Source of the DNA: Bacteroidota bacterium
GTDB taxonomy: Bacteria; Bacteroidota; Bacteroidia; J057
DNA length: 64,000 nucleotides
Assembly (NCBI GenBank): GCA_020438265.1
Contig: JAGQVA010000001.1
Location: 1,741-65,740, forward strand
Direction of reading: 5' to 3'
The notes below the pieces were generated by a model. The model saw only the letters and a program-made list of their open reading frames with translations, searched no databases and was not told where the DNA came from. Below are positions 1-64,000 of this stretch, in pieces (the first letter of the stretch is position 1; every line of letters starts with the position of its first letter). The position numbers and the translations under genes were made by a program.

Positions 1-77
1 GCTAAAGGGTAAAAGGTTATTTAAGAAGCCGATAGGTCTCAAACGTGGGTAGAAATCAAACGATTTCATCAATATCC

Positions 78-112
78 CCCGATTATTGCGCCGCAGCGGC
101 GCAATAATCGGG
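78..112. repeat. Perfect GC-core hairpin (CCCGATTATTGCGCCG cag CGGCGCAATAATCGGG)
   Basis: 16-bp perfect stem with a 3-nt loop, read directly. It is nested in weaker outer complementarity GGTAGAAAT (48-56) / ATTTCTACC (134-142). It shares the GCGCCGC...GCGGCGC core with the hairpins at 16004-16075. Confidence 0.8.
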
Positions 113-295
113 AAGAGGAGGGGAAATTTGCGTATTTCTACCAGGCGTTAGCCGACGTTAGACCCTTAACAGGGTCTTTAATCCGCTTTGTTACTCTTGG
201 TTCTCATGAATAATAATTTAATCCAAATATTGGAGAATCTTCAGATAATTCCTAGTTTTCAGTCTTTTTGATAAGTACTAAATACACATAAATTA

Positions 296-1159
296 ATGAT
301 TGATAAGTTTCAAAGAGTTGCAGTAATTGGCGCCGGAACGATGGGAAATGGCATCGCCCACGTCTTCGCACAGTTTGGATATTCAGTAAACCTGATTGAT
401 ATCTCGGAAGCAGCTTTACAGCATGGACTCTCTGTGATTTCCCGGAATATGGACCGTCAGGTAAAGAAGGAAAAAATTACAGAAACGGATAAAGCGGCCT
501 CTCTTGCCCGTATTAACCCCATTACTGATCTGAAAGAAGGAGTCAGTGGCTGTGATCTGGTGATTGAAGCAGCAACAGAAAATAAAAATTTAAAACTGAA
601 TATTTTTAAGGACATAGATAGCTTTGCTCCCGAACATGCCATTCTTGCTACCAATACTTCTTCTATTTCTATTACAGAAATTGCTGCTGCTACACAGAGA
701 AAATCCCAGGTAATCGGAATGCACTTTATGAATCCGGTTCCGATGATGAAACTGGTAGAAGTGATCAATGGATATGATACTTCAAAAGGAGTAACAGCGG
801 ATATATTGGCGCTTTCTGAAGATCTGGGGAAGGTTCCGGTTCCGGTGAATGACTACCCTGGTTTTGTCGCCAACCGCATCCTCATGCCTATGATTAATGA
901 AGCGATTTATACCCACTTTGAAGGAGTGGCCGGAGTCGAAGAAATTGATACAGTCATGAAATTGGGCATGGCTCATCCCATGGGACCTTTAGAATTGGCT
1001 GATTTTATCGGACTGGATGTTTGTCTGGCAATTCTGAATGTATTGTATGAAGGGTTTGGCAACCCGAAATACGCGCCTTGTCCTTTATTAAAGAATATGG
1101 TTGCCTCTGGACATTTGGGAAGAAAGACAGGAAGAGGGTTTTATACTTATGGTGAGTAA
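296..1159 (+). CDS. hbd: 3-hydroxybutyryl-CoA / 3-hydroxyacyl-CoA dehydrogenase
   Basis: 287 aa. N-terminal Rossmann motif VAVIGAGTMGNGIA. Typical HBD core (TNTSSISITEIA, GMHFMNPVPMMKLVEV, GFVANRILMPMINEA, GPLELADFIGLDV, GRKTGRGFY). Confidence 0.92.
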   Translation: MIDKFQRVAVIGAGTMGNGIAHVFAQFGYSVNLIDISEAALQHGLSVISRNMDRQVKKEKITETDKAASLARINPITDLKEGVSGCDLVIEAATENKNLKLNIFKDIDSFAPEHAILATNTSSISITEIAAATQRKSQVIGMHFMNPVPMMKLVEVINGYDTSKGVTADILALSEDLGKVPVPVNDYPGFVANRILMPMINEAIYTHFEGVAGVEEIDTVMKLGMAHPMGPLELADFIGLDVCLAILNVLYEGFGNPKYAPCPLLKNMVASGHLGRKTGRGFYTYGE

Positions 1160-1172
1160 AATTCTACTCCAC

Positions 1173-1298
1173 TCCTCTCCGTGAACCTCTGTGCTCCTCT
1201 GCGAACCTCCGTGTTATAATTCAACTTGTATCGCGGAGCGATTGAGAAAAGCTATTTCACAGAGGTTCACAGAGAATAACACAGAGGTTCACAGAGAA
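1173..1298. repeat. Long imperfect inverted repeat built from CACAGAG(GTT)CACAGAG words
   Basis: Left arm is TCCTCTCCGTGAACCTCTGTG + CTCCTCTGCGAACCTCCGTGT. Right arm is TCACAGAGGTTCACAGAGAATA + ACACAGAGGTTCACAGAGAA. It lies in the convergent gap between hbd and the HD-domain gene. Confidence 0.8.
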
Positions 1299-1359
1299 AA
1301 TAGTAAGAATATGCTCTTATCGATTGTTTCTTTGCTGAATATTATCCTATCTGGAAAAA

Positions 1360-2595
1360 TCACCGCACCTCATCCGGGAAACAAAAAAACGCCTTTACAA
1401 CCGGCTGGGCAAGCGCATGAATACTCTGTGTATCGGTAACGGTAGCCAAATCCTGAATATCTCCATTTCGGAACAGAATGCGAATGGGTTCTTTGCTTCC
1501 TTCCAGATAAGCCTGATTGTGAACTGTATCGCTAAAAACAAAATAAGCAGCTTCTTCGACCGAAATTCCTGCTTTTTTAGCGAAAGCCTCTTTCTTTTTC
1601 CTTACTAGTTCTGAGTCGGGAGTTTCATTGACAAATTGTACTTTCAACAGGTTTCTACTCAGGATTCGTTTGCAGAGATTTGACAATACAAAGTCTTTGT
1701 CATATTGCCATTTTTTGATGGCATGTTCGATATCATTATCATCCAGACGAATAAATCTTTCTATCACTTCATCAGACAGATTTTCATGGGAGACAGGATG
1801 ATGGAAAAAATAACCCAGATTTTCATCCAGATAGATATTTTCGCCCTGATTGACCAGCTCCCTGGCCCGACGCAGGATATTCAACATCATATTTTCGGCA
1901 GCTACAGCCGCTTTATGAAGGTAAACCTGCCAGTACATCAGCCGCCGGGAAACAATAAATTTTTCAATGGAATAAATCCCTTTATCCTCGCAAACCAGCT
2001 GATTATTAGCTACAGTAAGGATTTTAATAATCCGGTCAATTCCCACAACCCCTTCTGCTACACCTGTAAAAAAACTGTCCCGAATCAGATAATCCATTCG
2101 GTCCATATCCAGTTGACTTGAAACGAGTTGGTGAAGAAAGGTCCTTTCGTAATTTCCTTCAAAAATCTCAATGGCCAGATCGAGTTTTCCCTTATGCTTT
2201 TTATTGAGATAATGCATCAATGCCAGGCTCATGTCCTCGTGATGCAGGTTGGGGATAATGGCGTATTCAAGGGCATGGGAAAAAGGCCCATGGCCAATAT
2301 CATGCAATAAAATTGCGATTAAAGCTGCTTTGTATTCCTGTTTGCTGATTTTTACTTTCTTACGCTTTAATGCGTCCAGCGCCTGCCGCATTAAGTGCAT
2401 CGCCCCAAGGGCGTGGTTAAAACGGGTGTGAACCGCTCCGGGATAAACCATCGAACTAAGCCCCAGTTGTTTGATTCTCCGCAGGCGCTGAAAGGCAGGG
2501 TCATCAATCAGATTCAGCAATACTCCCCGGGGTACATCGATAAAACCATGTACCGGATCATTGATAATTTTCGAGCGTTTAATCCTTTTTTCCAA
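1360..2595 (-). CDS. HD-domain phosphohydrolase (COG1078 / SAMHD1-like HD superfamily)
   Basis: 411 aa. INDPVHGFI N-terminus, RFNHALG and LLHDIGHGPFSH (H...HD metal motif), DMDRMDYLIRDS. The apparent start codon is TTG. Confidence 0.8.
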   Translation of the reverse strand: MEKRIKRSKIINDPVHGFIDVPRGVLLNLIDDPAFQRLRRIKQLGLSSMVYPGAVHTRFNHALGAMHLMRQALDALKRKKVKISKQEYKAALIAILLHDIGHGPFSHALEYAIIPNLHHEDMSLALMHYLNKKHKGKLDLAIEIFEGNYERTFLHQLVSSQLDMDRMDYLIRDSFFTGVAEGVVGIDRIIKILTVANNQLVCEDKGIYSIEKFIVSRRLMYWQVYLHKAAVAAENMMLNILRRARELVNQGENIYLDENLGYFFHHPVSHENLSDEVIERFIRLDDNDIEHAIKKWQYDKDFVLSNLCKRILSRNLLKVQFVNETPDSELVRKKKEAFAKKAGISVEEAAYFVFSDTVHNQAYLEGSKEPIRILFRNGDIQDLATVTDTQSIHALAQPVVKAFFCFPDEVR

Positions 2596-2664
2596 CGTTC
2601 AAAACAGTTTGTATCGGCAAATTAAAAAATAAAGTGTACTTTCAGTGGAGAATTAAATTCAATC

Positions 2665-4011
2665 ATGAATTTCATGATATTTCCAGCAAAATTACGATTA
2701 ATCTGTGTCAGTTTGTGGGGAATCTGGATGGGAATCACCTTTTCGGTTTTTGCCCAGGATAATGCTCATCCTGATTCAGCGAAATTATCTGTCAAATCAA
2801 TCATTCCCGACTCTTTTCCCGAAGTGGTATTGATCCTCAATGGAGATCGCCAAATCCAGACTGATACCGCTTTTATCCAGGTTTATGAAAATGACAAGAA
2901 GGTCAATGATATACAATTTGAAAGTAACCGACTTAATCATAAGATAAAAGTTGCCATTTTGTTTGATTGTTCTGAGAAAATGGAAAGTGAGAGTGAGGAA
3001 GATTATTCCGCTTCCATGTCTTATGGGAAGGAAGGAATAAAAGCCTTTATGGGTTCTTTAAAATTTCCCGGGGATTCAATCATTATGGTCAATTATGCCG
3101 CTACCATCAGTAATACCGACCTCAATGATAATCTGACAGTGATGGAAATGATTTTAGGTTCTTTGGAACCAGAGAAAGAGGGACGGGTTTTTTATGACGC
3201 ACTTCAACTGGGCATTGAGGCTTTGAATCCCTACAGTGGGCGAAAAATTATAGTGGCTATGGCCAGAGGAGAGGATCAGGGATCAGAAACTCCGCTGGAA
3301 ACGATTACGCAGAGCGCAGATATTTTGGACATTCCTCTGTATATTATTGGAGTGGGAGAGATTGATAAGAACCATTTTGAAAAGGTCGCCCGGAAAACGG
3401 GAGGTGATTTTTTCTATGCTGAATCACCCGAAGAACTGGAAGATATATACCTGAATCTTAGCTCTTATTTACAGGAAGTATATGAACTTACCTATACTTC
3501 TCCCAATGCAAATATCAAATCAGGAGATCGCAGATCCGTAAAAATCGTCTTTGATCAGGGAGAAGAAAAATTTTCACTAAACACCTCTTTTAGAATACCC
3601 ATTATAGAAAATCCCAGGACCGTTGATGACATTCCCGTAGTACCAGAAACCGGGAAAAGTTATCTGGGGATGATACTGGCCCTGATCTTCCTTATTCTCG
3701 CGGGAGTTGGCCTGGTTTGGTGGAAAAGGCGAAGTGATGCGATAGGACTCATTGTTCCTGCGATTACCGAGGTTGCTTTGAACCCTAAAAAACCCGAACT
3801 AAAAGCATGGGTAAATATTCCCCAAAGAGATCGCCCCGCCCGATTTACGATTTTTTCTGCTTCAGGAGTACCCAAAAAGGACTTTGTTTTTTCCGGTAGT
3901 AAAAGAAGGGTAAAAGTGGATATCTCCTCATTGGAGGATGGAGTTTATTTCTGCGTTTTGTCAAATGGAGGGTTGGACTCGGAAAGAAAGGAAATAGTGA
4001 TTGATAGATAA
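2665..4011 (+). CDS. von Willebrand factor A (vWA) domain membrane protein with T9SS-CTD-like C-terminal module
   Basis: 448 aa. Signal/anchor sequence, then a vWA-like core (KVAILFDCSEKM ... IIVAMARGEDQGSE ... IPLYIIGVGE ... GGDFFYAESPEEL). One TM helix (YLGMILALIFLILAGVGLVWW). The tail ends ...LEDGVYFCVLSNGG.... Confidence 0.6.
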   Translation: MNFMIFPAKLRLICVSLWGIWMGITFSVFAQDNAHPDSAKLSVKSIIPDSFPEVVLILNGDRQIQTDTAFIQVYENDKKVNDIQFESNRLNHKIKVAILFDCSEKMESESEEDYSASMSYGKEGIKAFMGSLKFPGDSIIMVNYAATISNTDLNDNLTVMEMILGSLEPEKEGRVFYDALQLGIEALNPYSGRKIIVAMARGEDQGSETPLETITQSADILDIPLYIIGVGEIDKNHFEKVARKTGGDFFYAESPEELEDIYLNLSSYLQEVYELTYTSPNANIKSGDRRSVKIVFDQGEEKFSLNTSFRIPIIENPRTVDDIPVVPETGKSYLGMILALIFLILAGVGLVWWKRRSDAIGLIVPAITEVALNPKKPELKAWVNIPQRDRPARFTIFSASGVPKKDFVFSGSKRRVKVDISSLEDGVYFCVLSNGGLDSERKEIVIDR

Positions 4012-4267
4012 TTTCTTTTCGATGGGCGTGAATGCGCCTTTTACCAAAGACAATTTACAGTTTGTCCGCAATCTGATTTACTGGCTCGATGGCGCACTGA
4101 AATAACTGCCTGAATGGCAGGATATTTGACACTAATCCTCTTATTTAATAGGAAAATAGGAAATTGCTGCAAATTTGATAATTTGCGTATCGGGAATATT
4201 TTGCTTTTCGCCGACAATTTATTTCCTCAATAAAATTGACTTGCTCAAACCAATTAAAAATTACAAA

Positions 4268-5512
4268 ATGCTGGAAAACATTTTTGACAATTGCCCCTCT
4301 GCTCCCGATCTTACCAACCCCGATCACCTTGCTTTAGTAAAAGAAAAAGTTTCTTTGATTCTGAGCCATACTGACGATATTTCTCAGTTGGATGCGCTCG
4401 AAAAAGAATGGATTCAATCCAAGGATGAAACAACGATTCTTGTATTATTAGCATTGAAAATTGCCAGGTCGAAGCTGATCGTCAAAAATATCAAGGAAGA
4501 GACCAAAGTGTCGATTGTTTTTGCAGTTTATAAGGAAAATAACCGTATTCTTACCAGTGAAGAACACGAACATGGGGAAGATTTCTTACGGCAGAAAGCT
4601 GCCCAATTATCCGACCTTTTTGATGAATATCCTCACTTGAGTTGGGAACTGGTGATTGTTGACGATGGTTGTCCTGAAGGCAGTGGAAAAATTGCCCGTG
4701 AAATTGCTGCCAAAGAAGGCCTCGAAGACAGAGTGAGAGTATTATTCCTCGAAGAAGCAATTGCTGAAGGACTGGAAGTTACGGCTCCCATGACTTCAAC
4801 CAAAGACAGCATGAAAGGGGGAGCCATTACTTATGGAATGTGGGATGCCGCTACCCATAGCCAGCATGACAATCATATTATCGTTTTTACGGATGCTGAC
4901 CTTTCCACTCATTTGGGGCAGGTAGGGTTATTGATGGACTCTATTATTAATGAAGGGAAAAACGTCTGCGTTGCTTCAAGAAGAGAGGGAAATTCAGTCG
5001 TCATCAAAAAAGGCAGCCGTAACGACCGGGGTAAATTATTCATTTATCTGTGGAAACACATGGTGCCCAACCTCAGCTATATCATTGATACACAGTGTGG
5101 TTTTAAAGCATTTAAGAAAGAAACTGTTCTTCATATCGTCAATGATATGATTGAAAAGAAATTTGCTTTTGACATTGAACTTTTGCTTAAGTCTGAACTT
5201 CAGCAGACTGATTCAATCGAAAAAGTAGGGGTTGCCTGGATCGACAGTGAAGCTGCTTCCACTACTACTGATTTGCAGCCTTATATCTGGATGTTGAAAG
5301 CTATTGCCCAGATGTATAAAAAGTATCTGCCAGCTAATCCTCAATCAGATGAGATTGCTCAGTTTATTCTGGATCTCAGCAAGGAAGAATTTGATCAGTT
5401 GCTGGATAATATTCCAACCGCCATCACAGATCGTGAGCCTGTAGAGTTTAACGAATTTAAAGGTGTTTCTGCGGAAGATTTAAGAATGGCTATTCAGGCG
5501 GTTCAGGTGTAG
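4268..5512 (+). CDS. Family 2 glycosyltransferase (Dpm1/Alg5-like fold) with helical N- and C-terminal extensions
   Basis: VSIVFAVYKEN, LVIVDDGCPEGSG, IIVFTDADLSTH (DxD-type) and DTQCGFKAF motifs. I placed the start at the ATG at 4268 (MLENIF...) rather than the longer ORF start at 4175. Confidence 0.75.
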   Translation: MLENIFDNCPSAPDLTNPDHLALVKEKVSLILSHTDDISQLDALEKEWIQSKDETTILVLLALKIARSKLIVKNIKEETKVSIVFAVYKENNRILTSEEHEHGEDFLRQKAAQLSDLFDEYPHLSWELVIVDDGCPEGSGKIAREIAAKEGLEDRVRVLFLEEAIAEGLEVTAPMTSTKDSMKGGAITYGMWDAATHSQHDNHIIVFTDADLSTHLGQVGLLMDSIINEGKNVCVASRREGNSVVIKKGSRNDRGKLFIYLWKHMVPNLSYIIDTQCGFKAFKKETVLHIVNDMIEKKFAFDIELLLKSELQQTDSIEKVGVAWIDSEAASTTTDLQPYIWMLKAIAQMYKKYLPANPQSDEIAQFILDLSKEEFDQLLDNIPTAITDREPVEFNEFKGVSAEDLRMAIQAVQV

Positions 5513-5530
5513 ATAATGATCAATAACCAT

Positions 5531-5569
5531 AAAAAAAGAGGTTGTCTGCGAAAGACAACCTCTTTTTTT
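5531..5569. terminator. Bidirectional rho-independent terminator
   Basis: AAAAAAAGAGGTTGTCT gcgaa AGACAACCTCTTTTTTT. An 11-bp perfect stem flanked by an A-run and a T-run, between convergent genes. Confidence 0.85.
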
Positions 5570-5586
5570 ATAAGTTATGAAATCAA

Positions 5587-6336
5587 TTATTCAGCCTGAG
5601 CAGCTTCAGAAGGAGAAGCTACCAACTGGATATTGAAAGCAATATCATCACTGATAACCTGGTCAGCAGCTAAATCTACGATTAGCGTACCTGAATTGTA
5701 CTTTACATCAAATTTGCTACGGTCAATAGCAAAAGTAGCCTCAGCAGTAACGCCATCGTCAGCTACATCAATTGTTGCCGGGAAAGTAACTTGCTGTGTT
5801 TTATCTCTGATAGTCAGGTTACCAGAAACCATGTAAGTAGAACCTTCAAGGCTAGCAGCTTTGGTGATAACCAGGCTGGCAGATGGATACATTTCTACGT
5901 TGAAGAAATCGTCAGAGCTCAGGTGCCCTACGAGTTTTCCATTTTTTTCAGCATCATCAATATCCAGGTCTTTAATAGTTGTCATATCGATAATAAAAAA
6001 TCCACCAACAACTTTTCCGTCAACTACTTCAAATCTTCCTTCCTGTACATCGATGGTACCATTATGGCCGTAAGCAGCCTTTTCTCCATACCAGGCAACA
6101 CTGCTGGAAGCAGCGTCTACGGTGTAAGTTACAGCAGCTTCAGCTTCAGCAGGAGTTCCTGCTTCTCCATAAACAACATCACTTACTTCACCTTCCCAGA
6201 AGTTTGTGGGAGCAACAGCAACATCAGTACCGGTTGAATCTGCAGCTGCAGTTTCGGTATCTCCGGTTTTTTCGCTGCTACATGCAACAGCAAAAAATAC
6301 CATGATTCCCAATAAATAAACAAATACCTTTTTCAT
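5587..6336 (-). CDS. YceI-like domain lipoprotein
   Basis: 249 aa. Lipoprotein signal (FFAVAC|SS). The YceI-like core follows the usual 'W...G...H.G...G...D......ID..S' pattern (VAWYGEKAAYGHNGTIDVQEG..., IIDMTTIKD, LSSDDFFNVEMYPSA, GNLTIRDKTQQVTFPA). Confidence 0.8.
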   Translation of the reverse strand: MKKVFVYLLGIMVFFAVACSSEKTGDTETAAADSTGTDVAVAPTNFWEGEVSDVVYGEAGTPAEAEAAVTYTVDAASSSVAWYGEKAAYGHNGTIDVQEGRFEVVDGKVVGGFFIIDMTTIKDLDIDDAEKNGKLVGHLSSDDFFNVEMYPSASLVITKAASLEGSTYMVSGNLTIRDKTQQVTFPATIDVADDGVTAEATFAIDRSKFDVKYNSGTLIVDLAADQVISDDIAFNIQLVASPSEAAQAE

Positions 6337-6516
6337 CTGATTACTTTTACTTTAAGTTTGGTTATAATAAAAATATGTTAATAAAACAATTAACCGAATG
6401 CAAATTTAATACTAATCATTTTTAATAAACAACATATTTTTAACCATTTTAACCCTGAAATAGTTTAATTGTTGGTAATGAAACTGACAAAGTGCGAAAA
6501 ATCATGGAAATTTTGC

Positions 6517-6547
6517 TTGACATTAGTATGATCCCCTGATAATTTTG
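6517..6547 (+). promoter_or_regulatory. Candidate Bacteroidota sigma-A promoter for sdhCAB (TTG-N20-TAATTTTG)
   Basis: TTG at 6517-6519 and TAATTTTG (TAnnTTTG consensus) at 6540-6547, about 33 nt upstream of the sdhC ATG. Confidence 0.45.
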
Positions 6548-6579
6548 ACAGTTGACTATAAACTAACAAACTTCTATAT

Positions 6580-7266
6580 ATGGCTACAGTTGTAAATATT
6601 TTCTCTCATACAATTGGCCGGAAATTGATTATGGCTCTCACTGGAGGATTCCTGATCATATTTCTCATCGGCCACCTGGCGGGGAACCTGGTGCTTTTCG
6701 TGGAGGATTCCCAATTGGCGTTTAATGAATATACCAAATTCATGACGACCAATCCCTTTGTCAAGGTTTTGTCTTATCTGACATATATCAGTATTATTCT
6801 TCACGTGATATATGCGATTGTTCTGGGAAGAATGAATACTCAGGCACGCCCGGTAAGGTATTCATACAACAAACCTGCCCAGAGCAGCACGTGGAATGCC
6901 CGAAGCATGACCCTCCTTGGGCTGATTGTTTTGGTTTTCCTGATCATTCACTTAAAATCTTTCTGGTTTGAATTAAAATTTGGAGCAGTTCCGATGATGG
7001 AAGGAACGGATTTGAAAGACCTTCATACGGTTGTGATTGCTGCTTTTTCACAGTGGTGGTATGTCATAATTTATGTTCTTGCAATGGCAGGACTGGCTTA
7101 TCATCTCGATCACGGATTTCAAAGTGCTTTTCAAACCCTGGGTTTGAACCACAAGGCATATACACCAGTTATAAAAAGTATTGGAAGAATTTTCGCTATT
7201 GCCGTTCCTGCGCTTTTTGCCTTAATTCCTGTTTACGTTTACCTGACACAAAATAATATACTATAA
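6580..7266 (+). CDS. sdhC: Succinate dehydrogenase / fumarate reductase cytochrome b subunit (b558 family)
   Basis: 228 aa, five hydrophobic helices with conserved His residues. It directly precedes sdhA with a TAATG stop/start overlap. Confidence 0.85.
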
Positions 7267-9218
7267 TGCCATTAGACGATAATTTTCAATTGGATTCCAA
7301 AATACCCAGTGGCCCACTGGCAGAAAAGTGGGACCAACATAAATTTGATATAAAGCTGGTCAACCCGGCAAACAAAAGGAAATACGAGATCATCGTAATT
7401 GGTACCGGACTGGCGGGTGCTTCTGCCAGTGCATCCCTGGCTGAGCTTGGCTATAATGTCAGAGCTTTTTGCTTTCAGGATAGTGCACGAAGAGCTCACA
7501 GTATTGCAGCTCAGGGAGGTATCAATGCTGCTAAAAACTACCAAAATGATGGTGATAGTGTTTACAGACTTTTTTACGATACTGTAAAAGGAGGAGACTA
7601 CCGCTCCAGAGAAGCCAATGTGTATCGCCTTTCTCAGGTTAGTGTGAATATCATTGACCAGGCAGTTGCGCAGGGAGTACCTTTCGCCCGTGAATATGGT
7701 GGTTTGTTATCTAACCGCTCTTTTGGTGGTGCACAGGTGTCTCGTACCTTTTATGCAAAAGGGCAAACCGGTCAGCAACTTTTGCTGGGAGCTTACAGTG
7801 CGTTGAGCCGTCAGGTTGCAGCTGGAAAAGTTACGCTCCATACCCGTGAGGAGATGCTGGATGTTGTAATAGTGGATGGGAAAGCCTGTGGCGTGGTAAC
7901 CCGAAACCTGATCTCTGGTGAAATCAAGTCCTACAGCGCTCATGCTGTAGTATTGGCCAGTGGCGGATATGGCAACGTATTCTACCTATCTACCAATGCG
8001 ATGGGATCGAATGTTACAGCGGCATGGAAAGCCCACCGTAAAGGAGCATTATTCGCTAATCCATGTTTTACTCAGATTCACCCGACATGTATTCCTGTTT
8101 CCGGACATTATCAGTCAAAACTGACCCTTATGTCGGAATCGCTCCGGAATGATGGACGGGTATGGGTACCCAAAGATATCGCTGTTTCCGAGAAACTGCG
8201 CAAAAAAGAAATGCGACCCAGAGATGTTGCTGAAGCAGATCGGGATTATTATCTGGAACGAAAATATCCTTCTTTTGGTAATCTTGTTCCCCGTGATGTG
8301 GCTTCCCGAAATGCAAAGGATGTATGTGATGAGGGTAGGGGAGTAGGTAAAACGGGTCTGGCTGTTTTCCTGGATTTTTCTGACGCTATTAACCGTGATG
8401 GAAGAGATGTGATCGAAGCCAAATATGGTAACCTCTTCGATATGTATAAGCAGATTACCGGTGAAAATCCTTACGAAACACCGATGATGATTTATCCTGC
8501 CGTTCACTATACGATGGGAGGTCTTTGGGTAGATTATAATCTGATGACAACTGTTCCGGGACTATACGCCCTGGGTGAATGTAATTTCTCGGATCACGGA
8601 GCGAACCGTCTGGGTGCCAGTGCTCTCATGCAGGGATTGGCCGATGGTTATTTTGTGATTCCTTATACAATTGGTGATTACCTGGCTCGCCAGCCATACA
8701 AAAAAGTTTCTGCGGATCATCAGGCATTTAAGGAAGCTGAGAAAGGAGTGAAAGATAGTATTGATCAGCTGCTGAATATGAAAGGTGAAAGATCTGTAGA
8801 TGATTTCCACCGGGAACTGGGTAAGATCATGTGGGATTACTGTGGAATGTCCCGTACTGCTGAAGGACTGACCAAAGCTCGTCAGATGGTTAAAGACCTA
8901 AAGGTAGAGTTTGAGAAAAATCTGAAAGTCATTGGTAGTGCTGATGAATTGAATCAAACCCTGGAAAAAGCCTTACGTGTGAAAGACTTCTTTGAATTGG
9001 CTGAATTAATGATTGTTGATGCTTTTGAGCGCAATGAGTCATGTGGAGGGCATTTCCGGGAAGAATATCAAACCCCTGATGGTGAAGCCCTTCGCGACGA
9101 TGAAAATTACCGATATGTGGCTGCCTGGGAATACCTGGGAGAAGGAAAAGATGAAAAACTCCACAAAGAAGATCTGGATTTCGAGTATGTGAAACTTACC
9201 CAAAGAAGTTATAAATAA
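7266..9218 (+). CDS. sdhA: Succinate dehydrogenase / fumarate reductase flavoprotein subunit
   Basis: 650 aa. FAD motif [60 protein letters not shown]. Confidence 0.95.
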
Positions 9219-9219
9219 A

Positions 9220-9987
9220 ATGAAATTTACCTTAAAAATATGGCGTCAGGCTGGCGCAAATCAGTCTGGAGAATTAAAAACGTACGAGATCGACAATATT
9301 TCCAGTGATATGTCTTTTCTGGAAATGCTTGACGTACTCAATGAAAATTTGGTACAAAAAGGAGAAGATCCTGTACATTTTGACCATGACTGTCGTGAGG
9401 GTATTTGCGGAATGTGTAGCCTTTACATCAATGGCCGGGCTCATGGACCTCAAAGAGCAATTACCACTTGTCAGCTTCACATGAGAAGCTTCAACGATGG
9501 AGATACCATTGTCATTGAACCCTGGAGAGCAAAAGCCTTTCCTGTTGTCAAAGACCTTGTGGTTGACCGCAGTGCTTTCGACCGGATTATTCAGGCTGGT
9601 GGATTCGTTTCGGTAGATACAGGTGGGGTTCCTGATGCAAATCTGATTCCCATTCCTAAAGACACTGCCAGTGAAGCGATGGATGCGGCTACCTGTATTG
9701 GATGCGGTGCCTGTGTGGCAACGTGTAAAAATGCCTCTGCCATGTTATTCGTTTCTGCGAAGGTTTCACAACTGGCGATGTTGCCTCAGGGACAGGTTGA
9801 ACGTTATAGTCGTGTGGAAAAAATGGTTGCTCAAATGGACGAAGAAGGATTTGGTTCCTGTACCAATACCTATGCTTGTGAGGCAGAATGTCCTAAAGAA
9901 ATCAGTGTGACCAATATCGCACGGATGAATGCAGAATACCTGAAGTCCAAATTTACCTCTTCTGATTCTTTTGCAGGAAAGAGCTAG
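9220..9987 (+). CDS. sdhB: Succinate dehydrogenase / fumarate reductase iron-sulfur subunit
   Basis: 255 aa. Cys clusters [21 protein letters not shown] and [13 protein letters not shown]. Confidence 0.95.
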
Positions 9988-10000
9988 AATACGTTGTCTG

Positions 10001-10050
10001 ATACCTTATTTTGCCCGATATATGTACCTTCATCGGGCAGAATAAGGTAT
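10001..10050 (+). terminator. Long stem-loop after sdhB (terminator-like, no clear T-run)
   Basis: ATACCTTATTTTGCCCGAT ... ATCGGGCAGAATAAGGTAT, a 19-bp stem with one mismatch, 14 nt after the sdhB stop. Confidence 0.55.
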
Positions 10051-10086
10051 TAACTGCAAAAAACCTTAACCTTTTCTTTTTTACCC

Positions 10087-10117
10087 TTGTTTATCCGCTT
10101 TTACCGCACTATTTTTG
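10087..10117 (+). promoter_or_regulatory. Candidate promoter for queA (TTG-N20-TATTTTTG)
   Basis: TTG at 10087-10089 and TATTTTTG at 10110-10117. The -7 box overlaps the TTG at 10115 that starts the longest ORF, which argues for the downstream ATG start. Confidence 0.4.
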
Positions 10118-10165
10118 CGGCTCATTATTCAATTGCAAACCCTAAAGTATAGAGTGCTCATGGCA

Positions 10166-11218
10166 ATGAAACTTTCTGCCTTCAATTTTGAAATCCCCGA
10201 AGAACTTACTGCTTTACATCCATCAGATCCTCGCGACCATTGCCGGCTTATGGTTGCTCATCGTGATACCCAAAAAATTGAACATCGAACTTTTCGGGAT
10301 ATCCTCGAATATTTTGATGAAGGGGATGTAATGGTGTTGAATGACACCAAAGTATTTCCTGCCAGGCTGATCGGTAAAAAAGAGAAAACCGGGGCAAGAA
10401 TTGAAGTCTTTTTGCTAAGAGAACTAAATGGTCGTCAGAAATTATGGGATGTGCTGGTTGAGCCCGCCCGTAAAATCAGGGTTGGTAATAAACTCTTTTT
10501 CGGTGATAATGATTTGATTGCTGAAGTAGTGGATAATACCACTTCACGTGGCCGGACCATTAGGTTTCTGTTCGATGGTGAAAATGATGAGCTGAGAGCA
10601 CTGATTGATAAATTGGGTAAAACTCCTATTCCTCCATATATCAGTGATAAAAGAGACGTTCAGGCTCAGGACAGGGAAAATTATCAAACCGTTTTTGCCA
10701 AAAAGGTAGGTGCGGTTGCAGCTCCCACTGCTGGCCTTCACTTTACCCGCGAATTACTCAAAAGATTTGAACTTAAAGGAATTGAAGAATCCTTTATTAC
10801 CCTCCACGTAGGTATTGGAGCCTTTAATCCCGTTGAAGTAGAGGATTTGTCCAAACACCGGATGGATTCTGAGTATTTTGTCATTCCTGAAGAAACCCGC
10901 GATATGGTCAATGATGCCAAAGACCAGAAAAGAAGAGTCCTGGCAGTAGGTACTTCAGTGATGCGTGCCCTTGAATCATCTGTTTCAGCCAACAGAATGC
11001 TGAATCCCGCTGATGGTTGGACGGATAAATTCATTTATCCTCCTTATGAATTCAATATTTGTAATGCCTTTCTGACCAATTTTCATCGCTCTAAATCTAC
11101 CCTGCTGATGATGTCAGCTGCTTTTATGGGGTATGAATTTATGATCGAGTGTTACGAACAGGCAATCAAGGAAAAGTATCGTTTCCATAGTTATGGAGAT
11201 GCTTTATTGGTTATATAA
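10166..11218 (+). CDS. queA: S-adenosylmethionine:tRNA ribosyltransferase-isomerase
   Basis: [19 protein letters not shown]...RLMV N-terminus typical of QueA. Also [37 protein letters not shown] and ...YGDALLV. Start chosen at the ATG at 10166 (alternative at 10160). Confidence 0.92.
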
Positions 11219-11274
11219 TTAATTTCGGTATCCGATACGCTGCACTGATCGTTGCAGGAGGCTCCGGACAACGG

Positions 11275-11952
11275 ATGGGAGCCTCAACTCCCAAACAATT
11301 TATGGATTTGGGAGGAAAACCCATTTTGGTCAGGACAGTAGAGAAATTTATTACCTGGAATTCAGGACTTCTGGTGACGCTCGTCCTGCCTGAAGCACAT
11401 TTCCAAACCTGGGAAAAACTCTCTGAGCCACATTTCTCTGAAGAAAAAAAACAAAGGATAACGCTTTGCGCAGGTGGAAAAACCCGTACGGAATCCGTTT
11501 TGAATGGGCTGACCCATATATGTACAAAATTTGATCATCCTGAACAAGTACTGGTAGCCATCCACGATGGAGTCAGACCTTTTATTTCTTCAGGCATTAT
11601 CAGACAGGCTTTTGAAGACGCGGAGGAACACGGGGCTTCTGTAGTTTGTGTTCCTGTAAAAGCATCTTTGCGGAAAAAACTTGACGACAACCAATCGATT
11701 GCTGTGGATCGGGCTCCTTTCTTCGAAGTGCAAACCCCTCAGACGTTTTTTCTGAAAGACATTTTTGAGGCCTATCAGAATCTTCCTGATGGAGTAACCT
11801 TCACCGATGACGCCAGCCTGTATGAATGGAGCGGAGGCAAGGTGAAAATTACGGAGGGGTCTTATAATAATATTAAGATTACAACTCCGGAGGATATGTT
11901 TGTGGGCCAAAAAATTTTAAGTACTTCAGATTCTCCAGAGTCCGGATTATAA
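11275..11952 (+). CDS. ispD: 2-C-methyl-D-erythritol 4-phosphate cytidylyltransferase
   Basis: PKQF, GG..R..SV, VAIHDGVRPF and QTPQTF motifs. Coordinates are from the first ATG, but the conserved AALIVAGGSGQRMG loop is encoded in frame upstream (11239-11280), so the true start is probably a non-canonical codon near 11218-11230. Confidence 0.85.
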   Translation: MGASTPKQFMDLGGKPILVRTVEKFITWNSGLLVTLVLPEAHFQTWEKLSEPHFSEEKKQRITLCAGGKTRTESVLNGLTHICTKFDHPEQVLVAIHDGVRPFISSGIIRQAFEDAEEHGASVVCVPVKASLRKKLDDNQSIAVDRAPFFEVQTPQTFFLKDIFEAYQNLPDGVTFTDDASLYEWSGGKVKITEGSYNNIKITTPEDMFVGQKILSTSDSPESGL

Positions 11953-13362
11953 TTTACCAACCTTTTGTGCAACCCACTGCTTAGCTGCCATATTTGGCAA
12001 TTTGTCCATTTTCTCTTTGATCTGAGCAACGGTAATTTTCTCGCCCAACTGATATTTTACAAGGGCCTGCGTAATCCTCACCAGATTCAAATACAATTTT
12101 CGCTGGTAGTCTGAAATTTGTTTATTCCTTTTCAAATACACTTTAAAACTTCCCAGCAGATATATCAAAGGCTCAAATTCTTCCAGTTCATAATAGGTTT
12201 TTATCAAGGTGGTTTTAGCATCGGTTTGATAAAAAACATCGGTAAACTCCACTGCACTGAGCAGGCGTTTTACCTGACTGTAATTGCCTCTGGCAAATTG
12301 TAAATAAGCCATATTATAGGTATAGGCATTCTTCGCTTCTTCTTCAGGTAAAAAATGATGGTATTTTTCAATAAATGCCTCCACCCAGTCATATTCCTTC
12401 ATTCGGGTACCAATCGCCACTGTATTTTTAAAGTGAGGTACGGGTAGTTTGCCATCTTCAAAAATGATTCGTTTTTCTACAAGAGTCTGATATAATTCAA
12501 AAATCTGTTGCCCAAATTCAGCATTTCCTGTGTTGAGTTTTTTGATGCAATAATTGAGGGCGAAAGCGTAGAGGTTTCGTAATTCATTGAGGGATAATTG
12601 ATCAGAATGTTCTTCAAGAAGGCCTTTTAACTGAAAGAAATGATTTTGATTTTCTCCATCAATCAGGGTCTGAAGGGTGATAAAGTAGAGTTGAATCAGC
12701 TGATGATTAAGCTGGGAAAACAGAGGAAAAACATTACTGATTTCCTTTGTCAGAAACAACTCATAAGATTGATTCAACACATTGGCGCGGTTAATTACTT
12801 CGCAGGAATATCGCAGTTTTTTTGCCAGATAACATTGATCCAGTGTATTAACAACCTGATCAACAGTAGATTGATCGTTTCGATTCTGGGTTTTGACCCC
12901 GTAAAGATATCCTTTCTCTACAATGCGAAATACATCCACAAAATCGTCAGAATTTTGAGGATCAGTTGAAAGAATTTTCTTCTTGAGCTTGCGGTGAGTT
13001 TCCTGAAAATCTTTGTCCAGATTGCGCTGCTCTAAAGCATCGAGTAAAACAAACTCTCTTTCATAAGGCTTTTCTTCCAGGTTTTTGGAAATCAGAAATC
13101 CTTCGATTAGCCGGGTGAGATCCGTCATTACATACCGTAGTTTCTGAGATTGATAATCTTCTTGTGGAAATAAATGCTTAAAGCAGAATTCCATCCCCAG
13201 CTTTTGATCTTCAAAACCCGGAGCAAAACCGGAAATATATTCCCATGCTTCAATGACCTTTTCATTTTTGTTGAAAAATGGAGATCTTATATAGTCATCC
13301 AGCGATTTTAGTTCCCAGGATGATAAAGATTTGAGAATTCGGATGGGTTTGCTTTGATGCAT
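11947..13362 (-). CDS. Hypothetical protein (all-helical, TPR-like by eye)
   Basis: 471-aa ORF with an ATG start and coding-like composition. No recognisable catalytic motif. Confidence 0.6.
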   Translation of the reverse strand: MHQSKPIRILKSLSSWELKSLDDYIRSPFFNKNEKVIEAWEYISGFAPGFEDQKLGMEFCFKHLFPQEDYQSQKLRYVMTDLTRLIEGFLISKNLEEKPYEREFVLLDALEQRNLDKDFQETHRKLKKKILSTDPQNSDDFVDVFRIVEKGYLYGVKTQNRNDQSTVDQVVNTLDQCYLAKKLRYSCEVINRANVLNQSYELFLTKEISNVFPLFSQLNHQLIQLYFITLQTLIDGENQNHFFQLKGLLEEHSDQLSLNELRNLYAFALNYCIKKLNTGNAEFGQQIFELYQTLVEKRIIFEDGKLPVPHFKNTVAIGTRMKEYDWVEAFIEKYHHFLPEEEAKNAYTYNMAYLQFARGNYSQVKRLLSAVEFTDVFYQTDAKTTLIKTYYELEEFEPLIYLLGSFKVYLKRNKQISDYQRKLYLNLVRITQALVKYQLGEKITVAQIKEKMDKLPNMAAKQWVAQKVGKL

Positions 13363-13547
13363 AAGGGTAATTCTTAAAAAATAATTTAAAAACTTTCCCG
13401 ATAAACTGGCCTAAAAAATATTAAATTATATGATAAATAGTACTCAATTGCTAAATAATAAAAATTATTTACCCGATAAACCATAAAATATGTATTTGTT
13501 CTCTCCCAACTATTCAGGCAGATTTGTAAAAAGAAAAAACCGGAATT

Positions 13548-15899
13548 ATGATCAACAAATCTAGCACACTCATTTTCCTCGCCCTCATCGGATTATTTTC
13601 CGGGGGTGTTTTTGCTCAGAATGTCTTTACCAAGGTTTATTATAACCAAATAAAGGCCAAAAACATGGAATGGGCCGGCCACAATCTGATTGTCGCCGGA
13701 GACCATTATACGCCTGTCGCCAGTAATCACTCCAATTTTGCTTTCTGGCGAATGGATACAACTGGTAGCATCAGCCATGCTGTTTCTTACCACAATACAA
13801 GCCGCGATTTTGCTTCTTTTGTCAGGGAACATCCCGACGGAGGATTTGTGATTGGGGGATTCTCTCAGTACAGTTCCCAAAATCCTGATAGTTCAGAACT
13901 GGTGATTATTCGCACGTTTCCAAATGGAGCAGTAAAATGGGCCAGAGCTTATTATAAAGGCAATCACAAGGCTGGTTATCTGACTGGTCTGGAAGTGAAT
14001 GGGGATGGAACGATTGTTTTTACAGCGCAAATGTATGGTCATTTAACCAATAATACCCCCAATATCCATGGCGCTGTCATCCAGGTGGACACTGCCGGAG
14101 TGCCTATGTGGCATCGGGTAATCAGATTGGGAAATAACGCCCTGGCTCCTAATCCTCTTGCCACAGATGGAATTCCCAGTGCAAATCTGGCGATTCAAAA
14201 TAATGGAACAATTGTTACCGGCTGGAATTTTTTCTATGCTGATACTGCCAATAATGTTGTTCATAGAGGAGTCTCTTTTCAGGCTTATGATCCAACTACA
14301 GGAAACCTGGTCTGGGATAAACAATATCGGGCCAAACCACTGATCAGCATGGCTCTGACTCCTCAGGATAATGGAATTGCCGCTTATTTGGTTAATCCTC
14401 AGGGTAACAGGGCTTTATTGAAACTGGATGCAAATGGAGATCAGGAATGGGCCAATCTGGATGCATGGCAGGGGCCGATTACTCGTGCAGTGAGCCTGAA
14501 ACCGGTAAACAACTTCATTCCTTATCTGGCTAATAACCGCCTCATCATAGAGCGGGACAGCCCCAATTTCGTCATTCGTCCAGCGATCGAAAGTAATGCA
14601 CAGCAGGTAAGACTGGCCGATTTTGTAACCAAAGGGAGAAGGGCTTATATTATTGGGCATACCATACCCAATTCTAATCTGGGTTTCCGGCCTATTCTTA
14701 CCAAAACCAAAATTGATTCGGTAGGGAATTGTTTTATGCAGTTTAATCCTTCCAATAATTTTGCTTCCCTGACACTGGATACCTTGAATGTGAATTTGTC
14801 TTCCTCAGTGCAGGTAGTATTGCATGTAGATACCCTTAATCTCCTGACTGGTCTTTTGTCTCACAATGATACGACTGTGTGTGTAGGATCTGGACTCGTC
14901 TGGCCCGGTGATGCCAATTCTGATGGGGTAGCCAATGTGGTTGACTTTCTGTTTGTAGGACTGGGATGGGGTAACCAGGGGCCACCCAGGACAAATCCAA
15001 CCACTGCATGGGTAGGGCAACCAGCGACTGATTGGATTGGTAGCTTTTTTAACGGTGTTAATCGGAAACATGCTGACGCCAATGGCAATGGTCATATAGG
15101 ATTTGGAGATATCATTCCCATCTTCCTCAATTATGGTCTGACGCATAATAAAGGTGATCAAAATGGAAGTCCTGAAGATCCTCCTTTGGCCCTGGCTATG
15201 CCTGTGGATAGTATTTTGGCGGGAGAGACGGTCGAAGTTTCGGTGATGTTTGGAGATGCTGATCATCCGCTCAGTGATATTCATGGACTCTCATTTTATA
15301 TCAAATACGATCCCGCGCTCATTGATACCAATAGTATGAAGTTTGTGCCAGCATCTTCATGGTTTGGAACGGACAGTGTGGATATGATTTATATGGAGAA
15401 TGATATTTACACAGAAGGGTTACTGGAAGTCGGCCTGACCCGAATTACACAAACAGACGCAGCGGGTTATGGGATGATTGGTAAACTGACCTTTGTAACC
15501 ATAGATAATATTTCCGGAAAAAATCTGGTTGCTGAAAAACTCAAACTTGACATTCGCTCAAAAGGAGCGATGAATGCACAGGAAGACTGGATTTCAGTTT
15601 ATGGCCTGGGGGATTCGATTGTGGTTTATCAGATTGAATCTACCGGCATTAAGGATAACTTGATTGGTGAGAATGTCGTGGTTTATCCAAATCCGGTGAA
15701 TGATTTACTCAAAATTGAATCAGATGCGATAGTTACTGAGTGGATTGAGATGACTAATCTGATGGGAAAAGTCGTTTTACGCCAGGAAATCGGTCGGATG
15801 AGTGAAGAAGTGAATATTTCTGGTCTCAGTTCCGGAGTTTATTTTCTGACTGGCAAAACGAAGGAGGGATATTATACAAGGAAGATTATTAAGAATTAG
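13548..15899 (+). CDS. Secreted protein with dockerin-like repeats, a cohesin-like module and a T9SS type A C-terminal sorting domain
   Basis: 783 aa. Signal peptide. DANSDGVANVVD and DANGNGHIGFGD calcium-loop pairs. Cohesin-like segment (AGETVEVSVMF...GLSFYIKYDP...GKLTFVT). C-terminus VVVYPNPVNDLLKIE...LSSGVYFL.... Confidence 0.8.
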   Translation: MINKSSTLIFLALIGLFSGGVFAQNVFTKVYYNQIKAKNMEWAGHNLIVAGDHYTPVASNHSNFAFWRMDTTGSISHAVSYHNTSRDFASFVREHPDGGFVIGGFSQYSSQNPDSSELVIIRTFPNGAVKWARAYYKGNHKAGYLTGLEVNGDGTIVFTAQMYGHLTNNTPNIHGAVIQVDTAGVPMWHRVIRLGNNALAPNPLATDGIPSANLAIQNNGTIVTGWNFFYADTANNVVHRGVSFQAYDPTTGNLVWDKQYRAKPLISMALTPQDNGIAAYLVNPQGNRALLKLDANGDQEWANLDAWQGPITRAVSLKPVNNFIPYLANNRLIIERDSPNFVIRPAIESNAQQVRLADFVTKGRRAYIIGHTIPNSNLGFRPILTKTKIDSVGNCFMQFNPSNNFASLTLDTLNVNLSSSVQVVLHVDTLNLLTGLLSHNDTTVCVGSGLVWPGDANSDGVANVVDFLFVGLGWGNQGPPRTNPTTAWVGQPATDWIGSFFNGVNRKHADANGNGHIGFGDIIPIFLNYGLTHNKGDQNGSPEDPPLALAMPVDSILAGETVEVSVMFGDADHPLSDIHGLSFYIKYDPALIDTNSMKFVPASSWFGTDSVDMIYMENDIYTEGLLEVGLTRITQTDAAGYGMIGKLTFVTIDNISGKNLVAEKLKLDIRSKGAMNAQEDWISVYGLGDSIVVYQIESTGIKDNLIGENVVVYPNPVNDLLKIESDAIVTEWIEMTNLMGKVVLRQEIGRMSEEVNISGLSSGVYFLTGKTKEGYYTRKIIKN

Positions 15900-15987
15900 C
15901 CTTTAGCTATTGGCCTTTAGCTATTGGCTTTTGGGAAAATTGCCTAAACCAAAGGCTAAAGGCCAATAGCTAACAGCCAAAAGCTAT
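15898..15987. repeat. Palindromic element whose arms are tandem degenerate heptamers (CYWTTRG / CYAAWRG)
   Basis: Left arm is CCTTTAG CTATTGG CCTTTAG CTATTGG CTTTTGG. Right arm is CCAAAGG CTAAAGG CCAATAG CTAACAG CCAAAAG. It starts on the stop codon of the upstream gene. A second copy lies at 42911-42989. Confidence 0.85.
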
Positions 15988-16003
15988 TTACCGTTCATCA
16001 TTT

Positions 16004-16075
16004 ATAGCGTCGCCGCATTAAAATGGCGGCGCTATTTTTCTTCACAAAGCGCCGCATTAAAATGGCGGCGCTATT
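16004..16075. repeat. Two tandem GC-core hairpins (GCGCCGCATTAAAATGGCGGCGC)
   Basis: ATAGCGTCGCCGCATTAAAATGGCGGCGCTAT, then AAGCGCCGCATTAAAATGGCGGCGCTAT 12 nt later. Each copy is self-complementary. Confidence 0.85.
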
Positions 16076-16126
16076 GTGATTTTTTTGTTTATAGATTACT
16101 TGACTCTAATGAATAAATGTAATTCC

Positions 16127-16274
16127 GGGATTCAGGAGGCCCCAGATCGCTTCCGCGTCTGGGGTGACAAAGCATGCGCTTTTTGGATACACGCCGAACA
16201 TTTCGGCGTGTTTTTAACAGCTATTGGCTGTCACCCCGGACGACAGGAGGAGATCCGGGGCCTCCTGAGATCCC
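16127..16274. repeat. Nested three-tier inverted repeat
   Basis: Outer tier: GGGATTCAGGAGGCCCCAGATC / GATCCGGGGCCTCCTGAGATCCC. Middle tier: CGTCTGGGGTGACA / TGTCACCCCGGACG. Inner tier: ACACGCCGAA / TTCGGCGTGT. It also contains a GCTATTGGC word from the heptamer family. Confidence 0.8.
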
Positions 16275-16319
16275 AAAAGGGTAAACTCATTTCAAATATA
16301 ACTCCAAACACGACTCTAT

Positions 16320-18362
16320 TCAAAAATCAAAAAGAATCAACTCAACCCGTCTGTTCTGCCGATCATCAGCGCTATCCGAATCCAAAGGCTGAGTTTCGCC
16401 ATAATACTCCACAGTCAATCTCTGTGGCTGTATTCCCCGGGAAGTCAGATACCTTCTGACAGCTTCAGCCCTTCTCCTGGAAAGATTGTCATTATAGTCC
16501 TCAGGCCCAATCTGATCTGCATGTCCCATGATTTTCATGTAAGAACCCGGGTGATCTCTCAGGTATTCATACACATAATTCAGCGAGTATCTGGCCTGCC
16601 CATCAAGGGCAAAACTGGCAGATTGGAAATAGATTTTTTCAAAAGGCTCTTTTTTCCCTCCTAAATCATCATGTGGAGGAAATTTAGGAACGGGAACTAC
16701 ATCGAATTTTTGTTCTTCCTCTTCAACGATGGGTTTGGGTTCTTCCTGCTGGTTATTTTCGGAAGGATTAATGGAGGAAGATTGATTGTTATTTTTGGGA
16801 GGAACAGAATCTTTTTTATCGTCCTTTTTAATGATTTTTTCAGGTTTATCTTTTTCTTCTTTTTGAGTGATTGTTTCCTGATTGGTATCCAGTTCGGGGC
16901 ATCCATTCAGTGTAACCAGGCCAGGAACGTCCGGGCATGCATCCTTTTTGTCTGGCACTCCATCAAAATCTGAATCCTTTTTTCTCTGAATGGTAATGGG
17001 AGCTCTCAGACCAATTTGCAAATCCATTCCCCTTATTTCCTGACTAAACAAAGGCGAAATAAAATCACTGGTCCCCAAAATTATCGGCCCCAACCGTACA
17101 TTCATACCCAAAGCTGGTCCTCTGTTGGCCACGGCAGAAACAGGGAGACTTACGCCCCAGAATTTGCCCTCAAACCTGGGAGCAACATAGATACCGGTAA
17201 AGTGATGGGCACCTTTTTCACTGTTTTTGGGGCGAATATTTATAAAAGGAATAACGCTCACATAAAAATGTTTGGAAATTCGCAGATCTGCCTGTAAACT
17301 AACTGCCGAAGGAAGTGATACACGAAAAGAGGCGGAGTCGGAAGAATAGGAAAATTCAGCCTGAAGCGTACTATCTATATCGTCAAAGTTTGCCCCCTGA
17401 ACATCATCCAGATCAAAACCTGTGAGCATTCCTGAAAAAGCATACTGGCGATTCGTTTGGTTGAATGGAATATTACCAATATCAAGCACAGAAAGGCCCA
17501 GTTTAAAAAGATACATATCAGGTTCCGGACGGTATTCATAGACCAAACCCAGATCCCCTCCCACGCCAAGGTTGTTGAAATTTAGGTTTCTTAAATCCTG
17601 AAGCGGGTTAAAACCTGCGGTTAGCGAATCAGTCATTAAACCCAGTTGTGCAGAGGTTTCAATATTATAAATGTCCAGTTGAGTCTGACTATTGAAAGCA
17701 TAATCAAGGCTTCGCATATATAAATTTCCGCTGGCCAGTCCGAGCAGAAGTTTGATTCTTCCCCCGGCATTAAGACGATGCGGCCCATTTTCATAAATTT
17801 GCTGAGCATATCCCAGAGCAAATTCTGCATAACTCAACAGTCCTATGCTAAGACCGCTGTTATCGTATTGAATTCCAAACTGGTCAGGAACATCGAGCCC
17901 CTCGTAAGCAAACCTTGCTCCCGGCTCCCGCAAACCGTCTATATTAAAAAACGTTCGTAATCTTCCTGTCAACGAAATGCTGTGTTTAGGGGTGAGTCTT
18001 AGCGAAATTCCGGGCAAATCGGCATCCTGATGTGCGAAAAGGGATTTATTGCGGCCATTATACCTGGCAGGAAGAATATTTTTATAAGTTTGTTCATTAA
18101 CTTGTAAAAAACTCTTATCATAGAGGCTCGCAGTTTGAATACCAATGAAGTTATTGTGAAGTCTGGCACTGAGGCCGACTAGTTTGATGTCTACATTGGG
18201 GTGTTGGCCAACCGAAGAGGCTGGTTGAAGGTTGAGGTTAAATATACCTGGAGAACGTCCGTTTTGAAGGCCCCAGAATGTTTGGCTAAAAGTAAAAAGG
18301 GGGAGAGTAGCAAAGTGGATTAAAATAATTAATCTTATCATTGCACTATAAATTCTTTTCAA
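16320..18362 (-). CDS. OmpA-family outer membrane protein (N-terminal barrel-like domain, TSP3-type Asp-rich motif, K/E/N-rich linker, OmpA C-terminal domain)
   Basis: 680 aa. DSDFDGVPDKKDACPD motif. C-terminal OmpA-like region (IYFQSASFAL..., GHADQIGPEDYNDNLSRRRAEAVRRYL, NRRVEL). The longest ORF starts at TTG 18362; an ATG alternative is at 18341. Confidence 0.85.
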   Translation of the reverse strand: MKRIYSAMIRLIILIHFATLPLFTFSQTFWGLQNGRSPGIFNLNLQPASSVGQHPNVDIKLVGLSARLHNNFIGIQTASLYDKSFLQVNEQTYKNILPARYNGRNKSLFAHQDADLPGISLRLTPKHSISLTGRLRTFFNIDGLREPGARFAYEGLDVPDQFGIQYDNSGLSIGLLSYAEFALGYAQQIYENGPHRLNAGGRIKLLLGLASGNLYMRSLDYAFNSQTQLDIYNIETSAQLGLMTDSLTAGFNPLQDLRNLNFNNLGVGGDLGLVYEYRPEPDMYLFKLGLSVLDIGNIPFNQTNRQYAFSGMLTGFDLDDVQGANFDDIDSTLQAEFSYSSDSASFRVSLPSAVSLQADLRISKHFYVSVIPFINIRPKNSEKGAHHFTGIYVAPRFEGKFWGVSLPVSAVANRGPALGMNVRLGPIILGTSDFISPLFSQEIRGMDLQIGLRAPITIQRKKDSDFDGVPDKKDACPDVPGLVTLNGCPELDTNQETITQKEEKDKPEKIIKKDDKKDSVPPKNNNQSSSINPSENNQQEEPKPIVEEEEQKFDVVPVPKFPPHDDLGGKKEPFEKIYFQSASFALDGQARYSLNYVYEYLRDHPGSYMKIMGHADQIGPEDYNDNLSRRRAEAVRRYLTSRGIQPQRLTVEYYGETQPLDSDSADDRQNRRVELILFDF

Positions 18363-18475
18363 AGCTAAACATTTTCGGATTTAGTCGGTATCCACAAAAG
18401 CAGGATGGTTAGTTTTGGATGATGAAGCGTATCGAACTGCGTTTAATGTGAATTTTTAGAGAATTGAGAAAGGAA

Positions 18476-19126
18476 ATGGAGCTTTCAGAATTGAGAAAAA
18501 TAGTCAGAAAAGGAGAGGGCGAAGATCTGGAATTTAAGCGGAAAGCCACACATCCTCACCGTATTGCCAGAGAGGTTATTGCCTTTGCCAATACAAATGG
18601 AGGGAAATTACTGGTCGGGGTAGATGATGACAAAACAATCTATGGTTGTAAATATGCAGGTGAGGAAGCCTTTGCAATTACCTCTTTTCTTGAGGCTCAT
18701 TGTCGTCCGAGGATTCCCTTCCAACTCAAACACATAAGTATTAATTCCAAAAGGGAGGTTCTGGTTTTTGATATTCCGGAAAGCCGCCGCAAGCCTCATT
18801 TTTTAAATTATGAAAATCAGCGGCAGACATTTGTCCGGGTAGCAGATATGAGTATAACTGCCAGCCAGGAGATGATTACCGTTTTAAAAAATTCTCATAA
18901 AAAAACGGGGGTTTCTATTCGATTTGGAGACCGGGAAAAAACGCTGTTTCAGTACCTGGAAAAATTTGAAAATATTACGCTTGCTGAGACCCAGAAATTA
19001 TTAAAAATTACCCGTAGAAATGCTTCCGGTTTATTGGTTATTATGGTCCGGGCCGGACTGTTAACCATTCATCCTACAGAAAAAGGGGATTTTTTCAGAC
19101 TCATGCCTGACGCCTTTGAAGTCTAG
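18476..19126 (+). CDS. AlbA_2 (Schlafen-like) DNA-binding domain protein with C-terminal wHTH-like region
   Basis: GEGEDLEFKRK...IAREVIAFANTNGGKLLVGVDDD is the typical AlbA_2 N-terminus. Start taken at the ATG at 18476 (TTG at 18464 is possible). Confidence 0.7.
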   Translation: MELSELRKIVRKGEGEDLEFKRKATHPHRIAREVIAFANTNGGKLLVGVDDDKTIYGCKYAGEEAFAITSFLEAHCRPRIPFQLKHISINSKREVLVFDIPESRRKPHFLNYENQRQTFVRVADMSITASQEMITVLKNSHKKTGVSIRFGDREKTLFQYLEKFENITLAETQKLLKITRRNASGLLVIMVRAGLLTIHPTEKGDFFRLMPDAFEV

Positions 19127-19354
19127 ACCAATTGGGTCTCAAAAAAGAATTTCAGGCATAAAAAATTCCACTGAATCCCGGATTTCAATGATTTTCACTT
19201 TGACCATTAATAAATTTCCTGCTAATTTCAGGTTAGGAAGGGATTTTTGTATATTCTGAAAGGAAATACATGTATCTCTTGCGAATAAGCGTTATTTATT
19301 ATAGAGGCTTTTCCCACAGTTTTGTAAATCTCTCAACTAACCTATTCTAATACT

Positions 19355-22300
19355 ATGGAGGGCAAATTTACCCTGTTTCGTACCTTTTTTATTTTCCTTT
19401 TTGGTACCCTGACGACCCCATATCTGGTTTTCTCTCAGCAACCAGAACAGGATTGTATCAACGCGATACCGGTTTGTCAGAATATTTATAACCAGCCTAA
19501 CTCCTATTCCGGACAAGGTTTTATACCCAACGAAATTAATAGTTCCATCTCTTGTTTGGGAGCTGGTGAATTAAACAGTGTTTGGTATATTTTTACTGTT
19601 CAAACCCCCGGTAATGTTTGTTTCTCCATAACACCGAATGACCCTTTTGATGACTACGATTGGGCGGTTTACAATCTGACCAATAATTCGTGTTCGGATA
19701 TATTCAACATTCCATCCCTCGAAGTAAGTTGTAATTTTGCCCCAAATCTGGGCTGTGGAGGAGTTACCGGCCCGGATGGTAATACCAATCCAGCCTCCAA
19801 TCCATGCTCCGGACAAAATGAACCTTGTATTCCGGTTGCTGTGGGAGAAACGTATGTAGTGAATGTGAGTAATTTTTCTTCCTCTCAAGGTGGTTATACG
19901 TTGGACTTTTCACCTTCTACCGCTGTTATTTTTGATAATGTGCCTCCTGAAATAGATACAATTATTACCGATTGTAGTGGAAATATTACAGTCAGATTCT
20001 CCGAAAACGTGGTTTGTAGTTCTGTAGATCCAACGGACTTTACCATTACCGGTCCGGGTGGGCCTTATACCGTAGTTGCAGCCAATGGAGCTAATTGCGC
20101 GGGTGGTTCTTTTGAAATTGAATTTGATCTGATAACCAATATCCCGACTGTTGCGTCCGGAACGTATGCAATTTCACTGGTTGATACAGTACTGGATAAC
20201 TGTGGTAACGTTGGGTTGTACACAACTGAACCCTTCGATATTTTTCTTCCTGCTATCGTTGCTACTGCTTCCAGTGATTCGATTTGTAATGGAGATAATG
20301 TAACGCTCTCTACCCCGTCATTCCCTGGTTTTACCTACGCATGGAATGGCGGTGGCGGATTGGGGGCATCCGTTACGGTTTCTCCAACGGTGAGTACCTT
20401 GTATACCGTAACAGCAGTTGATCAGATGGGCTGTGTATTCTCCGGGGATGTGTTTGTGGAAGTGATTCCAGTACCTACGGCGACCTTTACAGCAGCTCCC
20501 AATGCTGTTTGTCCTGATGATCCGATTATTCTTACTTATACAGGAACTTCTATACCAGGAGCTGTTTATAACTGGAACTTTGCCGGAGCTACTGTTTTGG
20601 GAGGCAGTAATGCCGGGCCTTATCAGGTCGCCTGGCCCAATTCAGGAACCCAGACTCCTTCATTAATGGTGGATCAATATGGCTGTCAAAGCCCGACTTT
20701 TTCTACCAATGTTACTGTGTTTGAAATTCCTACTTCGGACTTTACCGCTACTGCGGAAGTATGTCTGGGTGAAGAAGCAACACTGACTTATACCGGATCT
20801 GCTTCCCCTGCTGCAACTTTTTCTCTGGAAACGGATGGAGGAACGATTGTCAGTGGCAGTGGAACTGGCCCTTATCAAATTGACTGGACCACTCATGGAA
20901 TTAAGAATGTTTGTTTGACAGTGATAGAGAATGGGTGTGTTTCTGAGACTACTTGTCGACTGGTTTCCGTACGTGTTCCTCCAGAAGTATCTATCATGCC
21001 AGTAGAAAATCAATGTTTGAGAGACAATGAATTCACCTTTAGATATGATGGTACATCACCAGTTATGAGCTACAGTTGGGATTTTGGCGAGCCTGGAGCT
21101 ACAAGTAACTTCCCCATTCCAAGATATACTTATCAAACTCACGGGCTTAAAATCATAACCCTTACAGTTACAGATGATCTGGGTTGTGAAGGATCTGCCA
21201 ATATTGCCCTGGAGGTGTATCCGGAGGTATTTGCTGATTTCTCTTTTGAGCCAGCCTGTATGGAATCCCCATTGCAAATTACCGATGCTTCAACATTTGA
21301 TCCTTCCAGTCCGATTGTCAGTTGGTTCTGGAATTTTAATAACTCTCTGAATTCGACAGATCCGAATCCGGTTACAGTATTTGACAAATTTGGTTTTCAG
21401 GCAGCAAAATTAGTCGTTACTTCTGAAGATGGATGTAAGGATAGCATTCAGAAAGATGTTACTGTTTATCCTTTGCCAGAGCCCAGTTTCACCTATTTGC
21501 CTACTTGCGCGATGGATGAAACGCCCTTTACTTCTACCAGTACCATCACCGATATTATAGCCAGTGATTTTATTGATAATTATATCTGGGATTTTGGAGA
21601 TGGAACGACCATAGACAATAATGCCGAGCCTACCCATGCGTTTAGTGATGGAGGCCTCAAAAATGTAACCCTCACCGCGATTTCGGATAAAGGCTGTGAA
21701 GCATCAATCACCAATGAAGTTGATATTTACCTGGTGCCGGAGCCTCCTGTAATCACAGAAGCGACCGTTTGTGTGGGTGAATCAGCGCGGCTCGAAGCTG
21801 CTACCTCATTTCCCGGACAGCGTGTCGAGTGGTTTGATTCGGATACTGCTACTGTTCCATTTTTCACTGGTTTATCTTATGATACGCCTCCTTTGCCTGG
21901 TTACTGGCTGACTTATTATGTAGAAGCTGTATCAGCCCGAAATTGTCGTAGTGGGAGAATTCCGATTCAGGCCCGTAATTTTAATAACTCCTGGGGTGCT
22001 TTTCATGCCAGTGAGACGGAGGTAGAATTACCTAACAGTACTGTTCTGTTTGATGTGGTAGGTGCCACCCGAATCGAAGCCTTCCTGTGGAATTTTGGTG
22101 ATGGTGCGATTTCAACCGAAAAAAATCCTGAGCATACATTCTTTGAGCCTGGACGATATGAAGTCACCGTTGACATGCTCAGTGCGAATGGTTGTGAGTT
22201 ACGCTACACTGAATATATATATGTAAAAGGTATCAGAGAAGTCCATGTTCCTTCTGCCTTTACCCCTAATGGAGATGGAATCAATGACTTCTACACGATT

Positions 22301-22510
22301 GGATATAACCTGGTATCTTCCCTTCAGTTCAGGATCTTTAATCGCTGGGGAGAGGAGGTATTCTCTTCCAATAATCCTGACTTTCAGTGGGACGGACGCC
22401 TTCCAGGCGGAAGGGCTGCCCCGGAAGGCGTTTATTCTTATGCCTTATCCGGAACATATCTTACTGGTGAACCTATCATGAAGGTGGGTACACTCACATT
22501 GATCCGATAA
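19355..22510 (+). CDS. PKD-repeat adhesin-like protein with T9SS type B (gliding motility-associated) C-terminal domain
   Basis: 1051 aa. Signal peptide and a Cys-rich head (CINAIPVC...DYDWAVYNL). Multiple WDFGDG/WNFGDG PKD-like repeats. C-terminus VPSAFTPNGDGINDFY...IFNRWGEEVF...WDGR...GVYSY. Confidence 0.85.
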   Translation: MEGKFTLFRTFFIFLFGTLTTPYLVFSQQPEQDCINAIPVCQNIYNQPNSYSGQGFIPNEINSSISCLGAGELNSVWYIFTVQTPGNVCFSITPNDPFDDYDWAVYNLTNNSCSDIFNIPSLEVSCNFAPNLGCGGVTGPDGNTNPASNPCSGQNEPCIPVAVGETYVVNVSNFSSSQGGYTLDFSPSTAVIFDNVPPEIDTIITDCSGNITVRFSENVVCSSVDPTDFTITGPGGPYTVVAANGANCAGGSFEIEFDLITNIPTVASGTYAISLVDTVLDNCGNVGLYTTEPFDIFLPAIVATASSDSICNGDNVTLSTPSFPGFTYAWNGGGGLGASVTVSPTVSTLYTVTAVDQMGCVFSGDVFVEVIPVPTATFTAAPNAVCPDDPIILTYTGTSIPGAVYNWNFAGATVLGGSNAGPYQVAWPNSGTQTPSLMVDQYGCQSPTFSTNVTVFEIPTSDFTATAEVCLGEEATLTYTGSASPAATFSLETDGGTIVSGSGTGPYQIDWTTHGIKNVCLTVIENGCVSETTCRLVSVRVPPEVSIMPVENQCLRDNEFTFRYDGTSPVMSYSWDFGEPGATSNFPIPRYTYQTHGLKIITLTVTDDLGCEGSANIALEVYPEVFADFSFEPACMESPLQITDASTFDPSSPIVSWFWNFNNSLNSTDPNPVTVFDKFGFQAAKLVVTSEDGCKDSIQKDVTVYPLPEPSFTYLPTCAMDETPFTSTSTITDIIASDFIDNYIWDFGDGTTIDNNAEPTHAFSDGGLKNVTLTAISDKGCEASITNEVDIYLVPEPPVITEATVCVGESARLEAATSFPGQRVEWFDSDTATVPFFTGLSYDTPPLPGYWLTYYVEAVSARNCRSGRIPIQARNFNNSWGAFHASETEVELPNSTVLFDVVGATRIEAFLWNFGDGAISTEKNPEHTFFEPGRYEVTVDMLSANGCELRYTEYIYVKGIREVHVPSAFTPNGDGINDFYTIGYNLVSSLQFRIFNRWGEEVFSSNNPDFQWDGRLPGGRAAPEGVYSYALSGTYLTGEPIMKVGTLTLIR

Positions 22511-22534
22511 TATCTATCTGATATGAAATAAAGA

Positions 22535-22582
22535 GGAGACGGAAACGAAGGGAAAGCCTGAATAGCCGTCTCCATTATTTTT
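22535..22582 (+). terminator. Possible terminator hairpin
   Basis: GGAGACGG ...23 nt... CCGTCTCC followed by ATTATTTTT. The loop is large, so this is weak. Confidence 0.3.
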
Positions 22583-22628
22583 CCCACTCAACAGTTCCCA
22601 TTTACGAAGCGTTCAAATTTTACAGATT

Positions 22629-25600
22629 ATGAGAAAAAAAACTCTACTTTTTTTGGTATTTGGGCTCCTGGGCCTCATGAGTCAAAAGGTTCATGCTCAG
22701 TTAATTGTTGCCGATACGCTGGCTAATGATACCTTGTTTAAAACGCTTTTTGGGCAAGGAGTTACGGTTTCAAACCTCACCTTTCAATTTTGTCAGCCGA
22801 GTCAGACAGGACAGTTTAACGGGGTAAATACCAACCTTGGCCTGGATTCGGGAGTGGTTGTTTCTACCGGAAATATTTTTACTGCTCCCGGGCCTAATGT
22901 TTCGGGTAATACAACGGCAGGATTTACTTCTGGTCCGGTCAATTATCCACCTTTAAGTAACATTGCAGGTTTTAATGTTTTTGATGCATGCGTCATAGAA
23001 TTTGACATTACCCCTCTCTGTGATACAATTGGAATTAGTTACGTTTTTGCTTCGGAAGAATATAATGAATTCGTTGCTTCCAATTTTAATGATGCTTTTG
23101 CATTCTTTATCTCAGGGCCAGGATTTGGACCTCCCCCCGGTCAAAATATTGCATTGATTCCCGGTACAACTACTCCTGTAACCATCAATAATGTAAATAA
23201 TGGAAATAGCCCAACCGGGTTTATTCCTGCAGGTCCCTGTACCAATTGTGCTTATTATCAGGATAATACCTTTGGGACGACTATTGAATTCGATGGATTT
23301 ACCGTTCCTATGGTTGCTTCAGCCCAGGTTACGCCCTGTATGACTTATCATATTACCCTGGCCATAGCTGACGTCTCTGACCCTTCGTATGATTCAGGAG
23401 TATTTTTTGAAATTGGAGGAATTGGCTGTGTTTCGCCTACCCTTCAGTTGAGTGCTGTGAATTCTACGGTTTTAGGATCCAATGTAGCTGTCGAAGGATG
23501 TGTCAACAACGGTCTGTTTACTTTTACTCTTCCTCAACCCCTTCCTGATACTACGGTTTTTTATTTTACCATTGGCGGAACAGCAACTCCAGGTGTAGAT
23601 TATCAGCCATTTCAGGATAGTATTGTTATGCCCGCAGGAGTTGTGAGTCTTACGCTTCCGGTTTATATTTATTCTGATAGCTTGCTGGAAGGTTCAGAGT
23701 ATATCGAAATTTACTATGTAGATTCAACCCTTTGTACCAATCAGATTTACCGTGATACGGCAGTTATGGAAATCTGGGATCGTCCACCCATTCCTCCTCT
23801 TGAGGATAAAGCCTTCTGCTCCGAGGAGGTGGTTTCGATAGGTTTTACGCCCCAGGCGAGCCAAACATATACCTGGCTAACGGCTTTCGGGCTGTCCAAT
23901 CCTGCAATTTCCAACCCGGATTTAAGCCTGACGAATAACTCGCCCGATTCTATGAATTTATTCTACTTCCTGGAAACAACTGCTTTTCAGGGATACTGTA
24001 TTGATCTGGATACAATGTTGGTTACGGTTTATCCTGGAAATTTTGCTGATTTTGTGATTGATACGGTCTGTGAAGGATATATGACCACCTTTACTCCTTC
24101 TACTGTTTTTGATAGTCTTGTGAATTTTGCCTGGGATTTTGGCGATAATAATGGAAGTACGTTTCCTGTTCCAACTCATACATATTCTACCCAGGGTACT
24201 TACTCTGTAGAATTAATTACGATCAATTCAAAAGGATGTAAAGATACCATTGTTCATACAGCATTAGTTGATTCATTGCCAAGTCTAAACTTTTCAGTAA
24301 ATCCCGTTTGCCAGAATTCTAATAGTATTTTTCTCAATGGGATCAAACCGGGCACAAGTTATCAATGGGCTTTTGGGGATGGAAATACGTCCACTTCTGC
24401 GAATCCCGTTCACCTCTATGATACTTTTGGGGTTTATACCGTGCAGCTAATCGGAATCACCGCTCAGGGTTGTGTAGACAGTATTTCAGGAAGTGCGGAG
24501 GTATACCAGAATCCGGTAGCAGCGTTTGATACGGAATTCGAGTGTTTTGGTGTGCCTCTCCAGTTTAATAACACTTCCCGAAACGGCAGTGGAATCAATC
24601 TTACCTATCAATGGAACTATGGGGATAATGGAACTTCTACCCAGATTTCACCCTCGCATTTGTATGGAAATTTTGGGGTTTATTCGGTTGCCCTGAGGGT
24701 AGATGATGAAAATGGCTGTACAGATACCCACTCAGAGCCAGTCAGGGTGTATGCTTTGCCGGAGGCTGATTTTAATGTGGAGGCTGTCTGCGCACTTGAT
24801 GAAGTCATTTTTAATGATCTTTCCACAATTGCTGATAATAGCAAGATTACAAAATACCTTTGGCGTTTTCACGACCAGCGGGTCTCTGGCATTAATCTCC
24901 CGAAAAAAACTTTTGAAGAGCCGGGGATTTATTCGGAGTTTTTGCGTGTAGAAACAGAGTTCGGTTGTGCGGATAGTATCACCAAAGATCTGACTATTTA
25001 TCCTTTGCCATTTACCTATTTTCAACGGAAACCGGTTTGTGTATTTGACAGTACTTTCTTTGAAAACCAAAGTTATGTGGTGGATTCTATTACCGGAGAT
25101 GTAATTGCCAGATGGATTTGGGAATTTGGAGATGGTTTTACCAATGAAACAGATCTTAACCCGGGTCATGCTTATCAGGAGCCTGGACTGTATTCGGTCA
25201 GGCTGACCAATTTTACAGATAAAGGCTGCGAATCTACCCGTCGTTTTGATCTCGACATTTACCCCCTGCCTGATCCTGCGTTGGTGGTGGAAGATACGAC
25301 TTGTTTTAGCGATCAGGCAACCCTGATAGCCCAGCCGGCAGCGGGTACCAAAAGAGTTGAATGGTTTTATGATCCGGGAGATGCAAAGCCCTTCCATACC
25401 GGAAGCAGTTATACCACCCCGCCTTTGCCTTATGATCATACCTATTATGTCAGAAGTATTTCCAGCCAAAATTGTATTGGTAATTTTGAGCCTGTCATAG
25501 CACATCTGTATCATGAAGGTTTTGGCCAGTTGGTACCCAGTCAGATGGTAGTTGAAATGCCAGATGCGACCGTAAATTTCCGTGTAGAAGGAACAATTCT

Positions 25601-26039
25601 GGCAGAAGCTTATCGGTGGAATTTTGGAGATGGAACTGTTTCCGATGAGGCCAATCCAATGCATTCTTACCAATACCCCGGAAAATATGAAGTGCTGGTG
25701 GATCTGGTTGACCAGTATGGTTGTGAATACCGGTTGAGTGAATTGGTGGAGGTAAAACAATTGATCACGGTATTTGTACCTTCAGCTTTTTCTCCCAATG
25801 GTGATGGATTTAATGATCGTCTGACTCTGGGGCATAACCTGATCAACGCCATTGATTTTCAGGTATTTAATCGTTGGGGACAACGTGTATTCTCATCAAA
25901 TTCCCTGGACCTGGAATGGGATGGCAGAGATGAGCAGAATGTACCCGTTCAGGAAGGGGTATATGTCTATCAGCTAAGAGGACAGGATTTCAGAGGCGAA
26001 CTGGTGATTGAATCGGGGACGATTACGGTGATCAGATAA
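22629..26039 (+). CDS. Choice-of-anchor-L-like head, PKD repeats, T9SS type B C-terminal domain protein
   Basis: 1136 aa. The head matches the choice-of-anchor L pattern (LFGQGVTVSNLTF...LGLDSGVVVSTG...SEEYNEFV...NDAFAFFISGPG). Repeated WxFGDG PKD units. C-terminus VPSAFSPNGDGFNDRL...VFNRWGQRVF...WDGR...GVYVYQL. Confidence 0.85.
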   Translation: MRKKTLLFLVFGLLGLMSQKVHAQLIVADTLANDTLFKTLFGQGVTVSNLTFQFCQPSQTGQFNGVNTNLGLDSGVVVSTGNIFTAPGPNVSGNTTAGFTSGPVNYPPLSNIAGFNVFDACVIEFDITPLCDTIGISYVFASEEYNEFVASNFNDAFAFFISGPGFGPPPGQNIALIPGTTTPVTINNVNNGNSPTGFIPAGPCTNCAYYQDNTFGTTIEFDGFTVPMVASAQVTPCMTYHITLAIADVSDPSYDSGVFFEIGGIGCVSPTLQLSAVNSTVLGSNVAVEGCVNNGLFTFTLPQPLPDTTVFYFTIGGTATPGVDYQPFQDSIVMPAGVVSLTLPVYIYSDSLLEGSEYIEIYYVDSTLCTNQIYRDTAVMEIWDRPPIPPLEDKAFCSEEVVSIGFTPQASQTYTWLTAFGLSNPAISNPDLSLTNNSPDSMNLFYFLETTAFQGYCIDLDTMLVTVYPGNFADFVIDTVCEGYMTTFTPSTVFDSLVNFAWDFGDNNGSTFPVPTHTYSTQGTYSVELITINSKGCKDTIVHTALVDSLPSLNFSVNPVCQNSNSIFLNGIKPGTSYQWAFGDGNTSTSANPVHLYDTFGVYTVQLIGITAQGCVDSISGSAEVYQNPVAAFDTEFECFGVPLQFNNTSRNGSGINLTYQWNYGDNGTSTQISPSHLYGNFGVYSVALRVDDENGCTDTHSEPVRVYALPEADFNVEAVCALDEVIFNDLSTIADNSKITKYLWRFHDQRVSGINLPKKTFEEPGIYSEFLRVETEFGCADSITKDLTIYPLPFTYFQRKPVCVFDSTFFENQSYVVDSITGDVIARWIWEFGDGFTNETDLNPGHAYQEPGLYSVRLTNFTDKGCESTRRFDLDIYPLPDPALVVEDTTCFSDQATLIAQPAAGTKRVEWFYDPGDAKPFHTGSSYTTPPLPYDHTYYVRSISSQNCIGNFEPVIAHLYHEGFGQLVPSQMVVEMPDATVNFRVEGTILAEAYRWNFGDGTVSDEANPMHSYQYPGKYEVLVDLVDQYGCEYRLSELVEVKQLITVFVPSAFSPNGDGFNDRLTLGHNLINAIDFQVFNRWGQRVFSSNSLDLEWDGRDEQNVPVQEGVYVYQLRGQDFRGELVIESGTITVIR

Positions 26040-26081
26040 TGAATATTGGGATAGATGTTTGGGTTGGTCAAACCCAAATAT

Positions 26082-27176
26082 CTATCCCAGTTTTTCTTTT
26101 ACTTCCTTCACGGCAGTCTCAGCATCCACATTACCGGGATCATTCTCCAGCGCCTGCTCATAATACTTCAGCGCCGTTTTAAAGTCATTAAAGTATTCAT
26201 ACAGCGATCCCAGCATAAAAGCTGCCTGAGGATGTCCGGGGTTCGTCTCAATGCATTTTTGAAAGTCGCTGAGGGCCTCATCGTGCCGATCGGCAAGGAA
26301 ATAACAATAACCCCGGTTGTACCAGGCCTGAGCAAAGTTATCATCGCGATTAATGGCAATGGTGTATTCCACTACCGCTTTATTAATCTGATCCTGAAAA
26401 GCATCTTGTTGAGAAGTCCCTGTCATCGTCAGAGCCCTTCTGAGGTAATAATTTCCTTTATGGAATCTGGCTAGGGGGTGGCTGGGCTGATAACTAATCA
26501 GTTTATCGATGTATTTCATCGCTTCTTTTTCGCTGTTGTATTGATTAAAATACAAATCGTGGAGCTGGATCAGTGCCTTATCGAACGTAGAATCGATTTC
26601 TAACGCCCGCTGATAGGCTGTGAGCGCCTTTGAATGCTTTCGGCGCCTTTCCTCAAGAAAACCCTGGGCAAACACGTATATGGGGTCCTGATCGTTGATC
26701 TCAGCTGCTTTCTGATACAGTTCCATTGCCTCCTCATCATTCCCCTGGAAAAAATAAATTTGTCCCAATTGGTAATAGGATTCAGGGCTTCTGGAACCCA
26801 GCCCTATGGCAGCTTCATATTCATCTTTCGCTTTTGCTGTATCGTTGATAGAAAAGGCAAAAAAACCACGCCAGTAGTGAAGTTCCGGGCTATTGCGAAA
26901 CAATTCAATGGCGTAATCAATATTTTGAATGGCTTTATTAATGCTATCCAGCTGATAATAAACCACTGCCCGATCTTTGAAAAGGGTATAATCATCCGGA
27001 CTTTCACCAATCTGTTTATTAAGGGAACGCAAATAGGTTTCCGGATCCTGGTCATTGGTTGGGAAAGAGACGGTTGATTCTTCTGTTTGCTGATTTTGCG
27101 TTTCATCGTCCTTACAGGCTGTGAAGACTACAAATAATGCTATAAAAAGGGGAAAATATATTTTGGACACAGACAT
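26082..27176 (-). CDS. TPR-repeat lipoprotein
   Basis: 364 aa. Lipoprotein signal (VVFTAC|KDD). Repeated A..Y..AL/A..Y.RG 34-aa TPR-like units. Confidence 0.75.
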   Translation of the reverse strand: MSVSKIYFPLFIALFVVFTACKDDETQNQQTEESTVSFPTNDQDPETYLRSLNKQIGESPDDYTLFKDRAVVYYQLDSINKAIQNIDYAIELFRNSPELHYWRGFFAFSINDTAKAKDEYEAAIGLGSRSPESYYQLGQIYFFQGNDEEAMELYQKAAEINDQDPIYVFAQGFLEERRRKHSKALTAYQRALEIDSTFDKALIQLHDLYFNQYNSEKEAMKYIDKLISYQPSHPLARFHKGNYYLRRALTMTGTSQQDAFQDQINKAVVEYTIAINRDDNFAQAWYNRGYCYFLADRHDEALSDFQKCIETNPGHPQAAFMLGSLYEYFNDFKTALKYYEQALENDPGNVDAETAVKEVKEKLG

Positions 27177-27231
27177 TTTTAATTCTGATTAACTTATTTG
27201 GTTCTTTGACAACTTTTTGAAGCTTATCATT

Positions 27232-27366
27232 TTTTGCCACATAGTCACATAGATATTTTTTAAAAAGAAGAAAGCATAGAAGAAATAGAAAGTCTTGAAT
27301 CCAGATTACCTATGATTTCTCTCTTTTCTATATGGAAGCTTTTATTCTCATGCTATTGTGGCTATG
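27232..27366. repeat. Long imperfect inverted repeat
   Basis: TTGCCACATAGTCACATAG ... CTATTGTGGCTATGTGGTAAAAA, with inner complementarity AGCATAGAAGAAATAGAAAG / CTCTTTTCTATATGGAAGCT. It lies 3' of tilS. Confidence 0.55.
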
Positions 27367-27460
27367 TGGTAAAAAATGAGAATACCACAACTTTCACATT
27401 TCTTGAATATAAAATTCATCGCAAGATAAGAAAGGCATATACTGAATACAAAGGACAAAT

Positions 27461-28813
27461 TTACGCCTCGATGACAATCTTTAGAACTGCTTTGGTTTGA
27501 GAGGATATCTTTACGGTATCAGAAACGCGAAACGGATACAAAGCAAAAATCTCACCTTTGGAAACAAAAACAATGGCTCTGTCTTTCTGAGCAGAATCAA
27601 ATTTCAGATCAATAAAAATATCACTGATCTTTTTTGTGCGTTTCATGCCCAGTGGAATCATTTTATCTCCCTGCTCCCAACGGCGGATTATTATGGGAAA
27701 GTGGATTTTTTCCAGGTCCAGCCAAAGCGTGTTCTTTTCCTTAAAATCGGGCTTTTCTTCTGTTAGAATAGAAAAAGAAACATTTTGATGACCTGTTTTG
27801 ATAGAATAATGATCCCGAAAAGATGGAATGGAAATAATTTCAGATTCTATTTCTTCAGTTTCCAGAATAAGCATATCTCTGCCTTTGCTGATTTTGCCGA
27901 TACTGGTATAACAAAACCTTCCCGATTCGGAATCGATTAATTTGATTGTTTCCCAAATGTCTTTCCCATGCAAGCCCCATCGTTCGAATGCCCAGATACA
28001 AAGAACCTGTAAAAAATTCTCTCCGAATTGTTTGATAAAAGGCTCGAAATAAAGGCGTTTTACAGTCGCTTTTTCTTCAAGATAATGATGAGCTTGCTGG
28101 TCCAGCACTTTTTGAATAAAGGAGAATTGTTGTTGATACCATTCATGCTTGCTAACCAGCTGCTGATCAATGGAAGGATTTATGGTTTTTAGCAAAGGAA
28201 TTACCTGGTTTCGGAATTGATTGCGAAGATAATCATTGGAATCATTTGAAATGTCATGAGAATAGGCAAGGCCGGCCTCAGCGAGACATTCGAGGATTTC
28301 TGCTTTGGAAACGGGTAATAATGGCCGCACAAATTTTTCTCTTTCGAGAGGAATAGACTGAATAATTGCGGGATGGTTTCCCTTGGTCAGGGACATAAGA
28401 ATAGATTCAGCCTGATCATCGCGATGATGAGCAGTAGCGCATTTGGTGTAACCATGTTTTTGCATAATTTCCCTGAAAAAATCATAGCGAAAATCCCGGT
28501 AAATAACCTGTCTGGATTGTGCATAAGAGGATTCCTCTTTTACCTTCTCCATTCTGCGATAATAAACCGGAACGTTCCAGGAATCTGCATATTCAATAAT
28601 CAGTTTTTCTTCATCATCTGAAGTTTTGCCCCTTAATTGGTAATTAATATGAACCAACCCAATCGTATACCCAAGAGTCTTTAACGCATAGGCAAGAAAA
28701 ACCGAATCTGGCCCTCCACTAATGGCTACCAGTAGCTTTTCATTTTCCCGAATCAGACCCTTTTCATGAATAAAAGTCCGAATATCTTGTAGGGTTTTCT
28801 TCAACTTGGTCAT
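27461..28813 (-). CDS. tilS: tRNA(Ile)-lysidine synthetase
   Basis: 450 aa. PP-loop LLVAISGGPDSVFLA, HINYQLRG, ATAHHRDDQAES. C-terminal TilS substrate-binding domain (IIIRRWEQGDKMIPLGM...KKISDIFID). Confidence 0.9.
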   Translation of the reverse strand: MTKLKKTLQDIRTFIHEKGLIRENEKLLVAISGGPDSVFLAYALKTLGYTIGLVHINYQLRGKTSDDEEKLIIEYADSWNVPVYYRRMEKVKEESSYAQSRQVIYRDFRYDFFREIMQKHGYTKCATAHHRDDQAESILMSLTKGNHPAIIQSIPLEREKFVRPLLPVSKAEILECLAEAGLAYSHDISNDSNDYLRNQFRNQVIPLLKTINPSIDQQLVSKHEWYQQQFSFIQKVLDQQAHHYLEEKATVKRLYFEPFIKQFGENFLQVLCIWAFERWGLHGKDIWETIKLIDSESGRFCYTSIGKISKGRDMLILETEEIESEIISIPSFRDHYSIKTGHQNVSFSILTEEKPDFKEKNTLWLDLEKIHFPIIIRRWEQGDKMIPLGMKRTKKISDIFIDLKFDSAQKDRAIVFVSKGEIFALYPFRVSDTVKISSQTKAVLKIVIEA

Positions 28814-29123
28814 ATAATCAAAAGTGAAATCGGGATTATGATGTGTGGTTAATTAACCGAAAATTACGATTTCTGAGCTAAAATGAGATAAAAACTTACG
28901 TAATCAATCAACATTTACCCCAAAATAATAACAGTTTATACCATTAAAATCCCTTTTGACAACAAAAATATGGCAATCTCGTCTAAAATAGGACCCTATT
29001 TTTTTCTTTTTGCGTAATAAACCTACATAGAGATAAATATTTTTTTTGTTTGGAACAGTAATTGTCTTTTAAGAGTATACGCTCACAAAATCCAGTTTTT
29101 TTTAATTATGTCTTAGTAATCAT

Positions 29124-29822
29124 ATGAAAGTTTTCCTTTTATCGCTAATAACCTTTACTCATTTCTTTTGCTTTAATTTCGTGTTAAACTTTGAGGCTTC
29201 TGCACAATTGTCCGGTAAATGGATCAATACCCAGAAAGGTTCAGCATTGTCGGAAATTACGATTATTGAAGAGAATGGGCAGGTTTTCGTTGATGCGAAA
29301 GGAAATTGCCAGGCTTGTAATTCAGGTAGGAAAATGGCAACACCTGCCTCCAGAGCTGCTCAATCTGGCAATCAGGGGGTATCTTCGACTTATCAAATAA
29401 ATGGCATTTCGGTTGATATTTCTGCTGTGCTTTCCGGGGACAATCTAACCGTGAGAATGCAACAAAAAAATCAGGTGAATGGTGAAATTCATTCAGAAAA
29501 TTATTTATACTCGTTTATTAGGCCAGATGGGAATGGTGCCAGGGTTTATTCCGGGTCTATTTCGGGAAGTGTTACAGGCCGGGCCAGAAGTACAGCCAGT
29601 ATCTTTCAGATTTCTCTGTATGGACCAGATAACGGAAATCGGTACGTAACAACTCACTTTTTTAGTCAGGATCGAAATTATAAATTTGAGAACCTTCCGG
29701 ATGGAACCTACTTTGTAGCTGTTGAGTCAAAAGGGAGTACTGCTATTATGGCTTATCCGGATTTCGCAAAAATCACCATTGAGAATGGGAAAGCAATTGT
29801 ACAGGATGTAGAGTTAAAATAG
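29124..29822 (+). CDS. Secreted hypothetical protein with carboxypeptidase-regulatory-like C-terminal beta-sandwich
   Basis: 232 aa. Signal peptide. C-terminal pattern GSISGSVTG...ISLYG...YKFENLPDGTYFVAV. Confidence 0.6.
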   Translation: MKVFLLSLITFTHFFCFNFVLNFEASAQLSGKWINTQKGSALSEITIIEENGQVFVDAKGNCQACNSGRKMATPASRAAQSGNQGVSSTYQINGISVDISAVLSGDNLTVRMQQKNQVNGEIHSENYLYSFIRPDGNGARVYSGSISGSVTGRARSTASIFQISLYGPDNGNRYVTTHFFSQDRNYKFENLPDGTYFVAVESKGSTAIMAYPDFAKITIENGKAIVQDVELK

Positions 29823-29844
29823 GCGAAAAAATATTTCATAGATG

Positions 29845-29876
29845 ATGGCGGGGCTATGCTCCGCCATTTTTGTTTT
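29845..29876 (+). terminator. Rho-independent terminator
   Basis: ATGGCGG ggctatgct CCGCCAT followed by TTTTGTTTTT, 23 nt after the stop. Confidence 0.65.
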
Positions 29877-30023
29877 TGCTCCTGGAGAAAAATTCACTTC
29901 CCGAAACCACAAACCCGGTTTTTCTTTCGTTAGAGGGAAAAGTAAAAAATAATGATTACAGACCGTAACTCTCGTTGGACTATTTTCCGGTATTCTTATA
30001 TATTTGTAGGCTATTTGCATCTG

Positions 30024-30926
30024 ATGAAGAATTGTGCAGCTTATATATGGATCTTTCTGATTTCATTGGTTTGGCTGGCTCCGGGTTGCGAAACCTTTGA
30101 TAAACCTGAGCCTTTACCGGTATATCTGGATATTGATCAGACCAAAATAGCTTTAAACAAATCGGGGAGTATCACCACAACTCTGGGAGTTAAGGATCTC
30201 TGGATTGATTATGGCCCCTCCACATTAGGGGTATTTCGCCAGCCTTCTGTGATCCCTGTCATACCTGGAAGTTTAACGGATTCTTTGGCCATAGCCGGAG
30301 GTATTTATGAAAACGGGCTTTCCAGTACCCGGTCCCGCTATCCTTTCTGGCGCCCTCATATTATCCCTCTGGAAGCAGTCCCTCTGGATACGATGCCCAT
30401 TCGACTTACATTTGAATACTATCCGGATACAGTCATTCATTTTGCATTTAATGAAGCATTTGAAGGTGCCTCTGTTAGCTTTGAAGACCTGAACAGCAGT
30501 TCGCCCAATTCAACTACGATGAGAATTTCAGGATCAGATGTTTTTATGGGATCCGGAGCCGGGAGAGTTGAGTTTTCTTCCGCTCAGTATGATCTTGAAA
30601 TGTTGGGTACAGATTTTATTCCACTTCCTCAGAGTGGGATAAATGATATCTACATTGAAATTACCTATAAAAATAATATCGCTTTTACTGCGGGTTTGTT
30701 CTATTCTACAGGAGCAGATATTGGCGAAATACCCGCAGGCGTATTTTTTAAATCGGAAGATGAATGGAATACAGTATATATTCATGTAAATAGTGGTGTC
30801 AGAGGCATTTTGGGTAATGCTGTGTTTAAACCGTACATTAGCGCTTCTAGTTTTGATTCCAGTACCGGAACAGGAAAAAATGGTTTCTTGTTGATTGATA
30901 ATTTCCGGATTATTCATTTCAAATAA
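30024..30926 (+). CDS. Hypothetical lipoprotein
   Basis: Start moved to the ATG at 30024, giving MKNCAAYIWIFLISLVWLAPGC|ETF (lipobox). The stop overlaps the next start (TAATG). Confidence 0.6.
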   Translation: MKNCAAYIWIFLISLVWLAPGCETFDKPEPLPVYLDIDQTKIALNKSGSITTTLGVKDLWIDYGPSTLGVFRQPSVIPVIPGSLTDSLAIAGGIYENGLSSTRSRYPFWRPHIIPLEAVPLDTMPIRLTFEYYPDTVIHFAFNEAFEGASVSFEDLNSSSPNSTTMRISGSDVFMGSGAGRVEFSSAQYDLEMLGTDFIPLPQSGINDIYIEITYKNNIAFTAGLFYSTGADIGEIPAGVFFKSEDEWNTVYIHVNSGVRGILGNAVFKPYISASSFDSSTGTGKNGFLLIDNFRIIHFK

Positions 30927-32329
30927 TGAATCGAAAACGCTTACAGACTCTCTTTTATCTGATATCGGATTTTTCAGCGACTTATATCGTCTGGTTGGCT
31001 TTCGCTTATATGAGAAGGGAGATTCTGGAAGGTTATGGACATCTGGACATTCAGCAATTTATTAATGCTTCCGTTATCAGTTTTTACTGGATTATCCTGT
31101 ATACCATTGCCGGACTTTACACCAAACCTTTTCGCCGGTCCAGATTACAGGAAATTACTCAGCTTTTTAAGTATTCCATCGTGGGAGTGTTGATGATCTT
31201 TTTCCTGATTTTTCTGGATGACCCTATTCCGCCTGAAAACCCCTCCATGCATCGTATTTTGCTAGCAACCTATCTAGGGCTTCAGTTTGGTGGAGTGGCT
31301 ATTTCGCGTTTTATGATTACTACCCGTACCAATGTAATGATCAGAAGGCGAAAACTGGGATTTCCTACCTTATTGATTGGTTGTGGAGAACAGGCGCAAA
31401 AGATTTATCATGAACTTGAAGATCGGAAACGTTCTCTGGGATATCAGTTTAAAGGATATATTTCTGTAGGAAAACGAACTGAAAACCACCTTTGGGGAAA
31501 ACTGAAGTTCCTGGGTTCCCTGGATCGTTTGCAGGAAGTGATCGAAACCCGGAAAATTGAAGAAGTCATAATAGCACTTGATAAAAAACATGCGAACAAA
31601 GTTGGTAAAGTAATCGAGTTATGCGAAGGGAATAATGTGATTATAAAAGTAGTGCCCGGGATCTATGACTATATTATCGGGAGTGTGAAAATTTCGCATA
31701 TTATGGGTGAGCCCCTGATTGAAATTTTTCCTCAGATTATGCGGCCCTGGGAGCGATTTGGAAAGAGGGGATTCGATATTATTGTCTCTTCCATTCTCCT
31801 TTTGCTGTTAATGCCGATTTACATCTTCCTGGGAATATTGATCAAGTCAGAGTCCAAAGGCCCTGTCTTTTTCCGCCAGGAGCGGATTGGTAAAGGAGGA
31901 ATCCCTTTTTATATTCTAAAATTCAGAACCATGCGTCAGGACGCAGAAAAAGATGGTCCTGCGCTTTCCTCTGATCATGATCCACGAATAACCAAAGTTG
32001 GTCTCTGGTTGAGAAAACTACGGTTGGATGAACTTCCACAATTTCTCAATGTGCTTAAAGGAGAAATGAGCATTGTTGGCCCAAGGCCCGAAAGACAGTT
32101 CTTCATCGACCAGATTGTAAAGACTGCGCCCCATTACCGCCATTTGCATAAGGTAAGGCCTGGAATTACTTCCTGGGGACAGGTCAAGTACGGGTATGCT
32201 TCCAGCGTAGAGGAAATGATTGAGCGCCTTAAATTTGACATTCTCTATATGGAGAATATCTCTCTGGCGCTGGATTTTAAAATCATTCTTTACACTGTCA
32301 TTGTCATTATTGAAGGCAGAGGGAAGTAG
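30926..32329 (+). CDS. Polyprenyl-phosphate glycosyl-1-phosphate transferase (WbaP/EpsB-type priming sugar transferase)
   Basis: 467 aa. N-terminal TM helices. C-terminal bacterial sugar transferase domain (KRGFDIIVS..., GPVFFRQERIGKGG.PF.ILKFRTM, DPRITKVG..LRKLRLDELPQF.NVLKGEMS.VGPRPE). Confidence 0.88.
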   Translation: MNRKRLQTLFYLISDFSATYIVWLAFAYMRREILEGYGHLDIQQFINASVISFYWIILYTIAGLYTKPFRRSRLQEITQLFKYSIVGVLMIFFLIFLDDPIPPENPSMHRILLATYLGLQFGGVAISRFMITTRTNVMIRRRKLGFPTLLIGCGEQAQKIYHELEDRKRSLGYQFKGYISVGKRTENHLWGKLKFLGSLDRLQEVIETRKIEEVIIALDKKHANKVGKVIELCEGNNVIIKVVPGIYDYIIGSVKISHIMGEPLIEIFPQIMRPWERFGKRGFDIIVSSILLLLLMPIYIFLGILIKSESKGPVFFRQERIGKGGIPFYILKFRTMRQDAEKDGPALSSDHDPRITKVGLWLRKLRLDELPQFLNVLKGEMSIVGPRPERQFFIDQIVKTAPHYRHLHKVRPGITSWGQVKYGYASSVEEMIERLKFDILYMENISLALDFKIILYTVIVIIEGRGK

Positions 32330-32343
32330 AATAATCGAAATCA

Positions 32344-32823
32344 CTACTCTTTCAACACATCTTTCAGGCGCTGTTCAACAATATTTTCCCGGTTTTCTCT
32401 TCGGAAGTTTAAAATGGTTTGAACTTCATCGAGAGCCTGTTGGAATTTTCGGATTTCAGCGGCTTTATCCTGATAAACATCATGACTTTCAAGCTCTTTG
32501 AGCTTTTCATTGAGCATTTCGGCCTCTTCTTCCTTTTTCTTGAGATTCAGATCAAAAATTTCAAATAGGATAGCTTCAACCTGATCTGCAAGCATATTTT
32601 TTTTCAATGGCGAAGCATCAGAATAGGAGAGGATGAAGGCATCAAGATCCTTATTCTTTAGCTTGATCTGCAAATCGTAATTTTCCATCCGTAAATCGTG
32701 GAGCTGGGAAGCAGATCGCACGCGACCATAATTCTGTAAACCAGATTCTTTTACAGTGTCGGGCTGAGCTGAGGTAACAGAGGCATTCAGCAAGAGTAAA
32801 ATAAATAGTAAAAATATTCTCAT
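32344..32823 (-). CDS. Secreted coiled-coil hypothetical protein
   Basis: An ATG at 32823 gives the signal peptide MRIFLLFILLLLNASVTSAQ. The rest is charged and heptad-like. Confidence 0.5.
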   Translation of the reverse strand: MRIFLLFILLLLNASVTSAQPDTVKESGLQNYGRVRSASQLHDLRMENYDLQIKLKNKDLDAFILSYSDASPLKKNMLADQVEAILFEIFDLNLKKKEEEAEMLNEKLKELESHDVYQDKAAEIRKFQQALDEVQTILNFRRENRENIVEQRLKDVLKE

Positions 32824-33044
32824 ATCCAAAGAATACAAAGGGGGTAACCAATAGTAAAATTACAGGTAATGAAAGAAGAACTCAAGCAACTTGTGCTTAG
32901 TTGTAATATTTATGGCTTGAAATAACAGACTTGGCGAATGATTGAGCGTCTGTAATTTTTATGATGTTGTTTTTTACAATTTTGCATGGCAAAACTGTAT
33001 ATTTAGTTGCTTTGGATATGTAACGAAGCAATGATCAGTATATT

Positions 33045-33761
33045 TTAAATCAAATCTAAAGGTGAATGTATCTTTAAGGGAGTTTCAGAAATAAAACCTT
33101 CTCCATGAGTAGCCCCAATTATATGTCCCATATTTCTGGCTCTTGCATCAAGAAAATCCCAGAAATCTCTGGTAGAAATATAAGTGATAGGCTCATCGCT
33201 GCCAGGATCGTAAAACTGTGAAGAAAAAGCCGCCAGAGCGCTGGTTTTGACTTCTACCCAGGAAGAGATATCAACCACAAAATCTGGCTGGAGTGAATAG
33301 TCCTGTATGTAAAAAAATAATTTTGAGGGTCTCCATTCTTTTTGTGATTTACCTTCAAATTCTGTTTCAATTTTTCTCAAGCCACTTAGAAAAACAGCAT
33401 CTCTGACCAGCTTCGATGCCCGTCCGTGGTCGGGATGACGATCGCTGGGAGCATTCGCCAGGATGACATCCGGCTGATATTTTCTTACTTTCCTGATGAT
33501 ATCTAATTGATGTGTCTCATCCTGAACAAAGAACCCATCTCTGAAACGCAGGTTTTCCCGAATTTCAACTCCAAGGATTTTCGCTGCGTTTTGGGCTTCA
33601 ATATCTCTTAGATCCGCAGAACCTCTTGAACCGAGCTCTCCCCGGGTCATATCAATGATTCCAACTTTTTTCCCTTCTGATACCAATTTGGCAATGGTAC
33701 CTCCACAGCCAATCTCGGCATCGTCAGGGTGGGCACCAAAAACGAGAACATCCAGTTTCAT
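33045..33761 (-). CDS. bshB1: Bacillithiol biosynthesis deacetylase (LmbE/PIG-L family)
   Basis: MKLDVLVFGAHPDDAEIGCGGTIAKL...GIIDMTRGELGSRG, HPDHG. Confidence 0.85.
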   Translation of the reverse strand: MKLDVLVFGAHPDDAEIGCGGTIAKLVSEGKKVGIIDMTRGELGSRGSADLRDIEAQNAAKILGVEIRENLRFRDGFFVQDETHQLDIIRKVRKYQPDVILANAPSDRHPDHGRASKLVRDAVFLSGLRKIETEFEGKSQKEWRPSKLFFYIQDYSLQPDFVVDISSWVEVKTSALAAFSSQFYDPGSDEPITYISTRDFWDFLDARARNMGHIIGATHGEGFISETPLKIHSPLDLI

Positions 33762-33767
33762 GTTCGA

Positions 33768-35687
33768 TTATTGTTGATTAATGAAAATTTTTTCTGAGAA
33801 GATATGTTTTTCTCCTGTATGTGATTCCATCTCGTGAATCCAAATATATACCCCTGGTTTTATGTTATCGGGGAGATGAAAAGTAGATTTTGGACTGGTT
33901 ACTCTTTGTGGATTGATTCGCAGAATTTCCTGGCCGTTAATATCCATTAAGGTTGCCTGGTAGCGTATCGGGGTCTGTTCTATTTTGAAATGAACAGTTA
34001 CCTGTGGTTGAATCACGGGATTAGGATAAATACTGACACCTGGCTGGAAGAGGATTTTATCTTCCAAACTGGCTGGCAGAGATGCTGTATTATACATTTC
34101 AGGTCTGATCATCAGGCTTCCCTTGAGATTGATATTTATCCAATAACCTGAGGAATCCCAATAGGTTTTGCTGCTATTATCATAATTCTCATCAAACCCC
34201 ACTCCAATAGGAAGAGAATTGACTTGCTGAATACCTACCCAAAATGTCTGGGGAACAGGTAAAGGACTGCTCAATGCATACCGCTCAAAGTGATCTGGTT
34301 TGTCGCCATACCTTACCTTAACCCCTCCTAGCTGCTGAAGAATGAGGGAATCAGGGTGTGGATTTTTATATACTACCAGCCTGAAAGCATGATCGTCCAT
34401 GTAAGTAACCTGATTGGAAACGGGATTAAAGTTTACTGTAGGCACAAAACTTATCCATACTGCAACCAGAGAATCAGGTTTAGGGAGGTTATATTCTACT
34501 CCAAATCCAAGTGAACGATTAATCCCAAAAGATCGGTCTGCTTCTCCGTCATCGTAAGCAAATACAGAGTCTATCCCAAAGGTTTCTGTAAAAGTATTAT
34601 TGATAACAAACTGATCATGGTTGGAAGGGATTGAAACCGAAAATTCAATAGCAGCAATTTGATTGATATTTTGATTGGCAAAGGCATTAAATCCTTCGAT
34701 TTTGGAGCCATAAGCGCTAAAATTTACCGTTGTTTGTTGCTGGAATGGAGAATTAAAATTGATGCCTCCAATGGGGTCGGTGATTTTTAGTGTTACCGGA
34801 ACCGAAGCGGATCCGTTTTTCAAATTGCCTAATTCTACCTCGAAAGGCTTCATAATATTGCCCAGAGCATTAAAATGCTGAACCGGAATAGCGGTATATG
34901 GATGTAGAGGAGAATTTAATAGGGAAATCGCCGAGCGGTCGTCAAACGTGGTATCGTTGTTGGCGCGGTTGGGAGCCATATACACATAATCCAGATGCCA
35001 GTGATCCAGATAACCATTCAGGGAGCCATTGGATTCAAAAATGATTTGGAATTGGGTATGAAAATATTCTGGTTGGTCAATGGAAATGATGTAAGATTGA
35101 AATCCTCCTGATTTTCCGCCACCAACTGCCAGCACTTTTTGAAAATCCATAGGGGAGGGGAGAGGAGTCCTGAAAAAAACAAAAAAAGAATCATTGGATT
35201 CTGGCACTTCTCCCTGTCCTTTTGGCTGGAGGAAGAATGACAATTTTATCTGGTCTGATGCATCAAAATTACTGAGATCGATAAAATGAGAGGTCAGGCG
35301 ATCCGCAGGCCCTGAAGTCAAAGCTGCGTCGTTATAGGGGCGTCCCAGTCGATTAGCTCCGTCAAACGTAGCCACCCCTCTGGAAGGAGGATTGATCGCC
35401 ATACCTTTGGTAATGACGGGTGTCAGCAAATCAGTCTGCGGAACATACCATTTATTGGTGTCGGGGGTGATTCCCATATATGCAAAGTCATCCATAAATG
35501 GCTGTGAGGCCGAAAATGAAAGGGTATCGGGCCCTGTATTCCGAAGAGGAAAAAATCTTTGATAAGAGTTTCTGTACTGAAAAGGCGCATCAGTATGGAG
35601 CTGGATGTTTGCCTGACCAAATAAGCAGGAGATAAACAGGAACGTACTAAGGAGAGAACCTCCAATTTTGACGAATATTTGAGCCAT
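33768..35687 (-). CDS. T9SS type A cargo protein, function unknown
   Basis: Start moved to the ATG at 35687 (MAQIFVKIGGSLLSTFLFISCLFGQ signal). C-terminus VSIYPNPV...GVYIWIH... is a Por/T9SS sorting domain. Confidence 0.7.
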   Translation of the reverse strand: MAQIFVKIGGSLLSTFLFISCLFGQANIQLHTDAPFQYRNSYQRFFPLRNTGPDTLSFSASQPFMDDFAYMGITPDTNKWYVPQTDLLTPVITKGMAINPPSRGVATFDGANRLGRPYNDAALTSGPADRLTSHFIDLSNFDASDQIKLSFFLQPKGQGEVPESNDSFFVFFRTPLPSPMDFQKVLAVGGGKSGGFQSYIISIDQPEYFHTQFQIIFESNGSLNGYLDHWHLDYVYMAPNRANNDTTFDDRSAISLLNSPLHPYTAIPVQHFNALGNIMKPFEVELGNLKNGSASVPVTLKITDPIGGINFNSPFQQQTTVNFSAYGSKIEGFNAFANQNINQIAAIEFSVSIPSNHDQFVINNTFTETFGIDSVFAYDDGEADRSFGINRSLGFGVEYNLPKPDSLVAVWISFVPTVNFNPVSNQVTYMDDHAFRLVVYKNPHPDSLILQQLGGVKVRYGDKPDHFERYALSSPLPVPQTFWVGIQQVNSLPIGVGFDENYDNSSKTYWDSSGYWININLKGSLMIRPEMYNTASLPASLEDKILFQPGVSIYPNPVIQPQVTVHFKIEQTPIRYQATLMDINGQEILRINPQRVTSPKSTFHLPDNIKPGVYIWIHEMESHTGEKHIFSEKIFINQQ

Positions 35688-35814
35688 GAATTGATATAAA
35701 TGTAACAGGGCCGAATTTATAAAAATATGATGGGAGGAAAAATGCGAAATAATTGCTCTTGTAATTTTTACCCTAAAAATGAAGGCTGTCTTCAAAAGGT
35801 CGATTTTAATATAA

Positions 35815-35886
35815 AACACAGAGACACGGAGATGGAGCAGAATTGATAATCAGATACTTACCTCCGTGTCTCAGTGTCTCTGTGTT
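35815..35886. repeat. Inverted repeat of CACAGAGACACGGAG words
   Basis: AACACAGAGACACGGAG ...30 nt... CTCCGTGTCTCAGTGTCTCTGTGTT. It shares CACAGAG word content with 1173-1298 and lies 3' of rseP. Confidence 0.7.
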
Positions 35887-35910
35887 GATTTTCAGGACTG
35901 TTTTTTTGAA

Positions 35911-37431
35911 TTAATTAACGAGTCTGAAAAAGTCATTAAAAAGAATCAACAACATCAAACTCAGGATAAATACCATTCCGATTTGTTGTGAGATGATTCT
36001 GATTTTCGCAGAAGGTTCTTTGCGGGTAATTGCTTCAATCAGCAGAAATACAACATGTCCACCATCCAGTGCCGGGATCGGCAGGATATTTACAAAAGCC
36101 AGGATCATTGATAGCATGGCGGTCAGTTCCATGAACTTTCTCACTCCTCCCTCCTTGAATGCTTTCAGGTAAACAGACGCAATTTGAATAGGCCCCATAA
36201 CCGATTTTCCTGCATCTACGCCTTCTCTACTCAGGTTAGCAATACCCTGAACGTTGGCGAAAAGGAAAGTAAATGCTTCTTTGGTCCCTGGTTTGAAAGA
36301 TTCAAAGAATCCATAGGAAAGTGTGTCAAACTTGAATGTCTCTGTAAGACTTGTTGCATATACCCCCAGATAACCTTCCGGAGAGATCTGTACTTCAAAG
36401 CTTATCTTCTCCCCATTTCTTTCTACTACTACCGGAACTAACTGGCTTTGTTTGCCACGTGTAATTTTTCCAATATCTGAAAACCGGTTAATCTCGACGC
36501 TATCCATCATCACGATTTTGTCTCCGGTGCGCAGGCCTGATGTATAAGCGGGAGAAGCGATTGCCGGAGTTTTAGGATCTCCGTCAGTGTCCATGGTTTC
36601 TTCTACATGAACAATGGGAGGAAATGCCGGGCCAAAAAGCGTGCTTCCAATCGTATCACTGCTAAAATAATTCTGGACATTCCCTGGAATCTCAATTTTT
36701 ACAGTTTCCCCATTCCTTTTTACCTCATAATAGGCATCATCTTCAAGCAGATTTTTTTGATTGATATAATCGTCAAAATTTTCAAAGGTTTGGCCTTTAT
36801 AGGAAACAAGTTCGTCGCCAGTGCGGAATCCCAAAAAATACCCAAGAGATTGTACATAAACCGAATCTCCGTCTTTATTCGCAGCGTAATAAGGCTCTGC
36901 AACTTTTATCCCATTCCTGACTTCTGACATGGGCAGAAAGAAATCTCCATAAGTATATTTCAACATGGAAAAAACCACAATACCCAGGATGATATTCATA
37001 ATCACTCCACCAGTCATAACAATCAACCGCTGCCAGACAGGTTTTGCGCGGAATTCGTAAGGTTTGGGTTCTTCATTCAGATGTTGGGTATCGAGCGATT
37101 CGTCGATAATCCCTGTGATCTTTACATATCCCCCCAGAGGGGTTGCTCCAATTTGATATTCGGTATCACCTTTTTTGAAGCCAAATATTTTGGGTGGAAA
37201 ACCTATAGAGAAGGTCTCTACCCGCATTCCAAAGGCCTTGGCTGTAAGGAAATGTCCTAATTCATGTATCGTAACCAGAATGGTAATACCAATTAAAACC
37301 AGACCAATTGCTCCCAATATATCGAGGACCAGGGACAGGTTTCCAGTCAGATAGCCAATCAGGATTGCCATCAAGATGATTCCGGCAACAATCCCAAGGC
37401 GAATAAAATTTCGGTTTCTCGTTTCACTCAT
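35911..37431 (-). CDS. rseP: RIP metalloprotease RseP (site-2 protease, M50 family)
   Basis: 506 aa. HELGHFLTAKAFGMRV zinc motif, central PDZ-like region, C-terminal NILPIPALDGGHV. Confidence 0.9.
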   Translation of the reverse strand: MSETRNRNFIRLGIVAGIILMAILIGYLTGNLSLVLDILGAIGLVLIGITILVTIHELGHFLTAKAFGMRVETFSIGFPPKIFGFKKGDTEYQIGATPLGGYVKITGIIDESLDTQHLNEEPKPYEFRAKPVWQRLIVMTGGVIMNIILGIVVFSMLKYTYGDFFLPMSEVRNGIKVAEPYYAANKDGDSVYVQSLGYFLGFRTGDELVSYKGQTFENFDDYINQKNLLEDDAYYEVKRNGETVKIEIPGNVQNYFSSDTIGSTLFGPAFPPIVHVEETMDTDGDPKTPAIASPAYTSGLRTGDKIVMMDSVEINRFSDIGKITRGKQSQLVPVVVERNGEKISFEVQISPEGYLGVYATSLTETFKFDTLSYGFFESFKPGTKEAFTFLFANVQGIANLSREGVDAGKSVMGPIQIASVYLKAFKEGGVRKFMELTAMLSMILAFVNILPIPALDGGHVVFLLIEAITRKEPSAKIRIISQQIGMVFILSLMLLILFNDFFRLVN

Positions 37432-37537
37432 AATTAGTCTGGAAAATAATTACGCAAAATTAATACACAAGTCTTACGAAAAAAAGCCAGATTCGGGTTG
37501 TTTTGTTATTTTTAAACGCAAAATTTGCGTAATCGGG

Positions 37538-38638
37538 CTATTTTTCCCCTTTTAACCCATCAAATTGCCTGGCCTGATACTGCATGAGCTGGTCAGCCAG
37601 AACGATCGCTGCCATTGCTTCTACAATGGGAACGGCTCTGGGAACCACACAGGGATCATGTCGACCTTTGCCCGACAAGGTAACCTGATTTCCCTCGGTA
37701 TCTACACTTTGCTGGTCCCGCATAATGGTCGAGGTAGGTTTAAATGCTACCCGAAAAACAAGGTCTTCTCCATTGCTGATTCCTCCCTGTACGCCTCCGG
37801 AATGATTGGTTTTGGTTCTGATTTTTCCCTCGTCATTATAAAAAACATCATTGTGCTCAGAACCTTTCAAGAGCGTTCCACTAAAACCCGAACCAATTTC
37901 AAAACCTTTGACAGCATTAATGCTAAGCATAGCGGTACTCAATTCCGCTGGAAGTTTGGCATACAACGGTTCTCCTAATCCGGGGACCATCCCGCTTACC
38001 CTGCATTTGACTACTCCTCCCACCGAATCACCTTCTTTGCGGATCTTGTCAATGAAGTGGAACATTTTTTCAGCCACTTCCGGATGAGGGCATTTTACAG
38101 CGTGTTCATATTCCGTATGAAGAGAAAAATCAGCGGGGTCTTCCTCAAGAGAAATCTGATGAATGCTCTGAACCCAGGCATTGATTTGAATATTGGATAC
38201 CTGAGAGAGAAATAATTTGGCAATAGCTCCTCCAATTACTCTGGCAATCGTTTCACGTGCAGAGGATCTTCCCCCTCCCCGATGGTCTCTGATCCCATAT
38301 TTTTTATAATAAGTATAATCGGCATGACTGGGCCTGAAAGCTGAAATCAAATGATCATAATCCCCGGAACGAACATTCTGGTTGGGGACAAAAAAGCCTA
38401 ACGGAGCACCAGTAGTAACCTGATTCACAAGCCCTGAGTATACTTCAAACTCATCAGCTTCTTTTCTCTGTGTGGTAATTCTACTTTGACCAGGTTTTCT
38501 TCGATTCAATTCAGATTGAATAAAATCAAAGTCTAAATTAACCCCGGCCGGGCAACCATCAATGACCACACCAATCCCTGCGCCGTGGGATTCACCAAAA
38601 CTGGTTATTCGAAATAAATTTCCAAAGCTGTTTGACAT
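37538..38638 (-). CDS. aroC: Chorismate synthase
   Basis: [65 protein letters not shown]. Confidence 0.95.
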
Positions 38639-38707
38639 GGCTGCAAAGATAAAAGAAAAAAGAATTTTCTACTTCCAAATTCAGGAGAATAAACCAATAA
38701 TTGAGTC

Positions 38708-40102
38708 CTACAAAGAATCTATCCGAAGCAGATAGGTGACGATTTCGGGAAAAATAATCACAAGAATTAAAAAGATAATTTGGATAATAATAAATGGAAT
38801 GATTCCCCGATAAAGATGTTGGGTTGTCACTTCTTTAGGCGCGACTCCTTTGAGGTAAAACAGTGCAAAACCAAATGGGGGAGACAGAAAGGAAGTCTGA
38901 AGATTGAGTGCTAAAAGGATTCCTATCCATATCAGGCCACCATTGGATACGTCCACTAATGCAGGGGAGGAAAAGATACCTTCACCGGCAACGGCAAATG
39001 AACGGAAGATTGGTTCAACTACCGGCACGATAATGAAAATAATTTCGATGAAATCAATAAAAAAACCGGCAATAAAAACTGCTACCATCACTAAAAGGAG
39101 AAAACTTCCAGGCGATAGAGAGGAGTTTTCGATCCATTGAGTGAGATAAATATGTCCTTCCAGCCCTCTGAAAACCAGGGCAAACGTGGTTGCCCCAATC
39201 AGGATAAGAAACACCATACTTGTAATCTTGGTTGTTTCTTCCATTACATCCTGGAATAGTTTCAACTTTAGTCCGTCTTTTTTTTGTCCGACTGCTATAA
39301 TGGTGAGGATGGTAGCTCCCAGAGCACCTACTGCGGCTGCTTCAGTGGGTGAAGCAATACCTGCAAATATTGACCCTAAAACCGCAACGATCAGGGCAAA
39401 CGGCAGAATAAAAGCAATAAACAGTTTTTTGATTATTTCCTTTGTGGAGGATTTTCTGAAAGCTTCAAGTTCTTCATTTGGGATAGCCGGAGTTGCTGAT
39501 GGTCGAAAAATGGCCATTAAAATGATGAAAAGAATATAACACCCAACCAGAAGAATACCAGGAATTAAGGCGGCTGTAAATAAATCACCTACCGAAATAT
39601 TAAGAACGCTGCCAAGTAAGACCAGGACTACCGAAGGTGGAATAATCTGCCCCAACGTTCCGGAAGAAGCAATTGTACCAGTGGCGAGTTCAGGGCTGTA
39701 GCCTCTTTTAAGCATGGTCGGTAAACTGATTAATCCCATGGTAATAACTGTTGCACCTACAATACCAGTAGAAGCGGCGAGCATAGCGCCAACGATAATT
39801 ACCGAAATCGCTAATCCTCCCCTGAATCGGCCAAAAAGTAAGGCCATCGTTTCCAACATGCCTTCGGCAAGGCCCGATTTTTCCAGCATAATTCCCATAT
39901 ACACGAAAAGAGGAACTGCCAGCAGCACAAAATTATTCATCGTACCCATAATCCTCAGAGGCAAAAGACTAAAAAAGTCCGCACCTAAAAAGATTACGCC
40001 AAATATAGCCGATACGCCTCCCAGGGTGATGGCAACCGGATATCCCATTAATAACAGGAGAAATACCAGTCCGAATAAAATAAATGGTAAAGCTTCAGCC
40101 AT
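38708..40102 (-). CDS. dctM: TRAP transporter large permease subunit
   Basis: 464-aa polytopic membrane protein with DctM-like composition. It sits immediately after a DctQ-like gene with a 6-nt gap. Confidence 0.8.
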   Translation of the reverse strand: MAEALPFILFGLVFLLLLMGYPVAITLGGVSAIFGVIFLGADFFSLLPLRIMGTMNNFVLLAVPLFVYMGIMLEKSGLAEGMLETMALLFGRFRGGLAISVIIVGAMLAASTGIVGATVITMGLISLPTMLKRGYSPELATGTIASSGTLGQIIPPSVVLVLLGSVLNISVGDLFTAALIPGILLVGCYILFIILMAIFRPSATPAIPNEELEAFRKSSTKEIIKKLFIAFILPFALIVAVLGSIFAGIASPTEAAAVGALGATILTIIAVGQKKDGLKLKLFQDVMEETTKITSMVFLILIGATTFALVFRGLEGHIYLTQWIENSSLSPGSFLLLVMVAVFIAGFFIDFIEIIFIIVPVVEPIFRSFAVAGEGIFSSPALVDVSNGGLIWIGILLALNLQTSFLSPPFGFALFYLKGVAPKEVTTQHLYRGIIPFIIIQIIFLILVIIFPEIVTYLLRIDSL

Positions 40103-40108
40103 AGGGGA

Positions 40109-40750
40109 TTAATTTGGGATTTTTAGCTTATAAATGACAGGCAGATTTCGGCCCATAAAACCCTGCATTCGATCCAGACCTATTATATTTACAAATGACC
40201 TTGTTGCTTCTCCTATCGCCTGGATCAAAAGAAGGACAAAACCCAGAGTTATGGCCCCTTTAATGATATATCTTGCAGGCAGGCCTCCAGGGTCTGCGGA
40301 AGATTCATTGATCAGGTAGGAATTATATGTAAAATCATAGGAGGTTTTTATGATAATCAGGCAAAGGGGAATCAGAAACACAATTGATCCTGTAAAATTG
40401 ATGATCGCCTGGGTCTTTGGGGAAAATTTCGCGTAGAAAACATCCACCCTTACATGAGCATCATGTTTGAGGGTATAAGCGGCTCCAATTAAGAAAATCA
40501 ATGCAAATAAATGCCATTCAAGTTCGACTATCCATACGCTCGTATTTTTGAAGATATACCGCATAAATACATCGTAACACATAATGAGTACTAATATGGA
40601 AGTAAGCCAGGCAATAAACCTTCCACTATATTCATTGACGAAACTTCCCAGACGAGTAAGGATAATTAATATGAGAAAAAGGCCCGCCAGTACTCTGGCC
40701 AGGACCTTTTTCCATAGAATTTTTAGAAAATTTCCTGAAGAATTACTCAT
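40109..40750 (-). CDS. dctQ: TRAP transporter small permease subunit
   Basis: 213 aa, four hydrophobic helices, in the position and with the size typical of DctQ upstream of DctM. Confidence 0.7.
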   Translation of the reverse strand: MSNSSGNFLKILWKKVLARVLAGLFLILIILTRLGSFVNEYSGRFIAWLTSILVLIMCYDVFMRYIFKNTSVWIVELEWHLFALIFLIGAAYTLKHDAHVRVDVFYAKFSPKTQAIINFTGSIVFLIPLCLIIIKTSYDFTYNSYLINESSADPGGLPARYIIKGAITLGFVLLLIQAIGEATRSFVNIIGLDRMQGFMGRNLPVIYKLKIPN

Positions 40751-40778
40751 CAGTCTGTTATAGTAGTAGTAATCAGGT

Positions 40779-42824
40779 TTATTGATTTAATTCGCTAAGG
40801 CGATTTATAGCATCAAGATAGTTTTGATCCGCAGCTTTGGTCAGAGACTGAATAGCTGTTACGGAATCACGGGGATATTGTCTCAGCAACAAAATATGCC
40901 CATATAAATACTGACCCGCAGCCCAACCTTTTAAAGCAGAAATCTGAGCATATTTAAGCGCTTTTGTTTCATCTTTATCTACTCCCAGGCCTGAATGATA
41001 CATAAAGGCAAGCATATAAGCTCCCGGGCCATCGAGGTTAGGCATGGCATTTTCAAGGTTGTCTGCACTTGTTCTGTATTCGTATCCCGATTCACTGCTC
41101 CTGGCTTTGACAAACAATCTTTTACCTGTAGCGAGGTATTTCTCCAGTTCTGCTGCTTTTTCAGGGCTTTGTGTCGGTTGAGTCAAACCTGTTCTGCGAG
41201 TAGCCTCAGGCTGAGAGGCTGTCTCGGTTTTTGTTTCATTCAGAGATCTGGTTTTTGTTGTTGTCGTGTTGTCTGTATTCGCTTCCCTTTTGTTTGTATT
41301 ATCAGTATTTTGGGCTATTTGGTTCTCTGTTGGAGAGGTAGTGCTTTCTGACTTTTTTGGATCTTCATTTTCTGTTGCCAACGTCGTTTTTTCTCCCTCC
41401 GTCTTTTCTTCCATAGCTTTACTCAGCAGTTCGGTACATTCATTTTTTCTGGTTTGAGCCCGATCAAACTGTTCTTTATCTGCGAGTGTTATTTCAGGGC
41501 TTTCCAGAATCTTAAAGGCTTTATTATATAAATTTACTGCGAGGTTACAATCCTGACTTTCTCCTTCATACATCTGATCTCCCAGGTGAATATAGGCAGT
41601 TGCGATGCGATCCTGAGGGATTTCCGGTAGTTTATCTCCATCTCTTTCCTTGACTCTCTCTGCCCGGCGGTAGTTGCGAATTGCATCCCTGAAATTTCCA
41701 CGATCATAATAATCATTGCCTTTTTCATAATAAAATTCGGCAGTTTCAATCAGTAGTTCGATAGGTTCGTCTTCATCAAATGACTGATCTCTTCTTGCAA
41801 TAGTCTCTGTTTTTCTTTTATTGGCAATTTCCTTTTTTTGTTGATCATCTGTTGCTACGAATGCGCTATCGAATTGGGAGATAGCAAGTCGATATTTTTT
41901 CATCTCAAGGTTTTGATCCCCTCTGGCCATGAGGTTATCATAAAGACTTGGGCGGGTAGCTGTCCACCATGCAAATGCAATCAAACACAAAATGATGAGC
42001 ACAAAAGCGCCATAAACCAGGTTTTTCAACATTTTTGGCCCACGGTCATCATCTGTATCCTCTTCAGAATCGTCAGCTTCGTTGATATTGGGATTTATCG
42101 TTCCTGCGGTTGCAGCCCCTCCAGTAGGAGAACCGACATTCTTAATTTGGATAAGATAACAACTGTAATTATCCTGGGTGAAACTTTGACTAAGGTTGTG
42201 GATTTCATTAACCAGTAGTTTCGGTTCCGGATTTTGATCATTAATAAAAATTGTTTCCAGTGTATTCTGATCCACTTGTTCGAGGATGCCATCCGTTGCA
42301 AGAAAGAAATAATCTGCCGGGCGAATGGTATCAACCGGAATTGCATGCATATTCAGATTCGCAGGAGTTTCGCTTCCCCGGATCAGAATATCGTTATTAC
42401 CGTGATAGGATTTTAAGGATTTGGTTACACTTTCGTAATGGAATATATAACTGTTTCCAACCCAGGCGAGAGTAACCTGATTTTCTCCAAAATGTACCAA
42501 AGAAAGAGTTGTTGCCATTTCCGAACTCTCAGGATGAGCTTCTTTATATGCTGAAATGGCTTGTTCTGAGGTAGAAAGCGCTTTTTTGAGATAATCCAGA
42601 TTAATATTTCCTGAAGGGGGAGTGCTGGCAAAAAATTTTGCAAAACTAAGAGCTACTAATTTTGAGGCAACTTCCCCTGCATTAGGCCCTCCTTCTCCAT
42701 CTGCAATAATAAATAGTTTTTCTTCTACGTTGGCTTGTCCCTGAAGAGGAAAAATAAAATCCTCATTCACTTCCTTCCCACCCGCTTCGTGCAAGGCTAC
42801 TGGTTGTTTGATGCTTATTTTCAT
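40779..42824 (-). CDS. PP2C-like phosphatase domain / TM helix / TPR / low-complexity T,N,E-rich linker / Sel1-repeat protein
   Basis: 681 aa. N-terminal PPM-like motifs (NEDFIF, LFIIADGEGG, VGNSYIFHY, FFLATDGILE). TM helix LVYGAFVLIILCLIAFAWW. TPR-like segment (YYEKGNDYYDRGNFRDAIRNYRRA). C-terminal Sel1-like AYMLAFMYHSGLGVDKDETKALKY. Confidence 0.7.
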   Translation of the reverse strand: MKISIKQPVALHEAGGKEVNEDFIFPLQGQANVEEKLFIIADGEGGPNAGEVASKLVALSFAKFFASTPPSGNINLDYLKKALSTSEQAISAYKEAHPESSEMATTLSLVHFGENQVTLAWVGNSYIFHYESVTKSLKSYHGNNDILIRGSETPANLNMHAIPVDTIRPADYFFLATDGILEQVDQNTLETIFINDQNPEPKLLVNEIHNLSQSFTQDNYSCYLIQIKNVGSPTGGAATAGTINPNINEADDSEEDTDDDRGPKMLKNLVYGAFVLIILCLIAFAWWTATRPSLYDNLMARGDQNLEMKKYRLAISQFDSAFVATDDQQKKEIANKRKTETIARRDQSFDEDEPIELLIETAEFYYEKGNDYYDRGNFRDAIRNYRRAERVKERDGDKLPEIPQDRIATAYIHLGDQMYEGESQDCNLAVNLYNKAFKILESPEITLADKEQFDRAQTRKNECTELLSKAMEEKTEGEKTTLATENEDPKKSESTTSPTENQIAQNTDNTNKREANTDNTTTTKTRSLNETKTETASQPEATRRTGLTQPTQSPEKAAELEKYLATGKRLFVKARSSESGYEYRTSADNLENAMPNLDGPGAYMLAFMYHSGLGVDKDETKALKYAQISALKGWAAGQYLYGHILLLRQYPRDSVTAIQSLTKAADQNYLDAINRLSELNQ

Positions 42825-42910
42825 GCCTAAATATAGTTCTAAAACCTAAATATTCATCAATTACATGAGAATTTCAAAGATTTTAGGAAGAATTTGGGAT
42901 TTAGCCATGA

Positions 42911-42989
42911 GCTTTTGACTATTGGCTTTTAGCCTTTGACCTTTGGGCTGGATTCATTTGCCAATAGCCAAAAGCTAACAGCCAATAGC
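42911..42989. repeat. Second copy of the heptamer-built palindromic element
   Basis: Right arm is CCAATAG CCAAAAG CTAACAG CCAATAG. Left arm is ACTATTGGCTTTTAGCCTTTGAC. It shares words with 15898-15987 and ends 5 nt from the stop codon of the 63-aa ORF. Confidence 0.8.
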
Positions 42990-42994
42990 ACTGC

Positions 42995-43186
42995 TTAAGG
43001 AAGATCTGGAATAGATTTGATTTTGTTGCGAAAAAAGGTAACTGCCTGGCTGGTTGCCAGGTGGTTTTTCAGGTTGGGAAACTCATTCAGAATAAGCTGA
43101 ACTTCCGTTTCGTTTAGGGCTCTTCTTTTTCCATTAAAATTGTTGTGGATTGCCCACATCCCTGCGTTTTTTCTTATATAGTACAT
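42995..43186 (-). CDS. Small hypothetical protein (63 aa)
   Basis: ATG-initiated ORF in an otherwise ORF-free AT-rich region. No motif recognised. Confidence 0.35.
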   Translation of the reverse strand: MYYIRKNAGMWAIHNNFNGKRRALNETEVQLILNEFPNLKNHLATSQAVTFFRNKIKSIPDLP

Positions 43187-43725
43187 GCCTTAATTAAATT
43201 ATCAAACCAATAAACGGCATTCCGAAAAAAATGTATATACGTTCAATCTACTATTTCTTACCTGTCTATCTCTATAACTCTGAACGAATGGTAATACTTT
43301 CGGGATGAACGGTTATTTTCCGATTCATTTTATTCTTATCAAAATCAACGCCAGTTTTTTCCATTTCAAGGATTCGTAATTTTAATAGCAAGAATTGTTT
43401 TTAAGTTAAACATTTGATTAGTAAATGTTTATATTCTTTTAAGATAATTTATGAATCATGGTTTATTCCCAGGATTAATAATCTATTGATAAAACTAACT
43501 TTGTGGATTTTATGCAAATGATATAGATTCAGGGTGAGAGGATGATGTAAGATTTTATTGCAAAAGATACGATTTTGTCATTTTTGCCGGTTGTAAGCAA
43601 TGAAAACGTCAGCCTGAATTTCCCGATTTGATTTTGCCGTTTTTGTAATAATTATTAAAGGTTTTTGTCTGTTTTGTGTTAAATGTAGATGCAACCTGCG
43701 TGCTTTTTTTCCCGTTATTAATAGT

Positions 43726-44112
43726 ATGGATTATAAAATGAGACGAAAACTTGTAGATTTAGCCAGAATAAAAGGCGCAAAAATTTCTTATCAGGCACTC
43801 AGCGACGAATTCCAGCTTCAACTAAATATGAAGACCAAAAAGGACAGATTGCTTATTGCCAGTATGTTGCAGGAAATCTCTTCGTTTGAATATGAAAGTG
43901 GAAGGCCTCTGCTAAGTTCTCTGGTGCTTACCAAAGGAAAAAGAGGAAAACAAACCGACGAATTTTATAAGTATTGTGAAGAATTGGGATTGGGAGACTG
44001 GCAGGATTTAAAGTCAGACCCTGATTTTGAAGCCAAATTGCGGAAGGCTTGTTACGATTACTGGCGGGATGATTCCAATTACAAGTCTTACAAGTATGTC
44101 CATGACAACTGA
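43726..44112 (+). CDS. Hypothetical protein (128 aa)
   Basis: ATG-initiated ORF with balanced, charged, globular-looking composition. No motif recognised. Confidence 0.5.
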   Translation: MDYKMRRKLVDLARIKGAKISYQALSDEFQLQLNMKTKKDRLLIASMLQEISSFEYESGRPLLSSLVLTKGKRGKQTDEFYKYCEELGLGDWQDLKSDPDFEAKLRKACYDYWRDDSNYKSYKYVHDN

Positions 44113-44507
44113 CTGACTATAAACAGATGATTACCAATTAAAATACGATTGTTTCAGGATCAATTTCAGAGACAACTCAATATAAATAGCGAATTTGACG
44201 AATCGGTATAGATGCAAATCTTCACCGATTTTCTTTTTATATTCAAATGTTTTTCAGGTAATATCCTCTATTTCCTTTCGGAAAAGGCATAGGATTTGAT
44301 TGGTGATAGGTCAATCAGGTTAAGGGAATATAAATATTTTGGCTTGAGCAATTATTTAAAAATGGGGAGAATGCTTATCCCGTCATCATTCTTACAATTG
44401 GTGATCTAATTTTTACAGTTAAAGTATTTATTGTATATTTTATGTTAAGTCAATATTAACTTGCCTGAGGTTTGCTGAGAATAAATTATCTTTTAGGAAT
44501 TGAATGA

Positions 44508-47500
44508 ATGGTTAGATCAAAATCCCCCGAAAAAGGGGAAAAAAACTACGAAGATTTAATATCTATACCAGAGCCCTGCCGACGAGAAAAAATAACCATG
44601 CGTGTATTAATCACCATTGGTTTGATCGAACTTTTAATTTTTTCTATATGGTTTTTCGATCCCAGCCATATAGGATATTTACCCCTTTACATACTTCTAA
44701 GTATTAGCATTGGTTTTAGGTTTCTTAAAACGCTGCATGAATGGTACCACTACGGTGGAATTAGTGTGCCTCCCCCAAAGGAAATTACCCGTGAATGGTC
44801 AGTAGACATGTTAACGACGGCCTGTCCAGGAGAACCCATAGACATGATCCGGAAGACACTGGAGGCAATGGTTAAGGTTGAATACCCCCATACGAATTAT
44901 TTATGTGATGAAGGAAATGATCCGGTTCTTAAAAAAATCTGTGAAGATTTGGGGGTTATTCATGTGTATCGTGGAACCAATAAAACCAATGCAAAGGCTG
45001 GAAATATCAATTATGCGCTAGACAATATCGCAACCGGAGAGATTAGTGTCATTCTTGACCCTGACCATATTCCTCATCCTCTTTTCCTCCATGAAGTCTT
45101 ACCTTATTTTGATGAGGAAAAGGTAGGGTTTGTCCAGTGTATTCAGGCATATCATAACCGCAGGGAGAGTATGGTATCTCGTGGTGCCTCCGAGCAGACT
45201 TACCATTTTTATGGCCCAATGATGATGTCAATGAATTCTTATGGGACAGTACAGGCAATTGGGGCCAATTGTGCCTTCAGACGTGCTGCTCTGGATTCAA
45301 TTGGTGGACATGCACCAGGGCTTTCAGAAGATATGCATACTTCTATGCTCCTCCATTCAAAGGGGTGGGAGTCCGTCTATGTACCTGTCGCTTTGACAAG
45401 AGGAGAAGTCCCTGGTACAATGGCTTCTTACTACAAGCAACAATTAAAATGGTCCCGGGGATCACTGGAATTATTGTTTTTTGTAATCCCCAGGATATTT
45501 AAATCCCTGACCTGGAGACAAAGAATTCATTATTTGAGTATTCCGCTGCATTTTATGTTCGGACTCGTTGTCCTGATGGATTTACTGATTCCTATTTTCG
45601 CTTTATTCCTGGCGGAATCTCCTATTATCGTTAATCTTTTTGACCTTCTTTTATATGCGACTCCCCTGATCATAACCACATTATTAATCCGGCAATATGC
45701 TCAAAACTGGGTATTGGAGCAGCAGGAACGAGGGTTTCACATGATTGGAGGAATATTACTAACAGGTACATGGTGGGTCCATGTAGTGGGATTTGTATGT
45801 ACCCTTTTGCGAATCAATATCCCCTATATTCCTACTCCTAAACAGGATAAAGCTCAAAACGCGTGGAGCCTGTCTATTCCAAATATATTGGCGGTGGTCA
45901 TCTCTTTAGCGGCAATATTATATGGATTGAGCTATGACTGGAGCCCATATAGTGTTATGATGGCCGGGTTTGCGATGACCAATATGATGATTCTTGGTTT
46001 CACTGTGATGATGGGCCAACAAAAATTATTGCATCGTATCTCACGGTTTATCCGTGCCCGTGGCAAATTTATGCATTGGTTAAGGGATGGTTTTTATAAC
46101 TTCAAACATCGGGGGATCTTTAGTCCTCTGCGGAATGTTGCTGTAATCGGTATTACGCTATTCATCATCATTGCGGGAAGTTATGCCTGGAAAAACCGCT
46201 ACCGTGGGTTAAAACTGGCCGAGCTCAAACCACAGATCGAAAAACCTTCAGAAGGATTTTATTTGGGAGTGCCTTTAAGTGAAAAAAGAAAAAGTCAGCC
46301 TTATAAGGCCAATCGTGCAGACTTATTAATGTCCACTGTAAAATGGCAGGATACCCTGGCTTTGAATCAGACAATCGATTTAATGCAAAGATTGGCAATT
46401 GCCGATTCCAGAAGTCAGGTATTGATCAATTGGCTTCCGGATACCAACAGAGTAGAGAAGAATCCTTTTGAAGCAATAGCTTCCGGAGAATACGATAAGT
46501 ATTTGAATGAAGTGGCCAGAAGTTTTCAACATTTTGATCAAACGGTATTTGTCAATTTTGCTCCGGAAGTAGGAAATCCGGAAAAACCTTACGCGTTGCC
46601 GTCGGGTGAATATACCTTTGCGTATCAAAACGCCTGGAAACACGTTTTCCATACCTTTGCGGATTTAGGAGTAGCCAATGTCGTTTGGGTCTGGACTCCT
46701 TATTCGATAGAAAGCACAAATTTCTTTTACCCGGGATCTGAATATGTAGACTGGGTAGGAATTCCTTACAGAGGAGAATTCCATAAAGATGAATTCGCTC
46801 GGGCTTATGGTGCATTCAGTGATATTTTTTCCCCTTTTCCTACCCTGGTTTTTGACCAGTCAGAGGGAAAATGTCAGGATCTTCATGCGTGTTCGCGTGA
46901 GTTGGGAGTATTAATGAGAGATTCGTTCCCGGAAATTCAGGGTTGGGTATTGGATAATGAATTGGAAAATGGAGACTTTGCAGCGCAATGGCAGGCACTT
47001 ACCCGTGAAATGAATAAGTTTCGCGCTTTTTCTCCACCCCCTTTTATACCGGAAAAAAAGAAGAATCCCTCATTATTAGCCAATGGAGCAATAATTGATC
47101 CTTCCCTGATTAGCCCTGTACATCAAAAAATGCCAAAACCTGGTCAGGTTATTTTAGAAAAGGAGGGAAATGAATATTATCTTCAGGTTGATGGTAAACC
47201 TTTCTATATTAAAGGAATTACCTATAATCCCGGGCATGATTGGCGAGATGCTTATTCTCCATTAGTCAGAAAACAATTGGAAACAGACTTCAAACGTATG
47301 GCTGATATGGGAGCAAATGTGGTGCGAAGATATAAACCCACTTTTTATGACTATAATATTCTGAATGTAGCCAGAGAGAATGATTTAAAGGTATTGTATG
47401 GATTTTATTTTGATCCCGAAATCGACTACTATGCTGATACTGCCAGGGTCAACGATACCAAAAAGCGGGTGCTGCATCGAATTGAGTCTATGCGGGGAGA

Positions 47501-48395
47501 AACTACCATCCTCGCATGGGGATTGGGCAACGAAACCTGGGGTTTATTAAAACACCACTTCAGACCTAGTTATCTGCCAAGGGTAAGAAAGGCTTATTTG
47601 AATATGTTGGAGGATTTGGCAAAGGATATTAAAAAAATTGATCCTGACCACCTGATTTTCTCTGCCCTGGAGCATAGTGAAGACCTTCAGGTAGGATTGA
47701 CTTCCTTTCATAGCAAGGTACCTGGTCTGGACTTCATTAGTATTAATAGTTATTATACTCCCCGAATCAGTACATTAGATTCTATTGCCAGCCGTTATTA
47801 TCCCAATCAGCCTTACCTGGTATCAGAATTTGGACCAGCGGGATATTGGGCACCTGAATACACAGTTACTGACGGAAGAGAACAACTGGTAGAATCTTCA
47901 TCCTATCAGAAAGCCAGAGAATATATTGACAACTGGCAAAATTATATTTCCCCTTATGAAGGCAAAAACCTGGGGGGAGTGGCTTTTTGCTGGCGGGATC
48001 GATTCGAAGGTACTGCAACCTGGTTTGGAATTACAGACATAAATAACCGAATTAAACCGGGGTATTATGCCCTAAAAGAAGCCTGGACGGGTGAAAAAGT
48101 ACCTTTCCCTATCGCAGATGCTTATATTATTCCACCGTGGGAAGTCTCTAATTATCGCCTTAGTAAGGTGGTAACCAAGGATTATAAACGCCGGGATTTA
48201 CATTACGAATGGTATATTTGCAGGGAGACGATGTTGGAACGGGTGGGTAGTGTAAACTTACAGGACCGGGGACGAGCTGCACTGATTGAGCTACCCGGGG
48301 AAGACTCAGATTACCGGATTTATGTTCACATTAGTGATGAAGAAGGAAATGTCGTCACTGCTTCTACCCCGATTGTTCCCAGAAAAAATAATTAA
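44508..48395 (+). CDS. Processive GT2 (cellulose-synthase-like) membrane glycan synthase fused to a GH26-like module and a clan GH-A TIM-barrel-like module
   Basis: 1295 aa. GT2 motifs DEGND, ILDPDH, SEDMHTS and QQLKWSRG, between 2 N-terminal and about 6 C-terminal hydrophobic helices. GH26-like motifs FAPEVGN, YQNAWKHVFHTFADLGVANVVWVWTPY and FYPGSEYVDWVGI. GH-A-like motifs ILAWGLGNETW and PYLVSEFGPAGYW. Confidence 0.8.
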   Translation: MVRSKSPEKGEKNYEDLISIPEPCRREKITMRVLITIGLIELLIFSIWFFDPSHIGYLPLYILLSISIGFRFLKTLHEWYHYGGISVPPPKEITREWSVDMLTTACPGEPIDMIRKTLEAMVKVEYPHTNYLCDEGNDPVLKKICEDLGVIHVYRGTNKTNAKAGNINYALDNIATGEISVILDPDHIPHPLFLHEVLPYFDEEKVGFVQCIQAYHNRRESMVSRGASEQTYHFYGPMMMSMNSYGTVQAIGANCAFRRAALDSIGGHAPGLSEDMHTSMLLHSKGWESVYVPVALTRGEVPGTMASYYKQQLKWSRGSLELLFFVIPRIFKSLTWRQRIHYLSIPLHFMFGLVVLMDLLIPIFALFLAESPIIVNLFDLLLYATPLIITTLLIRQYAQNWVLEQQERGFHMIGGILLTGTWWVHVVGFVCTLLRINIPYIPTPKQDKAQNAWSLSIPNILAVVISLAAILYGLSYDWSPYSVMMAGFAMTNMMILGFTVMMGQQKLLHRISRFIRARGKFMHWLRDGFYNFKHRGIFSPLRNVAVIGITLFIIIAGSYAWKNRYRGLKLAELKPQIEKPSEGFYLGVPLSEKRKSQPYKANRADLLMSTVKWQDTLALNQTIDLMQRLAIADSRSQVLINWLPDTNRVEKNPFEAIASGEYDKYLNEVARSFQHFDQTVFVNFAPEVGNPEKPYALPSGEYTFAYQNAWKHVFHTFADLGVANVVWVWTPYSIESTNFFYPGSEYVDWVGIPYRGEFHKDEFARAYGAFSDIFSPFPTLVFDQSEGKCQDLHACSRELGVLMRDSFPEIQGWVLDNELENGDFAAQWQALTREMNKFRAFSPPPFIPEKKKNPSLLANGAIIDPSLISPVHQKMPKPGQVILEKEGNEYYLQVDGKPFYIKGITYNPGHDWRDAYSPLVRKQLETDFKRMADMGANVVRRYKPTFYDYNILNVARENDLKVLYGFYFDPEIDYYADTARVNDTKKRVLHRIESMRGETTILAWGLGNETWGLLKHHFRPSYLPRVRKAYLNMLEDLAKDIKKIDPDHLIFSALEHSEDLQVGLTSFHSKVPGLDFISINSYYTPRISTLDSIASRYYPNQPYLVSEFGPAGYWAPEYTVTDGREQLVESSSYQKAREYIDNWQNYISPYEGKNLGGVAFCWRDRFEGTATWFGITDINNRIKPGYYALKEAWTGEKVPFPIADAYIIPPWEVSNYRLSKVVTKDYKRRDLHYEWYICRETMLERVGSVNLQDRGRAALIELPGEDSDYRIYVHISDEEGNVVTASTPIVPRKNN

Positions 48396-48410
48396 GCCAG
48401 AAGACGAATT

Positions 48411-49760
48411 ATGATGAATCCAAAAAAGTTGATTTTCGGTTTGCTTAAAATTAGCGCTGGAATCCTTTTGGTCTTACTGCTTGCTTTAATTGTTATCTAT
48501 GTCATCAATCCTGATTATCAGATCCATTCTCCTGAGAATGCCAGGGTGCGACTGGTGAAAACGGATCAGGGTTATCAACTCCTTAAAGATGGAGAGCCTT
48601 TTTATATTCATGGAGCCGCTGGTGATGGTTCGTTGGAAAGGTTGAAAAACCTGGGAGGAAATTCGATTCGCCTGTATCGTTATTATCATATTGATTCTCT
48701 GGTTCAGGTAGCAGACACACTGGGAATTTCGGTCATGGTAGATCTGGATCTTCCACCGATGAGAACAGGATTTGACTATGATGATCCAGAAAAGGTTGAT
48801 AGTTTGATTGCTGAGTTAAAAGAAACAGTGAACAAGCTGAAAGATCATCCTTCTATTTTAATCTGGAATATCGGGAATGAATTGAACCTGTTCTATGGAG
48901 AAGACTTTGAGGTTTGGAAAGTGATCAATTCCATTGCTGAGATGATTCATGAAACAGATCCTGATCATCCTACCAGTACGGCTATCCCTATGGTTTGGCA
49001 GGACATGATTCTGGCCAGGTGGTTTTGCCCCAGTATCGATATTCTGAATATAAATTCTTTCCGCTTTACCTTAACTCCTTCTTCAACAATCTATACCAGT
49101 CTATATGGTTGGCAGGGGCCTTATGTGTTTGGAGAAATGGGCCCCATGGGGACCTGGCAAGCACCGGCAAACCAGTGGAATGTGCCCATCGAGTGGGATG
49201 ATACCCGAAAGGCTGCTCACTTGACTTATATTTACGATACGCTGATCAAGCCCGATCCCAAAAGCCTGGGAGCTTATGCTTTCTTCTGGGGGCAGAAACA
49301 GGAACGTACTCATACCTGGTATAGCCTTTTCTCAGAGTATGGCGAGAAAACACCAGTCGCGGATGAATTATCAAGAATCTGGACCGGAGAATACAAACAG
49401 AATCGCTCACCACAAGTAGAAGGTATTCTTCTGAATGGCAAAGTTGCCAAGGAGAATATCCACCTGAATTCCGGGGAAATCTATGAAGCAGAAGCGTATG
49501 TCAAAGATCCCGAAGATGATTCTATCATGCTGGAATGGGCTGTGTTTAAAGAAGGAGACTACCGGTCTACATTTGGTGGAGACAAAGAGTGGCGCCCGCA
49601 GTCCTTCCCGGAACTGATTCTGGAAGCTCATGACAAAACTGTGCGTTTTCAGGCCCCAGAATATCCCGGAGACTATAGATTGTTTATTTATGCCCGGGAT
49701 AAACATCACAACCGGGGGAGCTTGAATGTGCCGTTTTTTGTAGTGTTGGAGCAGTATTAA
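48411..49760 (+). CDS. Membrane-anchored clan GH-A-like glycoside hydrolase with C-terminal beta-sandwich-like domain
   Basis: 449 aa. N-terminal anchor LKISAGILLVLLLALIVIYVI. ILIWNIGNELN and PYVFGEMGPMGTW motifs. Collinear motif-by-motif with residues ~870-1190 of the upstream synthase fusion. Confidence 0.75.
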   Translation: MMNPKKLIFGLLKISAGILLVLLLALIVIYVINPDYQIHSPENARVRLVKTDQGYQLLKDGEPFYIHGAAGDGSLERLKNLGGNSIRLYRYYHIDSLVQVADTLGISVMVDLDLPPMRTGFDYDDPEKVDSLIAELKETVNKLKDHPSILIWNIGNELNLFYGEDFEVWKVINSIAEMIHETDPDHPTSTAIPMVWQDMILARWFCPSIDILNINSFRFTLTPSSTIYTSLYGWQGPYVFGEMGPMGTWQAPANQWNVPIEWDDTRKAAHLTYIYDTLIKPDPKSLGAYAFFWGQKQERTHTWYSLFSEYGEKTPVADELSRIWTGEYKQNRSPQVEGILLNGKVAKENIHLNSGEIYEAEAYVKDPEDDSIMLEWAVFKEGDYRSTFGGDKEWRPQSFPELILEAHDKTVRFQAPEYPGDYRLFIYARDKHHNRGSLNVPFFVVLEQY

Positions 49761-49826
49761 GAAACATAAACGCTTCTTTTATTTTCTACAATCAGAACCG
49801 TTTAAGAAATAGTCGAAAATATAGAG

Positions 49827-49870
49827 AACTCCACTTGAAAGGTAATAATCCTGTTCAAGTGGAGTTTTTT
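49827..49870 (+). terminator. Rho-independent terminator of the 44508-49760 gene pair
   Basis: AACTCCACTTGAA ...14 nt... TTCAAGTGGAGTT, a 13-bp stem running into TTTTTT. Confidence 0.8.
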
Positions 49871-50023
49871 GTTATCCTCATTTCAATTCTCTGTGAAATT
49901 TTCCTACGGTACATTTTTAGTTACACTTATTACCTCCCGCAGATTGAACAGATCCCACGGATCTAACCTCTTGGCAATTGAATTTCTGTGATATCTTTTG
50001 GGCTTCCTCCAACGCCCCAAAAC

Positions 50024-50057
50024 AAAAAAAGCTGGCCTTTTAAGTAAGACCAGCTTT
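50024..50057 (-). terminator. Rho-independent terminator of the M23 peptidase gene
   Basis: On the minus strand: AAAGCTGG ...loop... CCAGCTTT followed by TTTTTTT, 22 nt after the stop. Confidence 0.65.
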
Positions 50058-50078
50058 GCAAAGTTTTGTACTGTAAAT

Positions 50079-50672
50079 TTAGAAGAAGTCTTCAGGATCT
50101 AAATGTACACCATCTCTGATGACTTCATAATGTAAGTGAGGATTTGTACTACGACCTGTGTTTCCTACAAAGCCTATAGTATCTCCCTCCTCAACGATTT
50201 GTCCCAATTTTACCACGATTCCGGAAAGGTGAGCGTATAGAGTAACGTACTCTTCGTCGTGCTCCAGTTTTATATGTTTTCCGTAGGAGCTATCGTCTGA
50301 ATCGTTTACCAGCTTTCCGACCCGACCGGTTGCCGTAGCTAATACCGGCGTTCCGTTTTTGGCTGGAAAATCAACCCCTGTGTGCATTTTATCTACACCT
50401 AAAATGGGGTGTTTTCTCATTCCAAAAGTGCTGCTTAACGGAATTCCTCTCGGAATCGGGCGACTTGTGGGTACAATTTCAATTTCAAAAGGATCTATCG
50501 TCCTTAGATGCGCCTGCTGAATCTTCATTGATTTGACAGGCTCTTGTACTCCAGCAAGGGTAATATTGGTCTTCGTGGCTGTTGAGAAATTAGAGTCGAG
50601 ATTCTCAGTTTCAGTAAACATGAAGAATGAACCGATGACTAGCACCGTGACACTCATCAAGTAATTTTTCAT
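50079..50672 (-). CDS. M23 family metallopeptidase
   Basis: HTGVDFPA, YGKHIKLEH and GNTGRSTNPHLHYEV motifs. Start placed at the ATG at 50672 (MKNYLMSVTVLVIGSFF anchor); the longest ORF begins at TTG 50693. Confidence 0.88.
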   Translation of the reverse strand: MKNYLMSVTVLVIGSFFMFTETENLDSNFSTATKTNITLAGVQEPVKSMKIQQAHLRTIDPFEIEIVPTSRPIPRGIPLSSTFGMRKHPILGVDKMHTGVDFPAKNGTPVLATATGRVGKLVNDSDDSSYGKHIKLEHDEEYVTLYAHLSGIVVKLGQIVEEGDTIGFVGNTGRSTNPHLHYEVIRDGVHLDPEDFF

Positions 50673-51222
50673 AATAAAGTACTTAAATCTCAAAAAGTTG
50701 AAATAAAAGAACGAGACTCCAGAAGAGTCAGGCCTTTAAGGCCGGGCCCATAAGGGCGCACAAAGTAAATAAATTTTTATGTATCATTTACGCATGCAAA
50801 GTAGAGATATTTTCTATACCTCTGACATTGAAGTGAGTAAACACGCGAAATTGACTGACAAACTGCGTGTTTCAATGCGTAAAAGGTTATTTTATGGACT
50901 AAAATATTACCTTTTTGAAGGTTTTAGTCTCTGATTTTTGTATGTAAGTTGTTGATTGTGAATAGATTATCCTTAAATATTTGAGGCTTGATTCTATTCG
51001 GGGTAAATTGTCGTTTTTAAACGATTTATAACCGAAAAACTCGATAATCCAATAAGTCAAAGAAAACACGCTATATACGGTGTTAGATTTCAAAAGGTTT
51101 GGTACAAAAAAAATGCCCGGATTGTTTAAACGCGCAGAAATCGGGGATATTTGTAGGGAAATGTGTATTATTTACAGAATGGATGATCGAAAAGTTCAGC
51201 TGGTTTGGCCAATTTTTAGTAC

Positions 51223-51254
51223 AAAAAAAGGATGCTACCTTACAATAGCATCCT
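51223..51254 (-). terminator. Rho-independent terminator of the DUF4870-like gene
   Basis: On the minus strand: AGGATGCTA ttgtaagg TAGCATCCT followed by TTTTTTT. Confidence 0.8.
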
Positions 51255-51277
51255 CAAATGTAGTTAACAGAATAAAT

Positions 51278-51718
51278 TTATTTAATAAACTCTATCGTCA
51301 GAGGGTATTTATATTCCTCCCCATTGCTGGTTTTAATGGTTGCAATGATAATACCTACCAACTGCAGGATAGCAAATCCAATCAGGAATGGAATCCCAAT
51401 CAGAATGATAGATAAAATACCTGAAATGATCATATACAGCGTTACGGAGATCTGAAAATTTATCGAAGCTTTTCCATGCTTGTCTACCATTGGCATTTGA
51501 TCTTTTTTCATTGACCATAAAATCAGAGGTCCCACGATATGGCCAAAAGGAATCACATAACCTACCAGTGCTATCAGGTGAGTAAACATGGCCATTTGTT
51601 TTTCCTCTTCATCAGGCTGATCAAATGATTGTTGGTAACTGTCATGATCTTCAACTTCCTCAATGGGTTCATTAAAAACCTCATCGGTCATATCTTCATA
51701 AGGATTATTATTGCTCAT
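51278..51718 (-). CDS. DUF4870-like small membrane protein
   Basis: 146 aa. Acidic N-terminus, then MAMFTHLIALVGYVIPFGHIVGPLILW..K.......HGKASINFQIS... with three helices, typical of the DUF4870 family. Confidence 0.7.
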   Translation of the reverse strand: MSNNNPYEDMTDEVFNEPIEEVEDHDSYQQSFDQPDEEEKQMAMFTHLIALVGYVIPFGHIVGPLILWSMKKDQMPMVDKHGKASINFQISVTLYMIISGILSIILIGIPFLIGFAILQLVGIIIATIKTSNGEEYKYPLTIEFIK

Positions 51719-51795
51719 AATTATTAGAAATAGATTTTAGTTATATTTTTATGTGTTACTTTAAGGATACAAAGCTTATGTTAAAGTTGGAAGTA

Positions 51796-52686
51796 ATGAT
51801 CAAATTTATGCGTCAAATTATACTTTTATTTTTGGGGATTTTCGTTCTGTCATCCACAAAACTTATCTCTCAGCCTCAAACGGATGTGTTCTTATTTTCG
51901 ATTCATCAGGAGGACGGGAATTTCTCTTTTAAAAAACTGGCCAGAGTCACAAATCGTGAGGGATATGACAATCAGCCCTATTTTACTGCGGATGGAAAAG
52001 CGTTGAGATTTGCCTCTATTCGCGAAGGAGGAAAATCAGATATTTACAGGTATGATATTGAAACGGGTGAAACGGTAAATGTAACCAATACTCCCAATAC
52101 AAGTGAATATTCTCCCATTCCTATTCCTGAGAGTCGTTATTTTTCGGTTGTCATGGTTGAGGAAGATGATAAAACGCAGAAATTATGGAAATTTCCGGTT
52201 GAAGGTGGAGAGGGAGAACGAATATTGGATAAGGTAGAGCCGGTGGGATATTATACATGGTTTAAGGAAAATACATTGGCTATGTTTATTTTGGGAGATG
52301 TATTCACCCTGCAGGTTGTGAATATTGAAGATGAAGGTAACCCTAAAACGATTGCTGAAAATATCGGGAGATCCATTCACACGATTCCCGGAACAGAGCA
52401 GGTAAGTTTTGTCATCAAAGAATCTGATAAAAAATGGACCATCAATCGCTGGAATCCCGATAATGGGGAAATTGCCCCTATAGCCCAGACACTGGAAGGC
52501 ATAGAAGATTATTGCTGGCATCCCCAGGGTTTTCTGCTTATGGGTAAGGATGGTGAATTATTTATGCATGCTCCTGAAGAAAACACAGAATGGGAATCAT
52601 TGGGGAATCTGGAAATCGGAAATTTTTATCGTCTGAGTGTGAGTCCCGATGGAAAATATCTGGCGGTGGTGATGATGAGGGAATAA
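51796..52686 (+). CDS. TolB-like beta-propeller (PD40 repeat) protein
   Basis: GYDNQPYFTADGKALRFASIREGGKSDIYRYDIETGE and later SPDGKYLAVV repeats. Start chosen at the ATG at 51796 (signal MIKFMRQIILLFLGIFVLSS). Confidence 0.7.
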   Translation: MIKFMRQIILLFLGIFVLSSTKLISQPQTDVFLFSIHQEDGNFSFKKLARVTNREGYDNQPYFTADGKALRFASIREGGKSDIYRYDIETGETVNVTNTPNTSEYSPIPIPESRYFSVVMVEEDDKTQKLWKFPVEGGEGERILDKVEPVGYYTWFKENTLAMFILGDVFTLQVVNIEDEGNPKTIAENIGRSIHTIPGTEQVSFVIKESDKKWTINRWNPDNGEIAPIAQTLEGIEDYCWHPQGFLLMGKDGELFMHAPEENTEWESLGNLEIGNFYRLSVSPDGKYLAVVMMRE

Positions 52687-52864
52687 TGAGAATCATGGCA
52701 AGTATTTTCACCACTAGAGTCAGCATAATAATCGTTAAGAAGAAAAAACATATAGGATAGGTGTCGCGTGAACGAAATTTGTCTCAGGTGGACATTACAT
52801 CGTTTATTAAGCCGCGATTTGCAGACCTAAATGACGAGAAACTCAGAAGACGGGAAATGCTACG

Positions 52865-53386
52865 TCAGGATCCAAACTGTACCAACTCCCTTTCGTATCC
52901 CTTCGTTCGCAGCCAGTCTCTGAGTGCAATTCCAGTCCCGGCAGCCCACGGCTGGACTTTTTCGATGGGCACTTCCCGATAAGCAGCCAACTCGGTTTCG
53001 TCAAGCTTTATTTCTCCATCTTTGGCGATGACATGATAGGCTATAATGAGCTGGTTCATCCGATAAAAAGGATACATTCCAATATATCCGCCCATTTCAA
53101 CCTCCAGCCCAATTTCTTCCTGAACTTCCCTTAACACAGCCTCTTCGGGCATTTCTCCTTTTTCCAGAAAACCGGTTACCAGGCCAAACCAGCTCGCTGG
53201 CCAGCCAATGCTTTGCACGAGAATGACGTGTCCTTTCCGCTCGACAATCGCTGCAACAACAGGAAGCGGATTGTCCCAGAAAATAAAGCCACAGGCATCG
53301 TCAGCGCATATTTTTCTGACTTTTCCAGCTTTTTCTTCTTCTACTAAAGGTTTTCCACATTGGGGGCAAAAATTATATTTAGGCAT
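52865..53386 (-). CDS. NUDIX hydrolase with N-terminal zinc ribbon
   Basis: CPQCG...C....CG zinc ribbon. Nudix box GFLEKGEMPEEAVLREVQEEIGLEV. Start chosen at the ATG at 53386 (MPKYNF...). Confidence 0.85.
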   Translation of the reverse strand: MPKYNFCPQCGKPLVEEEKAGKVRKICADDACGFIFWDNPLPVVAAIVERKGHVILVQSIGWPASWFGLVTGFLEKGEMPEEAVLREVQEEIGLEVEMGGYIGMYPFYRMNQLIIAYHVIAKDGEIKLDETELAAYREVPIEKVQPWAAGTGIALRDWLRTKGYERELVQFGS

Positions 53387-53399
53387 GATGATTCTTTTG

Positions 53400-53891
53400 T
53401 TATGGAACAGGAATAATCTCTGTTTCTTCAATTAATCCAAACTGGCTAAAATGGTGATAAATATGTTTATAATGAAATCTTTCCCATTCTTCAAAATTCA
53501 GAGGGCCAAAAACCGGGTGAATTTTACAGTCATTGGGATTATTTTGGTAATGTTGGTAGAAACCTTGTATGCTTTTCGCAAATAAGGCTTTGGCTTCTTC
53601 CATGTTTTTGTTTCGCAATTCAAGAGGTTGTGGAGGATGTACCCCTTCAATGTAAAAATGTTTGCCCATAGGCCGATCATTCCAAAGGAATTTTTTCAGT
53701 TTTATGTACTTCTCTTCCGGAAGAGCAACAGGAATTCCCAGATCTTTTCGGGAAATATAAAAGACTGCGGATACGTGTTCGAGCATGTGCTGGGGACCCA
53801 TCTTGCCCCAAAGAGGTTGATGGTCAGAGGTTAATCTGTCCATCAGGGATAAAGAAGTATGTTGAATAAAATTTCTGATTAAATTGGCCAT
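53400..53891 (-). CDS. DUF1569-like (DinB/YfiT-like helical bundle) protein
   Basis: LWGKMGPQHMLEH ... HPVFGPLNFEEWERFHYKHIYHHFSQFG resembles the DUF1569 family signature. Start chosen at the ATG at 53891. Confidence 0.6.
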   Translation of the reverse strand: MANLIRNFIQHTSLSLMDRLTSDHQPLWGKMGPQHMLEHVSAVFYISRKDLGIPVALPEEKYIKLKKFLWNDRPMGKHFYIEGVHPPQPLELRNKNMEEAKALFAKSIQGFYQHYQNNPNDCKIHPVFGPLNFEEWERFHYKHIYHHFSQFGLIEETEIIPVP

Positions 53892-54010
53892 AGACAAAAT
53901 CAGGTTAAAAATGAATAATTGGCGGATTTTTTGCAGTAAAAACACTTTCCTGCCTCTTGTTTGCCGTTTTGTTTATCATTTTAGTTAGTCAAAAACATTT
54001 ATGCCAGACT

Positions 54011-55189
54011 ATGTCTTTACGTGATCAGGCAAAACAGCTTTCTTATGCCGAAAATCTTGCGAATCGCCGTCTACAATTTTCTGAAAAAGATCGGGATTAC
54101 CAAACATCTGGAGATATGTTGAGGATGGTAGAAAACCTGCCAGTGATGTGGTTGGTGGCAGATTGGGATTCAGGTGTGATTCTTCACACAAATTCAGAGT
54201 TAAGCGAACGAATGGGGCTTTCCATTGAAGATCTCTGCAAAATGAAATTTGAGGATTTATTTGAAATCTTTTCCAAAGGATTGATTCTTGGTTTTCAGCA
54301 GCGCATACTCAGTCAAACAAGAATCTCTATTCAAGACGCGGTATTAAAAGGAAGTTCCCGGATCTTGCTTCCAGTAAATTTGGATGCACAGTTAATATTT
54401 GATGAACAGGGACATCCAACCTCTTTTTCTGTTGTTTTCCACCCTCTTCCTCCTTCAAATATACCCAGAGAAGACGAACAGCTGTTCCGGCAGCTACAGC
54501 GTTCAAATGAAGACCTGGAACAGTTTGCCTATATTACCTCTCATGACCTTCAGGAGCCTTTACGAATGATCACCAGTTATTTACAGTTACTGGAAAAAAG
54601 AGCTGCCTATAAGTTGAATGAGACGGATCTGGAATTTTTAAATTTTGCAGTAGATGGGGCTATCCGAATGAAAGAATTACTCGACGGGATTCTGGAATAT
54701 TCCCGAATTAGTACCAGAGGTAAACCGTTTGAAGTGATATCTATGAAAGAGATCCTGGATCAGGTAAAGCAAAATTTGAATAAAGTGATTATCGAGTCAG
54801 ATACACAAATTACCTATGATGCCCTACCCGTTATTTATGGGGATCAGAGACAAATTACCCGTTTGATTCAGAACCTGGTCAGTAACTCGATCAAATTTTC
54901 TGGAAACCGTTCTCCCCGAATAGAAATTACCTGGTCTGAAACGAAGAGTCATTATCAGTTTCATTTTCGCGATTATGGAATAGGTATTTCGTCGGAATAC
55001 CTGGAAAGAATATTTCTGATTTTTCAAAGGCTGAACCATCGGAAGGACTATCCAGGCAATGGAATCGGACTGGCTATTTGCCGGGGAATTGTCCGCCGAC
55101 ACGGCGGAAGAATATGGGCCGAGTCCCATGGGGATGAAGGAACTTCTTTTTGTTTTACAATTGGAAAAAAGAATTATGGGGGCATTTAG
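54011..55189 (+). CDS. PAS-domain sensor histidine kinase
   Basis: H-box FAYITSHDLQEPLR. N-box and G-boxes (QNLVSNSIKF, RDYGIGIS, GNGIGLAICRGIV). No response regulator is adjacent. ATG at 54011; the longest ORF starts at TTG 53957. Confidence 0.85.
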   Translation: MSLRDQAKQLSYAENLANRRLQFSEKDRDYQTSGDMLRMVENLPVMWLVADWDSGVILHTNSELSERMGLSIEDLCKMKFEDLFEIFSKGLILGFQQRILSQTRISIQDAVLKGSSRILLPVNLDAQLIFDEQGHPTSFSVVFHPLPPSNIPREDEQLFRQLQRSNEDLEQFAYITSHDLQEPLRMITSYLQLLEKRAAYKLNETDLEFLNFAVDGAIRMKELLDGILEYSRISTRGKPFEVISMKEILDQVKQNLNKVIIESDTQITYDALPVIYGDQRQITRLIQNLVSNSIKFSGNRSPRIEITWSETKSHYQFHFRDYGIGISSEYLERIFLIFQRLNHRKDYPGNGIGLAICRGIVRRHGGRIWAESHGDEGTSFCFTIGKKNYGGI

Positions 55190-55345
55190 TTTAGCTGTTA
55201 ATTAGAGACTTTCAAGACAGAGCATTTTCACATAGAAGCAGGTTTTTTCCACCTTCAGCCCTGATTTTTCCTTATCTGGATATACTAATTTGAATGGGCT
55301 TTTTTTAGATTCCATTTTAGATCTGAATTTCTATTATTCAGAGAA

Positions 55346-58300
55346 ATGGATCTACAAAAAAACTACGCTTTTATTTTTGTTATCTTGGTTTTCTTTGCTT
55401 TTCATGCATCGAAATCACGTGCTTCTCATATTATGGGAGGAGACATTACCTACCAATGTTTGGCAAATAATCAGTATCTGGTTACTCTCAAAGTCTTTCG
55501 GGATTGTGGAGGAGTGCAATTAGGTAATAGCCAGATTTTGAAATATTCTTCTGCAACTTGTGGTGTAAATGTGACTACTCCATTGCTTCAGCAGGGAGTA
55601 AGTTTGGATATAACTCCTGTTTGTCCTGGTCAGGTAAGCAGTTGTAGTGGAGGATTTGGCATTCCCGGGATTCAGGAGTTTACTTATAAAGGAACCATTA
55701 ACTTACCACCTGGTTGTGGAAATGACTGGGTGTTAAGCTGGAGTTCCTGCTGTCGTAATAATGCTATCACTACTCTTCTTAGTCCTGGTAGTAATGGAAC
55801 CTATTTTCAGGCAACTTTGGACAATACAGTAAGTCCTTGTAATAATTCTCCTGTTTTTAATAATAACCCAACCCCTGTTATCTGCATCAATCAACCCATT
55901 ATTTATAATCATGGTGTTTCGGACCCGGATGGAGATAATCTTGTTTTTTCAATTGTTTCCTGCCAGTCAACAGCTTTGGTTCCGGTTAGCTACGGGCCTG
56001 GTTATAATGCCCTTAGCCCTTTAATGACGACAGGAGGAATTAGTATAAACCCAGCTACCGGAGAGATGAATTTTACCCCTTCTCAATTGCAGATTGGAGT
56101 GATTTGTGTGAAGGTGGAAGAATTTCGAAACGGAGTAAAGGTGGGAGAAACAGTCAGGGATATGGAGTTTAAGGTTATTTCTTGTAGCAATCAGGCTCCT
56201 GTTATTTCGGGAATAAATAATACCAGTCAATTTCAAATCAATACCTGTACTGGCTCAAGCTTATGTTTTACAATGAATGCAACTGATCCGGATGGGGGGC
56301 AGGTTAGTTTGAACTGGAATCAGGGCATTGCTGGTGCTTCCTTTTCAGTGAATGGTAACGGGAGCCTGAACCCTGTGGGAACTTTTTGCTGGACACCAAG
56401 CCCCGGAGATACAGGTACTTTCTTTTTTACGGTTATTGCCCAGGACGATAATTGCCCCTGGGTTGCGAGTAATATCTATGCTTTTGAGATTATTGTCGGA
56501 CAAGGTTCCCATACGCTCACTGTTCAGGGAGATAGCTCTATTTGTTATGGAGACACGGTTCCGCTTAGCGCAGTTGTCGTGGGTGCCAGCAGTTTTTCAT
56601 GGTCCCCTGCCGGAAGCCTGAGTGATCCCAATTCGCTGACTCCTGTGGCATATCCTGCAGTAAGTACGGTTTATACATTCACGGCGAGTTTTCCTGATGG
56701 TTGTGTCATTTCCAATTTCGCACTGGTTTCTCTGGATGCAGGCCCCTCAGTCTCTATATCTCCCCATAATCCTTATATCTGCCCGGGGAATCCCATTACG
56801 CTAACCGCGCTTTCTTGTACAGCAAACGCCTACTTATGGAGTAATGGAAGCACGGATTCTTTTATAACTGTAAACCCCATTGTTAATACAACCTATGGTA
56901 TCGAGGTGGTGGATGATAAAAACTGTATTGCTTTTGATTCAGTGACAGTTATAGCAGGAGGCCTTGGTGCAGGGTATTGCAATACAATTTATGTAACTCC
57001 GGGAGGAACGGGAACCGGTACACGCAATGATCCGACAAATCTCAGTAAAGCCCTATGGCTCGCTGCCTGCAAAGAAGCTATAATTAAACTGGATACAGGA
57101 GTTTATATATGCGACACAGCGATTACGGGAATTACAAGCAATATCACTCTGGAGGGTGGTTTTATACGGTTAAACAACTGGCAGAAAACCAGCAAAGCAG
57201 GAGCTACCAGAATATTCAGAACAACAAATAACCCCGAAGGTATTTTTCCCAATCAGCGCATTGTTGCAGCTTATATTTCAGGTGAAGATAGTTTCCGTTT
57301 GCAGGATATTACCTTCGAGACGGCTGATGCCAATGTTTTTGGCATGTCAGTATATGGACTGCACCTGACCGCCTGCCAGAATTACCAGTTTGTTCGTACG
57401 CAGGTAATCGCAGGAAATGGTGGAGACGGGGAAGACGGAACAGATGGTTTGGATGGCGCAGATGGACTGGATGGTTTGGATGGAAATGATGGTAATCAGG
57501 ATAATGCTGCTCTTGCGGGCGCAGGCGCAAATGGAGGAAAAGGCGGTGGAAATATTACCAATGGTTTGGGAGGTCAGCCAACTATTTGTTGTAACCCAGG
57601 AGTAAATGGCGCTGACGGTACGACAACCACCAATCCCCGACATGGTGGCGGTGGTGGTGGTGGCGGTTCGGGAGGACAGGGAAATTTTAATGGAGGCCAG
57701 GGAGGAAAAGGCGGAGGAGTAAATGGCGTATTCGGAACAACCAATGGAGGTGGTGGCGGGATAGCCAGTGGATGTAATACAAATCTGGACTGTGGAGATC
57801 CAGAGTCCGGAGAAGATGGCGAAGATGGATCTGACGGAAATAACGGTGTTGATGGTGCTGATGGAGGCTCAGGCAGTCATGTAAGTGGTTTTTGGACTCA
57901 TGGAACTCCAGGGACTGATGGCAGTGAAGGAGAAGGTGGGCAAGGAGGAGCTGGTGGTGGTGGCGGTGCCGGGGAAGGCGGTGCTGCCTGTATTGATGGA
58001 GGCGGTTCCGGTGGTGCTGGCGGCGGCGGCGGTGGCGAAGGAGGATTCGGGGGAATGACTGGCGGTCCTGGTGGTTCTTCTTATGCTGTATATTTGTATA
58101 ATAATGGTCCCAACACCTCTTTCATCGATTGCGAATTAGTTGTTCTTGGAGCAGGTGCCGGAGGAGCAGGAGGCAAAGGAGGGAAAGGCGGAAGTGATGG
58201 AAAAGGGGGAAATGCCAGTGAATATGTTGGCTGTAGTACAGGAGGATGTGCCTCAAATTACGATAATGGAGACGGTGAGGTCGGTTGCTCAGGCAAGGGT

Positions 58301-60400
58301 GGCGATGGAGGCAAAGGAGGTGATGGCGGTGACGGGGGAAAAGGAGCTGATGGGGAAGCGATTGCTTTGTACCAGAATGGCGGACAAGCTCCTTTGCAAA
58401 GCATGATTAATTTTAACCTGAATAGCCAGGACATCATTTTTATGGATAATGGAGGTTGTGTGAACGCTCCTCTTAACTTTGAAGGCCCAAACACTATATG
58501 GGATTTGGGATTGGATGCAAGCCCGCAAAATCCTTCTGGTACAATTGTCAGTACTCAGTACAGCTCTGGTGGGCGTAAGGATATTATCCATGGACTATTT
58601 ACCTATACCGGGTTTGCTAATATTAACCCTGAAAATAGTGTACAGGCTCAGATAACCACCTCTGCTCCGATGACAGGAAACTATTATGTAATCTGTCAGG
58701 GAGAGGCCGTCAATTTTGCTGCTGCGAACCCCGGGATTAATTATATTTTTCACTGGAATATGGATGGAGGGAGTTCACCGAATGTATATGACGGAGAAAA
58801 TCTGGAAGTGCTTAATGGAATCACTTTTAACACCGCAGATACGTTCTATATTCAGTTGAGTTATGAAACAGACTGTTGTGGCCAATCAATTCCTGACTCA
58901 ATTCCTTTGATTGTTTTACCCGGCCCCAATTTGCTGGTAACAGGAAATCCTGTGTATTGCCAGGGTGGGGCCTCCTCATTATTGAGCGTCAGCGGAGGAT
59001 ATAATTATCTCTGGAGCCCCGCAAATGGATTGAGTAGTACGACTGATTCCACAGTTCTCGCTAATCCTGGAATAAGTACAACTTATCTTGTCAGCGCATC
59101 AAATCCTTCAGGCGGCTGCCCTGCTACGGCTTCCATTCATATGGATGTCATTGATGTGCAGGTCCAAAATACAATCATTGACGCCAGTTGTGGAAATGAT
59201 GGTGCTTCGACAATTACTGCTTCAGGAGGCCAGGGAAGTTATACCTATTCTTGGAATTTTGGCGGAAATTCAAATAGTTACGCCAATCTTTCTCCCGGAA
59301 ATTATCAGGTTTGGGTAACTGATTCGGGGAGTGGATGTAAGGATTCCCTTGCCTTTAGTATTCAGGCGCAAAATAATAGTCTGTCTGCATATCTGAGCCA
59401 AAACACTTCTCCGAGTTGTTATAATTCCAATGATGGTAGTGCCCAGATTAGTGTCAGTGGAAATCAGGGGCCATACCTGGATATTTGGACAGATAGTATA
59501 GGTAATATGGTAAATAATGCAAGTCTTGGAGCAGGCATGTATTCTGTACAGATTATTGATCCCGTAGCAGGGTGTACAACAAATACAAGTTTTTTCCTTC
59601 CGCAACCAGAACCGATGGCATTGACACTGGATTCCCTGGATTATGATTGTGGTTTGGTTGGGGGAGGAATAGCGATTGTACACGCAAGTGGAGGAACGGG
59701 CCCTTTTACCTATACCTGGAATACCTCTCCCGCCCAATATGGAGATACTGCCAACTCACTTACGCCTGGATCATATCTGGTTACAGCTGTTGATCAGAAA
59801 GGTTGTCAGGAAACCATGTCTGTAACAATTCCTTGTGTATTGGATGCGCTCAATCTGGGGTTTCATGGGGAATCGGTTTCAAACCATATCAAATTATGGT
59901 GGCAGTTGGATCTGACAGAGGCAGATTATACAAAAGTGGAAATTGAAAAAATAGATCATATTTTAGGAAAGTTTGTATCTGTTTCCAGTCGTCTGCCAGA
60001 TGATTATGAATCAGAGAATGGACGGTGGTTTTTTATTGATGATCATGTCTTTCCCGGAAACAGGTATGATTACCGGTTGAGATTGACGGATGAAAGTGGG
60101 GCCAGCCAGTATTCAGATATTATTGAAGTGTTTTATTCCAAAGACAAGGCGATTCCAAAGATCCGTTTTGCTTATGACACACAAAATAAAGCTTTGCAGG
60201 TTTGGAATGAAGGAATGATGGGTGATCCGATTGTGCTTGAAATGGTTAATTTAATTGGGCAAACCATTTATAAAACAGCCCTTTCGGAAGCTACATATCA
60301 AAAAATACCTTTAAAACCTGTCAGCAAAGGGATGTATATAATAAGGGTTTCTTTTGGTGGGCGATTGTTTGTGGATTCAAGGATATTAATTGGTGATTAA
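55346..60400 (+). CDS. Giant multidomain cell-surface protein: Cys-rich head, cadherin/Ig-like modules, beta-helix-like region with glycine-rich collagen-like insert, SprB repeats, T9SS type A CTD
   Basis: 1684 aa. Signal peptide. SHIMGGDITYQCL...RDCGG head. DPDGDNLVFS and DPDGGQVS motifs. Three SprB-type repeats (C.NDG...ASGG.G.YTYSWN). C-terminal ...GMYIIRVSFGG.... Confidence 0.85.
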   Translation: MDLQKNYAFIFVILVFFAFHASKSRASHIMGGDITYQCLANNQYLVTLKVFRDCGGVQLGNSQILKYSSATCGVNVTTPLLQQGVSLDITPVCPGQVSSCSGGFGIPGIQEFTYKGTINLPPGCGNDWVLSWSSCCRNNAITTLLSPGSNGTYFQATLDNTVSPCNNSPVFNNNPTPVICINQPIIYNHGVSDPDGDNLVFSIVSCQSTALVPVSYGPGYNALSPLMTTGGISINPATGEMNFTPSQLQIGVICVKVEEFRNGVKVGETVRDMEFKVISCSNQAPVISGINNTSQFQINTCTGSSLCFTMNATDPDGGQVSLNWNQGIAGASFSVNGNGSLNPVGTFCWTPSPGDTGTFFFTVIAQDDNCPWVASNIYAFEIIVGQGSHTLTVQGDSSICYGDTVPLSAVVVGASSFSWSPAGSLSDPNSLTPVAYPAVSTVYTFTASFPDGCVISNFALVSLDAGPSVSISPHNPYICPGNPITLTALSCTANAYLWSNGSTDSFITVNPIVNTTYGIEVVDDKNCIAFDSVTVIAGGLGAGYCNTIYVTPGGTGTGTRNDPTNLSKALWLAACKEAIIKLDTGVYICDTAITGITSNITLEGGFIRLNNWQKTSKAGATRIFRTTNNPEGIFPNQRIVAAYISGEDSFRLQDITFETADANVFGMSVYGLHLTACQNYQFVRTQVIAGNGGDGEDGTDGLDGADGLDGLDGNDGNQDNAALAGAGANGGKGGGNITNGLGGQPTICCNPGVNGADGTTTTNPRHGGGGGGGGSGGQGNFNGGQGGKGGGVNGVFGTTNGGGGGIASGCNTNLDCGDPESGEDGEDGSDGNNGVDGADGGSGSHVSGFWTHGTPGTDGSEGEGGQGGAGGGGGAGEGGAACIDGGGSGGAGGGGGGEGGFGGMTGGPGGSSYAVYLYNNGPNTSFIDCELVVLGAGAGGAGGKGGKGGSDGKGGNASEYVGCSTGGCASNYDNGDGEVGCSGKGGDGGKGGDGGDGGKGADGEAIALYQNGGQAPLQSMINFNLNSQDIIFMDNGGCVNAPLNFEGPNTIWDLGLDASPQNPSGTIVSTQYSSGGRKDIIHGLFTYTGFANINPENSVQAQITTSAPMTGNYYVICQGEAVNFAAANPGINYIFHWNMDGGSSPNVYDGENLEVLNGITFNTADTFYIQLSYETDCCGQSIPDSIPLIVLPGPNLLVTGNPVYCQGGASSLLSVSGGYNYLWSPANGLSSTTDSTVLANPGISTTYLVSASNPSGGCPATASIHMDVIDVQVQNTIIDASCGNDGASTITASGGQGSYTYSWNFGGNSNSYANLSPGNYQVWVTDSGSGCKDSLAFSIQAQNNSLSAYLSQNTSPSCYNSNDGSAQISVSGNQGPYLDIWTDSIGNMVNNASLGAGMYSVQIIDPVAGCTTNTSFFLPQPEPMALTLDSLDYDCGLVGGGIAIVHASGGTGPFTYTWNTSPAQYGDTANSLTPGSYLVTAVDQKGCQETMSVTIPCVLDALNLGFHGESVSNHIKLWWQLDLTEADYTKVEIEKIDHILGKFVSVSSRLPDDYESENGRWFFIDDHVFPGNRYDYRLRLTDESGASQYSDIIEVFYSKDKAIPKIRFAYDTQNKALQVWNEGMMGDPIVLEMVNLIGQTIYKTALSEATYQKIPLKPVSKGMYIIRVSFGGRLFVDSRILIGD

Positions 60401-60407
60401 TTAATAA

Positions 60408-60477
60408 TCCATTGTAGAGACGCGATTAATCGCGTCTTGATGATTGTAGACGCGATTAATCGCGTCTCTACAATGGA
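60408..60477. repeat. Nested palindrome containing two copies of ACGCGATTAATCGCGT
   Basis: TCCATTGTAGAG-ACGCGATTAATCGCGT-cttgatgattgtag-ACGCGATTAATCGCGT-CTCTACAATGGA. It fills the 86-nt gap between convergent genes. Confidence 0.85.
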
Positions 60478-60486
60478 TTGATCAAT

Positions 60487-61917
60487 TTAAAATTCCGCGC
60501 TGCGCGGAGCCCGTGGAAACGGAATCACATCCCGAATATTACCCATTCCGGTTACAAAAAGAATCATTCTCTCGAAACCAAGGCCAAAACCTGCGTGGGG
60601 AGCAGTTCCAAATTTGCGAAGCTCCAGATACCACCAGAGTTCTTCTTCCGGAACATTCATATCCTCCATTCGCTTAAGCAGCACATCCAGGCGATCTTCT
60701 CTTTGAGATCCTCCGACAACTTCACCGATGCCAGGGAAGAGAATATCCATCGCTGCAACGGTTTTACCATCCTCATTGACCTTCATGTAAAAGGCCTTGA
60801 TATCCTTGGGATAATCCACCACGATAACAGGTTTTCTGAATTCTTTTTCCACCAGATATCTTTCATGTTCTGCCTGAAGGGCTTCTCCCCAGGCTACGGG
60901 ATATTCAAATTGTTTCTTTTTATAAGGTTTGGACTGAAGCAGAATATTAACGGCCTCTGTATAGGTAATGCGTTGGAAGTCATTTTCGGTAACGAATTTT
61001 AACGTATCAATCAGCCCCATTTCGCGGCGGTCTTCCTTTTTCATATTCTTTTCCAGATCCGTAATTCGCTGATCCAGAAAGGCCAGATCATCCGCACAGT
61101 TATCCATCGCATACTTGATAATATACTTGAGGAAATCTTCTGCCAGATCCATATCACCGTTGATATCGATAAAAGCGACTTCAGGCTCAATCATCCAGAA
61201 CTCGGAAAGGTGACGGGTTGTGTTGGAGTTTTCGGCACGGAAAGTAGGACCAAAAGTGTAAACCTTACCCAGAGACATGGCTCCGACTTCCGCTTCCAAC
61301 TGACCACTTACGGTCAGGTTGGTTTCTTTTCCAAAGAAATCTTTTTTCCAGTCAACGTTTCCTTCTTCAGTTCTGGGAGTATTGTCAAAAGGCAGAGTCG
61401 TTACCCGGAACATTTCACCAGCCCCTTCTGCATCACTGCCAGTAATGATAGGAGTATGCATATAAAAGAATCCCCTATCGTTGAAATATTTGTGAACCGC
61501 GAAGGCCAGTGCATGTCTGATGCGGAATACAGCTCCGAAAGTACTGGTTCTCATCCGAAGGTGAGCTTTTTCCCTCAGGAACTCCAAACTGTGTTTTTTG
61601 GGTTGAAGGGGATAAACCGAAGGATCAGCGTTTCCATAAATGGTAATGTTTTCTGCTATTAGCTCCACCGTTTGCCCTCTTCCCTGAGATTCAACCAAAG
61701 TTCCTTCTACAGCGATAGCAGAACTGGTGTTGATTTGTTTGATTATAGACTCATCAAACTGATCCTGATCGACAACGACTTGCAGATTATTGATTGTAGA
61801 CCCATCATTTAAAGCGATAAACCGATTGCTTCGGAAGGTTCTTACCCAGCCCTGCGCGATTAATTTTTGTCCTTTGGGCTCCATGCCCAGAATTGTTTGA
61901 ATTGAAAATTTGTCCAT
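60487..61917 (-). CDS. asnS: Asparagine--tRNA ligase
   Basis: 476 aa. [18 protein letters not shown] anticodon-binding N-terminus. Class II motifs ([36 protein letters not shown]). Confidence 0.93.
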
Positions 61918-61945
61918 GATGAGTTAAAATCAATAATAAAAAATT

Positions 61946-61967
61946 TAGGACGCAAAATTGCGTCCTA
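61946..61967 (-). terminator. Hairpin TAGGACGC aaaatt GCGTCCTA (terminator of the ftsB-like gene, 29 nt upstream of the asnS start)
   Basis: 8-bp stem. On the minus strand it is followed by AAATTTTTTATT. Confidence 0.55.
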
Positions 61968-62013
61968 TTATTCAATCTGTCAAGTTTTATTATTCGGAAG
62001 TGTCGAAAGAAGG

Positions 62014-62337
62014 TTAATCTTCTTCTACAATCACATAAATATCCTCGCCCGGTTTCTTCATATAGTATTTTTCCCGGGCAAATTTTTCCAGCTCTTCCTG
62101 GTCATTAAACAGACGATCTGCTTCGAAGTCCAGTTTTTCGATAGATTTTTGATAATGGACTTCGTCTTTTTGGAGCTGTTTAATCTGCTCTTTCATTTTG
62201 TACTGTGAAATGAGATTATAACGGTCAAAAAAGACCATCCATACTCCCGCGAAAAGTAGTACCCAAAAATACCTGGAAGTAAAGAATTTCAACAATTTAT
62301 TGCTGATGTGATTGATTATGTTTTTGGAACTTTCCAT
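62014..62337 (-). CDS. Septum formation initiator (FtsB/DivIC-like) family protein
   Basis: 107 aa. One N-terminal TM helix (YFWVLLFAGVWMVFF) followed by a coiled coil. ...REKYYMKKPGEDIYV is typical of this family in Bacteroidota. Confidence 0.7.
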   Translation of the reverse strand: MESSKNIINHISNKLLKFFTSRYFWVLLFAGVWMVFFDRYNLISQYKMKEQIKQLQKDEVHYQKSIEKLDFEADRLFNDQEELEKFAREKYYMKKPGEDIYVIVEED

Positions 62338-62431
62338 AGCTCAAATATAACAGTCAATTCTGATTAAGCCAAACAAATTAGAGCAGATAATTGCCAGTAA
62401 ATCACTAATTTATGCAGATGGCGCATAGTCT

Positions 62432-63538
62432 ATGCACAATTTTCAGACCAATAGAGTAAATTTAATGATTATTCAAAATTTACTTATGAACTTTTCCTAC
62501 TACCAGGGATTACGGTATTTCGTTATTTTTATTGGCCTGTCAGGGCTATTTTTCCTTTCTTTTGCCCAGGATACCGATCAAATAGAAGAAGAGTTACAGG
62601 AGATAGAATCTGAAGAGATCATCATGGATACTCTTCAATATCGCAATGGTGCTTATTATGTAGGTGAAACCTATCATCGTCGGCCCCACGGGAAAGGTGT
62701 TTATCTAAAACCTGATGGTGATACGATTTATGTAGGTTTTTATCGAATGGGACGAAAGTATGGCACAGGCACGTATCGGTTTAAAAATGGAAATGTCTAT
62801 TCAGGCGACTGGGTAGAGGATAGAATGGAAGGAAAGGGATCGATGATGTTTGCCAATGGAGAAACGTATATTGGTGACTGGGTGGCAGATCAGAGGCATG
62901 GAGAGGGGACATATACGTATGGAGACGGGAGTTTTTACGAAGGGACTTTTTTGAATGGAGTGAGAGAAGGCCGGGGTACTTTTACTACCGACCTCAAGTC
63001 ATATATCGGAGATTGGGTAAATGGTGTGAAAAACGGAGAGGGTTACGAGGTCATCATGGGAGCAGACTACATGCAGGAATATCGAGGCGGATTCGTCAAT
63101 AGCCGTTATCATGGTCATGGTTTTTTCAGGCATGAAAAAGATACGATTATTATAGAATATATAGGAAACTGGCGAGATGGCGACAGGATTGGTCGGGGAA
63201 CATATAAAATCAATGGAAGAACCATTGAAGGAACCTGGGAAGAAAATCAGACTACCGGTAAAGGGGTTTCCATAACAGAAGAGGGGACGTATGAAGGAGA
63301 GTTTAAACGTGGTTTTTATCATGGAACGGGGACGTTTACCTATCATAATCAGGAGGTTTATGAAGGGGAATGGTTCCGTGGGAAAAAGCAGGGCATAGGA
63401 AAATTTACCTATAAAGATGGCCATACTTACGAAGGTGAATGGCACATGGGACAGCCTCATGGTGAAGGAGTGCTAACCTATCCGGATGGGAGTTCTGAGT
63501 CGGCGACGTTTCAGAATGGGGAACGGGTGGAGAAATGA
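62432..63538 (+). CDS. MORN-repeat protein
   Basis: 368 aa. At least 10 tandem Y.G.W..G...G.G units (YSGDWVEDRMEGKG, YIGDWVADQRHGEG, YEGEWFRGKKQGIG ...). An internal ATG at 62486 would give a cleaner signal peptide. Confidence 0.85.
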   Translation: MHNFQTNRVNLMIIQNLLMNFSYYQGLRYFVIFIGLSGLFFLSFAQDTDQIEEELQEIESEEIIMDTLQYRNGAYYVGETYHRRPHGKGVYLKPDGDTIYVGFYRMGRKYGTGTYRFKNGNVYSGDWVEDRMEGKGSMMFANGETYIGDWVADQRHGEGTYTYGDGSFYEGTFLNGVREGRGTFTTDLKSYIGDWVNGVKNGEGYEVIMGADYMQEYRGGFVNSRYHGHGFFRHEKDTIIIEYIGNWRDGDRIGRGTYKINGRTIEGTWEENQTTGKGVSITEEGTYEGEFKRGFYHGTGTFTYHNQEVYEGEWFRGKKQGIGKFTYKDGHTYEGEWHMGQPHGEGVLTYPDGSSESATFQNGERVEK

Positions 63539-63593
63539 GACATTGGTATGAAGTAGATGCCTGTACAAAATCAATTTGTATTATAAATTTAAT

Positions 63594-63689
63594 GTCACCC
63601 TGAGCGAAGTCGAAGGGCCTATTGACTTGAGTACGGTTGACAAAAAGGCGCTAAGGGTACTAAGACCCTTCGACTTCGCTCAGGGTGAC
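63594..63689. repeat. Perfect 24-bp inverted repeat GTCACCCTGAGCGAAGTCGAAGGG with a 48-nt spacer
   Basis: Arms at 63594-63617 and 63666-63689 are exact reverse complements. They lie in the convergent gap between the MORN and MFS genes. Confidence 0.9.
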
Positions 63690-63723
63690 AACAAGTGTTG
63701 TATAAATTAATTTGTCTAAGCAC

Positions 63724-64000
63724 CTAAAGGGATTCCACAGTCATTCTTTCCCCCAAAACCCAAACCAAAAATCCCAAAATCGCCATAACCGCACTAAAAA
63801 TAAAAGCCCACTGGCTACTTGCCAGATCCCATAAAAAACCCATAATTAGAGAAGCGGGAAGGAGTGCTATGCCGGTTCCTGTAGTAAAAACCCCGTAAGC
63901 AGTTGCCCGTTGGTCTTCTGCAACCAAATCGGCGATATAGGCCTTTGAAACCCCATGAGAGAGTCGATAATAAATTCCATATCCGGCAAATAAACACCAG
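63724..64000 (-). CDS. MFS transporter, C-terminal fragment (gene continues past the window edge)
   Basis: The frame is open from 64000 down to the stop at 63724. ...GVSKAYIADLVAEDQRATAYGVF... is followed by two hydrophobic helices. The listed ORF start at 63927 is an internal TTG. Confidence 0.7.
   Translation of the reverse strand, partial: WCLFAGYGIYYRLSHGVSKAYIADLVAEDQRATAYGVFTTGTGIALLPASLIMGFLWDLASSQWAFIFSAVMAILGFLVWVLGERMTVESL

Follow-up and report, generated by a model that had tools for sequence, protein, structure and literature searches.

A widespread two-gene cassette of Bacteroidota joins a BcsA-like synthase to GH26-like and GH158-like modules and may make a β-1,3-containing glucan

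NdvB of Pseudomonas and Bradyrhizobium is a cyclic β-1,3-glucan synthase that unites a GH17 domain and a GT2 domain in one polypeptide, and a role in cutting and transglycosylating the growing chain has been proposed for its GH17 barrel (PMC10237404). Cgs is a multi-domain cyclic β-1,2-glucan synthase (PMC10901819). Among glycoside hydrolases, the characterised GH158 members are β-1,3-glucanases in which an Ig-like domain is an accessory part of the architecture, as in BuGH158, and Lic26A is a lichenase within GH26, a family in which mannanases are the majority. To our knowledge, only catabolic roles are known for GH158, Bacteroidota have been studied almost entirely as β-glucan degraders, and no β-glucan synthase from this phylum has been characterised so far; our literature search found none either.

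In the window, the 64,000-nucleotide stretch of Bacteroidota DNA analysed here, a 1295-codon frame at 44508..48395 (+ strand, as are all features below) encodes a GT2 synthase, a GH26-like module (module 1) and a GH158-like module (module 2). The frame was re-read without a break, as the preliminary description had stated. The public annotation begins at an alternative start, M31 (nt 44598), and gives 1265 aa, and the record is 100% identical. Pfam, PDB and Foldseek matches lie along the same ORF and bear out the proposal that the synthase shares one chain with two clan GH-A modules. A homologue search returned at least 120 homologues of 1233-1376 aa from independent sources, mostly with 94-100% query coverage and 41-72% identity. 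Residue counts refer either to 120 relatives from this search or to 73 full-length fusions from a set of 83 loci, which comprises 80 loci from a genome scan, two contigs of retrieved homologues and the window. No paper characterising the fusion was found in a literature search, and the two-gene cassette described below is widespread and uncharacterised.

By sequence and model, a processive GT2 synthase of the BcsA kind, with no PilZ domain, makes up residues 1-564, in agreement with the preliminary description. GT2 families matched residues 112-365 in Pfam (best E 8e-27) with no PilZ hit in the fusion protein, and BcsA matched residues 98-510 in a PDB sequence search (5e-35). Motifs, profile and PDB matches place the GT2 (GT-A) catalytic domain, predicted to be cytosolic, at residues 95-335 (44790..45512), where the mean pairwise identity in the family is 0.75. 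All four motifs quoted for this part were found, namely DEGND (133-137), ILDPDH (182-187), SEDMHTS (273-279) and QQLKWSRG (311-318), and they supply D134, D184xD186, S273-E-D275 and Q311-Q-L-K314-W315. All 73 of 73 relatives share D134, D184/D186, E274/D275 and Q311/W315. The last motif, however, is QxxKW rather than the QxxRW first assigned; K314 is equally invariant (73/73).

The BcsA-like channel region (residues 336-505; 45513..46022) was delimited from the AF2 model, Foldseek and the alignment. It contains interface helices, four membrane crossings and a gating-loop equivalent, P-Y-I-P-T-P-K (439-445), whose YIPTPK aligned with the FxVTxK gating loop of BcsA. The AF2 model of residues 1-600 (pLDDT 86.9) matched BcsA 4p00 (Foldseek E 1.2e-24, TMq 0.69, 547 columns), and the predicted channel, interface helices and gating loop are those of processive membrane-integrated GT2 synthases. 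The alignment with BcsA also maps HAKAGN, DxD, TED and QxxRW. The closest solved relatives of the GT2 part are cellulose synthases, at ~22-27% identity. No sequence feature is known to us from which the linkage formed by a GT2 synthase can be read.

Hydropathy and AF2 models gave the predicted membrane topology. The chain starts with a charged tail, predicted to lie in the cytosol, followed by a transmembrane hairpin, TM1-TM2 (residues 29-73; 44592..44726; AF2 helices 25-49 and 58-82), which was delimited by hydropathy and K/R counts. The GT loop follows, and then five crossings. The last is an extra helix, TM7, which together with a K/R-rich linker spans 46023..46199 (hydropathy core 537-555; AF2 helix 544-564); this segment is poorly conserved (0.21 identity). 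The K/R-rich loop quoted earlier was found at 509-536, and loop 502-536, with 9 K/R versus 1 D/E, is predicted to be cytosolic. Because an odd number of crossings follows the cytosolic GT domain and loop 502-536 follows the positive-inside rule, the C-terminal modules are predicted to face the periplasm, with TM7 carrying the chain across, as had been suggested.

Module 1 (residues ~585-835; 46260..47012) is a GH26-like (β/α)8 barrel of the Lic26A type according to Pfam, Foldseek and alignment. PF02156 (GH26) scored 30.9 bits against a cutoff of 20.2, with coverage of residues 705-757 only, and the first GH26 structural match was the C. thermocellum lichenase Lic26A (E 1.5e-12, TMt 0.67), so the original assignment of the fold stands. 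FAPEVGN (684-690), WVWTPY (727-732) and FYPGSEYVDWVGI (740-752) were all present. The catalytic set is incomplete in the window protein: the acid/base E687 (nt 46566-46568) is kept, but Pro686 stands where the signature His is expected, and Asp783 (nt 46854-46856), at the end of β-7, replaces the canonical nucleophile Glu. Both catalytic Glu occur in only 28 of the 120 relatives, and the mean identity of the module is 0.32. Module 1 is thus probably not a canonical hydrolase here. Since it lacks the nucleophile and the His, the two hydrolase activities that had been put forward reduce to one likely activity in the window protein.

An intact module 1, that of Chitinophaga pinensis, matched Lic26A at 5e-17 across almost its entire length, and a β-1,3-xylanase came next (3e-8), followed weakly by one uncharacterised GH26 and a GH26 xylanase. 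No mannanase-named chain was among these matches. Module 1 also matches Bacillus mannanases, though weakly.

Module 2 had been described as a clan GH-A TIM barrel followed by a ~100-aa tail. The barrel and its catalytic motifs, GLGNETW (1005-1011) and VSEFGPAGYW (1105-1114), were confirmed, and matches to BuGH158 (6PAL) refine the assignment to GH158-like; the tail, in contrast, is an Ig-like domain that belongs to the GH158 architecture. The (β/α)8 barrel covers residues 881-1195 (47148..48092; BuGH158 alignment, Foldseek) and the C-terminal Ig-like β-sandwich residues 1196-1290 (48093..48377; BuGH158 alignment, all-β in the AF2 model). In PDB sequence searches 6PAL matched fusion residues 881-1289 at 1.4e-24, and module 2 alone at 6.6e-26 (module residues 12-420 against chain residues 4-403), so that barrel and Ig-like domain align end to end. 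Foldseek likewise returned 6PAL (E 3e-29, TMt 0.80), then GH158(Pro), a GH2 β-glucuronidase and GH157, a laminari-oligosaccharide-binding family; weak matches to GH2 β-mannosidases were also seen.

All three catalytic residues of module 2 are intact. N1008-E1009, the predicted acid/base (E1009, nt 47532-47534), aligned with N136-E137 of BuGH158, and E1107, the predicted nucleophile (nt 47826-47828), lies in SEFGP, aligned with E220. They are kept in 113/120, 115/120 and 109/120 relatives, respectively, and the barrel has a mean identity of 0.57. The presumed conservation of the putative catalytic Glu residues therefore holds for module 2 (109-115/120) but not for module 1 (28/120). This conservation of residues and barrel indicates selection on catalysis in the clade of the window protein, in which module 2 is likely the catalytically competent module. 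Its identity is only 21-24% to characterised GH158 enzymes and 24% to the adjacent standalone GH158, so its specificity may differ from theirs and it might be classed in CAZy as a distant subfamily.

The family comprises two clades, one with module 2 intact and the other with module 1 intact. In the latter, both module 1 catalytic Glu are present in 26/26 members, together with the RFAHE..NP and AEFG signature motifs. At least one module with a complete catalytic set is retained in 66 of the 73 full-length fusions. The fact that 7/73 have neither module intact suggests that fused catalysis is dispensable in some lineages. Module 2 is absent altogether in three loci.

A distance of 15 bp downstream of the fusion ORF starts a standalone canonical GH158 of 449 aa with an N-terminal signal-anchor (48411..49760), which is probably co-transcribed with the fusion. 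PDB matches (9.7e-72 to GH158(Pro), 1.4e-55 to BuGH158) and conservation identify it; the catalytic N156-E157 and E242 are kept without exception (68/68 orthologues), regardless of clade. Only two gene clusters are conserved among the 83 loci, the fusion (83 loci) and this ~440-aa GH158 (69 loci), which adjoins the fusion or sits within a few kb. An N-terminal hydrophobic or lipoprotein-type signal was found in 64 of the 69 partners. No BcsB- or BcsC-like neighbour and no conserved outer-membrane exporter was found across the 83 loci, and searches for a c-di-GMP element and for GH8 with the fusion gave none. The earlier reading that no BcsB-like or export partner lies nearby was thus right but had missed the GH158 next door; similarly, the hydrolase-like modules are indeed covalently coupled to the synthase, but a separate hydrolase is encoded as well. 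At some loci other genes were seen: a membrane Sulfatase-family transferase, of a broad kind that includes glucan-decorating enzymes, in 14 loci (directly downstream of the synthase in 13/14), and MBOAT acyltransferases in six.

From domain identities, predicted fold and topology, residue conservation and gene linkage, we infer, with a probability of roughly 0.6, that the fusion and the next gene form a self-contained two-gene cassette that makes and processes a β-glucan, the product being likely β-1,3 or mixed β-1,3/1,4. The GT2 part (564 N-terminal residues) would polymerise glucose from UDP-glucose, the presumed donor, in the cytosol and thread the nascent chain through its own membrane channel. 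The seventh helix would take the polypeptide outside, so that the two clan GH-A modules are tethered in the periplasm beside the channel exit. There the GH158-like module (881-1290) may cut or transglycosylate the emerging chain, while the Lic26A-type GH26 module (585-835), having lost canonical residues, would probably have a binding or guiding role. The standalone GH158, anchored in the membrane, would be the constant partner for trimming, release or turnover. Because every hydrolase-type component belongs to a lineage active at β-1,3-linked glucose, the linkage is most likely that of a β-1,3-glucan or mixed β-1,3/1,4-glucan rather than cellulose.

Several other explanations were weighed. 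An origin of the long ORF from separate genes joined by an assembly error or frameshift can practically be dismissed. Two splits were seen, one dividing a relative (L081) into two ORFs and one in a partner gene (L059), and both look like local errors or pseudogenes. Nothing else in favour was found, and over 100 independent assemblies, isolate genomes among them, encode the complete fusion. Isolates among the 80 genome loci include Chitinophaga pinensis (a chromosome assembly), Neolewinella marina and Gelidibacter salicanalis, and an Adhaeribacter arboris homologue was recovered apart from that scan. Homologues carry all parts in one chain, which answers both whether the fusion is conserved and whether three separate genes were joined by a sequencing error. 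It is also unlikely that neither fused module is enzymatic here, both serving as a BcsB-like periplasmic guide or scaffold while the standalone GH158 cleaves. The degenerate module 1, the seven relatives without an intact module, the three loci without module 2 and the invariant catalytic residues of the standalone enzyme would fit such a role, but the retention of N1008, E1009 and E1107 in 109-115/120 relatives and the higher identity of the module 2 barrel (0.57 versus 0.32 for module 1) argue for an active module 2.

As to the product, a cellulose (β-1,4-glucan) synthase, as publicly annotated, with the fused modules and GH158 in the role of BcsZ, is an improbable reading. The best solved and annotated GT2 relatives are BcsA proteins, and homologues are called 'cellulose synthase' in several sources. 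However, the NCBIfam CelA equivalog model (TIGR03030) gave 164 bits against a cutoff of 699, and NF008558 gave 128 against 992; PilZ, BcsB, BcsC and GH8 are all absent; the acceptor-contacting BcsA motifs QTPH and FFCGS are QCIQ and AIGAN here; and the associated modules all come from β-1,3-acting lineages (GH158, Lic26A-type GH26). The 'cellulose synthase' annotations of the fusion family are probably wrong. Still less credible is a non-glucan polymer such as β-mannan, β-1,3-xylan or a GlcNAc polymer. Such a polymer would suit a Pfam GH26 model in which mannanases predominate, and the weak mannanase and β-mannosidase matches point the same way, but the intact module 1 favours Lic26A without a mannanase-named chain among its matches, GH158 is by a wide margin a better match than GH2 for both module 2 and the partner gene, and the PgaC and NodC models score far below CelA.

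For the β-1,3-containing glucan favoured here, the lack of a conserved outer-membrane exporter and of a c-di-GMP element makes a periplasmic fate possible. Tentatively, the cassette could be machinery, so far unrecognised, with which many Bacteroidota produce a periplasmic or envelope-associated β-1,3 (or β-1,3/1,4) glucan, and in which the tethered GH, instead of being a simple hydrolase, acts as a transglycosylase that sets chain length or that cyclises or branches the growing chain; it might then be a counterpart in function of the proteobacterial osmoregulated or cyclic periplasmic glucans. This idea is favoured by the missing exporter in 83 loci and by the Sulfatase-family transferase and MBOAT at some of them. 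If it is true, the clade switch of the active module represents two interchangeable solutions to one step. More generally, if a BcsA-like synthase and modules of the GH158 and Lic26A types are coupled in this conserved cassette, GH158 and GH26 would gain a biosynthetic role. It would be a natural case of synthesis and processing in one chain, with a different module inactivated in each clade, and would offer a compact two-gene system for defined β-1,3-containing gluco-oligosaccharides or polymers.

Several known systems can be compared with the fusion. The synthase part shares the GT-A fold, catalytic motifs, interface helices, channel and gating loop with BcsA, and in both systems a glucanase is genetically linked to the synthase (BcsZ, GH8, in the case of BcsA). 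Unlike BcsA/BcsB/BcsZ, it has no PilZ/c-di-GMP control, BcsB, BcsC or GH8, carries QxxKW for QxxRW, and its hydrolase-like modules are fused and come from β-1,3-active families. Module 2 resembles BuGH158 (6PAL) and GH158(Pro) (9ORO) in its TIM barrel with a C-terminal Ig-like domain, and the catalytic N-E after β-4 and E after β-7 align and are present in both module 2 and the downstream gene. The GH158 members studied in detail, BuGH158 for example, are catabolic enzymes of a polysaccharide-utilisation locus, whereas the GH158 copies here are fused to a synthase (21-24% identity) or membrane-anchored. Module 1 finds its best match, by structure as well as by sequence, in Lic26A (Clostridium thermocellum, 2BVD), but the His and nucleophile Glu of Lic26A are Pro686 and Asp783 in the window protein, and Lic26A is a secreted cellulosomal enzyme while module 1 is tethered to a membrane synthase. 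Cgs, too, is a membrane synthase that carries additional domains for processing what it makes, but it differs in processing chemistry and linkage (β-1,2). Its glycosyltransferase comes from a different family and its processing domains are cytoplasmic.

The nearest precedent for a synthase-GH fusion is NdvB. Both proteins have a cytosolic BcsA-like GT2, a periplasmic clan GH-A barrel of a β-1,3-glucan-active family, no PilZ and no dedicated outer-membrane exporter. The covalent coupling that the preliminary description set apart from known exopolysaccharide systems has precedents in NdvB (PMC10237404) and Cgs (PMC10901819). Pfam gave no GH17 hit in the fusion, which falls outside the NdvB type, and the resemblance is functional and architectural only. 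In NdvB, a protein of Proteobacteria, the GH17 is N-terminal with a signal peptide, whereas the Bacteroidota fusion bears Lic26A-type GH26 and GH158-like modules at the C-terminus behind an extra helix. Furthermore, the fusion, unlike NdvB, combines two modules subject to clade-specific inactivation with a separate GH158 gene (69/83 loci).

The fusion gene (window 44508-48395, forward strand) is a single open frame of 1295 codons without interruption. The preliminary description had read it as a GT2 synthase joined to two glycoside-hydrolase-like modules, and each peptide motif that it quoted was found in its place in this frame, except for the wording of QxxRW. A search of 5.8 billion proteins returned at least 120 homologues, 1233-1376 aa long; almost all of those listed showed 94-100% query coverage and 41-72% identity, and Adhaeribacter and Pontibacter isolates were among them. 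When one genome per species was scanned, 80 loci carrying a fusion homologue were obtained, nearly all labelled Bacteroidota and including isolates of Chitinophaga, Arcicella, Neolewinella, Gelidibacter, Algibacter, Maribacter, Robertkochia, Segetibacter and Nibrella. These homologues and loci indicate a conserved fusion and not an assembly artefact. Of the clusters in a 50%-identity library, 125 matched the two-module region (E ≤ 1e-30), and the long ones among them carried module 2 at the C-terminus, as in the fusion architecture. Public records name the family "glycosyltransferase" or "cellulose synthase", and our literature search (GH158, GT2, GH26, NdvB, Lic26A, Bacteroidetes periplasmic glucans), of incomplete coverage, found no paper on the fusion. 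We regard the family as genuine, widespread and uncharacterised, a variation on the theme of synthase-GH fusions.

Some individual records deviate. The public annotation of an identical protein (P0001) has 1265 aa, 30 residues fewer, consistent with a start at Met31 (44598 versus 44508). Homologues have 17-35 residues ahead of TM1, and these N-terminal lengths make the longer start at 44508 plausible. The synthase of Gelidibacter sediminis (L081:9224-12982) is broken into two ORFs of 385 and 866 aa, and the GH158 gene beside the synthase of an uncultured Gelidibacter (L059:7884-9211) is split; both are probably frameshifts or pseudogenes. A contig labelled "uncultured Akkermansia sp." (L026, CAZFCR010000069.1) carries a typical Bacteroidota-type cassette, and the label probably reflects faulty binning and not an occurrence beyond Bacteroidota.

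In the synthase part, residues 112-365 matched GT2 families of Pfam (best E 8e-27), with a Cellulose_synt match at residues 271-395, and BcsA matched residues 98-510 at 5e-35 in the PDB sequence search. The best NCBIfam matches were cellulose-synthase models, far under their equivalog cutoffs (164 vs 699 bits). The query was modelled by AF2 in two halves, residues 1-600 (pLDDT 86.9) and 560-1295 (pLDDT 87.3, pTM 0.89), and the N-terminal half could be superimposed on BcsA 4p00 (E 1.2e-24, TMq 0.69). The HMMER alignment mapped the BcsA motifs HAKAGN, DxD, TED (here SED) and QxxRW, as well as the gating loop FxVTxK (YIPTPK in the query), and the acceptor-side motifs QTPH and FFCGS were replaced by QCIQ and AIGAN. 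The motif cited earlier as QxxRW actually reads QQLKW (window 45438-45452, residues 311-315); Lys314 was invariant in 73/73 relatives, which marks the replacement of Arg by Lys as typical of the family rather than erroneous. A tblastn search of annotated plasmids with the GT2 part gave only BcsA-type matches, at ~25-27% identity, among the best rows listed, and no annotated curdlan synthase for comparison. By these methods the linkage could not be read from the GT2 sequence. From hydropathy and the model, the chain begins with a charged tail, predicted to be cytosolic, and continues through TM1-2, the cytosolic GT domain and five more crossings. The loop ahead of the last helix (residues 502-536) contains 9 K/R and 1 D/E. 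The number of crossings and this K/R-rich loop place the residues from ~565 onward in the periplasm by prediction, and the modules were thus predicted on the same side of the membrane as had been proposed originally, in agreement with hydropathy, the AF2 model and the loop charge.

Module 2 is GH158-like. Residues 881-1289 matched 6PAL (1.4e-24) and GH158(Pro) in the PDB sequence search. 6PAL is BuGH158, an endo-β-1,3-glucanase in which a TIM barrel is followed by an Ig-like domain at the C-terminus and the catalytic residues are N136/E137 and E220 (PMC7157763). The two aligned end to end including the Ig-like domain, with GLGNE(1009)TW on N136-E137 and VSE(1107)FGP on E220, and BuGH158 headed the fold search (E 3e-29, TMt 0.80), ahead of GH158(Pro), a GH2 β-glucuronidase and GH157. 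The TIM-barrel assignment of the preliminary description was thus borne out, whereas its separate tail of ~100 aa turned out to be the Ig-like domain of GH158. Among the 120 closest relatives listed, N1008, E1009 and E1107 were retained in 113, 115 and 109, respectively. In the query, the active module is probably module 2, judging from its residues.

A second GH158 protein had been overlooked in the first reading. The gene at 48411-49760 on the forward strand, 15 bp downstream of the fusion, encodes a canonical GH158 (GH158(Pro) 9.7e-72, BuGH158 1.4e-55) with an N-terminal signal-anchor. The testable features of GH158 were found in this partner and in module 2 alike. With an identity of only 24%, module 2 and the neighbouring GH158 do not go back to a recent duplication; their split is ancient.

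The GH26 assignment of module 1 held for the fold and not for the catalytic residues. The Pfam GH26 match exceeded the gathering score over residues 705-757 only. In the AF2 model, module 1 forms an eight-stranded barrel with E687 after strand 4 and D783 at the end of strand 7, and the first GH26 structure in the fold search was Lic26A (E 1.5e-12, TMt 0.67), a GH26 lichenase (PMC7157769). The intact module 1 of C. pinensis matched Lic26A along almost all of its length (5e-17), followed by a β-1,3-xylanase (3e-8) and, with weak E-values, one uncharacterised GH26 and a GH26 xylanase; no chain named mannanase was among its matches. In the query and its nearest relatives, A-H-E is changed to A-P-E and the nucleophile position is occupied by Asp. 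Of the 120 closest relatives listed, 36 had the acid/base Glu and 66 the nucleophile Glu, with the pair together in only 28. Module 1 of the query has a GH26 fold but not the complete set of catalytic residues, and it probably binds or guides the chain. In four loci (L044:13012-14769, L048:9714-11396, L053:13007-14701 and L073:14797-16512), the cassette adjoins a standalone protein of ~560-590 aa that carries a tandem pair of module-1-like (GH26-like) domains. The one in L044, the only one scanned, has HE and EFG motifs, yet showed no Pfam match at E ≤ 0.01.

Mean pairwise identity was highest in the GT2 core (0.75), intermediate in the module 2 barrel (0.57) and lowest in module 1 (0.32). Across the 73 full-length genome loci, the two modules show a reciprocal pattern: the catalytic set was intact in module 2 only in 35, in module 1 only in 26, in both in 5 and in neither in 7. 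In a neighbour-joining tree built on the GT2-TM region, this pattern is mostly one deep split, and parsimony required at least six state changes in module intactness. The Chitinophaga/Gelidibacter/Neolewinella clade has 26 members, all with the gene order GH158 then synthase. In 26/26 of them module 1 keeps RFAHE..NP and AEFG, and module 2 has lost its residues (NE to ND, NN or NT, the nucleophile often being lost too). The query's clade, with 47 members, kept module 2 and had several separate losses within module 1. A short form of ~900-917 aa with GT2 and module 1 only (L067:7980-10730, L070:7920-10622 and L071:7989-10718; e.g. Nibrella) has a GH158 gene immediately upstream on the opposite strand.

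For the neighbourhood, ORFs were called at 83 loci, namely the 80 of the genome scan, two homologue contigs and the window, and were scored by module HMMs built from the family alignment, and neighbours within ±8-10 kb were clustered. The only broadly conserved clusters were the fusion (83) and the ~440-aa GH158 (69/83, several of the remaining contigs ending early). Among the 73 full-length loci, the partner was directly upstream on the same strand in 26, directly downstream on the same strand in 18, downstream on the opposite strand, next to the fusion or up to a few kb off, in 16, upstream and divergent in 1, and not found within the available stretch in 12. Its catalytic N-E and E were invariant in 68/68 orthologues, and 64/69 partners had an N-terminal hydrophobic or lipoprotein-type signal. 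The clustering found no conserved exporter, TPR, porin, Wza, PilZ, GGDEF or BcsB-like gene, extending to all 83 loci what had been noticed near the fusion gene. An upstream PP2C-TPR/Sel1 gene was common to the window and its closest relative only. These two also share an ORF of the same size and position upstream of the synthase (window 43726-44112, 128 aa, without Pfam match; L001:9307-9693).

Between 42700 and 44700, the search for riboswitches (c-di-GMP or other) gave only sub-threshold chance matches, and predicted sigma-70 promoters and terminators in 42800-50200 were no more frequent than in shuffled sequence, for a host whose promoter type may differ. A ~65-nt palindrome (42921-42986) in the long AT-rich intergenic region 42825-43725 gave sub-threshold matches to one microRNA hairpin model with both of its strands, and is probably an inverted repeat only. 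At 13548-26039 and 55346-60400 lie genes for large surface proteins that feature type IX secretion C-terminal domains (Por_Secre_tail, CHU_C) as well as PKD and SprB repeats; the host is a gliding-type Bacteroidota bacterium.

Some lineages have additional neighbours. A Sulfatase-family membrane protein of ~810 aa is encoded in 14 loci (L005:11864-14287, PF00884, 3.8e-43; also L007, L011, L015, L017, L021, L026, L028, L035, L036, L038, L044, L054 and L065), directly downstream of the synthase in 13 and further downstream on the opposite strand in L044; the window has no such gene. This superfamily includes OpgB, BcsG and LtaS, which transfer phospho-substituents to envelope polymers, and by analogy the gene would suggest a decorated glucan in these lineages. 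Six loci have MBOAT-family O-acyltransferase genes no more than a few kb from the synthase (L009:11969-13408, directly downstream; L018, L020, L027, L069 and L076), which suggests that the product is acylated in some lineages.

We propose that the BcsA-like processive synthase would extrude its product into the periplasm, where it would be met by the covalently tethered glucanase-type modules and also by the separately encoded, exported GH158. Each hydrolase-type component points to β-1,3-containing glucans, and a β-1,3 or mixed β-1,3/1,4 glucan is favoured over cellulose as the putative product. Retaining clan GH-A enzymes can perform hydrolysis or transglycosylation. The family offers a clear, testable prediction on the identity of the product and on which module is active in which clade. 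Given the lack of a conserved exporter, the product may stay in the periplasm, as has been proposed for the pseudomonad GH17-GT2 NdvB proteins (PMC10237404). NdvB is analogous to the fusion in architecture but does not share its family membership; the fusion has other GH families, a reversed domain order, two modules and an obligatory partner gene. The GT2 part would work like BcsA, yet it falls outside the BcsA family, with its score under the cutoff and neither PilZ nor BcsB.
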